From the UHGV virus genome UHGV-0097752: a DNA stretch of 19,920 nt; one strand, 5' to 3'. The stretch is from a virus. A program made the translations under genes and the position numbers. The notes below the pieces were generated by a model. The model worked only from the letters and a program-made list of their open reading frames with translations, had not been told where the DNA came from and made no database searches. Positions within the stretch are counted from its first letter, which is position 1. Every line of letters starts with the position of its first letter. This document shows positions 1 through 19,920 of this stretch, one piece after another.

Positions 1-372
1 CAGTTGTTTTGATTTCCGGTAGCCTGCCGCGTAAATGGCTACGTTTGGAAGACATACACCAGTTTCTGGTTGCTTATGTCCAAACTCATTCGCGTACACA
101 ATGGCCGCTCTCTCCAGATTGCGTCTGTATTCTTTCTGTTGCCAGATCACGTCCTGTGCCATGAACTTAATTGGCTTAGCGTCTTCTATGCGCTCAGGCG
201 TTTCGTGAGTACCTTTAGCCTGAATCTGCGCTCTGCTTAGAGTAGGGCGGTGTAATACTTCTGAACTTATTGCTTCTTCGCGGGCCAGTACGCCGTTAGC
301 TAATGCCTTTGCCTTTAAACGCTCACGACGACGAGAACGTGAATTGCCTTTGAACTGAGTTCTGCGTGTCAT
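1..372 (-). CDS. N: N-type transcription antiterminator, 5' part (ORF runs off window start)
   Basis: Minus-strand ORF starting at ATG (complement of 370-372) with AGGAGG about 5 nt upstream. N-terminal arginine-rich motif (NSRSRRRERLKAKA) and a ...VAIYAAGYRKSKQ... segment resembling P22 gene 24/N-family proteins as recalled. Sits downstream of pL and a boxB-like hairpin. At least 124 codons are visible, longer than lambda N, so C-terminus and true length are unknown. Confidence 0.6.
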   Translation of the reverse strand, partial: MTRRTQFKGNSRSRRRERLKAKALANGVLAREEAISSEVLHRPTLSRAQIQAKGTHETPERIEDAKPIKFMAQDVIWQQKEYRRNLERAAIVYANEFGHKQPETGVCLPNVAIYAAGYRKSKQL

Positions 373-537
373 ATAGACCTCCTGATGAACTTTGGTGGTG
401 TGGTAGGTGGGAGACCCATTTCGACCTGTTTCGGCCTACTTCAATTCGGCAATAGTCCCGCAGGCCTCGCCGCTTTACGTGCGACATATTCCCGTCCATG
501 AACCCTTCACCACACCCCAAAGTTCACTTTGGTTATT

Positions 538-553
538 GCGCTTTGTCAGCGCC
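538..553 (-). promoter_or_regulatory. nutL boxB-like hairpin (GCGCUGACAAAGCGC on leftward transcript)
   Basis: Minus-strand reading GGCGCTGACAAAGCGC: 5-bp GC stem with GACAA pentaloop, between pL and the N start codon. Same loop as the hairpin after cro. No clear boxA (CGCTCTT) seen upstream of it. Confidence 0.5.
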
Positions 554-600
554 GTAGATTCATATTTGAATCGTTGTATATTCACCGCCCTGGTGAGTAG

Positions 601-684
601 TGCGTCCTGCTGATGTGTTTAGCATCACCGCCAGTGGTATTTATGTCAACACCGCTAGAGATAATTCATCACCGCAGATGGTTA
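601..684 (-). promoter_or_regulatory. pL promoter with OL1-OL2-OL3 operators
   Basis: Minus strand reads TATCTCTAGCGGTGTTGACATAAATACCACTGGCGGTGATGCTAAACACATCAGCAGGACGCA: -35 TTGACA (plus 644-649), 17-nt spacer, -10 GATGCT (plus 621-626). 17-bp operator-like sites at 624-640, 648-664 and 668-684 match the lambda OL half-site pattern as recalled. Confidence 0.8.
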
Positions 685-768
685 TCTGTATGTTTTTTAT
701 ATGAATTTATTTTTTGCAGGGGTGCATTGTTTGGTAGGTGAGAGATCTGAACTGCTATGTTTAGTGAG

Positions 769-798
769 TTGTATCTATTTATTTTCAAATAGATACAA
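769..798. repeat. Perfect 12-bp inverted repeat with 6-nt spacer (TTGTATCTATTT-ATTTTC-AAATAGATACAA)
   Basis: Read directly: the right arm is the exact reverse complement of the left arm. AT-rich, non-coding, between the pL operators and the leftward terminator. No T-tract follows on either strand. Confidence 0.9.
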
Positions 799-835
799 TT
801 GGTTATGTGTTCTTGGGTGAGGGGGATCGTGAGGC

Positions 836-861
836 AAAGAAAACCCGGCTCTGTGGCCGGG
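836..861 (-). terminator. Intrinsic terminator for the leftward cI/KilA-N transcript
   Basis: Minus strand CCCGGCCACAGAGCCGGG (6-bp GC stem, 6-nt loop) followed by TTTTCTTT, about 80 nt downstream of the KilA-N gene stop. Confidence 0.5.
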
Positions 862-942
862 AATAACATTTAGGAATCAAGGTCAGGTAGCATGATTTTC
901 TCAATCAACGTCAATGCCCTTTGGTCTCGTTCAGCAAAATAT

Positions 943-1629
943 TTAGGAGCGTACTGAGGCAGCCACACTTCGTTGAAGTATTGTTTGAAATCTGCAATAT
1001 TCGTTTGGGTATAGACGTACCGGGAATGTCCGGCCATCTGGGTACTCATGGTTATATGTTGGGAATGTCTTCGGCTCAACCCCCCGGTTGTCACGGAGCC
1101 ATTGCGAGAAAACCCTACCCTCTGAAATATCAGGGACCATTTTTTCTGGCAGCGTATATCCGGCCTGTTCAAGTGGCGCAACCAAGTTAAACGTCAGTTC
1201 ATTAAGCATAGAAAAGTGCGTATGAGGAACTCTGCCTCGGTTTGTCATATACCGCTTAAGGTGGATAGGGAGTTCGGCAGGCGCTCTTTCACCTGACATC
1301 CACTCACGCACCCATCTCGATACTTGCACTGCAAATTTTGGAGATAGCCACTGAGCTAAATTAATTGCGATGTCTGGATGAACCCAAGTCCCTTGATTCT
1401 CTGCTCTTCCGCCTTTAAATGATTGAATTAACTCCGATATGGGAATCCCCATATCGCGTGATAATTCATCAAAAAAATCTTGTGTTGTTTTTAGTCGTGT
1501 ATAGTCAGCAAGTAGCTTCCCCGCAGACTTGCACATCGCGGTGGCATTGATGTATCCGTCTTTGGTGCGAAGATGGATGACTTCTCCATCAACTTCTCTA
1601 GCGATTAATGCAAGTTGAAATTGTGTCAT
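943..1629 (-). CDS. KilA-N domain protein with unassigned C-terminal half (occupies the rexAB-equivalent slot)
   Basis: 228-aa minus-strand ORF. The N-terminal half carries the KilA-N/APSES-like signature (DGYINATAMCKSAGK ... GTWVHPDIAINLAQWLSPKFAVQVSRWV). Start ATG (complement of 1627-1629) lies 31 nt downstream of the cI stop with an AGGA RBS, same orientation as cI. C-terminal ~110 aa not recognised. Confidence 0.75.
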   Translation of the reverse strand: MTQFQLALIAREVDGEVIHLRTKDGYINATAMCKSAGKLLADYTRLKTTQDFFDELSRDMGIPISELIQSFKGGRAENQGTWVHPDIAINLAQWLSPKFAVQVSRWVREWMSGERAPAELPIHLKRYMTNRGRVPHTHFSMLNELTFNLVAPLEQAGYTLPEKMVPDISEGRVFSQWLRDNRGVEPKTFPTYNHEYPDGRTFPVRLYPNEYCRFQTILQRSVAASVRS

Positions 1630-1660
1630 AAATCATCCTATTACGTGAAAAATAAAACAA

Positions 1661-2377
<717 letters not shown>

Positions 2378-2384
2378 TTAAATC

Positions 2385-2450
2385 TATCACCGCAAGGGAT
2401 AAACTTCTAACACCGTGCGTGTTGACTATTTTACCTCTAGCGGTGATAAT
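2385..2450. promoter_or_regulatory. OR3-OR2-OR1 operators with divergent pRM and pR
   Basis: 17-bp sites TATCACCGCAAGGGATA (2385-2401), TAACACCGTGCGTGTTG (2408-2424), TACCTCTAGCGGTGATA (2432-2448). pR -35 TTGACT (2422-2427) and -10 GATAAT (2445-2450). AGGAGG RBS before the cro ATG. Confidence 0.85.
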
Positions 2451-2474
2451 GGTTGCCTGTACTAAGGAGGTTGT

Positions 2475-2675
2475 ATGGAACAACGCATAACCCTGAAAGA
2501 TTATGCAATACGCTTTGGGCAAACCAAGACGGCTAAAGATCTCGGCGTATATCAAAGCGCGATTAACAAGGCCATTCATGCAGGCCGAAAGATTTTTTTA
2601 ACTATAAACGCTGATGGAAGCGTTTATGCGGAAGAAATAAAGCCCTTCCCAAGTAACAAAAAAACAACTGCATAA
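2475..2675 (+). CDS. cro: Cro repressor
   Basis: 66-aa ORF ([54 protein letters not shown]...) matching lambda Cro as recalled; first gene from pR. Confidence 0.95.
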
Positions 2676-2682
2676 GTAACAC

Positions 2683-2728
2683 CGCTCTTTTCACAATGGA
2701 CATTCGTCCTACGTCGCTGACAAAGCGA
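2683..2728 (+). promoter_or_regulatory. nutR (boxA-like CGCTCTTT plus boxB hairpin TCGCTGACAAAGCGA)
   Basis: CGCTCTTT at 2683-2690 just after the cro stop. 5-bp stem with GACAA pentaloop at 2714-2728, same loop as the nutL hairpin. Confidence 0.5.
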
Positions 2729-2812
2729 GCCCCAAGATATCTGACCAACTAAGGCCATATGCGTTTCCACGCATACCTTTCAACTAACTATTCACTATTG
2801 GAAAATTAACAA

Positions 2813-3109
2813 ATGACACAAGCAAGTTATAGCAAGCCAACACAGCGAGAAATTGATCGCGCTGAAACTGATTTACTCATCAACCTGTCAACGCTTACCC
2901 AGCGCGGTCTGGCAAAGATGATTGGCTGTCATGAATCGAAGATAAGCAGAACGGACTGGAGATTTATTGCTTCGGTCTTGTGTGCTTTCGGAATGGCATC
3001 AGACATCAGTCCGATTAGTAGGGCTTTTAAGTATGCGCTTGATGAAATCACAAAGAAAAAATCCCCGGCCGCCACCGAGGATTTTAAGCAAATTGATATG
3101 CAATTCTGA
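2813..3109 (+). CDS. cII: CII-family transcriptional activator
   Basis: 98-aa ORF; C-terminal ...[18 protein letters not shown] resembles the lambda CII tail (...KKRPAATERSEQIQMEF); HTH-like centre; position after cro/nutR. Confidence 0.8.
2822..2835 (-). promoter_or_regulatory. Candidate CII-binding direct repeat (TTGC-N6-TTGC) of a pRE-like promoter
   Basis: Minus strand reads TTGCTATAACTTGC inside the 5' end of cII, the arrangement of lambda pRE. No promoter -10 was verified. Confidence 0.4.
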
Positions 3110-3141
3110 GGGAATTACTGGATCAATCCACAGGAGTAATT

Positions 3142-3288
3142 ATGACAAAACAACTCAGTCCTTACCAGGACAAAATTCACAAACACATACTACGTGATCG
3201 CTTCCTGTCCAGCTTCAAGCAGCCTGGTCGATTCCGGTCTGAGTTGGAAAAAGTGAAGCTGATGCAGAAGGAGAAAGGTCATGAGTAA
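3142..3288 (+). CDS. Small hypothetical protein (48 aa) between cII and O
   Basis: ATG at 3142 with AGGAG 5 nt upstream; translates [48 protein letters not shown]; stop overlaps the O start. Below the 60-aa cut-off of the ORF track. Confidence 0.4.
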
Positions 3289-4141
3289 TATTGCAACCGT
3301 AACACATTTAAGGCCTTCACAACGGCCTGTGGAGCGTCGTGTGGCAGAAGTTGAAGATGGTTATACCCGTCTTGCAAATGCCCTGTATGAAGAGCTTATC
3401 GGCGCAGATTTAACGAAAAATCAGAGCAAGGTTGCCCACGCCATATGCCGTAAAACATACGGCTACGGTAAAAAGATGGATCGCATCTCTGATAGTCAGT
3501 TAGCTCAAATTACCAGGCTGCCAAGACAGAAGGTAAACAAGGCCAAGAATGAGCTTATCGCGATGAAGGTTATCCTTCGCGAAGGCCAGCAAATCGGGCC
3601 TAACAAGAACATCGAGGAATGGCAAATCGAAGGGTGTCACTACTCTGGTGATAATGTCACTGCATTGGTGACAAAAAGTGTCACCAAAACGGTGACAGCG
3701 CTGTCACCAAAACAGGGACACACAAAAGAAACTATTACAAAAGAAAAAAGAAATAATAAAAACACTATGTCCGAAAGTGTTCGGACGGAGTGTGAAAAAT
3801 CACCTGACCGTCACGAAGAAACCGACAAGGCATTCGAGGAAATATTCTGGTGTGCAGGCATGCGGAAAGCCGGGAAGAAAAACGCAGCTTCGGCATTCAG
3901 AACACAGTTCAGGGAATGGCGTAAAACTACCAGGGGTACGGCAAGCGAGTTTGCCACGATGCTGGCAGAAGACATCGCATGCAGGAATGGTAAGCAGTTC
4001 GGATTCGACAGGTTGTTACCATCGAGCTACCTGAACGGTCAGCGCTGGAACGACGAGAAGCCAGAAACCATTCAACCACAATCCAAACCATCATCCGCAA
4101 TCACCGTATCGAAAACTGGCTACGTGTTTTTCGACAGGTGA
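3281..4141 (+). CDS. O: Replication initiator, lambda O family
   Basis: 286 aa; N-terminal region resembles lambda O ([14 protein letters not shown] ... [41 protein letters not shown] ... GPNKNIEEW); contains an iteron/AT-rich block mid-gene as in lambda. Confidence 0.85.
3647..3765. repeat. Putative origin: GTGACA/TGTCAC-based iterons followed by an AT-rich tract, inside the O gene
   Basis: Repeated GGTGACA...TGTCACC units (3647-3715), then AAAGAAACTATTACAAAAGAAAAAAGAAATAATAAAAACA. Matches the ori-lambda layout of iterons plus an AT-rich unwinding region. Confidence 0.6.
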
Positions 4142-4248
4142 ACCATGAAATCAAAAATCAAATCGCTACTGGTCGCTGGTTATAACCACGGCTGGTTAAG
4201 TATTTCGTTTGTCGATTTCTGGTTTAAAAATCTCAATCTGAGGGAATC

Positions 4249-6129
4249 ATGACGCCAAGTGAACTCAGTGACCTGCTTTGGGCGCAGGTTGACAGGGTGG
4301 CTCCGCACCTGTTGCCAAACGGCAAGAAAGAGGGGCATGAGTGGGTTGCCGGTAACGTCAACGGTGACAAGGGAAACAGCCTTAAGGTCAACCTTAGCGG
4401 CAAGAAAAAATGGGCTGATTTCGCTGAGGGAGACGGCGGTGACATGCTTGATTTGTGGATGGCATGTCGTGGAATTAACCTGCATCAGGCTATGCAGGAA
4501 GCGAAAGCCTTTCTCGGAATCAAGGATGACGATCACCATTTCGATGCCAAACGTGAGAAGAAATTCTCCAGACCTGACCGCAAGAAAATCGCCCGCTACG
4601 TTACCAGAACAGAATCCCATCTTGAGTACCTGCAATCGCGTGGCATATCGCCAGAAGTCGTAAAGCGCTACGAGGTTGTCAGCGGCAAGGTGTGGAATGG
4701 AGAACGGGAACTGGATGCTCTGGTGATTCCGTACAAACGCGATGGTGAGTTGTTGCAGGTCAAGCGAATCAGCACTGAGCGCCCGGACGGGAAGAAAGTC
4801 ATTATGGCAGAAGGTGATTGCGAACCTTGTCTGTTCGGATGGCAGGCTCTGGACGCTGGCGTGAGGGCGGTTGTACTTTGCGAAGGCGAAATTGATTGTA
4901 TGAGCTATGCGCAATACGGCATCTCGGCGTTATCCGTGCCGTTTGGTGGCGGGAAAGGCGCTAAGCAACAGTGGATTGAGTTTGAGTATCACAACCTCGA
5001 CAGGTTTGAGGAAATATTCATCTCGATGGATGTTGATGATGTTGGTCGTGAAGCCGCAAGGGAAATCGCAAGCCGACTCGGTGAACATCGTTGCCGTCTT
5101 GTTACTCTGCCGTACAAAGACATCAACGAATGCCTGATGAACGGTGTTACCGAGGATGAAATCTGGCAGTACATCGGCACGGCATCCTACTTCGATCCTG
5201 AAGAACTCTACAGCGCGCGCGAGTTTTACCAGGACACTATCAACGCTTTCTACGGCAAGCAGCAGTATCTGTTTAATCCACCGTGGGAATCTCTGGCAGA
5301 TAAATTCCAGTTCCGTGAGGCCGAGTTGACGCTGGTCAATGGTGTGAACGGTCACGGAAAAACGGAGGTTGTCGGGCATATGGCACTTGAGGCAATGCGT
5401 CAGGGGGTGAAGACGTGCATCGCGTCACTTGAGCTGAAGCCTGGTATTCTCCTTAAGCGCCTTACCCGTCAGGCAACGTGCTGCAAGATGCCGCCAGTGC
5501 TGGAAATTGACTCTGCATTTAAATTTTATGACGAAAGACTTTGGGTGTTTGGCCTGACCGGAACGGCGAAAGCCGACAGACTGATCGAAATATTCGACTA
5601 CGCTCGCCGCCGATACGGGATCCAGTTATTCATCATCGACAGCCTAATGAAATGTGGCATAGGCGACGATGACTATAACGGGCAGAAGGCGTTTGTTGAC
5701 TCGATTTGCGACTTCAAAAACAAAACAAACTCCCACGTCATTCTCGTTACTCACTCGCGAAAAGGAGACAGCGAAGAAAAACCAACCGGGAAAATGGACG
5801 TAAAAGGCTCTGGAGCGATAACAGACCTGACAGACAACCTTTTCATCATCTGGCGTAACAAGGCTCGCGAGAGAGCGTTACAGAGAGTTCAGAGTGGTGA
5901 AAAGATGTCAGAGAAGGACGAACAGCTACTGGCATCTCCGGCATCTGTTTTGATGCTTGAAAAACAACGTAACGGCGAAGGTTGGGAAGGTGGTGTCCCG
6001 TTGTTCCTTGACGAGCAATCGCACCAGTTCCTGCAACTTGAATCAGGATCGCCATATAGCTACATCGCCAATATGCCGAAATCGGAATATGACGAGGCGT
6101 GGCGACAGGAAAACGTGACGGAGTATTAA
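4249..6129 (+). CDS. Bifunctional primase-helicase (TOPRIM primase domain plus RecA-like helicase domain)
   Basis: 626 aa. TOPRIM-like acidic motifs (VVLCEGEIDCMS, ISMDVDDVGREAA), Walker A GVNGHGKTEV, Walker B-like LFIIDSLMK. Follows O where lambda carries P. Confidence 0.8.
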   Translation: MTPSELSDLLWAQVDRVAPHLLPNGKKEGHEWVAGNVNGDKGNSLKVNLSGKKKWADFAEGDGGDMLDLWMACRGINLHQAMQEAKAFLGIKDDDHHFDAKREKKFSRPDRKKIARYVTRTESHLEYLQSRGISPEVVKRYEVVSGKVWNGERELDALVIPYKRDGELLQVKRISTERPDGKKVIMAEGDCEPCLFGWQALDAGVRAVVLCEGEIDCMSYAQYGISALSVPFGGGKGAKQQWIEFEYHNLDRFEEIFISMDVDDVGREAAREIASRLGEHRCRLVTLPYKDINECLMNGVTEDEIWQYIGTASYFDPEELYSAREFYQDTINAFYGKQQYLFNPPWESLADKFQFREAELTLVNGVNGHGKTEVVGHMALEAMRQGVKTCIASLELKPGILLKRLTRQATCCKMPPVLEIDSAFKFYDERLWVFGLTGTAKADRLIEIFDYARRRYGIQLFIIDSLMKCGIGDDDYNGQKAFVDSICDFKNKTNSHVILVTHSRKGDSEEKPTGKMDVKGSGAITDLTDNLFIIWRNKARERALQRVQSGEKMSEKDEQLLASPASVLMLEKQRNGEGWEGGVPLFLDEQSHQFLQLESGSPYSYIANMPKSEYDEAWRQENVTEY

Positions 6130-6157
6130 ATGACCATCTACATCACTGAGCTAATAA

Positions 6158-6190
6158 CAGGCCTGCTGGTAATCGCAGGCCTTTTTATTT
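6158..6190 (+). terminator. Intrinsic terminator after the replication genes (tR2-like position)
   Basis: AGGCCTGC-TGGTAATC-GCAGGCCT hairpin followed by TTTTTATTT. Confidence 0.55.
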
Positions 6191-6205
6191 GGGGGAGAGT
6201 AAATC

Positions 6206-6412
6206 GTGGCTGAGTTTATGCTCGTCGCATTCAAATGCGTTGGCGTTGGATGGATTCTTCTGACGTTTTTTATTGTTCTGCATAGCTACATTCGTCTTGT
6301 GAATGACGGTAAAGACCCATGGTATACGTTGTTTGGCGCTGCATTTGTCTGGGTGATTATCGGTGTTATGCCTGTTGTCGTAGCAAAAATGGCGTGGCGT
6401 TTTGTGAGTTGA
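6206..6412 (+). CDS. Small membrane protein (two predicted TM helices)
   Basis: 68 codons from GTG 6206, GGGGGAGAG RBS 6 nt upstream; strongly hydrophobic (LVAFKCVGVGWILLTFFIVL, LFGAAFVWVIIGVMPVVVA). Confidence 0.5.
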   Translation: MAEFMLVAFKCVGVGWILLTFFIVLHSYIRLVNDGKDPWYTLFGAAFVWVIIGVMPVVVAKMAWRFVS

Positions 6413-6429
6413 ACTGAGGGTAAGTATCG

Positions 6430-6750
6430 ATGGACGAATCAAGAAAGCAGTTTGAAGAAAGTTGGTTGCGACGTGGAGGCGAATCATCAGACCTTATCCG
6501 TTACCCTGAAAATCACCATGAAATTGGCAGTGGTGATATTGGTGGTCAATACGTGATGGACGATGTTCAAGGCCACTGGCAAACGTGGCAGGCATCGCGA
6601 GCAGCTATTGAAATAACCGCGCCAAAGTTTATCGACAGCAGAGAAGCATTAGCCAAAGGGTTTACTGTTGATTATTCCAATGGCTTCGGTGATGCAATGG
6701 ATGCTTATGAGGAAAACATCCGCGCTGCTGGAGTCAAAGTGAAGGAGTGA
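6430..6750 (+). CDS. Hypothetical protein (106 aa), unassigned
   Basis: ORF with GAGGG RBS about 8 nt upstream of ATG; acidic, no recognisable motif; co-oriented in the delayed-early operon. Confidence 0.55.
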   Translation: MDESRKQFEESWLRRGGESSDLIRYPENHHEIGSGDIGGQYVMDDVQGHWQTWQASRAAIEITAPKFIDSREALAKGFTVDYSNGFGDAMDAYEENIRAAGVKVKE

Positions 6751-6752
6751 GT

Positions 6753-6917
6753 ATGAGCGCATACGAAGAAATCATGTTAGCCCTGCGATTCTTTTTCGGT
6801 GTGGAAGAAGATGAAAACGTAAATGAGATTATCGGGCAAGACCATGACCCGATAGGGACTATTGCAGCTGCACTTGACGATTACAGGAGCGTAAATGGTG
6901 AGGAAACTAACGTTTGA
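6753..6917 (+). CDS. Small hypothetical protein (54 aa)
   Basis: ATG 6753 three nt after the upstream stop with GGAG RBS; MSAYEEIMLALRFFFGVEEDENVNEIIGQDHDPIGTIAAALDDYRSVNGEETNV; overlaps the ninB start. Confidence 0.4.
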   Translation: MSAYEEIMLALRFFFGVEEDENVNEIIGQDHDPIGTIAAALDDYRSVNGEETNV

Positions 6918-7338
6918 ACTAAGAAGCCCCATCCATCAGCAGAACGCCATTCAAGCTATCCAGCAAATCCTTCCAGACCCAACCAAACCAATCGTAGTGA
7001 CCATCCAGGAACGCAACCGCAGCTTAGACCAAAATCGGAAGCTTTGGGCTTGCCTTGGTGACGTCTCTCGTCAGGTTGAATGGCATGGTCGCTGGCTGGA
7101 TGCAGAAAGCTGGAAGTGTGTGTTTACCGCAGCATTAAAGCAGCAGGACGTTGTTCCTAACCTTGCCGGGAATGGCTTTGTGGTAATAGGCCAGTCAACC
7201 AGCAGGATGCGTGTAAGCGAATTTGCGGAGTTATTAGAGCTTATACAGGCATTCGGTACAGAGCGTGGCGTTAAGTGGTCAGACGAAGCTCGACTGGCTC
7301 TGGAGTGGAAAGCGAGATGGGGAGACAGGGCTGCATGA
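6895..7338 (+). CDS. ninB: NinB (Orf-family recombination mediator)
   Basis: 147 aa, near-identical to lambda NinB as recalled (QQILPDPTKPIVVTIQERNRSLDQNRKLWACLGDVSRQVEWHGRWLDAESWKCVF...). Confidence 0.9.
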   Translation: MVRKLTFELRSPIHQQNAIQAIQQILPDPTKPIVVTIQERNRSLDQNRKLWACLGDVSRQVEWHGRWLDAESWKCVFTAALKQQDVVPNLAGNGFVVIGQSTSRMRVSEFAELLELIQAFGTERGVKWSDEARLALEWKARWGDRAA

Positions 7339-8207
7339 TAAATGTCGTTAGTTTCTCCGGTGGCAGGACGTCAGCATATTTGCTCTGGCTAATGGAGCAA
7401 AAGCGACGGGCAGGTAAAGACGTGCATTACGTTTTCATGGATACAGGTTGTGAACATCCAATGACATATCGGTTTGTCAGGGAAGTTGTGAAGTTCTGGG
7501 ATATACCGCTCACCGTATTGCAGGTTGATATCAACCCGGAGCTTGGACAGCCAAATGGTTATACGGTATGGGAACCAAAGGATATTCAGACGCGAATGCC
7601 TGTTCTGAAGCCATTTATCGATATGGTAAAGAAATATGGCACTCCATACGTCGGCGGCGCGTTCTGCACTGACAGATTAAAACTCGTTCCCTTCACCAAA
7701 TACTGTGATGACCATTTCGGGCGAGGGAATTACACCACGTGGATTGGCATCAGAGCTGATGAACCGAAGCGGCTAAAGCCAAAGCCTGGAATCAGATATC
7801 TTGCTGAACTGTCAGACTTTGAGAAGGAAGATATCCTCGCATGGTGGAAGCAACAACCATTCGATTTGCAAATACCGGAACATCTCGGTAACTGCATATT
7901 CTGCATTAAAAAATCAACGCAAAAAATCGGACTTGCCTGCAAAGATGAGGAGGGATTGCAGCGTGTTTTTAATGAGGTCATCACGGGATCCCATGTGCGT
8001 GACGGACATCGGGAAACGCCAAAGGAGATTATGTACCGAGGAAGAATGTCGCTGGACGGTATCGCGAAAATGTATTCAGAAAATGATTATCAAGCCCTGT
8101 ATCAGGACATGGTACGAGCTAAAAGATTCGATACCGGCTCTTGTTCTGAGTCATGCGAAATATTTGGAGGGCAGCTTGATTTCGACTTCGGGAGGGAAGC
8201 TGCATGA
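7335..8207 (+). CDS. ninC: NinC (PAPS-reductase-like)
   Basis: Start at ATG 7335 (ATGA overlap with the ninB stop), [22 protein letters not shown]... The 310-aa track ORF has an upstream in-frame extension I do not consider translated. Confidence 0.9.
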
Positions 8208-8377
8208 TGCGATGTTATCGGTGCGGTGAATGCAAAGAAGATAACCGCTTCCGACCAAATCAACCTTACTGGAATCGATGGTGTCTCCGATGTGAAAGAA
8301 CACCAACAGGGGTGTTACCACTACCGCAGGAAAAGGAGGACGTGTGGCGAGACAGCGACGAAGTATCACCGACATAA
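8204..8377 (+). CDS. ninD: NinD (small Cys-rich zinc-ribbon-like protein)
   Basis: 57-aa [60 protein letters not shown]; ATGA overlap with the ninC stop; below the track length cut-off. Confidence 0.75.
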
Positions 8378-8520
8378 TCTGCGAAAACTGCAAATACCTT
8401 CCAACGAAGCGCTCCAGAAATAAACGCAAGCCAATCCCAAAAGAATCTGACGTAAAAACCTTCAATTACACAGCTCACCTGTGGGATATCCGGTGGCTAA
8501 GACATCGTGCGAGGAAATGA
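8344..8520 (+). CDS. ninE: NinE
   Basis: GTG start with AGGAGGA RBS; (M)[57 protein letters not shown], lambda NinE-like as recalled. Confidence 0.7.
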
Positions 8521-8885
8521 CAATGGATTATTCACAGTTAAGTGATTTTGAAATTAACTTAAAAGTCGCGCATATCGTGCTAGGAAAAAACAATTACGAC
8601 TGGGATCCAGAAAAGAAAGAAGTTTACTTGGCTGGAATTGATGGTGGTGAGTTTTTGCCTTGCGGATATTTCGACCCATGTAATATGGCCGCTGACGCAT
8701 ATCCGATCATCACTGAAAACAAAATTAGCACCATGTGGATGACAGCGGAAAAAGAATGGTGCGCATGGTCAGGAGGTGATTTAGAGGAAGGTTGTTGGGT
8801 TCCTGACTACTGCTTCTGCGGTGAATCGCCTCTCCGCGCCGCCATGATTGTCTTTCTCATGATGCAGGTCGCTAATAATGCTTAG
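8517..8885 (+). CDS. NinX-like protein (family assignment tentative)
   Basis: Likely start at ATG 8517 (ATGA overlap with the ninE stop), [44 protein letters not shown]...; common in nin regions of enterobacterial lambdoid prophages as recalled. Confidence 0.6.
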
Positions 8886-9054
8886 CCCATCCCAATCCCT
8901 TCAATACCAGAAAGAAAGCGTCGAGCGAGCTTTAACGTGCGCTAACTGCGGTCAGAAGCTGCATGTGCTGGAAGTTCACGTGTGTGAGCACTGCTGCGCA
9001 GAACTGATGAGCGATCCGAATAGCTCAATGTACGAGGAAGAAGACGATGAGTGA
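8878..9054 (+). CDS. ninF: NinF
   Basis: 58-aa [61 protein letters not shown], lambda NinF-like as recalled. Confidence 0.75.
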   Translation: MLSPSQSLQYQKESVERALTCANCGQKLHVLEVHVCEHCCAELMSDPNSSMYEEEDDE

Positions 9055-9556
9055 TGTTAAAGAAAAAGATATCCCCGGCTTTGAGGGTATATATAAAGTA
9101 ACTGAAAATGGAGACATCATTTCATGCCGTAAATCAAAAAAATTATCTCATGGCATTAAACTAGGAGGATATGCATTTGTCGGTCTGTATCCAGGTGGCG
9201 GGAAAAGACCATCATATAAAATGGTTCACAGAATTGTTGCAGAAGTATTTATTGATAACCCAGATGGCAAACCGGAAGTTAATCACAAGGATGGAAATAA
9301 ACTTAATAATAAAGTTGAAAATCTTGAGTGGGTAACGCGAACAGAAAATGCGAAACATGGATTTGATTCCGGATTGCTTGTTCATGGGTTTAATCATCAC
9401 TTCTGCAAACTAACGCCAGAACAAGTGAAATCAATATATAAATCAAAAGGCAAATACAGAGATATAGCCAAAGAATTTGGTGTTTGTGCGCAGACAGTGT
9501 GCAACATAAAAAACAAATCAGCGTACCGACGTTTTTTGGAGGGGATTGATGTTTAG
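9047..9556 (+). CDS. HNH homing-endonuclease-like protein (NUMOD4-like N-terminus, HNH_3 core, C-terminal HTH)
   Basis: 169 aa; GFEGIYKVTENGDIIS (NUMOD4-like), HRIVAEVFIDNPDGKPEVNHKDGNKLNNKVENLEWVTRTENAKHG (HNH_3-like), C-terminal KSKGKYRDIAKEFGVCAQTVCNI (HTH-like). Visibly more AT-rich than the flanking nin genes. Confidence 0.8.
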   Translation: MSDVKEKDIPGFEGIYKVTENGDIISCRKSKKLSHGIKLGGYAFVGLYPGGGKRPSYKMVHRIVAEVFIDNPDGKPEVNHKDGNKLNNKVENLEWVTRTENAKHGFDSGLLVHGFNHHFCKLTPEQVKSIYKSKGKYRDIAKEFGVCAQTVCNIKNKSAYRRFLEGIDV

Positions 9557-9824
9557 AAGCAAAAAATGGCTTCAGGCAGTCAGGGATATTGAATTTTGCG
9601 TTCTTTGCGGAAGATACGGAGTTCAGGCCGCTCACAGAAATGAAGGGAAGGGGGTTGGGATTAAAGTAGATGATTGCCTTACTGCTGCGCTATGTGTTGA
9701 TTGTCATTCAAGAATTGATAATGGGAGAGATATGAGCAGGGAAGAGCGAAGGGCTGAAATGGATCGGGCCATTGTGCTTACCCTTAAAAAATTGGTTAAC
9801 AATGGGAGGGTGTTTGTCCAATGA
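9549..9824 (+). CDS. DUF1364-family (YbcO-like) putative zinc-binding nuclease
   Basis: ATG 9549 with GGAGG RBS; KKWLQAVRDIEFCVLCGRYGVQAAHRNEGKG...CLTAALCVDCHSRIDNG; sits immediately upstream of rusA as in DLP12-type nin regions. Confidence 0.7.
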   Translation: MFRSKKWLQAVRDIEFCVLCGRYGVQAAHRNEGKGVGIKVDDCLTAALCVDCHSRIDNGRDMSREERRAEMDRAIVLTLKKLVNNGRVFVQ

Positions 9825-10183
9825 ACGAATATCAGTTTGTGCTTCCATACCCGCCGTCGGTGAATACCTACTGGCGAAGACGGGGAAGCCAATACTACAT
9901 CAGCGATAAAGGCCAGAAATACCGAAAAGACGTTCAGCAAATCATCCGCCAACTTAAGTTAGACATTTTCACCAAATCACGACTCCGCATCAAAGTCATC
10001 GCAGACGTTCCAGACTCCCGCCGCCGCGACCTCGACAACATCCTGAAAGGTTTACTCGACTCCCTTATCCACGCCGGATTTGCGGAAGACGACGAGCAAT
10101 TCGATGACATTCGCGTAATTCGTGGCGTGAAAGTACCAGGCGGAAGGCTTGGAATAAAAATCACCGAACTGGAGAACGCATGA
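9821..10183 (+). CDS. rusA: RusA Holliday-junction resolvase
   Basis: 120 aa; LPYPPSVNTYWRRRG ... DSRRRDLDNILKGLLDSLIHAGF ... GGRLGIKITE, matching the RusA family pattern. Confidence 0.9.
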   Translation: MNEYQFVLPYPPSVNTYWRRRGSQYYISDKGQKYRKDVQQIIRQLKLDIFTKSRLRIKVIADVPDSRRRDLDNILKGLLDSLIHAGFAEDDEQFDDIRVIRGVKVPGGRLGIKITELENA

Positions 10184-10368
10184 ACGCCACAATTCAAACG
10201 ATACCAGAGCTTCTTATCCAGACACGAGGTAATCAGACCGAAGTGGCGAGGATGCTTTCCTGTGCAAGAGGAACAGTGCTCAAGTACAACCGAGACAGCA
10301 AAGGTGAGCGTCACGTAATAGTTAACGGCGTCCTGATGGTCAAACAGGGCAAGAGGGGTAGACCATGA
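10180..10368 (+). CDS. ninH: NinH
   Basis: 62 aa; TIPELLIQTRGNQTEVARMLSCARGTVLKYNRDSKGERHVIVNGVLMV resembles lambda NinH as recalled. Confidence 0.8.
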   Translation: MNATIQTIPELLIQTRGNQTEVARMLSCARGTVLKYNRDSKGERHVIVNGVLMVKQGKRGRP

Positions 10369-10883
10369 GCATAAGAGAACTAAACCTCACCAAAGAACAG
10401 CACGATTGGCTGAATGGCTGGCTTGAACTGTGGGGTGCATGGGTTTACTCAGGTCGCCTGGAAAAGCGCATGAGCAGCGTAATAGCGAAGTTCATGGAGA
10501 GCGTAGAGCCGGGAAGAGTTATGACAAGGCCAATGTGTAATGATGATGATGGAATGTTGATTTCTCAGGTCGTCGATTCCGTCATGTACATTGACAAGAA
10601 AGCCTTTGGCATCCTCCTCAGCTACTACGCTCATGGTTCATCTAAGCGAGCAATTGCATCCTACTATCACGCGACTGCAAAGCCACGCAAGATGTGTGGA
10701 CGTGGTGGCGAGGGATGGAGAAAACCTTCACTGGCAACCTGTAGAAACGAAATTGACGACATCCTGAAAGCGTCGTTATTTGTTTTGTACCAGCCAATGC
10801 AAAATGCTTTCAAAATGCGTAAACGTGTTGAGAAAGTTAAGCATGTTGCTGTTAAAAGCCTTGACATGCAATTAGCCATTTAG
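10365..10883 (+). CDS. Q: Late-gene antiterminator Q (phage 82/21-type Q family)
   Basis: 172 aa; WLELWGAWVYSG and RPMCNDDDGMLISQVVDSV motifs typical of Phage_antitermQ proteins; directly upstream of a strong promoter and the lysis genes. Confidence 0.8.
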   Translation: MSIRELNLTKEQHDWLNGWLELWGAWVYSGRLEKRMSSVIAKFMESVEPGRVMTRPMCNDDDGMLISQVVDSVMYIDKKAFGILLSYYAHGSSKRAIASYYHATAKPRKMCGRGGEGWRKPSLATCRNEIDDILKASLFVLYQPMQNAFKMRKRVEKVKHVAVKSLDMQLAI

Positions 10884-10889
10884 CCATAA
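10861..10889 (+). promoter_or_regulatory. pR'-like late promoter (TTGACA-17 nt-CATAAT) overlapping the Q stop
   Basis: TTGACA at 10861-10866 and CATAAT at 10884-10889, 17-nt spacer; position matches lambdoid pR'/qut. Confidence 0.5.
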
Positions 10890-10900
10890 TTAGCAGGTAA

Positions 10901-10945
10901 GCTGCCGTTAGTGACTCTTAAGTTGCAACGGTGGCTTTTTTATTT
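10901..10945 (+). terminator. Candidate tR'-like intrinsic terminator
   Basis: Possible 9-bp stem (GCTGCCGTT/AACGGTGGC, including two G-U pairs) with a 17-nt loop, followed by TTTTTTATTT. The loop is long, so confidence is low. Confidence 0.35.
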
Positions 10946-11020
10946 GGGTCAGTCGTATAAAGGTCATTACGGAAGGCTGTTAACCTTCTTATCGTGGTTC
11001 GAGTCCACGCTGTCCCGCCA
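10946..11020 (+). tRNA. tRNA-Asn (anticodon GTT), phage-encoded
   Basis: Hand-folded cloverleaf: acceptor GGGTCAG/CTGTCCC (one T-T mismatch), anticodon stem GAAGG/CCTTC with loop CTGTTAA, T-arm CGTGG-TTCGAGT-CCACG, discriminator G, encoded CCA. D-stem has only 3 bp. Confidence 0.6.
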
Positions 11021-11025
11021 AATAT

Positions 11026-11101
11026 GCTGGTTTAGCTCCAATGGTAGAGCGGTCGCCTTGTAAGCGAATGGGTAGCGGTTCAAGTCCGTTAACCAGCACC
11101 A
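11026..11101 (+). tRNA. tRNA-Thr (anticodon TGT), phage-encoded
   Basis: Hand-folded cloverleaf: perfect 7-bp acceptor GCTGGTT/AACCAGC, D-arm GCTC-CAATGGTA-GAGC, anticodon loop CTTGTAA (stem has one G-A mismatch), T-arm AGCGG-TTCAAGT-CCGTT, discriminator A, encoded CCA. Confidence 0.65.
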
Positions 11102-11342
11102 TAACTGAGCCGTAGCCACTGGCTATCCTGAATTCATCAGTGATAGTTACGCTGCGGCCTTCTACACATGACCTTCGTGAAAGCGGTGGCAAGAGGTTGC
11201 GCTAACAACCTCATGCCGTTTTGCCCGTGCATATCGGTCACGAACAAATCTGATTACTAAACACAGTAGCCTGGATTTGTTCTATCAGTAATCGACCTTA
11301 TTTCTAATTAAATAGAGCAAATCCCCTTATTGGGGGTAAGAC

Positions 11343-11666
11343 ATGAAGATGCCTGAAAAACATGACCTGTTAGCCGCCATTCTCGCGGCAAAGGAACAAG
11401 GCATCGGGGCAATCCTTGCGTTTGCAATGGCGTACCTTCGCGGCAGATATAATGGCGGTGCGTTTACAAAAACAGTAATCGACGCAACGATGTGCGCCAT
11501 TATCGCCTGGTTCATTCGTGACCTTCTCGACTTCGCCGGACTAAGTAGCAATCTCGCTTATATAACGAGCGTGTTCATCGGCTACATCGGTACTGACTCG
11601 ATTGGTTCGCTTATCAAACGCTTCGCTGCTAAAAAAGCCGGAGTAGAAGATGGTGGAAATCAATAA
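11343..11666 (+). CDS. S: Holin S (class I, dual-start MKM motif)
   Basis: 107 aa, matches lambda S as recalled ([64 protein letters not shown]...). Confidence 0.95.
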
Positions 11667-12126
11667 TCAACGTAAGGCGTTCCTCGATATGCTGGCGTGG
11701 TCAGAGGGAACTGATAACGGACGGCAGAAAACCAGAAATCATGGTTATGACGTCATTGTAGGCGGAGAGCTATTTACTGATTACTCCGATCACCCTCGCA
11801 AACTTGTCACGCTAAACCCAAAACTCAAATCAACAGCCGCCGGACGTTACCAGCTTCTTTCCCGTTGGTGGGATGCCTATCGCAAGCAGCTTGGCCTGAA
11901 AGACTTCTCTCCGAAAAGCCAGGACGCTGTGGCATTGCAGCAGATTAAAGAGCGTGGCGCTTTACCGATGATTGATCGCGGCGATATTCGTCAGGCTATC
12001 GATCGTTGCAGCAATATCTGGGCGTCGTTACCTGGTGCAGGTTACGGTCAGTATGAACATAAAATCGGTGACCTGATTTCCCGGTTTAAAGAGGCTGGTG
12101 GGGTGGTAAATGAAGTTGAGCTATAA
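11650..12126 (+). CDS. R: Endolysin R (lytic transglycosylase)
   Basis: 158 aa, lambda R-like ([39 protein letters not shown]...); overlaps the S stop. Confidence 0.95.
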
Positions 12127-12502
12127 GCTGGCTATCTCTGCATTCTTCTTTACTGTCATCGGTTCTTTCATCTGGTCTGCTAACCACTACTACAGCAAAT
12201 ATCAGCACGAAAAGAAACGTGCTGATGAGGCTGTACGAAATGCTGAATCAGCAACAGCCATTACCAATAACGTCCTGCAATCACTGCAAATCGTCAATAC
12301 AGTACTGGAGGCTAACCAGCATGCAAAACAGCAGATCGCACTGGAGTCACAAAGAACCCAGGAAGATATCAAAATGGCCGTTGCGGATGATGATTGTGCT
12401 TCACGTCTTGTGCCTGCTGCCGCTGCTGAGCGGTTGCGGAAGTATGCGGACAGTTTACGTGAACACTCCGACGGTACCACTGCCAGCCAGCCTGACGGCT
12501 GA
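12110..12502 (+). CDS. Rz-like i-spanin (inner-membrane spanin subunit)
   Basis: 130 aa; N-terminal TM segment (LAISAFFFTVIGSFIWSANHYY) then a charged, helix-prone periplasmic region; follows R. Not the lambda Rz sequence. Confidence 0.7.
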   Translation: MKLSYKLAISAFFFTVIGSFIWSANHYYSKYQHEKKRADEAVRNAESATAITNNVLQSLQIVNTVLEANQHAKQQIALESQRTQEDIKMAVADDDCASRLVPAAAAERLRKYADSLREHSDGTTASQPDG

Positions 12503-12656
12503 AACCCCTCAGCCTGATTTACCTGATCATTTTACGTGGGGCTCGAGCTTAGATCTGAATGCCGCCTTGTTGTCTGCATTGGCGCAGTGTAATACCGATA
12601 AAGCTGACATCAGAAGGATTGAAGTTGAGCGTGGTCACATCATGCAAAAAAAATGA
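12387..12656 (+). CDS. Rz1-like o-spanin (outer-membrane lipoprotein subunit), overlapping Rz in another frame
   Basis: Different-frame ORF starting inside Rz: MMIVLHVLCLLPLLSGCGS (lipobox LLSGC) followed by a proline-rich segment. Extends 154 nt past the Rz stop. Start codon choice is uncertain. Confidence 0.55.
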   Translation: MMIVLHVLCLLPLLSGCGSMRTVYVNTPTVPLPASLTAETPQPDLPDHFTWGSSLDLNAALLSALAQCNTDKADIRRIEVERGHIMQKK

Positions 12657-12748
12657 TGTTCACTTTATTTTGTTCCTTGATTTGATATGTGATGACCCAA
12701 TAGATACAAAGCACCTGATTTGGGTGATTTTTTTGAAGGACTATACAC

Positions 12749-13069
12749 ATGAAAGACGGCATTTATTTTGTTGTGTTCAGAAGCGGTCATAATGATGTTG
12801 GCAATGGCACGGTCGTTGTGAAGGATAATGCGGTTAATGGTGGTGATTTTGGGTTTACCTATCAGGGGCGTGTACAAGATGGGGTATTGAAACTTCATGT
12901 ATCCCGCCATAACCCTTCAGCACAAAACGTTATTGCAGGCCTTAACGATTATGTGATGGATCTCTCTGTGAGAGATATTGGGGATGGTTATTACCTTGAA
13001 GGTGGAATTGCTGGTGTTCCTGGTGCGACTCTGTCTGTACAGGCGAAATTTATCGGCAATTTGATTTAA
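12749..13069 (+). CDS. GrlR-family protein (moron)
   Basis: 106 aa; MKDGIYFVVFRSGHNDVGNGTVVVKDNAVNGGDFGFTYQGRV...LKLHVSRHN...AKFIGNLI resembles the GrlR regulator of LEE-encoded type III secretion as recalled. AT-rich upstream region and a downstream terminator. Confidence 0.65.
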   Translation: MKDGIYFVVFRSGHNDVGNGTVVVKDNAVNGGDFGFTYQGRVQDGVLKLHVSRHNPSAQNVIAGLNDYVMDLSVRDIGDGYYLEGGIAGVPGATLSVQAKFIGNLI

Positions 13070-13084
13070 ATCGATTCTCTCCTA

Positions 13085-13116
13085 AACCGCCCACTTTCCA
13101 CGGGCGGTTTTTTGTT
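13085..13116 (+). terminator. Intrinsic terminator after the GrlR-like gene
   Basis: AACCGCCC-ACTTTCCAC-GGGCGGTT followed by TTTTTTGTT. Confidence 0.6.
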
Positions 13117-13164
13117 GCCATTACGATGGGTAGACCAGTAGTAATGATTGAAGGAGAAATTTAA

Positions 13165-13515
13165 ATGCCCCCACGAACCCCAAAAGCCTGCCGTGTTCGC
13201 GGCTGCCGCCATACCACCACTGACCCGTCAGGCTATTGCGAAAGCCACAAAAGCGAAGGCTGGAAGCAATACAAACCTGGACAATCCCGTCATCAGCGCG
13301 GCTACGGTTCGAAGTGGGACAGTATCCGCGCGCGTGTCCTGAAGCGTGACAAAGGCCTGTGTCAGTTATGTCTGCGTGCTGGTGTGGTGCGTGAGGCGAA
13401 AACCGTTGACCACATCATCCCTAAAGCGCATGGCGGCACTGATGCCGACAGTAATCTGCAGAGTCTGTGCTGGCCGTGCCATAAGGCGAAGACGGCCCGT
13501 GAACGGTTAAAGTGA
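13165..13515 (+). CDS. HNH endonuclease (terminase-associated type)
   Basis: 116 aa; Cys/His-rich with DHIIPKAHGGTDADSNLQSLCWPCHKAK; sits immediately upstream of the terminase small subunit, as in HK97-type cos packaging modules. Confidence 0.85.
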   Translation: MPPRTPKACRVRGCRHTTTDPSGYCESHKSEGWKQYKPGQSRHQRGYGSKWDSIRARVLKRDKGLCQLCLRAGVVREAKTVDHIIPKAHGGTDADSNLQSLCWPCHKAKTARERLK

Positions 13516-13630
13516 TAATAATTCTCAACTGTCTGAGGGGAGGGGCGGGTCACATCCCTGTGACCTGACGTCTTCCGGACTGCCCGCCCCATCGTTTTTT
13601 TATACCCGCGAAAAATGAAATTTAACCAGG
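13516..13630. other. Putative cos/packaging-site region (structured GC-rich inverted repeats plus T-tract)
   Basis: GGGGCGGG (13542-13549) ... CCCGCCCC (13583-13590) flanking an inner GTCACA-TCCC-TGTGAC hairpin, followed by TTTTTTT. Lies between the HNH and TerS genes, where HK97-like phages place cos. Could instead be a terminator. Confidence 0.35.
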
Positions 13631-13640
13631 AGTGCCGCAT

Positions 13641-14135
13641 ATGGCTGGAACGGCGGGGCGTTCCGGGCGTCGCCCCAAGCCAACGGCGCGCAAGGCGCTG
13701 GCCGGAAACCCCGGCAAGCGAGCCCTGAACAAAGATGAACCTGTTTTTACGCCCATCAAAGGTGTTGAGCCACCGGAGTGGTTCGCTGAAGAAGATCTCC
13801 CTCTCGCCACGATCATGTGGCAACTGACAACCAAAGAACTCTGCGGTCAGGGCCTGCTGTGCGTGACTGACCTCGCGGTGCTTGAGCGGTGGTGCGTGGC
13901 CTATGAGTTCTGGCGACGTGCCGTGAAAAATATTGCCATACAGGGCAACACCATCACCGGTGCAATGGGCGGCAGGGTCAAAAATCCGGAGCTGACCGCC
14001 AAAAAAGAACAGGAGTCCGAGATGAGCAGCACGGGGGCAATGCTCGGACTCGACCCCAGCAGCCGCCAGCGTCTGATTGGCCTGGCGGGGCAGAAGAAAG
14101 CCACTAACCCGTTTCTGAAAATCATCGAATCATGA
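13641..14135 (+). CDS. Terminase small subunit (P27 family)
   Basis: [14 protein letters not shown]... N-terminus typical of P27-family TerS; ATG 13641 preferred (AGGAG 8 nt upstream) over the GTG at 13632 in the track; ATGA overlap with the TerL start. Confidence 0.85.
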
Positions 14136-15865
14136 GCCGGAAATCTTACCCCAACGTAAATGCTGCCAATCAGTATGCCCGTGATGTCGTGCGCGGAAAG
14201 ATTGTGGCCTGCCAGTTTGTGATTCAGGCCTGCCAGCGCCATCTTGATGACCTGATGGCGGAAAAAAGTAAGTCGTTTCGTTACCGCTTCGACAAGGACC
14301 TGGCTGAACGGGCCGCGAAATTTATTCAGCTGTTGCCGCACACCAAGGGGGAGTGGGCATTCAAACGGATGCCCATCACGCTGGAGCCGTGGCAGCTATT
14401 TGTGATCTGCTGTGCGTTTGGCTGGGTCAATAAAGGCACCCGGTTGCGCCGCTTCCGGGAGGTGTACACCGAAATCCCCCGTAAGAACGGCAAATCAGCA
14501 ATCTCTGCCGGTGTTGCCCTGTATTGTTTTGCCTGTGATAACGAGTTTGGCGCGGAAGTGTATTCCGGTGCCACGACAGAGAAACAGGCGTGGGAAGTCT
14601 TTCGCCCGGCGCGACTGATGTGTAAACGCACACCCATGCTGACGGAAGCGTTCGGGATTGAGGTTAACGCCTCAAACATGAACCGTCCGGAGGATGGTGC
14701 GCGTTTTGAACCGCTGATCGGTAACCCCGGTGATGGTTCATCACCCCACTGTGCGGTGGTGGATGAATATCACGAGCACGCCACCGATGCGCTTTACACC
14801 ACGATGCTTACCGGGATGGGGGCGCGACGTCAGCCACTGATGTGGGCTATCACTACCGCCGGGTACAACATTGAGGGGCCGTGCTACGACAAGCGGCGGG
14901 AAGTTATCGAGATGCTCAACGGTTCGGTACCCAACGATGAACTGTTCGGGATCATCTATACCGTTGATGAAGGTGACGACTGGACCGACCCGCAGGTGCT
15001 AGAAAAAGCTAACCCGAATATTGGCGTGTCGGTTTATCGCGAATTTTTGTTAAGTCAGCAGCAGCGTGCGAAAAATAACGCCCGTCTGGCAAACGTCTTT
15101 AAAACAAAACACCTCAATATCTGGGTGTCGGCGCGTTCGGCGTATTTCAACCTGGTGAGCTGGCAGAGCTGCGAGGATAAATCACTGACCCTTGAGCAGT
15201 TCGAGGGGCAGCCGTGCATTCTGGCCTTTGACCTGGCGCGTAAGCTGGATATGAACAGCATGGCGCGACTTTATACCCGCGAGATTGACGGTAAAACGCA
15301 TTACTACAGTGTGGCCCCGCGTTTCTGGGTACCGTATGACACGGTGTACAGCGTCGAGAAAAATGAAGATCGACGGACAGCCGAACGCTTTCAGAAATGG
15401 GTGGAAATGGGCGTTCTGACCGTTACCGATGGTGCGGAGGTGGATTATCGCTACATCCTCGAGGAGGCCAAAGCGGCGAACAAAATCAGCCCGGTCAGTG
15501 AGTCACCCATCGACCCCTTCGGGGCGACCGGGTTGTCACATGACCTTGCTGATGAAGACCTGAACCCCATCACTATCATTCAGAACTACACCAACATGTC
15601 CGACCCGATGAAAGAGCTGGAAGCGGCAATTGAATCGGGGCGCTTTCATCATGATGGCAATCCCATCATGACCTGGTGTATCGGCAACGTGGTCGGCAAA
15701 ACCATTCCGGGTAACGATGATGTGGTGAAGCCCGTCAAAGAGCAGGCGGAAAACAAAATCGATGGTGCAGTTGCGCTGATTATGGCGGTTGGCAGAGCCA
15801 TGCTGTACGAGAAAGAAGACACGCTGTCTGACCACATTGAGTCCTATGGGATCCGCTCGCTTTAA
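14132..15865 (+). CDS. Terminase large subunit
   Basis: 577 aa; Walker A-like [11 protein letters not shown] in the ATPase domain and a C-terminal nuclease-like region with conserved acidic residues; position and size as expected. Confidence 0.9.
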
Positions 15866-15876
15866 CTGAGGTAATT

Positions 15877-16059
15877 ATGATCATGCTGATTCTCGCGCCT
15901 CTGGTGGGCGTGCTGGGGGCGCTTTTGCTGGCGTATGGTGCCTGGCTGATTTATCCCCCGGCGGGGTTTGTTGTTGCCGGGGCGTTGTGCCTGTTCTGGT
16001 CGTGGCTGGTGGCGCGATATCTCGACCGTACACAGTCGTCAGTCGGCGGAGGTAAATAG
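15877..16059 (+). CDS. Small hydrophobic membrane protein
   Basis: 60 aa, two hydrophobic stretches ([39 protein letters not shown]); between TerL and portal. Confidence 0.5.
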
Positions 16060-17300
16060 TGTTCTTTTCGGGATTATTTCAACGAAAAAGTGACGCACCG
16101 GTGACCACGCCAGCAGAGCTGGCGGATGCCATCGGGTTGTCCTACGACACCTATACCGGAAAGCAGATCAGCAGTCAGCGGGCCATGCGACTGACGGCGG
16201 TTTTTTCCTGCGTCAGGGTGCTGGCAGAGTCGGTCGGGATGTTGCCCTGCAATCTGTATCACCTGAACGGCAGCCTGAAGCAGAGAGCCACCGGCGAACG
16301 TCTGCATAAACTGATCTCCACGCATCCCAATGGCTATATGACGCCGCAGGAGTTCTGGGAGCTGGTGGTCACCTGTCTGTGCCTGCGGGGAAACTTTTAC
16401 GCCTACAAAGTGAAAGCATTTGGCGAAGTGGCTGAACTGCTGCCCGTCGATCCCGGCTGTGTGGTACCGAAGCTTAACAGTAGCTGGGAGCCGGTCTATC
16501 AGGTCACATTCCCGGATGGCTCCACGGATGTACTGAGCCAGGAGGATATCTGGCATGTGCGCACGCTGACGCTGGACGGACTGGTGGGGCTGAATCCCAT
16601 CGCCTATGCCCGCGAGGCAATATCGCTGGCGGCAGCGACCGAAGAGCACGGGGCCAGACTGTTCAGCAATGGCGCGGTGACGTCGGGTGTGTTGCGTACA
16701 GAGCAGACGCTGTCAGATCAGGCTTATGAGCGCCTGAAGAAAGATTTTGAGGAGCGTCACACCGGGCTTGGCAATGCTCACCGCCCGATGATCCTTGAGA
16801 TGGGGCTGGACTGGAAGTCGATGGCGCTGAACGCCGAGGACAGCCAGTTCCTGGAAACCCGCAAGTTTCAGCTTGAAGAAATCTGTCGTCTGTTCCGGGT
16901 GCCGTTGCACATGGTGCAGAACACCGATCGCGCCACCTTCAACAATATCGAAGAGCTGGGGCTGGGATTTATCAACTATTCACTGGTGCCGTATCTGACC
17001 CGCATCGAACAGCGGATCAACACCGGACTGGTACGAAAAAGTAAGCAGGGCGTTTATTACGCCAAATTTAACGCCGGGGCGTTACTGCGCGGGGATATGA
17101 AGTCCCGTTTTGAAGCCTACGCCACCGGGATCAACTGGGGAATTTACTCTCCCAATGACTGCCGCGACCTGGAAGATATGAATCCGCGTCCCGGTGGTGA
17201 TGTCTATCTCACACCGATGAACATGACCACGAAACCCTCCGATGGCAGTAAAGCCGGTAAGCAGAAGGATAACGCCAATGCAGACGAAACAACGTCTTGA
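16059..17300 (+). CDS. Portal protein (HK97 family)
   Basis: 413 aa after TerL; GTG start overlapping the upstream stop; size, position and composition fit HK97-family portals. Confidence 0.85.
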   Translation: MFFSGLFQRKSDAPVTTPAELADAIGLSYDTYTGKQISSQRAMRLTAVFSCVRVLAESVGMLPCNLYHLNGSLKQRATGERLHKLISTHPNGYMTPQEFWELVVTCLCLRGNFYAYKVKAFGEVAELLPVDPGCVVPKLNSSWEPVYQVTFPDGSTDVLSQEDIWHVRTLTLDGLVGLNPIAYAREAISLAAATEEHGARLFSNGAVTSGVLRTEQTLSDQAYERLKKDFEERHTGLGNAHRPMILEMGLDWKSMALNAEDSQFLETRKFQLEEICRLFRVPLHMVQNTDRATFNNIEELGLGFINYSLVPYLTRIEQRINTGLVRKSKQGVYYAKFNAGALLRGDMKSRFEAYATGINWGIYSPNDCRDLEDMNPRPGGDVYLTPMNMTTKPSDGSKAGKQKDNANADETTS

Positions 17301-17928
17301 TGTACCGCTGAGTCTGAAATCTGTCAGTGACTCCGGTGAGTTTGAAGGGTATGGCTCCGTCTTTGGTGTAAAGGACAGCCACGATGATGTGGTGATGTCC
17401 GGGGCATTTGCTGCTTCCCTGCGGGCGTGGAGTGACAGAAAAGCGTTACCTGCGCTGCTCTGGCAGCACCGCATGGATGAGCCCATCGGTGTTTACACCG
17501 AAATGAAGGAAGACGATGTCGGGCTTTACGTCAGGGGGCGGTTGCTCATTGATGATGATCCCCTGGCAAAACGCGCACATGCACACATGAAGGCCGGTTC
17601 GTTAACCGGCCTTTCTATTGGGTACGTCTTGAAAGACTGGGAATACGACCGGAGCAAAGAAGCCTTTCTGCTGAAAGAAATCGACCTCTGGGAAGTCAGT
17701 CTGGTGACGTTCCCGTCTAACGACGAGGCGCGGATCAGCGACGTCAAGAACGCACTGGCCCGCGGGGAAATCCCCGAACAGAAAAAAATCGAAAGAGTCC
17801 TGCGTGATGTCGGACTCTCCCGTACCCAGGCCAAAGCATTCATGGCCGGGGGCTATGGCGCACTGTCCCTGCGCGACGCTGAGGATGTGGGCTCTGCACT
17901 GAATGCACTGAAAAATCTGAACTTCTAA
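17278..17928 (+). CDS. Prohead maturation protease (HK97 family)
   Basis: Track ORF 17242-17928; start more likely ATG 17278 (MQTKQRLDV...). Between portal and major capsid as in HK97; active-site residues not individually verified. Confidence 0.8.
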   Translation: MQTKQRLDVPLSLKSVSDSGEFEGYGSVFGVKDSHDDVVMSGAFAASLRAWSDRKALPALLWQHRMDEPIGVYTEMKEDDVGLYVRGRLLIDDDPLAKRAHAHMKAGSLTGLSIGYVLKDWEYDRSKEAFLLKEIDLWEVSLVTFPSNDEARISDVKNALARGEIPEQKKIERVLRDVGLSRTQAKAFMAGGYGALSLRDAEDVGSALNALKNLNF

Positions 17929-17942
17929 TCAGGAGAAATACG

Positions 17943-19148
17943 ATGGCGGTTGATATTAAAGATGTCGAACAGGTCGCGCAGGAGCTGCAGCAGAAGTTTG
18001 ACGACTTCAAGGCAAAGAACGACAAGCGCGTGGATGCGATTGAGCAGGAAAAAGGCAAACTTGCCGGACAGGTGGAAACCCTGAACGGGAAACTCAGCGA
18101 GCTGGAAAATCTCAAAAGCGACCTTGAAAAAGAGCTGCTTGAGCTGAAACGTCCGGCAGGTGGAGCGCAAAATAAACTGGCCACCGAGCATAAAGAGGCG
18201 TTTGTGGGCTTCCTGCGTAAAGGCCGTGAAGACGGTCTGCGCGATCTGGAGCGTAAGGCATTGCAGGTGGGTACCGATGAAGACGGTGGCTACGCCGTGC
18301 CGGAAGAACTGGATCGCAACATTCTTAACCTGCTGAAAGATGAAGTGGTGATGCGTCAGGAAGCCACGGTGATCACCGTTGGCGGTTCCGACTACAAAAA
18401 ACTGGTGAATCTGGGCGGTACGGCTTCCGGATGGGTGGGGGAAACGGATACGCGATCCCAGACTGCCACCTCCAGACTGGAGCTGATTGAACCTCTCATG
18501 GGGGAAATCTACGGCAACCCGCAGGCTACCCAGAAAATGCTGGACGATGCCTTCTTCAACGTGGAGGCCTGGATCAACAGCGAGCTGGCAACCGAATTTG
18601 CCGAACAGGAAGAAATTGCCTTTACCTCCGGCGATGGCACCAAGAAGCCGAAAGGGTTCCTGGCGTATGAATCCACGGATGAAACCGATAAGGTCCGGGC
18701 GTTCGGCAAACTTCAGCATATTGTATCCGGCGAAGCGACGGGGGTGACCGCAGACGCCATTATCAAACTGATTTACACGCTGCGAAAGGCACACCGCACT
18801 GGCGCGAAGTTCATGATGAACAACAACAGCCTGTTTGCCATCCGTTTGCTGAAAGACACCGAGGGTAACTATCTGTGGCGTCCGGGGCTGGAACTGGGGC
18901 AGCCGTCCTCTCTGGCGGGTTACGGTATCGCTGAAAACGAACAGATGCCGGATATCGCCGCTGATGCGAAAGCCATTGCATTTGGTAACTTCAAACGGGG
19001 TTACACCATCGTTGACCGTATCGGCACCCGCATTCTGCGTGACCCGTACACCAATAAACCGTTTGTCGGTTTTTATACCACCAAGCGCACCGGCGGGATG
19101 CTGGTCGATTCGCAGGCCATCAAACTGCTGAAGATTGCAGCGGCGTAA
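17943..19148 (+). CDS. Major capsid protein (HK97 fold family)
   Basis: 401 aa; N-terminal coiled-coil-like delta/scaffold region (QELQQKFDDFKAKNDKRVDAIEQEKGKLAGQVETLNGKLSELENLKSDLEKELLELK) then the capsid domain; follows the protease. Confidence 0.9.
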   Translation: MAVDIKDVEQVAQELQQKFDDFKAKNDKRVDAIEQEKGKLAGQVETLNGKLSELENLKSDLEKELLELKRPAGGAQNKLATEHKEAFVGFLRKGREDGLRDLERKALQVGTDEDGGYAVPEELDRNILNLLKDEVVMRQEATVITVGGSDYKKLVNLGGTASGWVGETDTRSQTATSRLELIEPLMGEIYGNPQATQKMLDDAFFNVEAWINSELATEFAEQEEIAFTSGDGTKKPKGFLAYESTDETDKVRAFGKLQHIVSGEATGVTADAIIKLIYTLRKAHRTGAKFMMNNNSLFAIRLLKDTEGNYLWRPGLELGQPSSLAGYGIAENEQMPDIAADAKAIAFGNFKRGYTIVDRIGTRILRDPYTNKPFVGFYTTKRTGGMLVDSQAIKLLKIAAA

Positions 19149-19197
19149 TCACTCAAGGGCGCGGAACCGCGCCCCCTGTTCTGACGGGTGAAGAATC

Positions 19198-19398
19198 ATG
19201 ATCCTGAAACAAGATCTGAAATGGTCACCGGACGGTATGCGTGTTGAGGTCATTCGGGCCGGTGAGTATGACGACGGGGCGCTTCCTGCCCGGGTGCAGG
19301 AGATTGCACTTCAGGCCGGGTTAGCAGAGCGCGGAATCAGTGCAAAAAGCAGTAAAGCGGCAAAAGAGAAAAAAGCCACGACCAGTAAAGAGGGCTGA
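19198..19398 (+). CDS. Small hypothetical protein (66 aa) after the capsid gene
   Basis: ORF with a Lys/Ser-rich C-terminal tail; function unknown. Confidence 0.4.
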   Translation: MILKQDLKWSPDGMRVEVIRAGEYDDGALPARVQEIALQAGLAERGISAKSSKAAKEKKATTSKEG

Positions 19399-19400
19399 GT

Positions 19401-19724
19401 ATGCTTCTGACAATGGAAGAGATTAAAGCCCAACTCCGGCTGGATGAGGATTTCGATGCTGATGACCGCCATCTGCAACTGCTGGCCTGTGCGGCACAAA
19501 AGCGGACGGAAACGTATCTGAACCGGAAGCTCTATGCACCGGATGAAACCATTCCGGACAGCGATCCGGACGGGCTGCACCTGCCGGATGATATTCGTCT
19601 GGGGATGCTGATGCTTATCAGCCATTTTTACGAAAACCGCTCGTCGGTTACGGAAGTGGAGAAACTCGACATGCCGCAGAGTTTTGGCTGGCTTGTCGGC
19701 CCGTACAGGTACTTTCCGCAATGA
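19401..19724 (+). CDS. Head-tail connector protein (gp6-like)
   Basis: 107 aa; MEEIKAQLRLDEDFDADD...LLACAAQKRTETYL pattern typical of phage gp6-like connector proteins; position after the major capsid gene. Confidence 0.7.
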   Translation: MLLTMEEIKAQLRLDEDFDADDRHLQLLACAAQKRTETYLNRKLYAPDETIPDSDPDGLHLPDDIRLGMLMLISHFYENRSSVTEVEKLDMPQSFGWLVGPYRYFPQ

Positions 19725-19920
19725 AAATTCGTCAGGCGCAGACCAGCGCAACCTACATTCTGCCGGACCCCGGTGAACTGAATAAACGCGTCCTGATCCG
19801 CCAGCGGGTAGATATGCCCGCGGATAACTTTGGCGTGGAGCCTCAATACCCGGTTACGTTCCGGACATGGGCGAAGGTTATCCAGACCAGTGCCACCACC
19901 TGGCAGGAAACCGCGCAGAC
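19721..19920 (+). CDS. Head-tail adaptor/head-closure protein, 5' part (runs off window end)
   Basis: ATG 19721 (ATGA overlap with the connector stop); MKIRQAQTSATYILPDPGELNKRVLIRQRVDMPADNFG...; open to the end of the window. Confidence 0.5.
   Translation, partial: MKIRQAQTSATYILPDPGELNKRVLIRQRVDMPADNFGVEPQYPVTFRTWAKVIQTSATTWQETAQ

Follow-up and report, generated by a model that had tools for sequence, protein, structure and literature searches.

Does the perfect inverted repeat at positions 769–798 of the virus genome UHGV-0097752 mark a regulatory site of this phage, or is it a sequence inherited along with its surroundings? The window, i.e. the whole stretch of 19,920 nucleotides analysed here, carries the repeat as two arms of 12 nt each, TTGTATCTATTT (769–780) and AAATAGATACAA (787–798), on either side of the 6-nt loop ATTTTC (781–786). 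The repeat search gave 100% complementarity between the arms, in agreement with the sequence-only reading, which had described an exact repeat at this place. On a leftward RNA the left arm would form an A-rich 3′ arm and the right arm a U-rich 5′ arm. With arms of at least 12 nt and a loop of 0–20 nt, this was the sole perfect inverted repeat across the 19,920-bp window. Such a repeat was contained in 5 of 300 dinucleotide-preserving shuffles of the whole window (mean 0.017 per window), and shuffling of the local AT-rich region 690–840 gave a perfect repeat with arms of at least 12 nt in 0 of 5000 trials. The runner-up among the perfect inverted repeats of the window, at 17590–17613 (10-bp arms, 4-nt loop), lies within late/structural genes. 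The literal palindrome sequence gave no match when searched for in paper text.

At its start the window covers a lambdoid prophage's immunity region, in which an N-type antiterminator gene (1–372, minus strand; Pfam N_peptide) and a lambda-type CI gene (1661–2374, minus strand; Peptidase_S24 and HTH) were identified, the latter followed by cro and then cII. Alignment with the annotated lambda operators located OL1 (623–639), OL2 (647–663), OL3 (667–683) and the pL start (near 614), all on the minus strand. The leftward cI operon ends at an intrinsic terminator, tImm, a stem-loop at 844–861 on the minus strand with its U-tract at 843–836. The palindrome thus occupies about −155 to −184 relative to pL and lies, as had been claimed before, between the operators (OL1–3, 623–683) and the leftward terminator (861–844). 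In lambda, tImm corresponds to 35799–35824 (PMC3349717), and the PRM and PLIT transcripts end at this terminator (bioRxiv 10.1101/2021.04.19.439022).

Several features of this region differ from lambda. OL1 and OL3 begin with CATCACC in the window versus TATCACC in lambda, and OL2 contains CGCTAG versus CGCCAG. The OL1 change alters the pL −10 hexamer from GATACT to GATGCT, which explains why the promoter scan that detects lambda pL made no pL call in the window; pL of the window may be weakened. The boxB hairpins are of the P22 type, one at 538–552 (GCGCTGACAAAGCGC, leftward strand) and one, CGCTGACAAAGCG, in the cro–cII gap within 2676–2812, so that, next to a lambda-type immunity region, the N/nut module is mosaic. 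In Salmonella phages the match to the query was confined to the nutL part.

The palindrome was found to be homologous to lambda 35737–35766, TTGTATCTATTT-ATTTTT-CAATAAATACAA, inside the spacer between OL3 and tImm. Window 560–870 showed 92% identity to lambda, and the 30-bp palindrome was identical at 27 of 30 positions, the changes in the window being T→C at 786 (loop), C→A at 787 and A→G at 792. The lambda sequence has the same position as the window palindrome, with the same operators (OL3 at 35635–35651) and the same terminator on either side, but it is imperfect, with one C:A mismatch on the plus strand, an 11-bp stem and an 8-nt loop instead of the 12-bp stem of the window. The two changes at 787 and 792, relative to lambda, turn the repeat perfect. 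The annotation of NC_001416 contains nothing between OL3 and rexB. The statistical surprise is a property of the ancestral repeat, and no more than two substitutions in the arms separate the window copy from the imperfect form that is common. Very probably, the tImm–OL3 backbone spacer of lambda-like phages has an ancestral AT-rich inverted repeat, of which the palindrome is the local allele, its perfection being incidental.

The repeat belongs to a conserved lambdoid backbone block (740–861, minus strand, the start being approximate), which opens with the BglII-site motif GAGATCT, takes in the repeat, closes with the tImm stem and is homologous to lambda ~35708–35827. The window itself has alignable sequence between OL3 and tImm. 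The block was found in lambda, HK97, HK544, BP-4795, 2G7b, ev207, Stx phage 1717 and phages of the 933W type, and the phages sharing it differ in the immunity region and in the genes downstream of cI. Among 5426 complete E. coli genomes the block was found in 629, with at least 99% identity in only 2. Conservation drops abruptly at 862, right behind the terminator stem, the majority fractions falling from 0.97 to 0.4–0.8. The position 861/862 is a sharp mosaic junction, where one and the same terminator adjoins many different downstream genes.

Among the complete E. coli genomes listed, only that of strain 1008S19 (NZ_CP147050.1, 1596940–1597150) was 100% identical over 690–900. At this locus the N annotation is that of a gene fragment, the KilA-N gene is short, at only 342 nt, and cII is followed by an IS1; the locus is a decayed relative of the window prophage. 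Exact matches to the tImm anchor also came from taxonomically unrelated assemblies, among them Paenibacillus, Shewanella, Pseudomonas, Desulfovibrio and marine MAGs. Several were on low-coverage contigs of ~48.4–48.5 kb; they look like lambda control DNA contaminating the assemblies, and the scan of these contigs was uninformative as to taxonomy.

Variants of the block were collected from four viral-contig scans, one metagenome scan and phage records, a sampling biased by the anchors used. About 323–324 loci carried the block, with 144 distinct block sequences, and the repeat was present in 288 loci of this set. The perfect allele was restricted to 13 of the ~324 loci, including the window, all of one haplotype, and the version in lambda and in most relatives is imperfect. 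In the 933W/Stx type (23 loci) a 12-nt deletion takes the loop and the greater part of the left arm, and in a further 13 loci unrelated sequence stands in place of the repeat; any function of the palindrome is therefore dispensable. The conservation in related prophages that the sequence-only reading had proposed as a check thus held for the repeat, which most relatives have, but not for its perfection, the form there being imperfect, nor for the 933W/Stx clade, from which it is missing. Conservation was uneven along the element, the left arm being less conserved than the right arm. Majority fractions were 0.94–1.00 in the right-arm columns 788–797 and merely 0.40–0.66 in columns 780, 786 and 787; the loop, with five or more variants, was the most variable portion of the palindrome.

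The block is intensely shuffled among prophages. Four-gamete incompatibilities were observed for 776 of 2016 site pairs in 740–861, and at least 18 recombination intervals (Hudson–Kaplan Rm) were counted over ~125 bp. These were spread through the block and had no focus on the palindrome, which speaks against the recombination hotspot proposed previously: the incompatibilities span the entire ~125-bp block and are not gathered at the repeat.

The gene on the far side of tImm (943–1629, minus strand) occupies the position held by rexAB in lambda and encodes a protein of 228 amino acids. It matched Pfam KilA-N (6.6e-27), PHROG 6287 BstA (1.3e-66) and PADLOC BstA (8e-13). Compared with the intact bstA-type gene of PhiR5_2 (253 amino acids), it is 99.5% identical (764 of 768 aligned columns) and carries a 2-nt deletion at ~997/998, whose frameshift swaps the last ~42 residues for 17 others. 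By homology, the KilA-N reading frame is thus an abortive-infection (defence) gene of the BstA family, frameshifted in this prophage. BstA proteins have a cognate DNA element that counters them, and the only characterised cis element of this kind, aba, comprises 29 bp upstream and the first 34 bp of bstA (PMC8585504).

A dyad as regular as this one, next to such a gene, could be read as the operator or cis element of a dimeric phage regulator, either KilA-N/BstA, in an aba-like self-immunity, or CI/Cro. Its perfect symmetry, the BstA-type gene flank in all 12 other loci with the perfect allele and the existence of a cognate element that counters BstA proteins (PMC8585504) would all fit this reading. 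The distribution of alleles does not. Among 22 loci with the same KilA-N/BstA gene flank beside tImm, 10 had the perfect repeat and 12 had one of three imperfect forms; PhiR5_2, whose gene is 99.5% identical, has an imperfect repeat, and in lambda an imperfect repeat adjoins rexAB. Since loci with the same flank are about equally often imperfect, and since the lambda repeat stands next to rexAB, the operator for the KilA-N protein suggested earlier is unsupported. The BstA-type gene of the window is itself frameshifted.

The comparison with aba (Owen et al. 2021, PMC8585504) points the same way. Both are short non-coding DNA elements tied to a BstA-family gene downstream of cI, but aba overlaps the 5′ end of bstA and needs terminal direct CCCGCC repeats, whereas the window palindrome is an inverted repeat past the 3′ terminator. 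Unlike aba, it is common to phages that have no BstA and variable among phages with the same bstA flank. With its position beyond the 3′ terminator and four repeat alleles on one gene flank, the palindrome was rejected as the cognate aba element.

As regards CI, which had been named as another possible binding protein, inspection against OL1–3 showed no resemblance to the 17-bp lambda-type operators (TATCACCGC-N-GCGGTGATA): the TATC and GATA elements are 22 bp apart, not 17, and the CACCGC core is absent. A CI site is thus unlikely, and a CI/Cro operator was rejected as a candidate. Further copies of the half-site in the window amounted to one match with 1 mismatch, TTGTATCTATTG at 12698–12709 (minus strand), in the gap after the lysis genes and with the partner arm absent; such a lone copy is at chance level (36 of 200 shuffles) and was discarded as evidence for a regulon. 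The palindrome is not an operator for KilA-N/BstA or CI, and for a dimeric phage regulator in general the reading is very improbable.

Terminator and promoter scans were carried out with lambda pL and tImm as positive controls. The only terminator-like site near the palindrome was 861–844 on the minus strand, with the tail TTTTCTTTGC; the lambda equivalent of tImm was called on both strands. The scan was silent at the palindrome. An intrinsic terminator was rejected on two further counts, the stem having only 2 G-C pairs in 12 and no T-tract following it (TTGGTTATG on the plus strand, CTCACTAAA on the minus strand), and the earlier statement that the palindrome lacks both the G+C-rich stem and the T-tract of such a terminator was borne out. 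It resembles tImm in adjoining it, in lying on the same transcribed strand and in sharing the conserved block, and differs from it in having no U-tract and in its few G-C pairs per 12, namely one in lambda and two in the window.

No sigma-70 promoter with a spacer of 16–18 nt was called in 350–1000 of the window or in the lambda spacer, although lambda pL was detected. A rightward promoter of the form TTGTAT-N19-TACAAT, whose product, an antisense or small RNA, would run up to tImm, is hardly credible. The TACAAT at 793–798 is nearly invariant, and lambda tImm is terminator-like on the plus strand as well; however, the scan was empty here in both the window and lambda, the spacer is 19 nt long, the 933W clade has lost the −35 candidate, the plus-strand tail behind the stem is non-conserved (AATAAC in the window) and no Rfam family matched. 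The Rfam covariance models, run over 300–1100, gave only chance-level matches (E at least 2). Two small open reading frames, 701–820 (plus strand) and 669–869 (minus strand), were set aside as well, neither start nor frame being conserved (ATA for ATG in the HK97 type, and indels that are not multiples of 3).

The best-conserved stretch, AATAAATACAATTGGTTATGTGT at 788–811, is asymmetric and off the dyad centre, and it contains CAATTGGTTA. This raises another reading, in which the right arm together with CAATTGGTTA would be the core of a binding site for IHF or a similar nucleoid protein of the host. Jointly with the known IHF/UP-element region upstream of pL, such a site would shape pL activity or OL–OR looping. 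Giladi et al. 1998 (cited in PMC3708714) reportedly described an IHF site and a distant UP element upstream of pL, the IHF site being the one at −86; IHF sites upstream of pL are reportedly named L1 and L2. The likeness consists in AT-rich DNA upstream of pL and a partial IHF core: ATACAATTGGTTA fits the core CAANNNNTTR with an A/T tract upstream and agrees at 11 of 13 consensus positions, and the variation of TTGG (ATGG, TGAG, TCGA, TAGG) falls within the N4 positions.

The difference is one of place and match, the palindrome lying some 70–100 bp further upstream than the −86 site, at −155 to −184, with two mismatches to the consensus and a phage-variable spacing to pL. This spacing to OL/pL shifts by 4–10 bp among phages, which argues against a role dependent on helical phase, and the CAA is broken in common variants (CAT in 31 loci, TAA in 28). 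The conservation of 798–812 is partly due to the search anchor. Compared with WATCAANNNNTTR, the IHF core with its upstream A/T tract, ATACAATTGGTTA has 2 mismatches; the consensus scan gave nothing here at up to 1 mismatch, and such matches occur in the window at chance frequency, so that the scan has no power. PMC3708714 bears out the existence of an OL-proximal UP element and no more than this. Overall, a nucleoid-protein site at the palindrome appears unlikely.

If the palindrome acts at all, its variation leans towards the leftward RNA. The C:A mismatch on the lambda plus strand is a U·G wobble on this RNA, and the lambda hairpin was predicted at −8.9 kcal/mol (z −4.3) leftward versus −7.2 kcal/mol (z −1.7) rightward. 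For the 11-pair stem in 30 distinct full-length variants, standard pairs made up 97.9% of cells on the leftward strand versus 86.4% on the other, with Watson–Crick pairs alone at 85.5% on both strands. Predicted folding energies of the full-length variants were mostly −8 to −9.5 kcal/mol for the leftward RNA (a few were weaker, the ev207 type reaching −3.7) and −1 to −7.5 kcal/mol for the rightward RNA; the window is one of two exceptions in which the rightward fold is more stable. For the 933W/Stx clade the best predicted hairpin has 7 bp, three of them wobble pairs, at ~0 kcal/mol.

Variation is greater in the arm that supplies the A-rich strand of the leftward hairpin because A→G keeps the pairing there, while U→C breaks it. 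Transitions that preserve pairing only leftward were found at seven sites (769, 770, 771, 772, 774, 779, 790) and those that preserve it only on the other strand at two (777, 796), a difference that is non-significant (one-sided p ~0.09). Pair 777:790 passes from A-U through G·U to G-C across the variants, and pair 775:792 occurs as U·G, C-G (in the window) and U-A. Leftward covariation comprised one compensatory pair and nine extra pair types, values reached by 85–88 of 500 column shuffles. The variants are related and heavily recombined. The variation thus leans modestly, and non-significantly, towards an AU hairpin kept in the leftward RNA. The hairpin in the leftward transcript proposed by the sequence-only reading is somewhat strengthened, since the wobble-compatible variation favours the leftward strand; 12 AU pairs, however, are too short for a classical RNase III site.

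The same data must be weighed against a purely neutral origin, in which the sequence has no function and persists because a young tImm–OL block has been homogenised by recombination among E. coli lambdoids. The block is restricted to lambdoids of the E. coli/Shigella type, Salmonella phages matching just the nutL part; its identity of 80–93% is ordinary for shared mosaic segments, recombination over it is pervasive, and the covariation is non-significant. Moreover, the 933W/Stx clade, a successful one, has dispensed with the hairpin, and another group has a different sequence in its place. On the other hand, the arms are kept while the loop is variable, the changes are biased to keep leftward-RNA pairing, with one compensatory pair included, and the leftward-strand folding energies are nearly uniform. 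Neutrality is given somewhat less than an even chance. Any RNA-level role of the palindrome is more doubtful still.

The spacer from OL3 to tImm (684–835, minus strand), with the hairpin mid-way, gives a leftward RNA that is C-rich and G-poor (C 27.6%, G 7.9%, C/G 3.5 over 152 nt) and has little structure besides the hairpin. The cro–cII gap of lambda-like phages contains nutR and the Rho-dependent terminator tR1. The C/G ratio of this gap in the window is 1.95, so that the skew of the spacer is at least as strong as that of the window's own cro–cII region, and YC dimers number 15 per 100 nt in the spacer versus 13 per 100 nt in the tR1 region. Among the 100-nt windows of the whole stretch the C>G skew of the spacer is only in the top 4.5%. 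By its composition, and by that alone, the spacer resembles a rut region (C-rich, G-poor, weakly structured, ~80 nt or more). Three loci whose spacers are non-homologous to lambda keep the skew (C 34–37%, G 9–13%), and analogous hairpins in these spacers were inconsistent.

By analogy with tR1, a mechanism can be proposed. In any leftward PRM/PRE transcript that gets past tImm, the palindrome would form an AU hairpin of 11–13 bp, beginning 38 nt beyond the tImm U-tract and flanked by two C-rich, G-poor, unstructured stretches, a layout that would be that of rutA–boxB–rutB at lambda tR1. The tR1 hairpin can be dispensed with and serves only to bring the Rho-binding stretches together; for this reason the spacer may be seen as a backstop that would stop read-through into OL/pL, with the hairpin as a minor, non-essential part.

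The two systems would share a hairpin that lies, behind an operon, between unstructured RNA stretches rich in C and poor in G, and a hairpin that is dispensable, shown in the case of the window by the clade that deleted it. They differ in that the hairpin of the spacer is AU-only and no boxB, the true boxB elements of this phage being P22-type, and in that the spacer lies after an intrinsic terminator, so that traffic through it would be low. A tR1-like backstop is the most plausible, if unproven, activity of the palindrome and its spacer. Carried further, the analogy suggests that the tImm–OL3 spacer of lambda-like phages could be an unrecognised, Rho-dependent transcriptional insulator, with two C-rich tracts around an AU hairpin, which would catch PRM/PRE read-through before the CI occupancy of OL/pL is disturbed and in which the hairpin would be kept at the RNA level via G·U intermediates; in this full form the proposal is speculative and rather improbable.

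Weighing the identity of the repeat and its incidental perfection together with the RNA-level role, the account as a whole is held with slightly better than even confidence. The palindrome is very probably an ordinary inherited feature, which may, at most, take a minor part in a read-through backstop. For this prophage the consequence is small, the palindrome being an inherited allele of the reference lambda sequence and no new regulatory site; the neighbouring "KilA-N" gene emerges as a defence gene of the BstA family, frameshifted, whose known cis element lies elsewhere. The wider interest is that a stretch of ~150 bp of lambda to which no function has been assigned keeps a strand-specific composition and a hairpin compatible with leftward folding. 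If the backstop terminator is true, it would add a little to what is known of the insulation of the lysogenic operon from pL/OL.

What the first reader, a model, noticed from the sequence alone, without database searches (positions are those of the whole stretch)
943..1629. KilA-N-domain gene co-transcribed with cI in the rexAB-equivalent slot
Immediately downstream of a lambda-type cI (31-nt gap, own RBS, same strand) sits a 228-aa protein with an N-terminal KilA-N/APSES-like DNA-binding domain and a ~110-aa C-terminal half I cannot assign. It is followed by its own hairpin/T-tract terminator at 836-861. In lambda this position holds rexA-rexB, and in lambdoid phages generally the cI-to-pL interval is a known slot for lysogen-expressed exclusion or defense cargo. 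A single-gene KilA-N fusion expressed from pRM in the lysogen is a candidate uncharacterised exclusion, abortive-infection or regulatory function.
Basis: partly seen in the sequence, partly recalled or inferred. Interest (0 to 1): 0.7.

Follow-up and report, generated by a model that had tools for sequence, protein, structure and literature searches.

The report
Frameshifted BstA defence gene after cI
The gene after the lambda-type repressor belongs to the known BstA family of prophage abortive-infection defence genes, here as a frameshifted and probably disabled copy, and its family carries a previously unreported palindrome inside the coding sequence, kept by paired mutations.

Summary
The ORF (943-1629, minus strand), the 31-nt gap to a lambda-type cI, the ribosome-binding site, the KilA-N domain and the terminator are all real. 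Two points change the reading.

First, the C-terminal half can be assigned. It is Pfam BstA_C. The whole protein matches the PHROG "BstA abortive infection system" (E 1e-66) and aligns with the tested BstA of Salmonella phage BTP1 (hhalign probability 97.9%). It therefore belongs to a published prophage defence family that typically sits just downstream of the repressor.

Second, the 228-aa ORF is a frameshift allele of a 253-aa gene. A 2-bp deletion near 997/998 replaces the last 42 conserved residues, which form two helices and include four invariant aromatic residues, with 17 unrelated ones. The allele is real but rare: 16 contigs read (9 by the cluster table) against 924 for the intact allele. 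It is probably defective.

Side observation: a 20-24-bp palindrome (window 1435-1456) lies inside the KilA-N coding region. It is maintained across phyla by compensatory substitutions, including synonymous sites (45 of 45 complementary). It is absent from BTP1-type bstA genes. It may be a cis-acting DNA site, possibly an aba-like self-immunity site or an operator. Its function is untested.

The parts
943..1629 (-). bstA-like ORF as it reads in the window: 228 aa. Residues 1-211 are native (KilA-N 13-112, then BstA_C). Residues 212-228 are out of frame.
   Evidence: PF04383 KilA-N + PF26567 BstA_C.
996..999 (-). Site of the 2-bp (TC) deletion relative to the intact 253-aa allele. The aligned gap falls between 997 and 998.
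   Evidence: Alignment with L001 (E. coli D5) and L003 (phage PhiR5_2). The same deletion is present in E. coli strains 81, EC2641 and 1008S19.
870..996 (-). Displaced remnant of the native reading frame. It encodes ...ADFKQYFNEVWLPQYAPKYFAERDQRALTLIEKIMLPDLDS, with the native stop at 870-872.
   Evidence: tail of ORF 870..1181; intact protein.
1435..1456 (.). Intragenic palindrome CGATATGGGGATTCCCATATCG, covering codons 58-65 (RDMGIPIS) in the helix-turn-helix region of KilA-N. The arms are 9 bp perfect around a 4-nt centre.
   Evidence: single copy in the window. (compensatory changes across the family). (ssDNA hairpin about -10 kcal/mol, z about -4.7).
1630..1660 (-). 31-nt cI-bstA spacer with AGGA at 1636-1639. 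It belongs to a roughly 45-bp upstream block that travels with the gene between different repressor contexts.
834..861 (-). Intrinsic terminator of the cI-bstA unit: stem 861..844 (CCCGGC-CACAGA-GCCGGG) followed by a T-tract.
   Evidence: The 800-861 stretch is 97% identical to the annotated immunity-region terminator of phages HK542 and HK244.
1661..2374 (-). Lambda-type cI repressor (237 aa), the upstream gene of the presumed operon.

Best explanation
The gene is a BstA-family prophage defence gene sitting in the lambda rexAB slot. Its architecture is a canonical KilA-N DNA-binding domain followed by a BstA_C domain.

By analogy with the tested BstA proteins, the intact 253-aa protein would work as follows:
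- It would be made in the lysogen, here most simply by read-through from cI (pRM/pRE) to the terminator at 844-861.
- It would go to the replicating DNA of an infecting phage.
- It would block that replication and abort the infection.
- The carrier prophage would be spared by a cognate cis-acting DNA element inside the bstA locus.

In this window the gene carries a 2-bp deletion. The deletion removes the last 42 native residues, which form the two terminal helices of BstA_C, so this copy is most likely a defective allele.

What is shown: family membership, position, the frameshift, and which residues are lost.
What is inferred: expression with cI, the defence activity of this untested subfamily, and loss of function in this allele.
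For: Family membership:
- phrog_6287 'BstA abortive infection system': E 1.3e-66 for the window ORF (profile positions 6-253 of 304). For the intact allele, E 4.2e-82 over positions 8-301 of 304.
- PADLOC BstA: E 8e-13 for the window ORF and 2.5e-20 for the intact allele.
- Precomputed Pfam KilA-N + BstA_C on the window protein itself.
- BLASTP to BstA-BTP1: 29% identity over residues 132-250, E 4e-15.
- hhalign of the family profile against BstA-BTP1: probability 97.9%, 186 aligned columns.

Position:
- The gene lies directly after the prophage repressor, as in BTP1. The same arrangement is seen in E. coli D5, phage PhiR5_2 and Proteus phage V3.

Frameshift:
- Shown by alignment.
- The lost segment contains four invariant residues (F220, W224, Y232, F233) and five nearly invariant ones among 60 homologs.
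- It forms helices 210-236 and 238-248 of a confident model with pLDDT 89.
- It aligns with a conserved stretch of BstA-BTP1.

Frequency and decay:
- The exact allele was read on 16 contigs (9 by the cluster table), against 924 for the intact allele.
- It occurs in 3 of 22 close alleles in complete E. coli genomes.
- In strain EC2641 the same lineage has also acquired a nonsense codon at position 113. This fits decay.
Against: - No experiment has tested this 250-aa subfamily. The three tested BstA proteins are about 298-307 aa with a divergent KilA-N-like N-terminus.
- The PADLOC BstA model matches only the C-terminal half, with a modest score.
- The frameshift allele occurs in several independent metagenomes and with different pL-side neighbours (L011-L014). 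It has therefore persisted and spread, which a fully dead gene need not do.
- The KilA-N domain and two thirds of BstA_C remain intact and could retain some activity.
- Expression in the lysogen is inferred only.
Confidence: 0.75

Rival explanations
1. The truncated 228-aa protein is still a working defence or exclusion protein. On this view the last two helices of BstA_C are dispensable, or the new 17-residue tail is tolerated.
For: - The allele is found in 16 contigs from independent samples, with different neighbouring pL-side genes, and in 3 complete genomes.
- KilA-N and BstA_C up to residue 211 are untouched.
- The precomputed Pfam BstA_C hit is still scored on the truncated protein.
Against: - The lost 42 residues include four invariant aromatic residues and two confidently modelled helices.
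- That segment is conserved as far as BstA-BTP1.
- A sister copy has gained an extra stop codon.
- The intact allele is roughly 60-100 times more frequent.
Confidence: 0.15
2. The protein is not a defence protein. It is instead a KilA-N transcription regulator or antirepressor-type protein of the prophage, and the BstA label is over-propagated annotation.
For: - The N-terminal domain also matches phrog_129 'transcriptional regulator' (E 7e-24).
- Many KilA-N proteins in phages are annotated as regulators or antirepressors.
- This subfamily itself is untested.
- Many members sit outside prophages, next to housekeeping genes.
Against: - The match to the BstA PHROG covers the full length and is far stronger than the match to phrog_129.
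- The C-terminal domain is specifically BstA_C and is homologous to the tested BTP1 protein.
- Owen et al. also report prophage-independent BstA homologs, 21% of their set.
- Some members lie in defence-island-like contexts, next to DUF1156/DUF499 or an R-M methylase.
Confidence: 0.08
3. The frameshift is a sequencing or assembly error, and the real gene in this organism is intact.
For: The window is a metagenome contig with about 9x coverage (record name).
Against: The identical 228-aa product is called on 16 contigs from independent ENA and Logan samples. The same 2-bp deletion is present in three complete E. coli genomes.
Confidence: 0.02

Closest known systems
BstA of Salmonella prophage BTP1 and its tested homologs BstA-Ec and BstA-Kp (Owen et al. 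2021, Cell Host Microbe, PMC8585504)
   Same: - Two-domain protein: KilA-N-type N-terminus plus BstA_C.
- Encoded directly downstream of the prophage cI-type repressor, with its own Rho-independent terminator.
- Same PHROG and the same Pfam C-domain.
- C-domain homology at 29% identity; hhalign probability 97.9%.
   Different: - The intact form is 253 aa, against 298-307 aa.
- The N-domain is a canonical Pfam KilA-N (E 7e-27). BTP1's N-domain is not detected by Pfam at all.
- No BTP1-type aba sequence is present: there is no CCCGCC in the locus.
- It carries an intragenic palindrome that 48 BTP1-type genes lack.
- This subfamily is untested experimentally.
- The window copy is frameshifted.
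Lambda rexA-rexB
   Same: - Same slot between cI and oL/pL in a phage with lambda-type immunity.
- Presumably transcribed with cI in the lysogen.
- Abortive-infection or exclusion role.
   Different: - No sequence or structural relationship.
- One gene instead of two.
- RexAB acts through membrane depolarisation (established knowledge). BstA blocks phage DNA replication (abstract).
The aba (anti-BstA) element of BTP1
   Same: Like the palindrome found here, it is a short DNA element lying inside the bstA locus. It differs between homologs, so it can be cognate.
   Different: - aba-BTP1 is a 63-bp element at the 5' end of the gene with terminal CCCGCC direct repeats. It is not a palindrome.
- The element here lies at codons 58-65 and is a 20-24-bp inverted repeat.
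- No functional link to self-immunity has been shown for it.
KilA-N/APSES DNA-binding domains (P1 KilA N-terminus, yeast Mbp1, Bqt4)

Membership tests
BstA prophage defence family (Owen et al. 2021) | [quoted passage not shown] | tested here: met
   - Pfam KilA-N, E 6.6e-27.
- Precomputed PF26567 BstA_C on the window protein.
- phrog_6287, E 1.3e-66.
- hhalign to BstA-BTP1, probability 97.9%.
BstA prophage defence family (Owen et al. 2021) | Complete, in-frame C-terminal domain | tested here: not met
   The 2-bp deletion removes native residues 212-253, including invariant F220, W224, Y232 and F233 (numbering of P0002) and two terminal helices. The intact allele in other genomes meets this feature.
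BstA prophage defence family (Owen et al. 2021) | Location directly downstream of a prophage repressor, with its own Rho-independent terminator | tested here: met
   31 nt after a lambda-type cI. Terminator stem 861..844. BTP1 has the same layout.
BstA prophage defence family (Owen et al. 2021) | Cognate anti-BstA (aba) DNA element within the locus | tested here: inconclusive
   There is no similarity to the 63-bp aba of BTP1 and no CCCGCC repeats in 800-1700. However, aba elements are homolog-specific and have been mapped only for BTP1. A conserved intragenic palindrome exists, but its function is unknown.
BstA prophage defence family (Owen et al. 2021) | Abortive infection: blocks replication of infecting phage DNA and protects at the population level | not testable with these tools
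   This needs phage challenge of cells expressing the intact and the truncated alleles.
BstA prophage defence family (Owen et al. 2021) | Expression during lysogeny | not testable with these tools
   No terminator lies between cI and the ORF on the minus strand, and the consensus scan found no separate sigma-70-like promoter. Expression is therefore inferred only.
PADLOC BstA model (PDLC02356) | Full-length match to the model | tested here: inconclusive
   Only the C-terminal half matches: residues 120-198 at 46 bits for the window ORF, and 119-236 at 71 bits for the intact allele. BstA-BTP1 scores 412 bits over its full length.
KilA-N / APSES DNA-binding fold | Sequence and fold match of the N-terminal domain | tested here: met

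The most novel reading that the evidence does not exclude
The 20-24-bp palindrome inside the KilA-N coding sequence (window 1435-1456) may be a cis-acting double-stranded DNA site read by the protein it encodes. It would then act as the cognate self-recognition element of this BstA subfamily, either aba-like self-immunity or an intragenic operator. The variable arms also code for the helix-turn-helix turn (D/E/S-X1-G-I-P-X2-S/D). A change of site would therefore be coupled to a change in the protein, which gives a built-in way to generate new cognate pairs.

The evidence shows a nucleic-acid-level constraint. It does not show who reads the site or what the site does.
Probability: 0.25. Interest if true: 0.8.

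Novelty: new member of a known kind. Interest (0 to 1): 0.5.

Why it matters
For the finding as posed, the result closes the question. The mystery gene in the lambda rexAB slot is a BstA-type abortive-infection gene. This copy is probably broken, so it is not a lead to a new defence system. It does show two things:
- Lambda-immunity prophages of E. coli swap rexAB for bstA-like cargo.
- That cargo is often disrupted. A stop at codon 113 is seen on at least 1000 contigs, and several frameshift alleles exist.

The palindrome matters more. The molecular basis of BstA self-immunity is unknown, and aba has been mapped in only one phage. Here a large, untested BstA subfamily has a single-copy, homolog-specific DNA element in the gene, with clear evolutionary support. 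That gives a concrete, cheap hypothesis to test. One test supplies the palindrome in trans on a high-copy plasmid. Another mutates one arm and compares it with mutating both. The palindrome is also an unusually clean case of nucleic-acid constraint dictating amino-acid covariation in a DNA-binding domain.

Tried and rejected
- **Sequencing error as the cause of the frameshift.** Rejected. The same allele is on 16 contigs and in 3 complete genomes.
- **A BTP1-like aba.** No CCCGCC in the locus and no similarity.
- **Extra copies of the palindrome or its half-sites.** None in the window. No full site was found within about 3 kb in 47 loci, only scattered half-site matches at up to one mismatch.
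- **A known RNA family.** No Rfam match in 600-2500 at E up to 1.
- **mRNA hairpin versus DNA site.** Sense-strand wobble mismatches (G.T/T.G, 13) are no commoner than antisense-type ones (A.C/C.A, 14). There is thus no support for an mRNA-specific structure, but the test is weak.
- **Does the palindrome track mobile, replicating elements?** That would be expected of a self-immunity site. The result is inconclusive.
  - Palindrome-bearing genes lie in phages or integrase islands: E. coli, Proteus, Rhizobium, Lysobacter.
  - They also lie next to RecQ, a histidine kinase and a radical-SAM gene.
  - Palindrome-less genes lie in chromosomal contexts, including a syntenic Stenotrophomonas locus.
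- **Is a repressor directly upstream a family-wide rule?** An S24-type repressor was found upstream only in Enterobacterales loci and one other.
- **Is the lower 5'-end identity between alleles a sign of a variable aba?** It is not distinguishable from the ordinary amino-acid divergence there.
- **A mis-specified query.** One search did not span the deletion and is ignored.
- **Literature.** No paper in the held library links KilA-N or BstA to a palindrome. No later mechanistic study of BstA was found.

Full report
**Observation**

The window carries a lambda-type immunity region:
- cI at 1661-2374 on the minus strand (HTH_3 + Peptidase_S24).
- cro at 2475-2675 and cII at 2813-3109 on the plus strand.
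- An N gene running off the left end (<1-372, minus strand).

Operator-like sequences lie at about 623-684 and 2384-2448. I recognise them as lambda oL and oR from memory of the lambda sequence.

The ORF in the finding lies between cI and oL, at 943-1629 on the minus strand, 228 aa. Its features:
- A 31-nt gap to cI.
- AGGA 6 nt before the ATG.
- No terminator-like site between the two genes.
- A clean hairpin plus T-tract just downstream, with stem 861..844.
- A strong KilA-N match at residues 13-112, E 6.6e-27.

**What the gene is**

The C-terminal half can be assigned:
- PHROGs places the whole protein in phrog_6287, "BstA abortive infection system, replication inhibitor" (E 1.3e-66).
- PADLOC's BstA model matches residues 120-198 (E 8e-13).
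- The gene catalogue that holds this very contig lists Pfam KilA-N plus PF26567 BstA_C for it. The local Pfam copy lacks that newer model.
- BLASTP of the intact allele against the tested BstA of Salmonella phage BTP1 gives 29% identity over residues 132-250, E 4e-15.
- A profile of 60 family members aligns with BstA-BTP1 over 186 columns, probability 97.9%.

BstA was described by Owen et al. (2021, PMC8585504):
- It is a prophage protein, often encoded just downstream of the repressor, as bstA is in BTP1.
- It localises to replicating DNA of infecting phages.
- It aborts the infection.
- The carrier prophage escapes through aba, a short DNA element inside the bstA locus that is specific to each homolog.

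BTP1 has the same gene order as this window: cI, then bstA, then a terminator, then N.

**The frameshift**

The PHROG match stopped at profile position 253 of 304. An overlapping ORF in another frame (870-1181) ended in protein-like sequence.

Nineteen of 22 close alleles in complete E. coli genomes, and phage PhiR5_2, carry a 762-nt gene of 253 aa at this place. Aligned with them, the window lacks two bases (TC) between 997 and 998. The consequences:
- The native sequence ends at Tyr211.
- 17 unrelated residues follow.
- 42 native residues are lost.

The lost stretch contains four invariant residues (F220, W224, Y232, F233 in the numbering of P0002) and five nearly invariant ones among 60 homologs. 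It forms the last two helices of the model. It aligns with a conserved part of BstA-BTP1.

The allele is real:
- The exact 228-aa product is called on 16 contigs from independent samples. One of them is this window, ENA ERZ1303633 NODE_1524.
- The deletion is present in three complete genomes.

The allele is also rare. The cluster table counts 9 contigs for it against 924 for the intact protein. In strain EC2641 the same lineage has gained a stop at codon 113 as well. I therefore read this copy as a probably defective allele. Function was not tested.

**Context elsewhere**

The same gene module moves between repressor contexts. The module consists of about 45 bp upstream, the gene and the terminator. 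It is found:
- Behind lambda-type cI (window, D5, PhiR5_2).
- Behind a different LexA-family repressor (DY612).
- Behind an XRE-type repressor (H6).
- Behind cI in Proteus phage V3.
- In an 86%-identical variant, away from any repressor (phage 673R7, STEC383).

Relics of the lambda cI 3' end sit upstream of the gene in H6 and DY612.

The family is very large and strongly conserved. It has 2654 hits, with 52-86% identity across Proteobacteria, Verrucomicrobiota, Planctomycetota, Nitrospirota, Dehalococcoidia and others. Many members lie outside recognisable prophages. Owen et al. reported the same for 21% of BstA homologs.

Their three tested proteins are about 298-307 aa. Most of their 72 homologs span 810-924 nt. 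The 253-aa subfamily with canonical KilA-N has therefore not been tested directly.

**A conserved palindrome inside the gene**

I compared the lambda-type allele with the 673R7 allele, which is 77% identical at the nucleotide level. Codons 49-72 stood out at 92-97% identity with few synonymous changes. That block contains CGATATGGGGATTCCCATATCG at window 1435-1456.

In the protein alignment, the residue before Gly61 and the residue after Pro63 co-vary exactly as a DNA palindrome predicts. The pairs are M/I (22 sequences), T/V (18), V/T (3) and I/I (2). The combinations M/V and T/I never occur.

I then fetched DNA for 80 family loci and extracted codon-aligned segments. The palindrome is rebuilt in many versions, for example:
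- GATATGGGAATTCCCATATC
- GAAACGGGAATTCCCGTTTC
- GGTCTATGGGAATTCCCATAGACC
- CCGATGCCGGAATTCCGGCATCGG
- CCGATGTCGGAATTCCGACATCGG
- CCGTTATGGGAATTCCCATAACGG

Evidence that this is a nucleic-acid constraint:
- The third position of the codon before Gly is complementary to the third position of the Pro codon in 45 of 45 distinct palindrome-bearing sequences (G-C 33, C-G 12). Both states are spread over many protein clusters.
- On all 77 distinct sequences, 67.9% of cells pair, against 54.8% in shuffles and 26-42% when the partner is slid. The covariation score is 0.302 against 0.149, with 0 of 500 shuffles reaching it.
- On the 46 sequences of the clusters that carry it, 91.1% pair, against 73.9% shuffled and 30-49% slid. 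Covariation is 0.412 against 0.131. Extra pair types number 22 against 15.1, with 0 of 500 shuffles reaching it. The choice of clusters for this second count used the palindrome score, so the first count is the unbiased one.

Distribution of the element:
- It is single-copy in each locus.
- It is missing from one coherent clade with the motif QTGLPEQQLIH, which includes a syntenic Stenotrophomonas locus.
- It is missing from 48 distinct BTP1-type bstA genes, which show background complementarity of 2-3 of 12 at the equivalent site.
- It is present in part in some KilA-N genes that lack BstA_C: Bacteroides LoVEphage, Synechococcus phage S-SRP02 and Planktothrix phage PaV-LD.

Wobble-type mismatches show no sense-strand bias, and no Rfam family matches. 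I conclude that a nucleic-acid element is maintained here and is more likely read as DNA.

Its function is open. Candidates are:
- A site for the KilA-N domain itself.
- An aba-like self-immunity element, or an intragenic operator.
- A palindrome kept up largely by template-switch mutation rather than by selection.

A test of association with mobile elements was inconclusive. I found no mention of such an element in the BstA paper or in papers on KilA-N.

**Verdict**

For the gene itself the novelty is that of a new member of a known kind. The intragenic palindrome is the part worth following up.

Noticed in passing
window 1435-1456; family loci L019-L098: A 20-24-bp palindrome lies inside the KilA-N coding region (codons 58-65). 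It is conserved across phyla by compensatory substitutions, including synonymous sites (45 of 45 complementary). It is single-copy per locus. It is absent from one clade and from BTP1-type bstA genes, and partly present in some KilA-N genes without BstA_C.
   Followed up: yes
L007 2539-3300 (E. coli H6); L002 3489-3830 (EC2641); cluster member P0135: A stop at codon 113, exactly at the KilA-N/BstA_C boundary, splits the gene into a 113-aa KilA-N ORF and a separately annotated C-terminal ORF starting at Met127. The 113-aa product is on at least 1000 contigs in several Enterobacteriaceae, more than the intact allele (924). The same codon is hit in two backgrounds whose neighbouring synonymous sites differ (GGT TAA and GGC TAA). 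It is unresolved whether this is a functional two-polypeptide form or recurrent decay.
   Followed up: partly
proteins P0026, P0035, P0148: Further independent frameshift alleles of the same E. coli gene exist: 239 aa (P0026), 144 aa (P0035) and a second 239-aa product (P0148). This bstA-like gene is disrupted repeatedly in enterobacterial prophages.
   Followed up: partly
L007 about 3301-3368 and L008 about 3300-3345 (upstream of the gene): Degenerate relics of the lambda cI 3' end (CAGTGGCCAGATGATACGTTTGGGTGA and similar) sit upstream of the gene in prophages with unrelated repressors. The left boundary of the mobile bstA module therefore lies inside the end of cI.
   Followed up: partly
window 768-799: A 12-bp inverted repeat with a 6-nt loop (TTGTATCTATTT-ATTTTC-AAATAGATACAA) lies between the bstA terminator and oL. 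It is conserved in the D5 and PhiR5_2 loci. No T-tract follows it on either strand.
   Followed up: no
L035, L036, L043, L044, L051, L053, L056, L057, L062: In Stenotrophomonas species the palindrome-less form of the gene sits in a conserved chromosomal neighbourhood. Its two large flanking ORFs (929 aa and 511 aa) gave no Pfam match. This suggests vertical inheritance rather than prophage carriage.
   Followed up: partly
window 7335-8207 (+) and 9047-9556 (+): The nin region of this prophage carries a PAPS-reductase-family gene and an HNH_3/NUMOD4 (homing-endonuclease-like) gene. This is according to the precomputed Pfam list for the same contig (L010).
   Followed up: no
L102/L103 1-5052; L095 4841-6493: Some distant family members lie next to defence-type genes: DUF1156 + PDDEXK_3 + DUF499 in Verrucomicrobiota, and an Eco57I/N6-methylase in a Sphingomonas. 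This fits a defence-island setting outside prophages.
   Followed up: no

What the first reader, a model, noticed from the sequence alone, without database searches (positions are those of the whole stretch)
6130..6917. Cluster of small unassigned ORFs, two of them membrane-type, after the tR2-like terminator
Right after the primase-helicase stop there is a 27-codon hydrophobic ORF (6130-6211, MTIYITELITGLLVIAGLFIWGRVNRG) with a GGAG RBS that contains the terminator hairpin. It is followed by a 68-aa two-TM protein, a 106-aa acidic protein and a 54-aa protein, none recognisable to me. In lambda this slot holds ren. Small membrane proteins at this position could be superinfection-exclusion, toxin-like or lysis-timing factors.
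Basis: partly seen in the sequence, partly recalled or inferred. Interest (0 to 1): 0.45.

Follow-up and report, generated by a model that had tools for sequence, protein, structure and literature searches.

The report
Small accessory genes after lambda tR2
The four small reading frames are real and sit in a swap-prone slot of a lambda-like E. coli prophage, between the tR2 terminator and the ninB gene; all belong to catalogued phage families, the first is lambda's NinA, and what the other three do is unknown.

Summary
The window is a lambdoid E. coli prophage. Positions 6130-6917 carry four tightly chained plus-strand ORFs between the primase-helicase gene and ninB.

- **ORF 1 (27 aa):** this is lambda/P22/HK620 NinA, with the genuine lambda tR2 hairpin inside it. 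The 75-nt block occurs in 421 phage records. A published reporter study shows that its start codon is used.
- **ORF 2 (68 aa, GTG start):** a two-helix membrane protein of a very narrow Enterobacterales phage family (phrog_1165). Its length is fixed, and its own frame has the lowest dN/dS of the six.
- **ORF 3 (106 aa):** a PF26207 "Phage_phiTE_015" protein.
- **ORF 4 (54 aa):** an acidic three-helix protein (phrog_1603).

None has a known function or a fold match. In a census of 54 distinct tR2-to-ninB slots, 7 were empty as in lambda. The other 47 carried interchangeable small cargo genes, including Lar-like restriction alleviation. I found no promoter. The genes lie behind tR2 in the N-antiterminated early operon, so they are lytic-phase accessory genes, not lysogen-expressed exclusion genes.

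This is ordinary, already catalogued biology with unknown function.

The parts
6120..6123 (+). GGAG Shine-Dalgarno sequence for NinA, inside the 3' end of the primase-helicase gene
   Evidence: Sequence. Eight unrelated upstream gene contexts all carry a Shine-Dalgarno-like motif 6-8 nt before the NinA ATG.
6130..6213 (+). NinA ORF (27 aa), starting directly after the primase-helicase stop and containing tR2
   Evidence: phrog_5907, E 1.3e-18. HK620 and P22 annotate ninA with a terminator inside it. 98.6% identical to lambda 40567-40636. The start site is active in a reporter (PMC4824070).
6159..6190 (+). tR2 intrinsic terminator: 8-bp G+C-rich stem, 8-nt loop, T-run
   Evidence: Terminator scan, RNA fold, base-for-base identity with the lambda, P22 and HK620 tR2.
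6191..6199 (+). GGGGGAGAG Shine-Dalgarno sequence, last part of the conserved junction block; serves whichever gene follows tR2
   Evidence: The same block precedes ninB in lambda and P22 and the 68-aa gene here.
6206..6412 (+). 68-aa two-transmembrane protein (GTG start), phrog_1165, RefSeq WP_000229119-like hypothetical protein
6430..6750 (+). 106-aa acidic protein, PF26207 Phage_phiTE_015 / phrog_343
6753..6917 (+). 54-aa acidic three-helix protein, phrog_1603; its last 7 codons overlap the ninB 5' end
6898..7338 (+). ninB (Orf recombination mediator), the right-hand anchor of the slot
   Evidence: PF05772, E 2.4e-54; RefSeq annotation.
4249..6129 (+). Toprim/DnaB-like primase-helicase, the gene on the left flank
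   Evidence: Pfam and phrog_239.
2684..2727 (+). Putative nutR (boxA-like CGCTCTTT, P22-type boxB-like TCGCTGACAAAGCGA) upstream in the same operon
   Evidence: Sequence. Its identity with P22 boxB rests on my memory, not on a tool result.

Best explanation
Positions 6130-6917 are the tR2-to-ninB accessory slot of the rightward early (pR) operon of a lambdoid prophage.

**Shown**
- The left edge is a portable 75-nt junction block. It holds the NinA start codon abutting the stop of the upstream replication gene, the tR2 hairpin and T-run, and a strong Shine-Dalgarno sequence for the next gene.
- The right edge is the 5' end of ninB.
- Between them sit three independent small cargo genes in a fixed order: the 68-aa membrane hairpin protein, the PF26207 protein, and the 54-aa acidic protein.
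- All are chained by overlapping or closely spaced stop and start codons.
- No promoter-like site was found in or around the slot.

**Inferred**
- The genes are made only when N-modified RNA polymerase reads through tR2, that is, in the delayed-early phase of lytic growth or induction.
- Ribosomes leaving the primase-helicase gene restart at NinA, translate through the terminator sequence, and hand over to the 68-aa gene.
- The three cargo proteins are non-essential lytic-phase accessory factors.
- The 68-aa protein most likely inserts in the inner membrane with both ends in the cytoplasm and acts on a host membrane component or on incoming phage DNA.
- The two acidic proteins most likely bind and block host proteins, as the Lar-like restriction-alleviation genes found in the same slot of relatives do.

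The molecular targets are unknown.
For: **Identity of NinA/tR2:**

**Junction block**
- It is nearly invariant while the flanks are unrelated: eight upstream contexts, each with a Shine-Dalgarno-like motif.
- The NinA start is functional in a reporter. There, transcripts ending at tR2 become non-stop messages and upstream expression is halved.

**Slot census:** 54 unique slots, of which 7 are empty and 47 carry cargo. The 68-aa gene occurs in 23, always first (offset +47 from the hairpin in 22 of 23) and always before PF26207 (17 of 17).

**Other cargo in the slot:** Lar-like restriction alleviation, DUF7301, FlbD-like and other unknown proteins.

**Purifying selection and fixed lengths:**

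**Synteny at long range:** kept at 33-44% identity in three of four remote contexts (differs).

**No autonomous expression signal:** no promoter-like site (0 found, 2.0 expected) and tight gene spacing.

**Operon context:** CI, Cro, CII, O, primase-helicase, nin genes, Q and a nut-like site.

**A lytic rather than lysogenic role:** a relative of the 54-aa protein lies in a 141-kb Stephanstirmvirinae Klebsiella phage.
Against: - No functional evidence exists for any of the three cargo proteins. There are no Pfam, NCBIfam, PADLOC or PDB sequence hits and no fold matches.
- The promoter scan covers only sigma-70 consensus sites, so weak or non-canonical promoters would be missed.
- N-dependence is inferred from lambda; the N gene is outside the window.
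- In the reporter, NinA translation changed tR2 efficiency by only about 10%, so its purpose is unclear.
- The HK022 type lacks the NinA start but keeps the hairpin, so NinA is dispensable.
- The counter-defence idea rests on sharing a slot with Lar and on acidity only.
Confidence: 0.6

Rival explanations
1. The 68-aa membrane protein is a superinfection-exclusion or abortive-infection factor. It would either be made in the lysogen, or be made early in lytic growth like T4 Imm or T5 Llp (comparison from memory).
For: It is a small two-helix membrane protein with specific conserved residues: W16, G35-K36, W49, G53, P56, K61, W64. It is non-essential cargo in a variable slot. Other small membrane proteins also occur in this slot.
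Against: It lies behind tR2, with no promoter-like site. It has no PADLOC match. It is unrelated to the other membrane cargo. The early-lytic version of the idea is not excluded, and the best explanation already allows it as one option.
Confidence: 0.15
2. The 68-aa protein is a toxin, holin-like or lysis-timing factor.
For: Its size and two-helix layout resemble class II holins (general knowledge). Small hydrophobic proteins are often toxic when over-produced.
Against: The prophage has its own S-type holin at 11343-11666, in the late lysis cassette behind Q. This gene is early, far from the lysis genes, and has no holin family hit. It is carried in 473 of 5426 complete E. coli genomes with no adjacent antitoxin-like partner identified.
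Confidence: 0.1
3. NinA is not a gene. The 27-codon frame is a chance open frame across a terminator, and only the RNA hairpin is under selection.
For: - The block is conserved as DNA, with almost no change even where the next gene has diverged to 50% identity.
- The HK022 type has the hairpin without the NinA start.
- The variable sites in the first 29 nt fall 7, 3 and 2 at codon positions 3, 1 and 2, which by my arithmetic is not significant.
- A 27-codon open frame has about a 1 in 4 chance of occurring (my arithmetic).
Against: - Eight unrelated upstream genes each supply a Shine-Dalgarno-like motif 6-8 nt before the ATG, and a stop codon touching it.
- The NinA stop overlaps the start of the next gene in lambda, P22 and here.
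- HK97 has a different hairpin but keeps the start and an open frame.
- Mutating the ribosome-binding site or ATG changes reporter output.
Confidence: 0.2
4. The 68-aa protein and the PF26207 protein form a two-part system: a membrane anchor plus a soluble partner.
For: They are adjacent here, in HK022 and in Salmonella prophages. They lie within 400 nt of each other in three of four remote contexts, at 33-44% identity.
Against: - Among cargo-bearing slots, PF26207 is equally common with the 68-aa gene (17 of 23) and without it (17 of 24); Fisher p = 1.0.
- HK620 has the 68-aa gene alone.
- PF26207 occurs in many phages that lack the 68-aa family.
Confidence: 0.1
5. The real gene is the 100-aa ORF on the minus strand (6185-6487), not the 68-aa ORF.
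For: Stop-free stretches of about 100 codons on the minus strand recur in relatives.
Against: In the two most divergent comparisons the plus-strand frame has the lowest dN/dS (0.33-0.34), against 0.48-1.12 for the minus-strand frames. RefSeq and PHROGs call the plus-strand gene. It has a strong Shine-Dalgarno sequence and an exact 68-codon length in all relatives.
Confidence: 0.02

Closest known systems
[quoted passage not shown]
   Same: Same sequence: 98.6% identity to lambda 40567-40636. Same hairpin, same start abutting the upstream stop, and same handover to the next gene.
   Different: The upstream gene here is a primase-helicase, not ren or P. The last four codons differ (RVNRG here, RGKS in lambda) because the following gene is the 68-aa ORF and not ninB.
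HK022 genes 58, 59 and 60
   Same: Same order after tR2: a 68-aa membrane protein, then a PF26207 protein, then a small gene overlapping ninB.
   Different: - The HK022 68-aa protein is only 54% identical, and its PF26207 protein 75% identical.
- Its third gene is an unrelated FlbD-like 84-aa protein.
- HK022 lacks the NinA start.
Lambda Ren
   Same: A non-essential small gene placed after the replication genes in the same operon.
   Different: Ren lies upstream of NinA/tR2 and is unrelated in sequence. No ORF here matches a Ren family.
Lar-like restriction alleviation proteins (PF14354, phrog_599)
   Same: They occupy the same position, directly before ninB, in related prophages. They are small and non-essential.
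   Different: The 54-aa protein here has no cysteine motif and no Lar hit. The only link is the shared slot.
Class II holins and T4 Imm-type small membrane proteins (comparison from memory)
   Same: Size of roughly 60-80 aa with two transmembrane helices.
   Different: No sequence relation was found. The genomic position and timing differ from holins, and no function has been tested.

Membership tests
NinA (phrog_5907) | Sequence match to the lambda/P22 NinA ORF | tested here: met
   phrog_5907, E 1.3e-18, covering 26 of 27 residues; 98.6% DNA identity to lambda.
NinA (phrog_5907) | ORF starts at the stop of the preceding early gene and encloses the tR2 hairpin | tested here: met
   TAA 6127-6129, ATG 6130, hairpin 6159-6182. 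HK620 and P22 have the same layout.
Lambda tR2 intrinsic terminator | G+C-rich hairpin followed by a T-run, identical to the characterised lambda site | tested here: met
Lambda tR2 intrinsic terminator | Terminates transcription and is overridden by N | not testable with these tools
   Inferred from sequence identity with lambda tR2, which is about 90% efficient in a reporter.
PF26207 Phage_phiTE_015 | Match to the Pfam model | tested here: inconclusive
   The local Pfam copy gave no PF26207 hit for this protein or for four homologues that carry the precomputed label, so the model seems to be absent from it. Homologues at 97% identity and full length carry the precomputed PF26207 label. RefSeq names the allele 'phiTE_015 family protein'. 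phrog_343, E 3.9e-30.
phrog_1165 (68-aa membrane protein family) | Full-length profile match and two hydrophobic helices | tested here: met
   E 1.6e-38 over residues 1-68 of 68; hydropathy peaks.
phrog_1603 (54-aa acidic protein family) | Full-length profile match | tested here: met
   E 1.7e-32; conserved core at residues 1-46.
Lambda Ren | Sequence relation to Ren, and a position between P and NinA/tR2 | tested here: not met
   No Ren family hit for any ORF. No ORF lies between the helicase stop and NinA. Lambda ren ends at the NinA start.
Moron (self-contained prophage-expressed cargo) | Own promoter upstream and own terminator downstream | tested here: not met
   No promoter-like site in 5800-7400. 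Apart from tR2 itself, the scan reports two weak terminator-like sites, neither after the cluster: one in the helicase gene (5983-6000) and one with only 3 G-C pairs inside the 68-aa ORF (6242-6267).
Holin | Membrane protein encoded next to the endolysin in the late lysis cassette | tested here: not met
   The two helices are present. But the gene is early and about 5 kb from the S-type holin at 11343-11666, and it has no holin family hit.
Known anti-phage defence systems (PADLOC) | Match to a defence-system protein model | tested here: not met
   No family matched any of the four ORFs at E <= 0.1.
Superinfection exclusion proteins | Blocks entry or growth of a second phage | not testable with these tools
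   This is a functional definition and there is no shared sequence family.

The most novel reading that the evidence does not exclude
Two readings remain open.

1. The 68-aa protein could found a new, very narrow family of early-expressed inner-membrane factors that block a membrane-based host defence or a superinfecting phage. It is always the first gene after the replication module, and only 27 representative clusters exist among 1.84 billion proteins.
2. The NinA start may be kept so that every transcript ending at tR2 is a non-stop message. Such a message would be handed to tmRNA, which would lower replication-gene output when N is absent. This could bear on the unexplained need of lambda-P22 hybrid phages for ribosome rescue (PMC2862035). 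However, lambda has the same block, and that paper reports the tmRNA dependence only for the hybrid.
Probability: 0.12. Interest if true: 0.55.

Novelty: already known. Interest (0 to 1): 0.2.

Why it matters
If the 68-aa membrane protein or the two acidic proteins prove to be counter-defence or exclusion factors, they would add to the list of small phage proteins that decide infection outcomes. They would also be easy to test, because they are short, non-essential and common: near-identical DNA is present in 473, 276 and 26 of 5426 complete E. coli genomes respectively. As the evidence stands, the region is a good worked example of lambdoid mosaicism. It shows a fixed junction block, swappable cargo, and cargo tails dictated by the overlapping ninB start. 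It is not a new kind of system.

Tried and rejected
- **Family scans.** Pfam, NCBIfam and PADLOC scans of the four ORFs gave nothing meaningful. The only hits were far below cut-off: T4SS_pilin (E 0.022) and an antiporter subunit (E 0.029).
- **PDB sequence searches.** Nothing meaningful for the three cargo proteins.
- **Structure models and fold searches.** AlphaFold models had pLDDT 74 for the 106-aa protein and 81 for the 54-aa protein. Foldseek against the PDB found no match at E <= 0.001. BFVD returned only uncharacterised phage proteins.
- **Two-part system of the 68-aa and PF26207 proteins.** Rejected after dereplication: Fisher p = 1.0.
- **Relation between the 68-aa protein and another two-helix cargo protein of the slot.** None found.
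- **Minus-strand 100-aa ORF.** Rejected as a shadow frame.
- **Protein-level selection on NinA.** The codon-position pattern is suggestive but not significant.
- **Rfam.** Only two tRNAs in the whole window.
- **Literature.** Searches for the accession numbers, PHROG ids, phiTE_015 and PF26207 found no functional study. The lambda ribosome-profiling paper (PMC3718152) is not held.
- **Species-representative genomes.** The scan gave only three loci. The first attempt, with the broader alignment, failed for lack of a conserved stretch.
- **Lifestyle of PF26207-carrying phages.** I could not verify it. One Pseudomonas phage with a PF26207 gene has an integrase, so I make no 'virulent phage' claim for that family.

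Full report
**1. What is there**

The window is a lambdoid E. coli prophage. Its gene order is:
- a KilA-N gene and a CI-type repressor on the minus strand;
- on the plus strand: Cro, CII, an O-type initiator, a Toprim/DnaB-type primase-helicase (4249-6129), the region in question, ninB, a PAPS-reductase NinC-like gene, NinX, an HNH gene, RusA, NinH and Q;
- two tRNAs, an S-type holin, then the terminase and portal genes.

- **27 codons:** 6130-6213 including the stop.
- **68 codons:** 6206-6412, from a GTG start.
- **106 codons:** 6430-6750.
- **54 codons:** 6753-6917, from an ATG start.

The ORFs are chained. The helicase stop TAA directly precedes the first ATG. The stop of the first ORF overlaps the GTG of the second (GTGGCTGA). 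The third follows after 17 nt. The fourth starts 2 nt after the third's stop. The fourth overlaps the ninB start by about 20 nt.

**2. The 27-codon ORF is NinA and the hairpin is tR2**

- It matches phrog_5907.
- HK620 and P22 annotate the same ORF as ninA with a terminator inside it.
- The DNA is 98.6% identical to lambda 40567-40636.
- An alignment shows the hairpin, the T-run and the following GGGGGAGAG to be base-for-base the same in lambda, P22 and HK620, in two Salmonella/E. coli prophage types, and here.
- The block occurs in 421 of 50,697 phage records.

The block behaves as a portable junction. In 120 IMG/VR loci chosen for an exact hairpin match, the 25 nt upstream fall into at least eight unrelated contexts: ren, several helicase types, and DnaC-like genes. 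Every one supplies a Shine-Dalgarno-like motif 6-8 nt before the NinA ATG, and a stop codon that touches or overlaps it.

That pattern argues that the start codon is selected. So does HK97, which keeps the NinA start and an open frame but has a different hairpin and T-run.

Three things argue the other way.
- HK022-type phages keep the hairpin but lack the ATG.
- The first 29 nt vary mostly at third codon positions (7, 3 and 2 sites at positions 3, 1 and 2), but not significantly.
- The rest of the block is conserved as DNA.

A published reporter study used the natural lambda sequence (PMC4824070). It found that:
- the NinA initiation site is active;
- NinA translation lowers tR2 efficiency by only about 10%;
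- transcripts that end at tR2 lack a stop codon for NinA, and upstream reporter output is halved, an effect the authors attribute to trans-translation and degradation of non-stop mRNA.

NinA is therefore known, probably translated, and of unknown purpose. Its hydrophobic look comes from the frame in which the hairpin and T-run are read (GLLVIAGLFIW). That is not evidence of a membrane role.

**3. The 68-aa ORF is a real membrane protein gene of a very narrow family**

- It fully matches phrog_1165, and RefSeq annotates it as a hypothetical protein.
- Homologues down to 50% identity are all exactly 68 aa.
- One hundred and seven phage records carry it, all from Escherichia or Salmonella.
- An exhaustive profile search of 1.84 billion representative proteins found only 27 clusters. 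Named members of the remote 60-66 aa forms come from Pantoea and Izhakiella.
- Near-invariant residues are W16, G35, W49, G53, P56, K61 and W64.
- Two hydrophobic peaks and a positively charged C-terminal tail fit a hairpin with both ends in the cytoplasm (the topology is inferred).
- In the two most divergent comparisons its frame has the lowest dN/dS of all six (0.33-0.34). The 100-codon ORF on the opposite strand is therefore a shadow frame.
- A Salmonella allele with ATG at the same codon supports the GTG start.

**4. The 106-aa ORF is a PF26207 (Phage_phiTE_015) protein**

- Homologues at 97% identity carry the precomputed PF26207 label, as do the neighbours of the 68-aa gene in relatives. 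The model appears to be absent from the local Pfam copy.
- The family is mosaic within the gene. The N-terminal SRxQFE, the central WxxWQASR and the C-terminal AGxKVKE are conserved, and the segments between them are swappable.
- The family occurs in 95 phage records, including Klebsiella, Hafnia, Yersinia and Pseudomonas phages.
- The AlphaFold model (pLDDT 74) is a small alpha/beta unit with a disordered variable loop. It has no PDB fold match, and its BFVD matches are all uncharacterised.

**5. The 54-aa ORF is an acidic three-helix protein**

- It has 13 acidic and 2 basic residues and belongs to phrog_1603.
- dN/dS is 0.125 against the BTP1 copy.
- It is rare: 10 phage records and 26 of 5426 E. 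coli genomes.
- A relative lies between the anaerobic ribonucleotide reductase genes of a 141-kb Klebsiella phage.
- Its last residues (EETNV) are the ninB 5' end read in another frame. Unrelated genes in the same position share this tail, or the alternative SQRSNQK tail that goes with another ninB allele.
- The model has no fold match.

**6. The slot**

Among 54 distinct tR2-to-ninB intervals:
- 7 are empty, as in lambda, and 47 carry 250-1250 nt of cargo;
- the 68-aa gene is in 23, always first and at a fixed offset from the hairpin in 22 of 23;
- PF26207 is in 34, and both genes are in 17.

Their co-occurrence is what independent cargo would give (Fisher p = 1.0). The conserved neighbourhood seen even at 33-44% identity therefore reflects a shared slot and not a two-part system.

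Other cargo includes Lar-like restriction alleviation, DUF7301, an FlbD-like protein and several unknown proteins, some of them membrane proteins. Only 10 of 5426 complete E. coli genomes match at least 80% of the 6100-6950 stretch in one place. The individual genes are far commoner: 473, 276 and 26 genomes.

**7. How it most likely works**

*Shown:* the gene order, the chaining of the ORFs, the terminator identity and the absence of a promoter-like site.

*Inferred from lambda biology:*
- Transcription from pR stops partly at tR2 unless N has modified the polymerase. A nut-like site lies at 2684-2727.
- The three cargo genes are therefore delayed-early lytic genes.
- Their roles are unknown. 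My best guess is host takeover or counter-defence. The guess rests on sharing a slot with Lar, on acidity, and on the occurrence of a 54-aa family member in a large Klebsiella phage. I hold it with low confidence.
- Exclusion expressed from the prophage, and holin-like roles, are less likely. An Imm-like early exclusion role for the membrane protein is not excluded.

**8. Verdict**

All parts belong to catalogued families and the arrangement is the classic nin-region mosaic. Novelty is low, and interest is modest, limited to the untested functions.

Noticed in passing
window 10946-11101: Two tRNA genes, Asn (GTT) and Thr (TGT), lie between the Q antiterminator gene and the holin gene.
   Followed up: partly
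window 9047-9556 and 13165-13515: There are two HNH endonuclease genes. One, with NUMOD4 and HNH_3 domains, sits inside the nin region like a homing endonuclease. The other lies directly before the small terminase gene.
   Followed up: no
window 11650-12126: A 158-aa ORF sits where the endolysin should be, between the holin and a DUF2570-like (weak hit, below Pfam cut-off) gene. It has no Pfam hit at E <= 0.001.
   Followed up: no
window 2684-2727: A nutR-like site lies between cro and cII: boxA-like CGCTCTTT and a hairpin TCGCTGACAAAGCGA. From memory the hairpin looks like the P22 type of boxB, although Cro is lambda-type.
   Followed up: partly
window 6895-6917; loci L068, L084, L108, L035, L123: Unrelated genes placed just before ninB end in the same peptide tail (EETNV/EETNI or SQRSNQK). 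The tail is the ninB 5' end read in another frame, so the recombination joint lies upstream of it.
   Followed up: yes
proteins P0133 and P0138 (Salmonella): In some Salmonella prophages NinA and the 68-aa ORF are called as a single in-frame ORF of 93-94 aa. The aligned proteins differ by an indel at the NinA-to-68-aa junction, which corresponds to the G-run after tR2.
   Followed up: partly
L135 601-699 (HK97 gp56): HK97 keeps the first 32 nt of NinA but has a different G+C-rich hairpin and T-run in the same place, still inside an open frame of 32 codons.
   Followed up: partly
proteins P0009, P0015, P0043: Some PF26207 proteins carry a 33-residue cysteine-rich N-terminal extension (MSKCQKCNNTGMCDSGG...CDC) that looks like a zinc-binding motif.
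   Followed up: no
L144 1405-1656 (Klebsiella phage FBKp34): A relative of the 54-aa protein lies between the large subunit and the activase of the anaerobic ribonucleotide reductase in a 141-kb phage, with a NinX-like gene about 1 kb downstream.
   Followed up: no
window 12749-13069: A 106-aa ORF after the lysis genes has a weak GrlR-like hit (E 4.3e-5, below the Pfam cut-off).
   Followed up: no
L138, L139: Metagenome bins labelled Cellvibrionaceae and Bacillota contain contigs that encode the 68-aa protein at 53-56% identity. These are probably mis-binned enterobacterial prophage contigs.
   Followed up: no

Follow-up and report, generated by a model that had tools for sequence, protein, structure and literature searches.

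I-HmuI of Bacillus phage SPO1 (PDB 1U3E) is an intron-encoded homing endonuclease that nicks DNA, with D74, H75 and N96 as its catalytic residues (PMC12724721). Free-standing I-HmuI-like genes occur in lactococcal Skunavirus phages, where they form location-specific clades and include truncated copies, with some marker exclusion (PMC12724721). Intronless homing has been described in T4 (PMC2988022), and in the T-even pairs SegF/gene 56, SegG/gene 32 and MobE/nrdB, known for intronless homing and marker exclusion, an intergenic endonuclease gene lies beside a variant, presumably sensitive-in-relatives allele, is co-inherited with neighbouring DNA and occurs sporadically in related phages (PMC2988022). 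In the P22-like phage epsilon34, the N-terminus of eaE is fused in frame to an HNH homing endonuclease in gene 31 (PMC2629481). The ybcO/DUF1364 genes and the DUF968/Ref-like group are known to adjoin RusA, Q and antirepressor genes (PMC5714182).

Here we describe an HNH gene in the nin operon of a lambdoid phage, found in a window of 19,920 nt (the whole stretch of DNA that was analysed). The following features are referred to throughout; 'D-variant' is the name used here for the type of gene found at 9549-9824.

8878-9054, plus strand: ninF, left flank (Pfam NinF, 47.3 bits; homology to HK620 and mEp043 stops at 9055-9060)
9004-9846, no strand: low-diversity block, comprising the cassette, ~43 nt to its left and ~25 nt to its right (nucleotide diversity, polymorphism map, near-identical copies)
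9047-9556, plus strand: predicted I-HmuI-type HNH endonuclease gene, 169 aa, window copy with a private P39L (Pfam, PHROG, I-HmuI matches, structural model, polymorphism, GC)
9065-9190, plus strand: NUMOD4 N-terminal beta-strand DNA-binding region, aa 7-48 (Pfam 29.2 bits, model strands, I-HmuI alignment)
9218-9352, plus strand: HNH_3 beta-beta-alpha-metal nuclease core, aa 58-102 (Pfam 42.1 bits, 1U3E alignment, invariant columns)
9407-9544, plus strand: C-terminal helical (HTH-like) DNA-binding module, aa 121-166 (model helices, Foldseek, weak CENP-B_N match)
9549-9824, plus strand: D-variant, a divergent 91-aa His-Me-finger gene, second gene of the cassette (phrog_131, hhalign)
9821-10183, plus strand: rusA, right flank (Pfam RusA, 62 bits; homology with HNH-less phages restarts at its ATG)

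The window protein resembles I-HmuI in size (169 versus 174 aa), in the order of its modules (N-terminal beta-sheet DNA binder, HNH core, C-terminal HTH) and in the retained catalytic His and Asn. It differs in that its gene is free-standing in a lambdoid nin operon and overlaps both neighbours, whereas I-HmuI is intron-encoded; moreover, identity is ~30%, D74 is replaced by Asn and the activity of the window enzyme is predicted. With the T-even endonucleases the window gene has in common an intergenic position beside a gene whose allele differs, and is presumably sensitive, in endonuclease-less relatives, as well as co-inherited neighbouring DNA and a sporadic distribution. Those enzymes are GIY-YIG or other HNH types from virulent phages and are experimentally proven, whereas homing by the window gene is proposed and its host phages are temperate. 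In addition, the neighbour of the window gene is a highly divergent paralogue (~25% identity) and not a polymorphic allele, and in many relatives of the window gene the endonuclease ORF is joined to 5' pieces of the gene presumed to be its target. These fusions are paralleled by epsilon34 gene 31, which nevertheless lies in the early left operon and belongs to another HNH lineage, while the window copy is unfused. The Skunavirus genes, which are the best non-enterobacterial DNA matches of the HNH gene, are likewise free-standing, with clades tied to one location and truncated remnants there; they differ in host phylum, phage type and neighbouring genes, and identity is ~40% or less. The D-variant occupies the same slot before rusA or Q as YbcO, HkbD and HK97 gp66 (DUF1364, PDB 3G27) and the DUF968/Ref-like proteins, from which it differs in scoring below threshold for both Pfam families and in its divergent 26 N-terminal residues.

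Domain architecture of the HNH gene

The preliminary description had seen the gene as built like a free-standing homing endonuclease, with a NUMOD4-like N-terminus, an HNH_3-like core and an HTH at the C-terminus. The first two modules were found above their Pfam thresholds, NUMOD4 with 29.2 bits at aa 7-48 (threshold 23.4) and HNH_3 with 42.1 bits at aa 58-102 (threshold 24.8). For the HTH, Pfam gave only a sub-threshold match to CENP-B_N (aa 139-157), and this module was supported instead by the helices of an AlphaFold (AF2) model and by its Foldseek alignment to I-HmuI. The model (mean pLDDT 88.7) has strands at residues 6-8, 16-19, 24-26 and 43-47 in the NUMOD4 region and helices at 124-132, 137-144, 148-155 and 161-166 at the C-terminus. 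I-HmuI was its sole significant fold match in the PDB (E 4e-10, 162 of 169 columns, TM 0.61); no other match fell below E 0.001. A phmmer comparison with 1U3E gave E 1.3e-18 across aa 6-121, with the NUMOD4 region pairing with I-HmuI from residue 3 on, and the protein matched phrog_59 with E 5e-50. H80 and N101 lie at the positions of the catalytic H75 and N96 of I-HmuI and are invariant in 32 relatives. The position of the metal ligand D74 is taken by N79, and Asn is found there in 32 of 32 relatives. The substitution P39L, private to the window copy, falls in the conserved KPGGY motif. We conclude that ORF 9047-9556 is, as predicted from sequence and model, an intact I-HmuI-type HNH endonuclease gene, and the free-standing architecture proposed for its 169 aa is borne out, with NUMOD4, HNH_3 and C-terminal module as in I-HmuI. 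RefSeq already labels the gene 'NUMOD4 motif-containing HNH endonuclease'. The HNH gene alone is a member of a well-known enzyme class, the I-HmuI-type HNH endonucleases of His-Me finger group 2, and the kind of element is already known.

Among 20 copies we counted 16 synonymous and 5 nonsynonymous polymorphic sites (pN/pS ~0.08) and no stop codons; the gene is under purifying selection and appears functional rather than decaying. HK97-like phages require an HNH protein for cos cleavage, and one lineage of the gene carries an internal deletion, so that a terminase-associated packaging HNH (HK97 gp74-like) or a decaying pseudogene had to be considered. The gene that fits the packaging role is the one at 13165-13515, beside the terminase genes (Pfam PF01844), whereas the nin-region gene, at a distance of 4 kb, is of the HNH_3/NUMOD4 family; decay is at odds with the polymorphism data just given. 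Contradicted by position, family assignment and polymorphism pattern, both readings were rejected as barely credible.

Boundaries of the cassette in the nin region

The HNH gene has 36.5% GC (27.6% GC3), against 44-51% GC in the adjoining nin genes, and of all 510-nt segments in the 19.9 kb (mean 49.5, sd 4.8) it has the lowest GC. The greater AT-richness noted earlier is therefore confirmed; composition is not uniform and reaches its minimum at this gene. At its 5' end the gene shares 8 nt with ninF, whose stop codon runs into the HNH start ATG at 9047 (ATGAGTGA, 9047-9054); at its 3' end the stop TAG at 9554-9556 overlaps the next gene, whose ATG is at 9549 (again 8 nt). Both overlaps had been read as signs of a precise insertion. 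They are present, but overlaps of 4-8 nt run through every gene from ninX to Q and so characterise the operon as a whole; they are no sign of insertion. For translation, the HNH gene has a ribosome-binding site located in ninF (GAGGAAG, 9034-9040), and its own final codons (FLE) contain that of the D-variant. The junction TTTTTGGAGG...ATGT(T/A)TAG between HNH and D-variant is kept in all D-variant lineages. A promoter and terminator scan revealed nothing specific to the HNH gene, with counts at or below the shuffled expectation, and an Rfam search returned two tRNAs only, with no intron and no riboswitch. The HNH gene is a separate ORF between host genes, outside any intron or intein.

HK620 and mEp043, both of which are without the HNH gene, match the flanks with 97% identity. 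Homology to these phages breaks off at 9055-9060, at the ninF stop codon, and restarts at 9821, the ATG of rusA; from 9821 to 10369 blastn identity was 97.6-97.8%. The standard arrays used in this comparison were ninF-roi-hkbD-rusA (HK620) and ninF-gp60-hkbD-rusA (mEp043). Given this gap in homology, the exchanged unit consists of the HNH gene and the adjacent His-Me-finger gene. This two-gene cassette sits where most lambdoid phages have roi (or a small ORF) followed by ybcO/hkbD (DUF1364). The earlier view of a mobile insertion into an otherwise standard nin array holds in that the DNA is foreign and mostly absent from homologous nin regions, but the unit is two genes and not one. Likewise, comparison with HNH-less regions defined the boundaries (ninF stop, rusA start) and yielded no exact empty site: the same ninF allele abutting the same downstream allele was not found, with the downstream allele present in 37 of 5426 E. 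coli genomes. Three E. coli genomes have the downstream allele without the HNH gene, and there a different NinF-family gene lies upstream, so that only the right edge is fixed, at 9557/9558. These HNH-less D-variant alleles are 98.9% identical, and divergence begins exactly at 9557/9558, leftwards.

The position behind ninF is a joint used generally in mosaic exchange: other phages have roi, ninG or a 70-aa ORF there, and an ATGA(G/A)TGA junction is common to all its occupants. Mosaicism in lambdoid phages is usually ascribed to undirected recombination followed by selection. The cassette could thus be one nin module among many, shuffled passively whenever ordinary recombination, be it homologous or illegitimate, takes place at the conserved sequences of gene boundaries, with a nuclease that plays no role in its own spread and is retained for a benefit to the phage or by hitch-hiking. 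The same ATGA(G/A)TGA joint serving roi, the 70-aa ORF and HNH speaks for this, as do cassette edges that are exact gene boundaries. Such an account fits less well with a full I-HmuI-type architecture and purifying selection, which are typical of active site-specific enzymes, and together with the data below we consider it unlikely, if deserving of serious weight.

The downstream D-variant gene

The second gene of the cassette had been labelled DUF1364. The label is right in so far as homology is concerned, since the protein falls in phrog_131 (E 6e-31), the PHROG that also holds HkbD, and hhalign against ybcO-type genes gave 95% probability (E 3.4e-8) over aa 27-87 only. It goes too far as a family assignment: the D-variant scores 18.9-20.5 bits against PF07102 YbcO/DUF1364, below the Pfam gathering score of 29.9 (HkbD reaches 147 bits), and 19.7 bits against DUF968, below the threshold of 27.8. 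A His-Me-finger core AH...CxxCH is common to D-variant and ybcO-type genes, identity to HkbD is ~25%, and the first ~26 residues are unalignable with ybcO-type genes. The D-variant is thus a distant homologue of ybcO/hkbD/DUF1364. A PDB sequence search with the D-variant gave chance matches only, whereas HkbD as query does reach YbcO 3G27.

Of the 37 E. coli genomes with the D-variant allele of the window, 34 also have the HNH gene; the hkbD allele is found in 957 of the 5426 examined. D-variants without HNH also occur in SEN22, HK639, HK225, ENT47670 and others.

Pairing of the two genes across lineages

We compared the loci of HNH lineages (53-100% identity overall, with relatives at 53-75%) from E. 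coli, Salmonella, Klebsiella, Citrobacter, Superficieibacter and metagenomes. In 13 of 13 lineages a small His-Me-finger gene lies directly downstream of HNH; this gene is a D-variant in nine lineages, Ref-like (PF16786) in three and ybcO in one. Upstream neighbours differ and include ninF, a roi remnant, two hypothetical genes, a DNA methylase and DUF1367. Placement upstream of the same kind of gene in 13 of 13 lineages, next to unrelated upstream genes, is left unexplained by passive shuffling. HNH is always paired with the small gene, but the converse is false, as the D-variant is also found alone.

Sliding-window DNA identity between lineages showed no breakpoint between HNH and D-variant, and their junction is co-adapted and ancient, so that the pair acts as a stable module. 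An ancient, co-adapted pair is also what a passively exchanged module would look like. In the Salmonella, Klebsiella and Citrobacter loci L013, L017 and L018 the D-variant proteins are 93-97% identical and the HNH proteins 66-72%, a difference which arises because the HNH protein evolves faster. Separate histories of the two genes were rejected, as no identity breakpoint was seen between lineages. A contig scan with one genome per species yielded one close relative (Superficieibacter), the rest being generic homologues of 35-45% identity, which added nothing on gene context. HNH_3 genes found elsewhere in lambdoid loci (behind Q in L008, between ninE and ninF in L011) were considered as transposed copies and rejected, since they belong to unrelated families.

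A stable module is also compatible with a functional partnership, in which two nucleases would act together in phage DNA metabolism and be co-inherited for that reason, for example a sequence-specific nickase and a second-strand or structure-specific nuclease feeding RusA/NinB recombination. In line with this idea, the pairing holds whichever of three subfamilies the small gene belongs to, translational coupling is conserved and the pair adjoins rusA in a recombination-gene operon. Yet the small gene is often alone (hkbD in 957 genomes; D-variant in SEN22, HK639 and others), HNH has been deleted in frame while the small gene stayed, and the ybcO 5' remnants described below would have no explanation. 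A partnership of this kind therefore seems to us decidedly improbable.

Distribution and diversity of the cassette

Of 5426 complete E. coli genomes, 34 carry the HNH gene, in each case within the nin region; among 50,697 phage records there were 2 carriers. Endonuclease-less alleles, on which the idea of a mobile gene depends, thus exist, and most homologous nin regions are without the gene. Nucleotide diversity (pi) was 0.0058 for HNH and 0.0038 for the D-variant, compared with 0.041 for the ninF 3' end, 0.024 for rusA and 0.031 for ninH. The diversity of the cassette is 4-8 times below that of its flanks, on 13 left backgrounds and with 3 Q types (Fisher p = 7e-10). HNH and D-variant thus appear to have spread as a unit. 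A diversity 4-8 times below both flanks is a further point that the passive account leaves unexplained.

The last ~43 nt of ninF are invariant in all cassette-bearing loci, with no variable site from -43 to the HNH start, and on the right diversity climbs from ~26 nt inside rusA. A co-conversion gradient was not found inside rusA; diversity jumps within 25-45 nt of the cassette edges. Such a sharp jump is equally expected from ordinary module exchange at gene-boundary joints, and a graded conversion tract was not seen, which again agrees with passive exchange.

Putative footprints of displaced ybcO-type genes

In 17 of 32 relatives a ybcO N-terminus (M.NLRK.ARGREC.V) is fused in frame to the start of the HNH protein. 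The remnant comprises the first 15-17 codons of a ybcO/hkbD-type gene, which was confirmed in the DNA. The window copy of the HNH gene is without this fusion. In L118, ybcO codons 1-50 are fused to HNH and a full ybcO gene follows. In a prophage of E. coli QML220601, roi is followed by nt 1-29 of hkbD, a 15-nt piece of the ninF 3' end, an HNH gene 98% identical to that of the window, the D-variant and rusA. This is a recent hybrid junction, formed at a microhomology within hkbD. Junction positions vary (hkbD nt 29-35, 45, 51 and ~150), so one cut site with resection cannot account for all of them. The nt-45 junction, fixed in most relatives, could stem from one ancestral fusion instead of repeated invasions, and the conserved remnant peptide could be functional. 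The presence of ybcO-type 5' fragments in at least three junction classes, one of them recent, is left unexplained by passive exchange.

An in-frame deletion of 330 nt has removed the nuclease core (window ~9208-9537) in AH19B041 and in one IMG/VR contig (L008, L121) and leaves the coupling to the next gene intact. Deleted copies of this kind are expected from the life cycle of a homing endonuclease. No uninvaded counterpart of the L010-type locus (hyp81, then intact hkbD) was found in the E. coli genomes. The window does not contain the presumed target motif (hkbD nt 13-44), a result that was expected and is uninformative.

Homing may also have followed the classical scheme, in which HNH-less D-variant alleles are cut at the junction immediately preceding the D-variant or within its first codons, the insertion of HNH splits the cut site and the ybcO remnants are relics of a single old event. 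HNH indeed invariably adjoins the D-variant on its 5' side, the junction between them is conserved, and the 98.9% identical HNH-less alleles diverge exactly from 9557/9558 leftwards. The D-variant allele of the window is accompanied by HNH in 34 of 37 genomes and deleted copies occur, as near-fixation followed by decay would predict. On the other hand, such empty sites are found in just 3 of 5426 genomes despite strong purifying selection, the recent QML220601 event replaced hkbD and not an empty D-variant site, and relatives also lie upstream of Ref-like and ybcO genes. We regard this version of homing as rather improbable.

Proposed mechanism

The cassette of HNH and D-variant is probably a selfish homing element. 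We favour, with a probability of roughly 0.55, a free-standing homing endonuclease that would displace ybcO-type genes and bring its own substitute gene. HNH would be translated within the delayed-early PR/nin operon via the ribosome-binding site in ninF, with promoter and terminator of its own absent. The setting would be lytic growth in the presence of a co-infecting or co-resident related phage. The predicted enzyme would bind a long asymmetric site and nick or cut a ybcO/hkbD-type gene in the rival genome, most likely within the 5' part of that gene; this target we infer from the junction footprints only. Recombinational repair would then copy the cassette-bearing genome, guided by homology to ninF or the ybcO 5' end on the left and to rusA or Q on the right, and the rival allele would be converted to HNH and D-variant, amounting to intronless homing or marker exclusion. 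The D-variant, most unlike ybcO-type genes in its first ~26 residues, would serve both as uncut allele and as functional substitute.

A more specific version, which we put forward tentatively and as possible rather than probable, is that temperate lambdoid phages have in this cassette a natural 'cleave-and-rescue' drive, with a rescue gene that is recoded, uncuttable and isofunctional. HNH would destroy the resident ybcO/hkbD-type gene of competing phages and prophages, and repair would install both genes. On this view, the conserved ybcO N-terminal peptide of most family members would come from the recipient itself, as a 5' 'exon' picked up afresh at each homing event.

Implications for the nin region of temperate phages

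The locus represents a known kind of element, here with unusually clear footprints: a nuclease gene is accompanied by a stand-in for the gene it seemingly displaced, and a hybrid junction, 5' remnants and deleted cores make its history datable. The system is experimentally accessible, as the carriers Dewey and Louie and the presumed targets HK620, HK97 and HK022 are all cultured, and it would offer a first functional handle on the uncharacterised ybcO/DUF1364 genes. If homing is the correct reading, part of the mosaicism of the nin region in E. coli, Salmonella, Klebsiella and Citrobacter would be due to endonuclease-driven gene conversion, and temperate phages and prophages would parallel the T-even and lactococcal phages in this respect. 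If the cleave-and-rescue version is also true, homing endonucleases would be a directed driver of nin mosaicism in temperate phages.

The HNH gene of the nin operon

The window is part of a lambdoid genome that resembles HK97 and HK022, with the following order of genes.

6895-7338, ninB, early-right (nin) operon
7275-8207, ORF of 310 aa with a PAPS-reductase domain (36 bits), in the ninB-ninE slot
8344-8520, ninE
8481-8885, ninX
8878-9054, ninF
9047-9556 (+), the HNH gene
9549-9824, Cys-rich ORF of 91 aa, a divergent His-Me-finger gene (D-variant)
9821-10183, rusA
10180-10368, ninH
10365-10883, Q

Q is followed by two tRNAs, lysis genes and the HK97-type packaging and head module. The tRNAs, tRNA-Asn(GTT) at 10946-11020 and tRNA-Thr(TGT) at 11026-11101, lie between Q and the lysis genes, where Stx-type lambdoid phages often carry tRNAs, and a PR'-like promoter (TTGACA-18-CATAAT, 10861-10890) accompanies Q ahead of them. 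Louie, Dewey and mEp043 have a Dam-type methyltransferase in the ninB-ninE slot in place of the PAPS-reductase-domain ORF, which is thus another alternative nin-region cassette. The 626-aa ORF at 4249-6129, a Toprim and DnaB-like helicase fusion (primase-helicase, ES18 gp61-like), serves as the replication gene, where lambda has P and a loader for a separate helicase would otherwise be needed. A second HNH gene, unrelated to the one in the nin region (13165-13515, 116 aa; Pfam HNH PF01844, 60 bits), lies directly upstream of the terminase ORFs 13632-14135 and 14132-15865, the place that a packaging HNH of the HK97 gp74 type occupies.

The preliminary description had read 9047-9556 as a single AT-rich homing-endonuclease-like gene inserted into a standard nin array. 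Its composition is indeed foreign: with 36.5% GC (GC3 27.6%), compared to 44-51% in the neighbours, it is the lowest-GC 510-nt window of the whole 19.9 kb. The 169-aa product exceeds the Pfam thresholds for both NUMOD4 (29.2 bits) and HNH_3 (42.1 bits), the two domain types named in that description, and matches phrog_59 'HNH endonuclease' (E 5e-50). A PDB sequence search gave one real match, the homing endonuclease I-HmuI (1U3E, E 1.3e-18), with residues 6-121 aligning to I-HmuI 3-116. An AlphaFold model that drew on 32 relatives (mean pLDDT 88.7) consists of an N-terminal beta region, a beta-beta-alpha core and four C-terminal helices, and I-HmuI was again its sole significant Foldseek match in the PDB (E 4e-10, 162 aligned columns). 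The gene belongs to a well-known enzyme class, and RefSeq already annotates it as a NUMOD4 motif-containing HNH endonuclease.

H80 and N101 correspond to the catalytic residues H75 and N96 of I-HmuI (listed in PMC12724721) and are invariant across the family. Two substitutions weigh against the homing reading given below: the position of I-HmuI D74 is Asn in 32/32 relatives, and the window copy carries a private P39L (C116T at 9162, codon 39), a single-base departure from the consensus sequence of the 20 near-identical copies. The latter change falls in a K-P-G-G-Y motif in which Pro is found in nearly all 32 family members, and may weaken the window copy.

The exchanged unit consists of two genes

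To delimit the foreign DNA, the window was compared by blastn with the standard arrays of HK620 (ninF-roi-hkbD-rusA) and mEp043 (ninF-gp60-hkbD-rusA). Homology stops at 9055-9060, restarts exactly at 9821, the ATG of rusA, and runs to the end of ninH, with 93-97% identity on the ninF side and 97.6-97.8% on the rusA-ninH side. Because this gap includes the D-variant, the 91-aa gene belongs to the foreign segment, and the sequence comparison indicates that the exchanged unit is the HNH gene plus the D-variant, replacing (roi and) hkbD. The proposed insertion is thus upheld as foreign and sporadic, but not as a single gene. The HNH gene overlaps the stop codon of ninF at its start and the ATG of the D-variant at its stop, as had been noted, yet overlaps of 4-8 nt are found between all neighbouring genes from ninX through Q.

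HkbD has a match in the YbcO structure 3G27. The D-variant shares only ~25% identity with HkbD and stays under the Pfam thresholds for YbcO and DUF968. Both proteins nevertheless fall in PHROG 131, and hhalign matched the D-variant to the ybcO type with 95% probability over aa 27-87, the AH...CxxCH core, excluding the N-terminal 26 residues. The D-variant is a homologue despite its sub-threshold scores. DUF1364 and DUF968 form one His-Me-finger group of predicted nucleases adjoining RusA, Q and antirepressor genes (PMC5714182, PMC4999995).

The cassette is rare and little diverged

At nucleotide identities of at least 97.8%, only two of 50,697 phage records have the HNH gene, those of Louie and Dewey, which are P22-like. 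Among 5426 complete E. coli genomes 34 carry it, in every case within a nin region. The window allele of the D-variant occurs in 37 E. coli genomes, 34 of which have the HNH gene, and the hkbD allele is far commoner (957/5426). In the three genomes that have this D-variant allele but no HNH gene (RM8082, DETEC-S565 and NCTC9104) a different NinF-family gene overlaps the D-variant directly and identity to the window starts at 9558, a boundary that marks where DNA specific to the HNH gene ends on the right. A homing target at such an HNH-less D-variant junction is a serious alternative to the target favoured below.

Twenty near-identical copies were compared (window, Louie, Dewey, QML220601 and 16 IMG/VR contigs). 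Of the polymorphic sites in the HNH gene, 16 are synonymous and 5 nonsynonymous, a pN/pS of ~0.08 given 107 synonymous and 400 nonsynonymous sites, and none of the 20 copies has a stop codon; the gene is maintained as functional by purifying selection. The HNH gene and the D-variant have nucleotide diversities of 0.0058 and 0.0038, compared to 0.041 in the last 60 nt of ninF, 0.024 in rusA and 0.031 in ninH (counts of segregating sites: Fisher p = 7e-10). The copies occupy 13 distinct left backgrounds and adjoin 3 Q types; the cassette has spread as a unit in recent times. The low-diversity block extends from ~43 nt before the HNH start to ~26 nt into rusA, and its edges are sharp, with no diversity gradient.

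A constant partner in variable surroundings

HNH relatives with 53-75% identity were found in E. coli, Salmonella, Klebsiella aerogenes, Citrobacter koseri, Superficieibacter and metagenomes. In 13/13 lineages a small His-Me-finger gene lies directly 3' of the HNH gene with a 4-14 nt overlap: a D-variant in nine, a Ref-like RecA_dep_nuc (PF16786) in three (four distinct HNH proteins, at loci L116, L117, L182 and L184) and a true YbcO gene in one. Upstream there may be ninF, hypothetical genes (81, 82 or 100 aa), a DNA methylase or DUF1367, and the gene after the pair is also variable (rusA or Q). In every D-variant lineage the HNH gene ends in codons (..FLE..) that form the D-variant ribosome-binding site, and the HNH stop overlaps the D-variant start (TTTTTGGAGG-N6-ATGT(T/A)TAG), so that the pair is an old, co-adapted one; sliding-window DNA identity revealed no breakpoint between the two genes. 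Such constancy could reflect a functional partnership of two nucleases, but this is less likely since the small gene commonly stands alone, as do distant D-variants (65-78% identity) in SEN22, ENT47670, HK639, HK225 and other phages.

In a Citrobacter contig (L019) the D-variant was called as only 56 aa (4162-4332) while tblastn similarity spans 4057-4320; this partner gene may be damaged by a frameshift or at its start codon. Unrelated HNH_3-type or HNH genes, with 26-36% identity to the window protein in the HNH core only, occupy other lambdoid slots (downstream of Q, the ninE/ninF gap and the ninB/ninD gap; L008 4022-4534, L011 2496-3044, 166-747 of the SEN22 locus L187). Several different free-standing nuclease genes thus populate lambdoid operons.

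Footprints of displaced ybcO-type genes

In 17/32 aligned relatives the YbcO/HkbD N-terminus (M.NLRK.ARGREC.V) stands in frame on the HNH body. Three loci (L010-L012) have 45 nt of an hkbD-type 5' end fused to the HNH gene (L010, 3501-3545), and L018 (3501-3551), L182 and L184 have 51 nt from other ybcO alleles. In L118 (922-1075) ~150 nt (ybcO codons 1-50) are joined to the HNH gene, followed by a complete ybcO and rusA. Most differences among the remnants are synonymous, and as proteins the remnants are no less alike (70% identity) than the HNH body (64%), which excludes neutral decay of a single old fusion. The peptide could be either functional or re-sampled from intact ybcO genes. The window HNH gene has no such remnant; its start codon is an ATG that lies within the stop region of ninF.

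The most informative example is E. coli QML220601, in which ninF and roi are followed by the first 29 nt of hkbD, ~15 nt from the 3' end of ninF, the HNH gene (97.8% identity to the window), the D-variant and rusA. Its left joint is a microhomology inside hkbD. Such an arrangement would arise if a donor like the window repaired a break in hkbD of an HK620-like recipient by one-sided homologous repair, with the right arm in rusA and an illegitimate left joint.

E. coli AH19B041 and one IMG/VR contig share one in-frame 330-nt deletion (window equivalents ~9208-9537), which removes the nuclease core and HTH but retains the first 54 codons and the D-variant coupling region. These copies are decay products of the HNH gene.

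Homing as the favoured reading

A free-standing homing endonuclease fits the findings taken together: the architecture, the rarity, the foreign composition, the strict position, the purifying selection, the deleted derivatives and the target-gene fragments. Our preferred candidate for its target is the 5' part of ybcO/hkbD-type genes, for which the D-variant would serve as both uncut allele and substitute gene. The ninF and rusA flanks, ~97% identical in hkbD-type phages, would provide the homology arms, and the nin operon of the window also encodes the NinB/Orf and RusA recombination functions. Against homing, the cassette edges are gene boundaries without a conversion gradient and the junction positions within ybcO-type genes are non-uniform; a passive mosaic module is a serious alternative to the homing cassette.

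The cassette comes closest to the paradigm of T-even phages, in which intronless homing goes with marker exclusion (PMC2988022). The I-HmuI-like genes of Skunavirus show the same pattern, with location-specific clades, truncated copies and marker exclusion (PMC12724721), and the in-frame host-gene::HNH fusion noted in phage epsilon34 is a precedent for the homing reading (PMC2629481). The footprints make the cassette a good candidate for mosaicism driven by an endonuclease in temperate phages, and one that is easy to test.

Follow-up and report, generated by a model that had tools for sequence, protein, structure and literature searches.

What are the two tRNA genes and the 240 nt of apparently non-coding DNA that lie between the late promoter and the lysis genes of virus genome UHGV-0097752, and what might they do for the phage? 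We examined a stretch of 19,920 nt of this genome (the window), in which all the features described here lie on the + strand. We are confident that the region is the late control region of a mosaic lambdoid prophage, in which a phage-21-type Q/pR′/tR′ module and its usual tRNA pair are joined to a lambda-type leader and lysis genes. Because the tRNA pair has been published and the 240 bases are the conserved lambda S leader, the finding is an ordinary one, except for some of the folding of the leader.

The Q gene (10365–10883) encodes a phage-21-type late antiterminator (Pfam PF06530, Phage_antitermQ; 90 bits) that shares 85% identity with phage 21 Q and departs from it mainly in the C-terminal part. 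The late promoter pR′ (10861–10890) has a −35 element TTGACA (10861–10866) and a −10 element CATAAT (10885–10890) separated by an 18-base spacer, and it matches 11 of the 12 consensus positions in a promoter scan. Base for base, it can be aligned to the Sf6 promoter and to the pR′, QBE and start site that are annotated for phage 21. Two QBE-like direct repeats, ATTAGCCA (10871–10878) and TTTAGCCA (10879–10886), were identified between the −35 and −10 elements by alignment, which likewise places the putative transcription start at about 10897. The short pR′ transcript ends in an intrinsic terminator, tR′ (10899–10945), formed by a hairpin (10899–10937; −20.2 kcal/mol, z = −4.5) and then TTTTTTATTT, the U-run of which ends at 10945; tRNA-Asn begins at the next base. 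The tR′ sequence is identical to the annotated terminators of phage 21 and Sf6. With a PF06530 Q close to Q21, and two repeats inside the promoter followed by a terminator, this is a phage-21-type late module, and read-through of tR′ is probably Q-dependent. The promoter scan, the tR′ fold and the coordinates thus bear out the description in an earlier note, made from the letters of the DNA, of a Q-dependent late promoter and tR′ just before the tRNAs, with the lysis genes downstream.

ARAGORN calls both of the tRNA genes that the earlier note had reported, a tRNA-Asn with anticodon GUU (10946–11020) and a tRNA-Thr with anticodon UGU (11026–11101), each with its CCA encoded. They match Rfam family RF00005 with 55.3 bits (E = 8e-11) and 61.2 bits (E = 2e-12), respectively, against a gathering score of 29 bits, so neither falls below the threshold in the kind of predictor check that the note had proposed. 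The tRNA-Asn has discriminator G73 and all the conserved tertiary nucleotides (U8, A14, G18–G19, T54–Ψ55–C56 and A58). Its anticodon loop, CUGUUAA, and its T loop are identical to those of E. coli asnT, with a G before the CCA, whereas its acceptor stem (GGGUCAG) is very different from that of the host (UCCUCUG). The tRNA-Thr has G1–C72 and C2–G71, ends of the form GC...GC-A-CCA and a loop CUUGUAA as in host thrU, together with U8, G18–G19 and the T loop UUCAAGU. Asparagine identity for E. coli AsnRS resides in G34–U35–U36 and discriminator G73, and threonine identity for ThrRS in G1–C72, C2–G71, G35 and U36; by these rules, the phage tRNA-Asn and tRNA-Thr carry all the identity elements of their respective synthetases.

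The pair has been described before, which the earlier note did not recognise. The tRNA region matches 180 phage records; the cassette matches that of SfI with 100% identity and has been annotated in several phages, among them 21, Sf6 and BTP1. The tRNA-Asn is identical in phages 21, Sf6 and SfI; the tRNA-Thr is that of SfI and differs by one base from those of phages 21 and Sf6 (position 26; 11051 in the window). The Sf6 annotation gives the promoter, the qut site, the terminator and both tRNAs as 'similar to phage 21', and that of phage 21 gives the QBE, the start site, a pause element, the terminator and both tRNAs. A scan of genome contigs with a pattern of 15 specified bases gave only chance matches in unrelated phyla. 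In the literature, the SfI pair is placed downstream of Q, is noted also in Sf6, ST64T, PS3 and p21, and is accompanied by a reported bias towards ACA, with no bias seen for the Asn codons (PMC3636060). In phage L, the late operon opens with tRNAs at its 5′ end (PMC8022706), and two tRNA genes are counted in the phage 21 genome (PMC9119081). In work on the BTP1 prophage, the two tRNA genes had to be excluded when highly expressed genes were listed, and directly behind them the lytic operon begins (PMC7067206). We found the BTP1 region to be 97–99% identical to that of the window.

The stem imperfections that had led the earlier note to question whether the tRNAs function are all present: U4·U in the acceptor stem of tRNA-Asn, U13·U22 closing its D stem and G27·A43 in the anticodon stem of tRNA-Thr. 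A further irregularity had been missed, a C in the D loop of tRNA-Thr at the position of the near-invariant A14. As U4·U, which recurs in 22 of the 22 tRNA-Asn copies examined, G27·A43 and C14 might lower tRNA function, the genes could be decaying passengers or incipient pseudogenes, kept only by block exchange of the pR′–tR′–tRNA–leader module and of no gain to the phage. The tRNA-Thr of P1, canonical where that of the window is not, fits such decay, as do the chimeric tRNA-Thr of JLK-2012, which ARAGORN does not call, and the second tRNA of ST64T, which is likewise uncalled. The cassette is also absent from 56 of 76 related IMG/VR loci; with so many close relatives lacking it, it must be dispensable. 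Decay is nevertheless hard to reconcile with scores of about twice the Rfam threshold, with intact identity elements and with a 156-nt tRNA block that is 98–100% identical across Escherichia, Shigella and Salmonella phages, against 94–98% for the adjoining leader. A compensatory double change in the acceptor stem of one relative (G5–C68 to U5–A68) and the transcription of the BTP1 homologues also argue against it, and we regard decay as quite improbable. Taken together, the identity elements, the compensatory stem changes in relatives and the transcription in BTP1 make both tRNAs look functional.

If the tRNAs work, which codons would they serve? The earlier note had suggested looking for enrichment of AAC/AAU and ACA in the late genes. 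The pattern is the reverse for ACA, which accounts for 30% of the Thr codons of early genes in the window but for 12% in the late genes and none of 27 in the capsid gene, and Asn codon usage is unremarkable. Late expression of the pair therefore fits codon supplementation poorly, and the scant use of ACA by the late head genes counts among the arguments for decay. The usual account, in which phage tRNAs feed the codons of highly expressed late genes, does not suit the head genes of this phage; any benefit is most plausibly for the rare ACA codon. The Asn/Thr pair is nonetheless maintained across many temperate phages of enterobacteria, P1 included.

The poor match between late codons and anticodons leaves room for another benefit, namely that the tRNAs are spares for host tRNA-Asn and tRNA-Thr that are cleaved or depleted late in infection by tRNases of the host or of a competitor. 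Phage tRNAs that escape anticodon nucleases are described in other systems, and P1, a temperate phage that is unrelated, has the same pair. With an acceptor stem so unlike that of the host beside an identical anticodon loop, the phage tRNA-Asn could be missed by a nuclease specific for the acceptor stem. The same identity of the anticodon loops cuts the other way for anticodon nucleases, which would also cleave the phage tRNAs, and nothing in the window or in the cited literature connects a defence system with tRNA-Asn or tRNA-Thr. We hold this role to be unlikely.

Downstream of the pair, the stretch that the earlier note had called an unexplained 240-nt leader has a clear origin. Positions 11103–11342 correspond to lambda 44945–45185 with 95.9% identity over 240 nt, and are thus lambda's own S leader, including its characterised upstream stem-loop. 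We found no conserved open reading frame in 11102–11342, in agreement with the note; the 30-codon frame at 11168–11260 was rejected as a gene, being frameshifted in lambda and without an ATG in HK544. The hairpin that the note had singled out exists, but at 11193–11212 (GAGGTTG / CGCTAA / CAACCTC), two bases to the right of where it had been placed, and it caps a larger structure.

Of the note's two ideas for this hairpin, a remnant of a third tRNA and part of a structured leader, the second is the better: the leader folds at −86.9 kcal/mol (z = −5.2) and its helices are conserved. A third tRNA gene directly after the pair does occur in some relatives, such as JLK-2012 (Gly-TCC), and some pair-less relatives carry a T-arm-like fragment in the equivalent slot. 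In the leader of the window, however, neither Rfam (E ≤ 1) nor ARAGORN, which finds the two genes only, gives a tRNA match, and similarity to the JLK-2012 tRNA-Gly is not significant, with 1,393 of 2,000 shuffles scoring as well. Moreover, the nested 69-nt structure that the hairpin caps is conserved in phages in which these tRNAs never occur, and we consider the tRNA-remnant origin, for the hairpin as for the whole leader, effectively refuted.

A search of 10300–11800 against Rfam 15 (E ≤ 1) returned no family besides the tRNA matches and one chance snoRNA match, and the lambda leader gave no match at E ≤ 10. The small RNAs AgvB, AsxR, StxS, Pas and STnc100, encoded by prophages in the pR′ region, occupy a related genomic position, but none of them has an Rfam match here. 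Searches of the available papers found neither the leader sequences nor the tandem late terminators of lambda.

Upstream of the S stem-loop, the leader is predicted to form H0, H1 and H2. H0 (11109–11158), directly 3′ of the tRNA pair, is a long, irregular, roughly 20-bp hairpin that the window shares with phage 21 and lambda; its folding energy in most relatives is −27.7 kcal/mol. The phage 21 copy runs into 7 consecutive U, where the window has the interrupted CUUCUAC; because of that run, H0 looks like a terminator in phage 21 only. H1 (11175–11243) is a domain of nested helices in the RNAalifold consensus: P1 (11175–11179 with 11239–11243), P2 (11183–11187 with 11223–11228), P3 (GGCA, 11188–11191, with UGCC, 11214–11217) and P4 (11193–11199 with 11206–11212, loop CGCUAA), the last being the hairpin of the earlier note. 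H2 (11244–11280), supported by the fold, the consensus and the pair counts, joins ACAAAUC (11244–11250) to GAUUUGU (11274–11280) and has an inner UAC/GUA helix. P4 and the GUUUUG after it might be taken for an intrinsic terminator, a reading that we rejected: P22-type leaders have UGAUCU or UGAUUU in place of the U-run, which is therefore not conserved, and GUUUUG more plausibly forms an internal loop that separates P2 from P3. A terminator scan of the + strand of the leader gave no site.

The 3′ arm of H2 lies inside a nearly invariant 10-mer, GGAUUUGUUC (11273–11282), that is almost unchanged even in loci retrieved by a different anchor. A third copy of the motif, GAGCAAAUCC (11315–11324), is complementary to GGAUUUGUUC and overlaps the 5′ arm of the next hairpin. 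Complementarity between the two is complete (10/10, G·U allowed) in 117 of 118 unique leaders, compared with 1 of 118 after shuffling.

Are these helices formed in RNA, or is the leader kept as DNA, as a recombination linker for Q and lysis swaps or as a protein-binding site, with the helices as incidental inverted repeats? Several observations suit a role of the DNA: mosaic joints coincide precisely with the edges of the leader (behind the tR′ U-run, behind the tRNA CCA, near 11163–11173 and near 11286), holins of three unrelated families and several types of Q are found attached to it, and in some phages a homing-endonuclease-like gene is inserted in H1. Among 52 diverse sequences, 92.7% of the cells in the leader helices pair, against 29–41% (about 35%) when the partners are slid, and four pairs are altered on both sides, which favours RNA; this covariation mostly splits two clades, so independent events are few. 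Pairing on the − strand is as frequent (94.2%, against 92.7% on the + strand), and the non-Watson–Crick cells of H1 and H2 are split about evenly between G·U and A·C and do not tell the folding strand apart, which again leaves room for selection on DNA. Other comparisons speak for RNA. The leaders L036 and L106 have a very different stem sequence but keep the hairpin in the same position with a similar loop. Variants of the third copy are A-to-G only, and opposite U, so their pairing is preserved only in sense-strand RNA, and the last hairpin is an RNA element characterised experimentally in lambda. Maintenance of the leader as DNA is thus possible, if doubtful.

If the structures act as RNA, H0, H1 and H2 would most likely serve as backup terminators or pause sites for polymerase that is not modified by Q, protect the 5′ end of the processed late mRNA, or modulate the S start. 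They are conserved, show a few compensatory changes, stand upstream of three unrelated holin families and seem to be unnamed. Luk and Szybalski reportedly described, in 1983, tandem terminators downstream of lambda t′R1, for which H0 and H1 would presumably be the candidate sites.

We tentatively propose that some 170 nt, between 11175 and the start of S, are an unnamed conserved cis-acting RNA, found before holins of at least three unrelated families in lambdoid and P22-like phages, in which H1, with its three to four nested helices, is followed by a '1-2-3' switch that may tune translation of holin and antiholin. In one state, GGAUUUGUUC could pair with an upstream copy of GAACAAAUC to form H2, leaving intact the stem-loop that sequesters the Shine–Dalgarno sequence; in the other, it could pair with a downstream copy that overlaps this stem-loop, which would be opened. 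The two states are predicted to differ on average by no more than about 2–3 kcal/mol. Were the switch real, lysis timing would be set in part by structural tuning of holin and antiholin translation. The S leader is among the most conserved non-coding stretches in lambdoid phages and travels with unrelated holins, and functional helices in it would add a layer, unstudied so far, to the classic lambda model of lysis timing.

The S start itself is that of lambda. The first gene of the lysis cassette, S (11343–11666; Pfam PF05106, Phage_holin_3_1; 105 bits), has a dual start at ATG 11343 and ATG 11349, and the Sf6 annotation includes S107 and S105 homologues. A stem-loop CCCC / UUAUU / GGGGG (11322–11336) upstream of it holds the GGGGG Shine–Dalgarno sequence for Met1; its sequence and position (−21 to −7) are as in lambda, and the stem sequence covaries among relatives. 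In fact 11322–11351 is identical to lambda, with the sequestered GGGGG, a UAAG Shine–Dalgarno sequence for Met3 and the Met-Lys-Met start. The lambda stem-loop has been characterised experimentally and limits ribosome access to the Met1 Shine–Dalgarno sequence (bioRxiv 10.1101/2025.05.14.654169). With dual start and stem-loop both present, the window carries a lambda-type S initiation region.

These elements suggest the following course of late expression. Lambdoid pR′ promoters fire constitutively, and that of the window would likewise be active at all times. Without Q, polymerase would halt at tR′ and release an RNA of about 45–50 nt. Judging by the 85% identity to Q21 and the alignment of the site, Q bound to the repeats between −35 and −10 would make the paused polymerase resistant to terminators. 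Polymerase that passes tR′ would then transcribe tRNA-Asn(GUU), tRNA-Thr(UGU), the 240-nt leader, S-R-Rz and the head genes. From this long transcript both tRNAs would presumably be released by RNase P and the 3′ trimming enzymes of the host, as in the thrU-tyrU-glyT-thrT-tufB operon, and AsnRS and ThrRS should charge them, given that the known identity elements are present, so that they may enlarge the host pools. In the last 20 nt of the leader, the stem-loop would restrict ribosomes at the Met1 Shine–Dalgarno sequence and so set the ratio of antiholin to holin.

How does this arrangement compare with known systems? Shiga-toxin phages carry tRNA genes (ileZ-argN-argO) downstream of Q and pR′. 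The presence of tRNAs upstream of stx2AB is mentioned in PMC7547250. As in the window, the genes sit between the late promoter and terminator and the late genes of lambdoid prophages, but their anticodons and the type of Q differ and the sequences are unrelated. A separate promoter has been mapped between tR′ and the tRNAs of an Stx2 phage, for which the window, with tRNA-Asn starting right after the U-run, has no room. In the E. coli thrU-tyrU-glyT-thrT-tufB operon, as annotated, tRNAs are likewise co-transcribed upstream of a protein gene, and have to be cut out of the precursor; as a host operon without antitermination, it is an analogy for processing only.

The tRNA-Asn(GTT)–tRNA-Thr(TGT) tandem of phage P1 shares the anticodons, their order and the close spacing. 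Its tRNA-Thr shares 81% identity, the T arm being almost unchanged, and both the acceptor stem and the anticodon stem show compensatory changes; unlike that of the window it is canonical throughout, with A14 and an anticodon stem free of mismatches. The P1 tRNA-Asn is far more divergent, and the context of the pair is not a Q-dependent late leader.

The closest counterpart of the upstream half is the late region of phage 21, shared with Sf6, SfI, BTP1, SPN9CC, vB_SosS_Oslo and mEp506, in which pR′, QBE, tR′, tRNA-Asn, a 5-nt spacer and tRNA-Thr follow one another as in the window and tRNA-Asn abuts the terminator U-run. Phage 21 itself differs in its repeats (ATTGAGCA/AATGAGCA, where the window has ATTAGCCA/TTTAGCCA as does Sf6), in a diverged C terminus of Q and in sharing only the first 62 nt of the leader, after which it has its own pinholin cassette. 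Lambda is the counterpart of the downstream half. It has its own Q/pR′/6S-RNA module and, where the window has the 156-nt tRNA cassette, a 159-nt filler in which neither ARAGORN nor Rfam finds a tRNA. We rejected the idea that the filler is two decayed tRNAs, suggested by its similar length and a shared 9-mer, TAAGCGAAT: the alignment is not significant, being equalled in 261 of 2,000 shuffles for the cassette and 135 of 2,000 for tRNA-Thr. The P3–P4 stem of lambda pairs without a break over 10 bp; that of the window has an A·A mismatch, and its P2 a 1-nt deletion. In the tR′–S leader, lambda and the window share the stem-loop, the Shine–Dalgarno sequence and the dual start.

The two tRNA genes proposed in the earlier note, tRNA-Asn(GTT) and tRNA-Thr(TGT), are both called by ARAGORN, at 10946–11020 and 11026–11101 (both on the + strand), and score 55.3 and 61.2 bits against the Rfam tRNA model, above its gathering score of 29. 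Beyond these two, ARAGORN calls no tRNA gene anywhere in the 19.9-kb window, and a downstream hairpin once suggested to be the remnant of a third does not hold as such. The reported stem imperfections are present: tRNA-Asn has a U4.U mismatch and also U13.U22, and tRNA-Thr has G27.A43, together with C at position 14, where A14 is near-invariant.

Upstream of this cassette lies a late control module. An ORF ending at 10883 encodes the late antiterminator Q (PF06530, 90 bits; 85% identity to phage 21 Q), and a promoter scan identified a near-consensus sigma-70 late promoter, pR′ (TTGACA, 10861–10866; 18-nt spacer; CATAAT, 10885–10890). The terminator tR′ follows as a hairpin at 10899–10937 (−20.2 kcal/mol, z = −4.5) and then TTTTTTATTT; because this run stops at 10945, tRNA-Asn starts at 10946, with its first base directly 3′ of the run. 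Whereas the tRNAs of the Stx2 phage have a separate promoter, tRNA-Asn here abuts tR′ and leaves no space for one, so that, on this layout, transcription of the tRNAs would have to come from pR′, through Q-dependent read-through or terminator leakage. The differences between the window's Q and that of phage 21 are mostly C-terminal (residues ~94–172, window 10644–10880). The Q-binding repeats (10871–10886) are ATTAGCCA/TTTAGCCA, the Sf6 version, whereas phage 21 has ATTGAGCA/AATGAGCA. A study of phage L had proposed co-varying specificity of the Q protein and its DNA site (PMC8022706), with which the C-terminal divergence and altered repeats would be consistent.

Judged from their sequences, both tRNAs are most likely working but dispensable. 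In favour of function, tRNA-Asn has an anticodon loop and T loop as in host asnT and the discriminator G73, and tRNA-Thr combines the anticodon loop of thrU with G1-C72 and C2-G71; these are identity elements read by AsnRS and ThrRS. Both genes hardly vary across the fetched loci (22 and 21 copies), and the Thr acceptor stem of one relative carries a double change from G5-C68 to U5-A68. Against function, the U.U mismatch of tRNA-Asn is repaired in no copy examined, and the cassette is absent from 56 of the 76 related loci. The Asn(GTT)-Thr(TGT) tandem also occurs in phage P1 (L130, 525–678), where 2 nt separate the genes. The P1 tRNA-Thr shares 81% identity with the window's, the differences in the acceptor and anticodon stems being compensatory, but is canonical in having A14 and a perfect anticodon stem, neither of which the window's has. 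This pair is possibly an ancient mobile unit shared by temperate enterobacterial phages. Behind the same tR′, JLK-2012 (L128, 601–834) has three tRNAs: an Asn gene identical to the window's, a Thr chimera and, after it, tRNA-Gly(TCC). The chimera, for which ARAGORN makes no call, joins a 5′ part from the phage gene to a 3′ part like host thrU, suggesting that phage and host tRNA genes have recombined. ARAGORN likewise makes no call for the second ST64T tRNA; in these two relatives the cassette is eroded, which also speaks against function.

Codon supplementation, the standard idea of what such tRNAs are for, fits this window poorly because ACA sits in early genes and is scarce in late ones. 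ACA accounts for 30% of Thr codons (14.1 per 1,000) in the early genes (943–10883), for 12% (6.5 per 1,000) in the late lysis and head genes (11343–19724) and for 0 of the 27 Thr codons in the major capsid gene. The ACA enrichment for which a comparison of late genes had been proposed is thus found, but in early and regulatory genes, the reverse of the expectation for a late-expressed tRNA-Thr(UGU). The AAC share of Asn codons is 54% in early genes, 62% in late genes and 76% in the major capsid gene. As a speculative alternative, the tRNAs might stand in for host tRNAs under attack, and any benefit to the phage is putative.

Between the tRNA-Thr CCA and the lambda-type holin gene S (ORF at 11343; PF05106) lies a leader of about 240 nt, previously described as unexplained. 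It matches lambda's own: 11103–11342 corresponds to lambda 44945–45185 at 95.9% identity, the homology starting two bases past the CCA. Phage 21 has only the first 62 nt in common (11102–11163), HK544-type phages share the leader from 11173 on, and P22 and many relatives retain 11173–11286 at 74–79% identity. This leader module is found in front of holins that belong to three Pfam families (Phage_holin_3_1, Phage_holin_2_3 and Phage_holin_3_3). In relatives without tRNAs, a filler of ~160 nt takes the place of the cassette, precisely filling the interval from the U-run to the leader. Four such fillers (L051, L009, L055 and L100 from IMG/VR; slot at window 10946–11101) end in a T-arm and acceptor-like piece, GCCGGTTCGATTCCGGCCGCCACAACC, which gives a sub-threshold Rfam tmRNA-like match (20.2 bits, E = 3e-6) and may derive from a tRNA-like gene that once occupied this slot.

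The reading of this region as a structured leader stands: its predicted fold has −86.9 kcal/mol (z = −5.2), and its helices are conserved. The last hairpin (11322–11336), upstream of the S start, equals the characterised lambda stem-loop controlling access to the Met1 Shine–Dalgarno sequence. Before it come H0, a ~20-bp hairpin (11109–11158; −27.7 kcal/mol) that is terminator-like in phage 21 but not in the window; H1 (11175–11243), with nested helices P1 to P4; and H2 (11244–11280), whose 3′ arm lies within a nearly invariant 10-mer. The hairpin noted earlier exists as P4, at 11193–11212, two bases to the right of its estimated position. Across 52 diverse sequences, 92.7% of cells in H1 and H2 are paired, compared with 29–41% in slid registers, although the H2 3′ arm is partly an ascertainment anchor, having served to fetch some of the sequences. 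Four pairs are changed on both sides, and the covariation score, which mostly separates the lambda-type from the P22-type clade, was matched by none of 500 shuffles. G.U and A.C cells are balanced, so either strand could be the folding one. The module matches no Rfam family, and its sequences were not found in the literature searched. In L036 and L106 (IMG/VR; ~window 11188–11217), a hairpin with a wholly different stem, GGATACTG/CAGTATCC, and the loop CGCAAA (CGCTAA in the window) lies at the matching position ahead of the conserved 10-mer, which supports the idea that the hairpin, and not its sequence, is conserved. In L140, L147 and L193 (IMG/VR), leader homology stops just past GGCAAG, inside H1 (~window 11193), and the ORF that follows (MLSENAKDIAGYEGKY...) resembles, by the look of its sequence, an HNH/NUMOD-type homing endonuclease, as if homing elements had targeted the conserved leader.

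The leader contains three copies of one 10-mer: GAACAAAUC (11244–11252), its complement GGAUUUGUUC (11273–11282) and GAGCAAAUCC (11315–11324). GGAUUUGUUC pairs with the upstream copy in H2 and is also complementary to the downstream copy, which overlaps the Shine–Dalgarno stem-loop. Complementarity to the downstream copy is complete (10 of 10 positions) in 117 of the 118 unique leaders, as against 1 of 118 after shuffling; it is kept across a spacer varying from 26 to 32 nt, and the three common variants of the downstream copy are all A/G changes opposite U. In constrained folds, H2 with the stem-loop is the more stable state, by a mean of 2.2 kcal/mol in lambda-type and 3.3 kcal/mol in P22-type leaders, and by a wider gap in the window (−28.9 versus −22.0 kcal/mol). 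The alternative pairing is compatible with a switch acting on the S start, which we regard as a lead rather than a result.

The window as a whole is mosaic: its head genes are SfII/SfIV-like, its lysis genes lambda-like and its Q 21-like. The linear SfII genome starts at window 13516 and that of SfIV at 13574, which places the cohesive-end site in the interval separating the lysis genes from the small terminase gene; given the SfII start, the window crosses the cos junction, like a prophage or circular genome.

The Asn/Thr cassette itself is already known, both annotated and published, and the 480-nt region around it has matches in 180 phage records. The SfI paper places the tRNA pair downstream of Q, lists it also in Sf6, ST64T, PS3 and p21, and describes a bias for ACA but none for Asn (PMC3636060). 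For phage L, tRNAs that open the late operon are discussed, their mode of expression being stated as unknown (PMC8022706). The BTP1 prophage has a region 97–99% identical to the window; there, the tRNA genes are set aside when highly expressed genes are listed, and the start of the lytic operon is placed directly 3′ of them (PMC7067206). The Sf6 counterpart is 97.5% identical; its annotation includes the late promoter, qut site, tR′, tRNA-Asn and tRNA-Thr, each with a remark on its similarity to phage 21. In turn, the annotation of the complete phage 21 genome gives pR′, two Q-binding elements, the start site, a sigma-dependent pause element, the terminator and then both tRNAs, in the same order as in the window. 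tRNA-Asn is the same in the window, phage 21 and Sf6, tRNA-Thr is one base off both (position 26, window 11051), and the whole 156-nt block (10946–11101) is 100% identical in SfI.

Follow-up and report, generated by a model that had tools for sequence, protein, structure and literature searches.

A GrlR-superfamily gene is carried as a mobile accessory cassette between the spanin and HNH-terminase genes of a lambdoid prophage

We report that positions 12657-13116 of a viral DNA stretch of 19,920 nucleotides (UHGV virus genome UHGV-0097752; the whole stretch is referred to here as the window) are a mobile single-gene accessory cassette, or moron, and occupy the hypervariable slot that separates the spanin genes from the HNH-terminase genes of a lambdoid prophage. 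The gene encodes a 106-aa protein that, on profile and alignment scores, is a member of the GrlR superfamily and not a GrlR equivalog. That RefSeq assigns this protein to the GrlR family was already known; new here is a conserved upstream block that accompanies the gene and is not found without it.

Results

A constrained gene between lysis and packaging genes

The features of the region are as follows.

11343: holin gene, a lysis gene upstream of the 106-aa ORF
11650: lysozyme gene, likewise upstream
12110-12502: Rz gene, likewise upstream
12444-12656, + strand: Rz1/LysC o-spanin gene, the left flank (Pfam LysC E=5.6e-16; RefSeq annotation of the identical locus)
12623-13164, no strand assigned: segment that is variable relative to the empty site (blastn against L106, L112 and L170)
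12677-12682, + strand: -35-like box TTGATT (TTGAAT or TTGAAA in relatives)
12696-12703, + strand: -10-like box CCCAATAG, 13 nt after the -35-like box; conservation 0.81
12701-12706, + strand: alternative weak sigma-70 -10, TAGATA
12711-12727, + strand: leader hairpin, with stem 12712-12716 paired to 12722-12726 in the window
12735-12740, + strand: Shine-Dalgarno GAAGGA, 8 nt 5' of the ATG; conservation 0.81
12749-13069, + strand: 106-aa ORF, ATG start, TAA stop
13084-13116, + strand: intrinsic terminator, 9-bp stem and 9-nt loop, then TTTTTTGTT
13165-13515, + strand: HNH endonuclease gene, the right flank (Pfam HNH E=2.3e-16)

The 106-aa ORF, whose product belongs to PHROG 2483 (RefSeq WP_000651448.1, named "GrlR family regulatory protein"), has the orientation of the late operon. 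An earlier reading, made from the window's sequence alone, had placed it between lysis and packaging genes and had called its upstream region AT-rich, and both statements hold. On the left the Rz1/LysC gene overlaps the 3' end of Rz and extends past it; on the right the HNH gene is the first of an HK97-type packaging module, with TerS and TerL after it. The upstream intergenic region (12657-12748) has a GC content of 33.7%, versus 49.6% across the entire window. The ORF itself has 43% GC, and its GC3 is 36%, compared with 48-49% for the lysis genes and 60-65% for HNH and TerL. Compared with alleles of 82-94% identity, the ORF has a dN/dS of 0.03-0.08 and is by this measure a real gene under constraint. 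Two overlapping ORFs, 12665-12910 on the - strand and 12559-12792 on the + strand, were set aside as spurious; relatives have interrupting stop codons in them.

An empty site and exchangeable cargo

The related phages L106, L112 and L170 align by blastn to 12300-12622 and 13165-13400 of the window, with nothing between. The homology break on the left falls inside the 3' end of Rz1 (12622) and homology resumes on the right at the HNH start codon (13165), such that the distance from the Rz1 stop to the HNH ATG is 27 nt in L106 and 508 nt in the window. Among 80 phages that share the HNH gene, the space between Rz and HNH measures anywhere from 70 to 1490 nt and is filled with unrelated cargo; the 106-aa gene is present in only 16 of them, and in phages without the cassette the HNH gene remains 96-100% identical. 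Because related phages have an empty site or other cargo at this position, we consider the slot hypervariable and the unit a genuine moron. A gap of 290 nt in SfIV was considered as a possible remnant of the cassette and rejected, its sequence being unrelated.

The same gene is found at other sites, after Q, inside tail genes and before other terminase types, as well as in a non-phage Acinetobacter locus; in most enterobacterial phages it lies directly after Rz/Rz1. Lambda bor, downstream of Rz, is one of the classical lambdoid morons. The cassette resembles morons of the bor type in being a single extra gene at a late-operon junction that is missing in close relatives, and in having its own terminator, a promoter-like region and a deviant base composition. 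It differs in that its product is a predicted cytoplasmic GrlR-fold barrel and not a lipoprotein or membrane protein, and in that its promoter-like boxes are nearer the sigma-32 than the sigma-70 consensus. The view that this is a self-contained, moron-type unit, put forward in the sequence-only reading, is thus sustained by the empty site in L106, the deviant base composition, the terminator and the variable content of the slot.

Slots of this kind often hold defence factors in temperate phages, and a role in prophage defence or superinfection exclusion would also fit the predicted stand-alone expression signals described below and the presence in E. coli of two alleles, 54% identical, swapped at one site. 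However, PADLOC models match neither the 106-aa protein nor ten tested cargo proteins of the slot, the protein has no enzymatic or membrane domain, and selection within each allele group is strongly purifying, not diversifying. We regard a defence function as quite improbable.

A conserved upstream block and a terminator accompany the gene

When the gene is compared across unrelated contexts, similarity starts at the -35-like box. In 20 class-A leaders this box has a mean column conservation of 0.74, versus 0.49-0.59 for its flanks. The -10-like box, which reads CCCAATAA or CCCCATAA in relatives, resembles the sigma-32 element CCCCATWT, and class-A relatives keep TTGAAT-N13-CCCAAT with a variable spacer. 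The sigma-32 consensus has been given as TTGAAA, about 13-14 nt, and CCCCATWT (PMC6687850), and in a variant form as CTTGAA-N13-17-CCCCATNT (PMC4263515). As sequences, the boxes TTGAAT-N13-CCCAAT are closer to the sigma-32 than to the sigma-70 consensus. The window's own TTGATT-N13-CCCAATAG matches 10 of 14 sigma-32 consensus positions (p=0.2 versus shuffles); class-A relatives match 10-12 of 14 at a fixed place, and for those with 11-12 matches p runs from 0.000 to 0.06. Boxes of this type include TTGAAG-N13-CCCCATAA in L021 and TTGAAT-N14-CCCCATTA in L063. The sigma-32-like pattern occurs once in the window, versus 0.10 occurrences expected.

Taken singly, the window's promoter-like boxes are no better than chance. 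A consensus sigma-70 scan of 12200-13400 returned no promoter, and a weight-matrix sigma-70 scan of the window's upstream region gave a score no better than that of shuffled sequence. In place of these boxes, a second class of relatives, class B, has a perfect TATAAT that lies 33-38 nt 5' of the ATG. Of the HNH-bearing loci, all 16 with the gene have the upstream box together with the hairpin, and none of the 64 without the gene does. The support for a candidate promoter upstream of the 106-aa gene is therefore comparative. The hairpin and palindromes were compared by eye with NtrC, sigma-54 and FliA consensus sequences, and these readings were rejected for misfits in spacing or sequence.

The leader hairpin begins 7 nt past the -10-like box, approximately where a transcript would start, and is followed by a T7 run (12728-12734); in relatives its stem gains a sixth, closing G-C pair. 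In the alignment of this hairpin 90% of cells are paired, with five compensatory cells in three pairs, versus 21-54% paired in slid controls, and its G-U pairs fit RNA of the + strand only. Its predicted dG is -5.6 kcal/mol. A role as an RNA thermometer or Shine-Dalgarno-sequestering leader was rejected, since the predicted leader fold has the Shine-Dalgarno unpaired. An Rfam search of 12400-13300 at a permissive threshold gave chance-level matches only. Separately, the leader hairpin was flagged as terminator-like in a terminator scan.

The strong intrinsic terminator named in the sequence-only reading is present downstream of the ORF. Its stem AAACCGCCC/GGGCGGTTT pairs 13084-13092 with 13102-13110 and leads into a T6 run, with a dG of about -14.5 kcal/mol. 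Of 36 distinct homologous flanks, 31 have a counterpart of this terminator. A simple terminator scanner, in which loops of up to 8 nt are allowed, missed it because of that loop limit.

These data bear on whether the gene might be a lytic-cycle late gene, a lysis or packaging accessory or a counter-defence factor, expressed only from the Q-dependent late operon, with the upstream block being no working promoter. The orientation of the gene, its usual position directly after Rz/Rz1 in enterobacterial phages and the weakness of the window's promoter-like boxes are what this explanation would predict. Yet a flanking terminator and a compositional break are typical of autonomous morons, class-B relatives have their perfect TATAAT, the gene also occurs at tail-gene and post-Q sites and in the non-phage Acinetobacter locus, and it is missing from most related phages. 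Altogether, an exclusively lytic role seems unlikely to us.

The product is a GrlR-superfamily member with a predicted GrlR fold

A phmmer comparison with the GrlR chains 2ovs and 4kt5 gave an E-value of about 2e-9 over residues 1-103, and by BLASTP the 106-aa protein is 33% identical to GrlR. The AF2 model (mean pLDDT 92.4) has eight strands, and Foldseek aligned it to 4kt5_A with a TM score of 0.85, an rmsd of 2.2 A and E=4.6e-8; the next PDB fold after GrlR came at E>1e-3. The protein is thus predicted to be an eight-stranded beta-barrel of the GrlR fold, and the family relation that had been suggested from the letters alone is confirmed by both profile search and structure prediction. It scores 24.1 bits against Pfam GrlR PF16518 (gathering threshold 26.8; residues 1-61 only) and 38.5 bits against the NCBIfam GrlR equivalog NF010652 (cut-off 205). 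Many of its close relatives carry a precomputed PF16518 match. Pfam, NCBIfam and PADLOC assign it to no catalytic family.

GrlR from the LEE of EHEC and EPEC (2ovs, 4kt5; PF16518) is homologous to the 106-aa protein over its full length, with the same eight-stranded barrel in the model and the common motifs MKDGIY, GGD, YQG, LHV and AKFI. Positions of the GrlR dimer interface are mostly conserved: I7, I25 and I107 of GrlR correspond to I5, V23 and I102, which are invariant and hydrophobic in the phage clade, and I23 and V39 correspond to T21 and T37, of which T21 is invariant but polar. Because the positions matching the GrlR interface are conserved, the 106-aa protein probably forms a homodimer. 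Unlike GrlR, it has no 12-residue C-terminal tail, its plug-loop sequence is dissimilar, its pI is 5.8 versus 4.8 with the strongly acidic charge missing, and no grlA-type gene lies next to its ORF.

We know of no ligand for any GrlR family member. The hydrophobic cavity of GrlR held the detergent Triton X-100, and the authors of that structure proposed a hydrophobic ligand (PMC1868957), which raises the possibility that the phage protein is a small-molecule- or lipid-binding barrel whose cavity sequesters a hydrophobic ligand or signalling molecule, with protein binding being secondary. Weak fold matches of the model to lipocalins, fatty-acid-binding proteins and the Cap15 cyclic-dinucleotide receptor barrel point the same way, but these matches are poor (TM 0.4-0.5, E>0.05), and a search of the BFVD viral structure library at E<=0.001 returned no known phage-encoded protein with this fold. 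We consider a ligand-binding function doubtful.

The phage proteins form a clade apart from GrlA-linked relatives

A neighbour-joining tree built from 149 family representatives separates a phage-type clade (24 tips) from a small GrlA-linked clade (8 tips) that holds GrlR. Members of the phage clade score about as well against remote family members that are not GrlA-linked as they do against GrlR, and the case for transferring the mechanism of GrlR to them is weak for this reason. For each of the five chromosomal relatives closest to GrlR, a PF07180 CaiF_GrlA gene lies no more than two genes away, and three of these five adjoin chaperone-usher fimbrial or HMW1C-type adhesin genes, not the LEE; remote family members have no GrlA neighbour. 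A CaiF/GrlA HMM, which matched 11 of 11 control loci, had no hit at E<=1 when run over six-frame translations of the window, of a 40-kb prophage and of every phage-type locus, 1.09 Mb in total.

The chromosomal modules L174, L178, L180 and L182 consist of a CaiF_GrlA gene, a gene for a 226-282-aa protein and a GrlR-like gene. Their GrlR-like proteins belong to the same superfamily, are similar in size (108-114 aa) and have no EDED, as in the phage clade. They differ in always having the PF07180 partner two genes upstream, in clustering with GrlR in the tree and in lying outside phage late operons. The EDED motif of GrlR is on the surface and is needed for GrlA binding and repression (PMC1868957). 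These four residues (46-49) align to QDGV in the 106-aa protein, in a loop that is variable across the phage clade. EDED is also missing from GrlA-linked relatives outside the LEE, and the motif therefore marks LEE GrlR and not the whole family. The plug-loop motif [DE]IPS[VIAM]L, common to the GrlA-partnered proteins, is replaced in the phage clade.

The same 106-aa protein is found in Klebsiella, Enterobacter, Cronobacter, Serratia, Pantoea, Pectobacterium, Yersinia and Acinetobacter, none of which, to our knowledge, carries the LEE. The phage clade is mainly in Enterobacterales, with copies in Acinetobacter. E. coli accounts for 68 carrier genomes. Bird, dog, pig and cattle sources are represented among the carriers of this species, and at least one carrier, strain 2014C-3075, is a human stool isolate. 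A literature search on phage-borne GrlR-like proteins, PHROG 2483, PF16518 and WP_000651448 found nothing relevant.

The sequence-only reading had suggested that a prophage-borne GrlR paralogue could bind GrlA and modulate LEE type III secretion in the host. Homology and fold identity with GrlR and the human stool isolate among the carriers favor this, but the comparison does not support it: the phage proteins form a separate clade, the window's protein scores under the Pfam and NCBIfam cut-offs and lacks EDED, the GrlR C-terminal tail and the low pI of GrlR, there is no CaiF/GrlA gene in the sequences searched, and the gene is spread through non-LEE genera and E. coli from animals. Action on GrlA and the LEE is in our judgement highly improbable.

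A broader version is that the protein is an orphan anti-activator acting in trans on CaiF/GrlA-family regulators of the host in general, for example those next to fimbrial or adhesin loci, or CaiF, and altering the surface structures or the metabolism of the lysogen. Such binding would be compatible with the loss of EDED, because the partnered relatives also lack it; the partnering of the five relatives nearest GrlR, three of them beside fimbrial or HMW1C-type genes, lends it some weight, and PF07180 is, like the phage clade, mainly enterobacterial. Against it stand the position of the phage clade outside the GrlA-linked clade, the replaced plug-loop motif, the Acinetobacter copies and the remote family members without a GrlA neighbour. 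This version, too, strikes us as unlikely.

Discussion

We tentatively favor, with rather less than even confidence, a model in which the 106-aa gene is a moron cassette whose product, made from the prophage, is a binding protein that acts as a dimer in the cytoplasm and sequesters a partner. The order of elements, from a promoter-like block through a hairpin at the presumed transcript start and a ribosome-binding site to the ORF and a strong terminator, suggests that the gene could have a transcript of its own in the lysogen. From the same anatomy, Q-modified polymerase would be expected to read through it as well during lytic growth. We take the product to be cytoplasmic because it has no signal peptide. 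By analogy with GrlR, its only characterised relative, we envision that the dimer binds and sequesters another macromolecule without enzymatic action. A GrlR dimer sequesters GrlA at its helix-turn-helix in a 2:1 ratio, and GrlR also represses LEE promoters in K-12 without GrlA (PMC9979310). The sequestered partner would most plausibly be a regulator that binds DNA and belongs to the host or to a competing phage, and not LEE GrlA.

A more specific and bolder proposal is that the phage-type proteins are distinct orphan trans-acting anti-regulators, made from a sigma-32-like stress promoter, stabilised by a 5' hairpin and sequestering helix-turn-helix activators of the host. We think it distinctly unlikely that all of this is correct. 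If it were, temperate phages would shuttle these proteins between Enterobacterales, with targets in the CaiF/GrlA family (fimbriae, adhesins, T3SS) or in another conserved regulator. The expression of host surface and virulence genes would then depend on prophage carriage and stress, and LEE GrlR would be only one partnered branch of a larger family.

Work on GrlR is not known to have treated it as anything but a regulator specific to the LEE. Our findings show that a well-conserved branch of its family is a stand-alone cargo gene, with a terminator and a putative promoter, in temperate phages of many Enterobacterales, and that GrlA-type partnering is limited to a small chromosomal branch. Names such as "T3SS negative regulator" on the phage genes are over-interpretations, since only that small branch is GrlA-partnered. 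Sequestration of host regulators by the phage proteins, if it occurs, would be a new route of lysogenic conversion; if it does not, the family needs another functional label.

Results

Organization of the cassette

The window is a lambdoid prophage with the gene order listed here, and the AT-rich upstream region, 106-aa ORF, terminator and lysis-packaging location described in the sequence-only reading were all found in it.

Gene order of the prophage and parts of the cassette (position, strand where assigned, feature)
start of the gene order, before the repressor: KilA-N
1661-2374, minus: cI-type repressor
after the repressor: cro, cII, O
4249-6129, after O: Toprim/DnaB-like protein
nin region: NinB, PAPS-reductase-like gene, NinX, NinF, HNH_3 endonuclease, RusA, NinH
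10365-10883: Q
11343: holin
11650: lysozyme
12110-12502: Rz
12444-12656: Rz1/LysC (o-spanin), left neighbour of the ORF
12677-12682: class A -35-like box, TTGAAT (TTGATT in the window)
13 nt, variable: class A spacer
12696-12703: class A second box, CCCAATAA (CCCAATAG in the window)
12711-12727: class A hairpin, GCACCT...GGGTGC, 7 nt past the second box
after the hairpin: T-rich run
8 nt upstream of the ORF: Shine-Dalgarno (ribosome-binding site), GAAGGA
12749-13069, plus: ORF of 106 aa
13084-13116: terminator
13165-13515: HNH, right neighbour of the ORF
after HNH: P27-type TerS, TerL, portal, protease, capsid

The intergenic stretch upstream of the ORF has a GC content of 34%, as compared to 50% in the window, and GC3 is 36% in the ORF as compared to 60-65% in the packaging genes. 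The terminator has a 9-bp G+C-rich stem and a T6 run (about -14.5 kcal/mol) and was overlooked by a simple scan because its loop is 9 nt; 31 of the 36 distinct flanks have an equivalent 3' of the gene. Strong purifying selection acts on the 106-aa frame (dN/dS 0.03-0.08). ORFs overlapping it on either strand are interrupted by stops in relatives and were rejected. The final codons of Rz1/LysC (12623 onward) differ from those of related phages and are therefore part of the variable segment.

Several other features of the prophage can be recorded. A 626-aa Toprim/DnaB-like primase-helicase fusion replaces the lambda P-type helicase loader. The nin region includes a PAPS-reductase-domain protein (7275-8207) and an inserted HNH_3/NUMOD4 homing-endonuclease-like ORF (9047-9556) with NinF on one side and a DUF968 fragment on the other. 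The overlap of Rz1/LysC with Rz is confined to the final 59 nt of Rz, and Rz1/LysC runs 154 nt further, an overlapped rather than embedded arrangement.

Comparison of 36 distinct flanks separated the leaders into two classes, and the window belongs to class A. In this class the boxes, hairpin arms and Shine-Dalgarno are conserved at 0.74-0.91 versus 0.49-0.63 for the spacers. Hairpin pairing is kept at 90% with five compensatory cells (21-54% in slid controls), and its G-U pairs are compatible with plus-strand RNA only. The box-plus-hairpin block was found in all 16 HNH-bearing phages with the gene and in 0 of the 64 without it, and therefore belongs to the cassette and not to the phage backbone. 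Class B, mainly from Klebsiella-type phages, has a perfect TATAAT (or TATAGT/TAAAAT) 33-38 nt 5' of the ATG, with a short GCC-N4-GGC palindrome 5-7 nt after it; in locus L042 the TATAAT is the sole plus-strand sigma-70 consensus match within 800 nt. Hairpin and palindrome both begin at the expected transcript start, a position that fits a 5'-terminal stabilising stem-loop; alternatively, they may be operators overlapping +1.

Against the sigma-70 consensus, the window's upstream region scored no better than shuffled sequence. Class A boxes are similar to the sigma-32 consensus of E. coli (TTGAAA with CCCCATWT, or CTTGAA-N13-17-CCCCATNT; PMC6687850, PMC4263515), and in relatives 11-12 of the 14 positions agree, always in the same place; the boxes of locus L021 read TTGAAG-N13-CCCCATAA. 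Those of the window match 10 of 14 positions, which is not significant alone (p=0.2), and TTGA-N15-CCCMAT occurs once in the window versus 0.10 expected. Judged from motif matches, sigma-32 dependence of the class A leader is a lead, not a result. Separately, a near-perfect sigma-32-type motif (TTGAAT-N14-CCCCATTA, 12/14 positions, p=0.003 versus shuffles) lies at about 3925-3952 of locus L063, where the homologue that follows is 54% identical and has flanks of another class.

A mobile gene in a variable slot

The identical locus is present in 14 of 5,426 complete E. coli genomes. Another 54 match over the left part of the query alone (window 12600-12867), at 80-90% identity, and a RefSeq GrlR family gene is also annotated there in six of the six listed. 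Among 80 IMG/VR phages retrieved via the same HNH protein, 16 carry the gene, as two alleles, and the Rz-HNH distance (measurable in 60) spans about 70-1490 nt. Unrelated cargo in the other phages of the survey includes KilA-N, Rha-type and DUF2513 proteins, several unknown proteins anchored to the membrane at the N-terminus, and a two-gene unit in reverse orientation (208 + 117 aa). Most slot cargo proteins had no Pfam match and PADLOC returned zero matches among them; we consider it improbable that the cassette serves in defence or exclusion. Across the compared loci L092-L171 the Rz1-HNH junction is a cargo hotspot (examples: L109 845-1868, L123 1427-1873, L166 1396-1950).

One locus (L106) is an empty site, with 27 nt from the Rz1 stop to the HNH start, and its homology to the window ends at 12622 and restarts exactly at 13165. 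The gene itself lies before quite different terminases in Salmonella (L087) and Klebsiella (L091), after Q in L090, and among tail genes in Acinetobacter phage qsb1 (L089). An empty site and such varied placements are what a mobile single-gene moron shows.

Two further observations can be added. L090 (PP059946.1, vB_PvuS_Pm34) is labelled a "Vibrio phage" with Vibrio cholerae as host, yet it has a lambdoid/HK97-like layout and enterobacterial-type genes, and its host label looks doubtful. On an A. baumannii contig (L084, 5001-5324), a homologue of the phage type (107 aa, 49% identity) has chromosomal rather than phage surroundings: it is convergent with a TetR gene, and a VgrG/Tli4-like type VI secretion cluster adjoins it.

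The two E. coli alleles have 54-56% protein identity within flanks, promoter-like block and hairpin included, that are 93-100% identical in nucleotides. Identity decays within the 5' part of the ORF, is about 45% over 12860-13100 and again exceeds 95% at 13180. The second allele is near the Salmonella type and the window allele near the Cronobacter, Citrobacter and Enterobacter types, and among members of one allele group constraint is equal in the two halves. The pattern suggests that diverged versions were imported, and not that diversifying selection acted. When window 12780-13180 is compared with locus L057, the leader and first coding part are common, and complete divergence sets in at about codon 35 and extends over the terminator. 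This onset places the left recombination junction inside the ORF, with the shared leader and N-terminal coding sequence as the apparent left recombination substrate.

A GrlR fold outside the GrlA-partnered lineage

The sequence-only reading had placed the product in the GrlR family, and sequence and structure comparisons upheld the relation. In a phmmer search of PDB sequences only GrlR was found (2ovs, 4kt5; E about 2e-9, residues 1-103), with 33% identity by BLASTP. An AlphaFold2 model built with 30 homologues (mean pLDDT 92.4, eight strands) superimposes on GrlR with a TM of 0.85 and rmsd of 2.2 A, the next PDB fold being far worse; similar viral structures were not found in BFVD. The protein scores under the Pfam GrlR gathering threshold and far under the NCBIfam GrlR equivalog cut-off, matches PHROG 2483 (function unknown) over its full length, and carries the RefSeq product name "GrlR family regulatory protein". 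A profile search gave 467 clusters at 50% identity. Homologues are uniformly about 106 aa and come from Cronobacter, Citrobacter, Enterobacter, Klebsiella, Serratia, Yersinia, Pantoea, Pectobacterium, Kosakonia, Salmonella and Acinetobacter. Their N-terminal 40 residues are nearly invariant (MKDGIYFVxFxS..G.GTVVVKD..VNGGDFGFTYQG) and the C-terminal half is variable. The GrlR dimer-interface residues I7, I25 and I107 correspond to invariant hydrophobic I5, V23 and I102 (3 of 5 interface positions).

GrlR binds GrlA via a surface EDED patch, is strongly acidic and is co-transcribed with grlA in LEE (PMC1868957, PMC9979310). In the window protein, by contrast, a variable loop with the sequence QDGV takes the place of EDED in the alignment, the pI is 5.8 rather than 4.8, and GrlR's C-terminal tail is missing. 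Searching the window, prophage and phage-type loci (1.09 Mb, translated in six frames) with an HMM of GrlA, CaiF and five GrlA-like sequences gave no match at E<=1, and the same HMM matched 11 of 11 control loci. A gene of the CaiF/GrlA family (PF07180) lies at most two genes away in all five chromosomal relatives nearest GrlR: P0190 is in a LEE-like T3SS island, and the others are in three-gene modules with a PF07180 gene, adjoining fimbrial genes (P0169, P0128) or an HMW1C-type gene (P0139, P0120). For the remote members P0108 and P0102, a PF07180 neighbour was not found. Among 149 representatives placed in a neighbour-joining tree, the GrlA-linked proteins group in one compact 8-tip clade, apart from a 24-tip clade of phage-type proteins. 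The protein thus belongs to the GrlR fold superfamily and lies outside the GrlA-partnered lineage: the proposed homology stands, and a GrlA partnership finds no support. The original proposal that it targets GrlA and LEE is accordingly very unlikely. EDED is likewise absent from GrlA-linked relatives outside LEE, and its absence therefore counts against binding of LEE GrlA specifically and not against helix-turn-helix binding generally; action in trans on CaiF/GrlA-family regulators of the host seems unlikely to us.

The chromosomal three-gene module is conserved (L174 2730-4345; L178 2613-4339; L180 2507-4327; L182 2796-4330). It encodes a CaiF_GrlA-family protein of 160-177 aa, a protein of 226-282 aa, which in L178 has a GerE/LuxR-type helix-turn-helix, and a GrlR-like protein of 108-114 aa. 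Its neighbours are chaperone-usher fimbrial or HMW1C-type glycosyltransferase genes, which suggests that GrlR/GrlA-type regulatory pairs control adhesin loci outside LEE.

Discussion

Our analysis establishes the anatomy, mobility, selective constraint and fold of the cassette, which is very probably an autonomous GrlR-fold moron. How it acts can be sketched. In the lysogen it would be transcribed from its own promoter, possibly in response to stress. As is established for lambda, Q-modified polymerase disregards terminators, and lytic growth would for this reason bring read-through into the cassette; a role confined to the lytic cycle strikes us as unlikely. The product would be a cytoplasmic homodimeric barrel. 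Such a barrel could bind a hydrophobic ligand, an option to which we give little weight. By analogy with GrlR, which sequesters the GrlA helix-turn-helix 2:1 (PMC9979310), it may instead bind a partner stoichiometrically. The full reading, an autonomous GrlR-fold moron that sequesters a macromolecular partner, is one we hold tentatively, at somewhat less than an even chance. There may also be a link with the unexplained GrlA-independent repression exerted by GrlR in K-12 (PMC9979310).

The gene is already named in RefSeq, and uncharacterised GrlR homologues in other genera have been noted (PMC9979310); a literature search on a phage-borne form of GrlR found no paper. What is new is an orphan, phage-carried clade, the defined cargo slot that the gene occupies, the regulatory block that travels along with it, and the restriction of GrlA linkage to a small sister lineage. 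As a moron the cassette will not surprise a phage specialist. Its analysis corrects a misleading functional label and presents the cassette as a compact, testable system.
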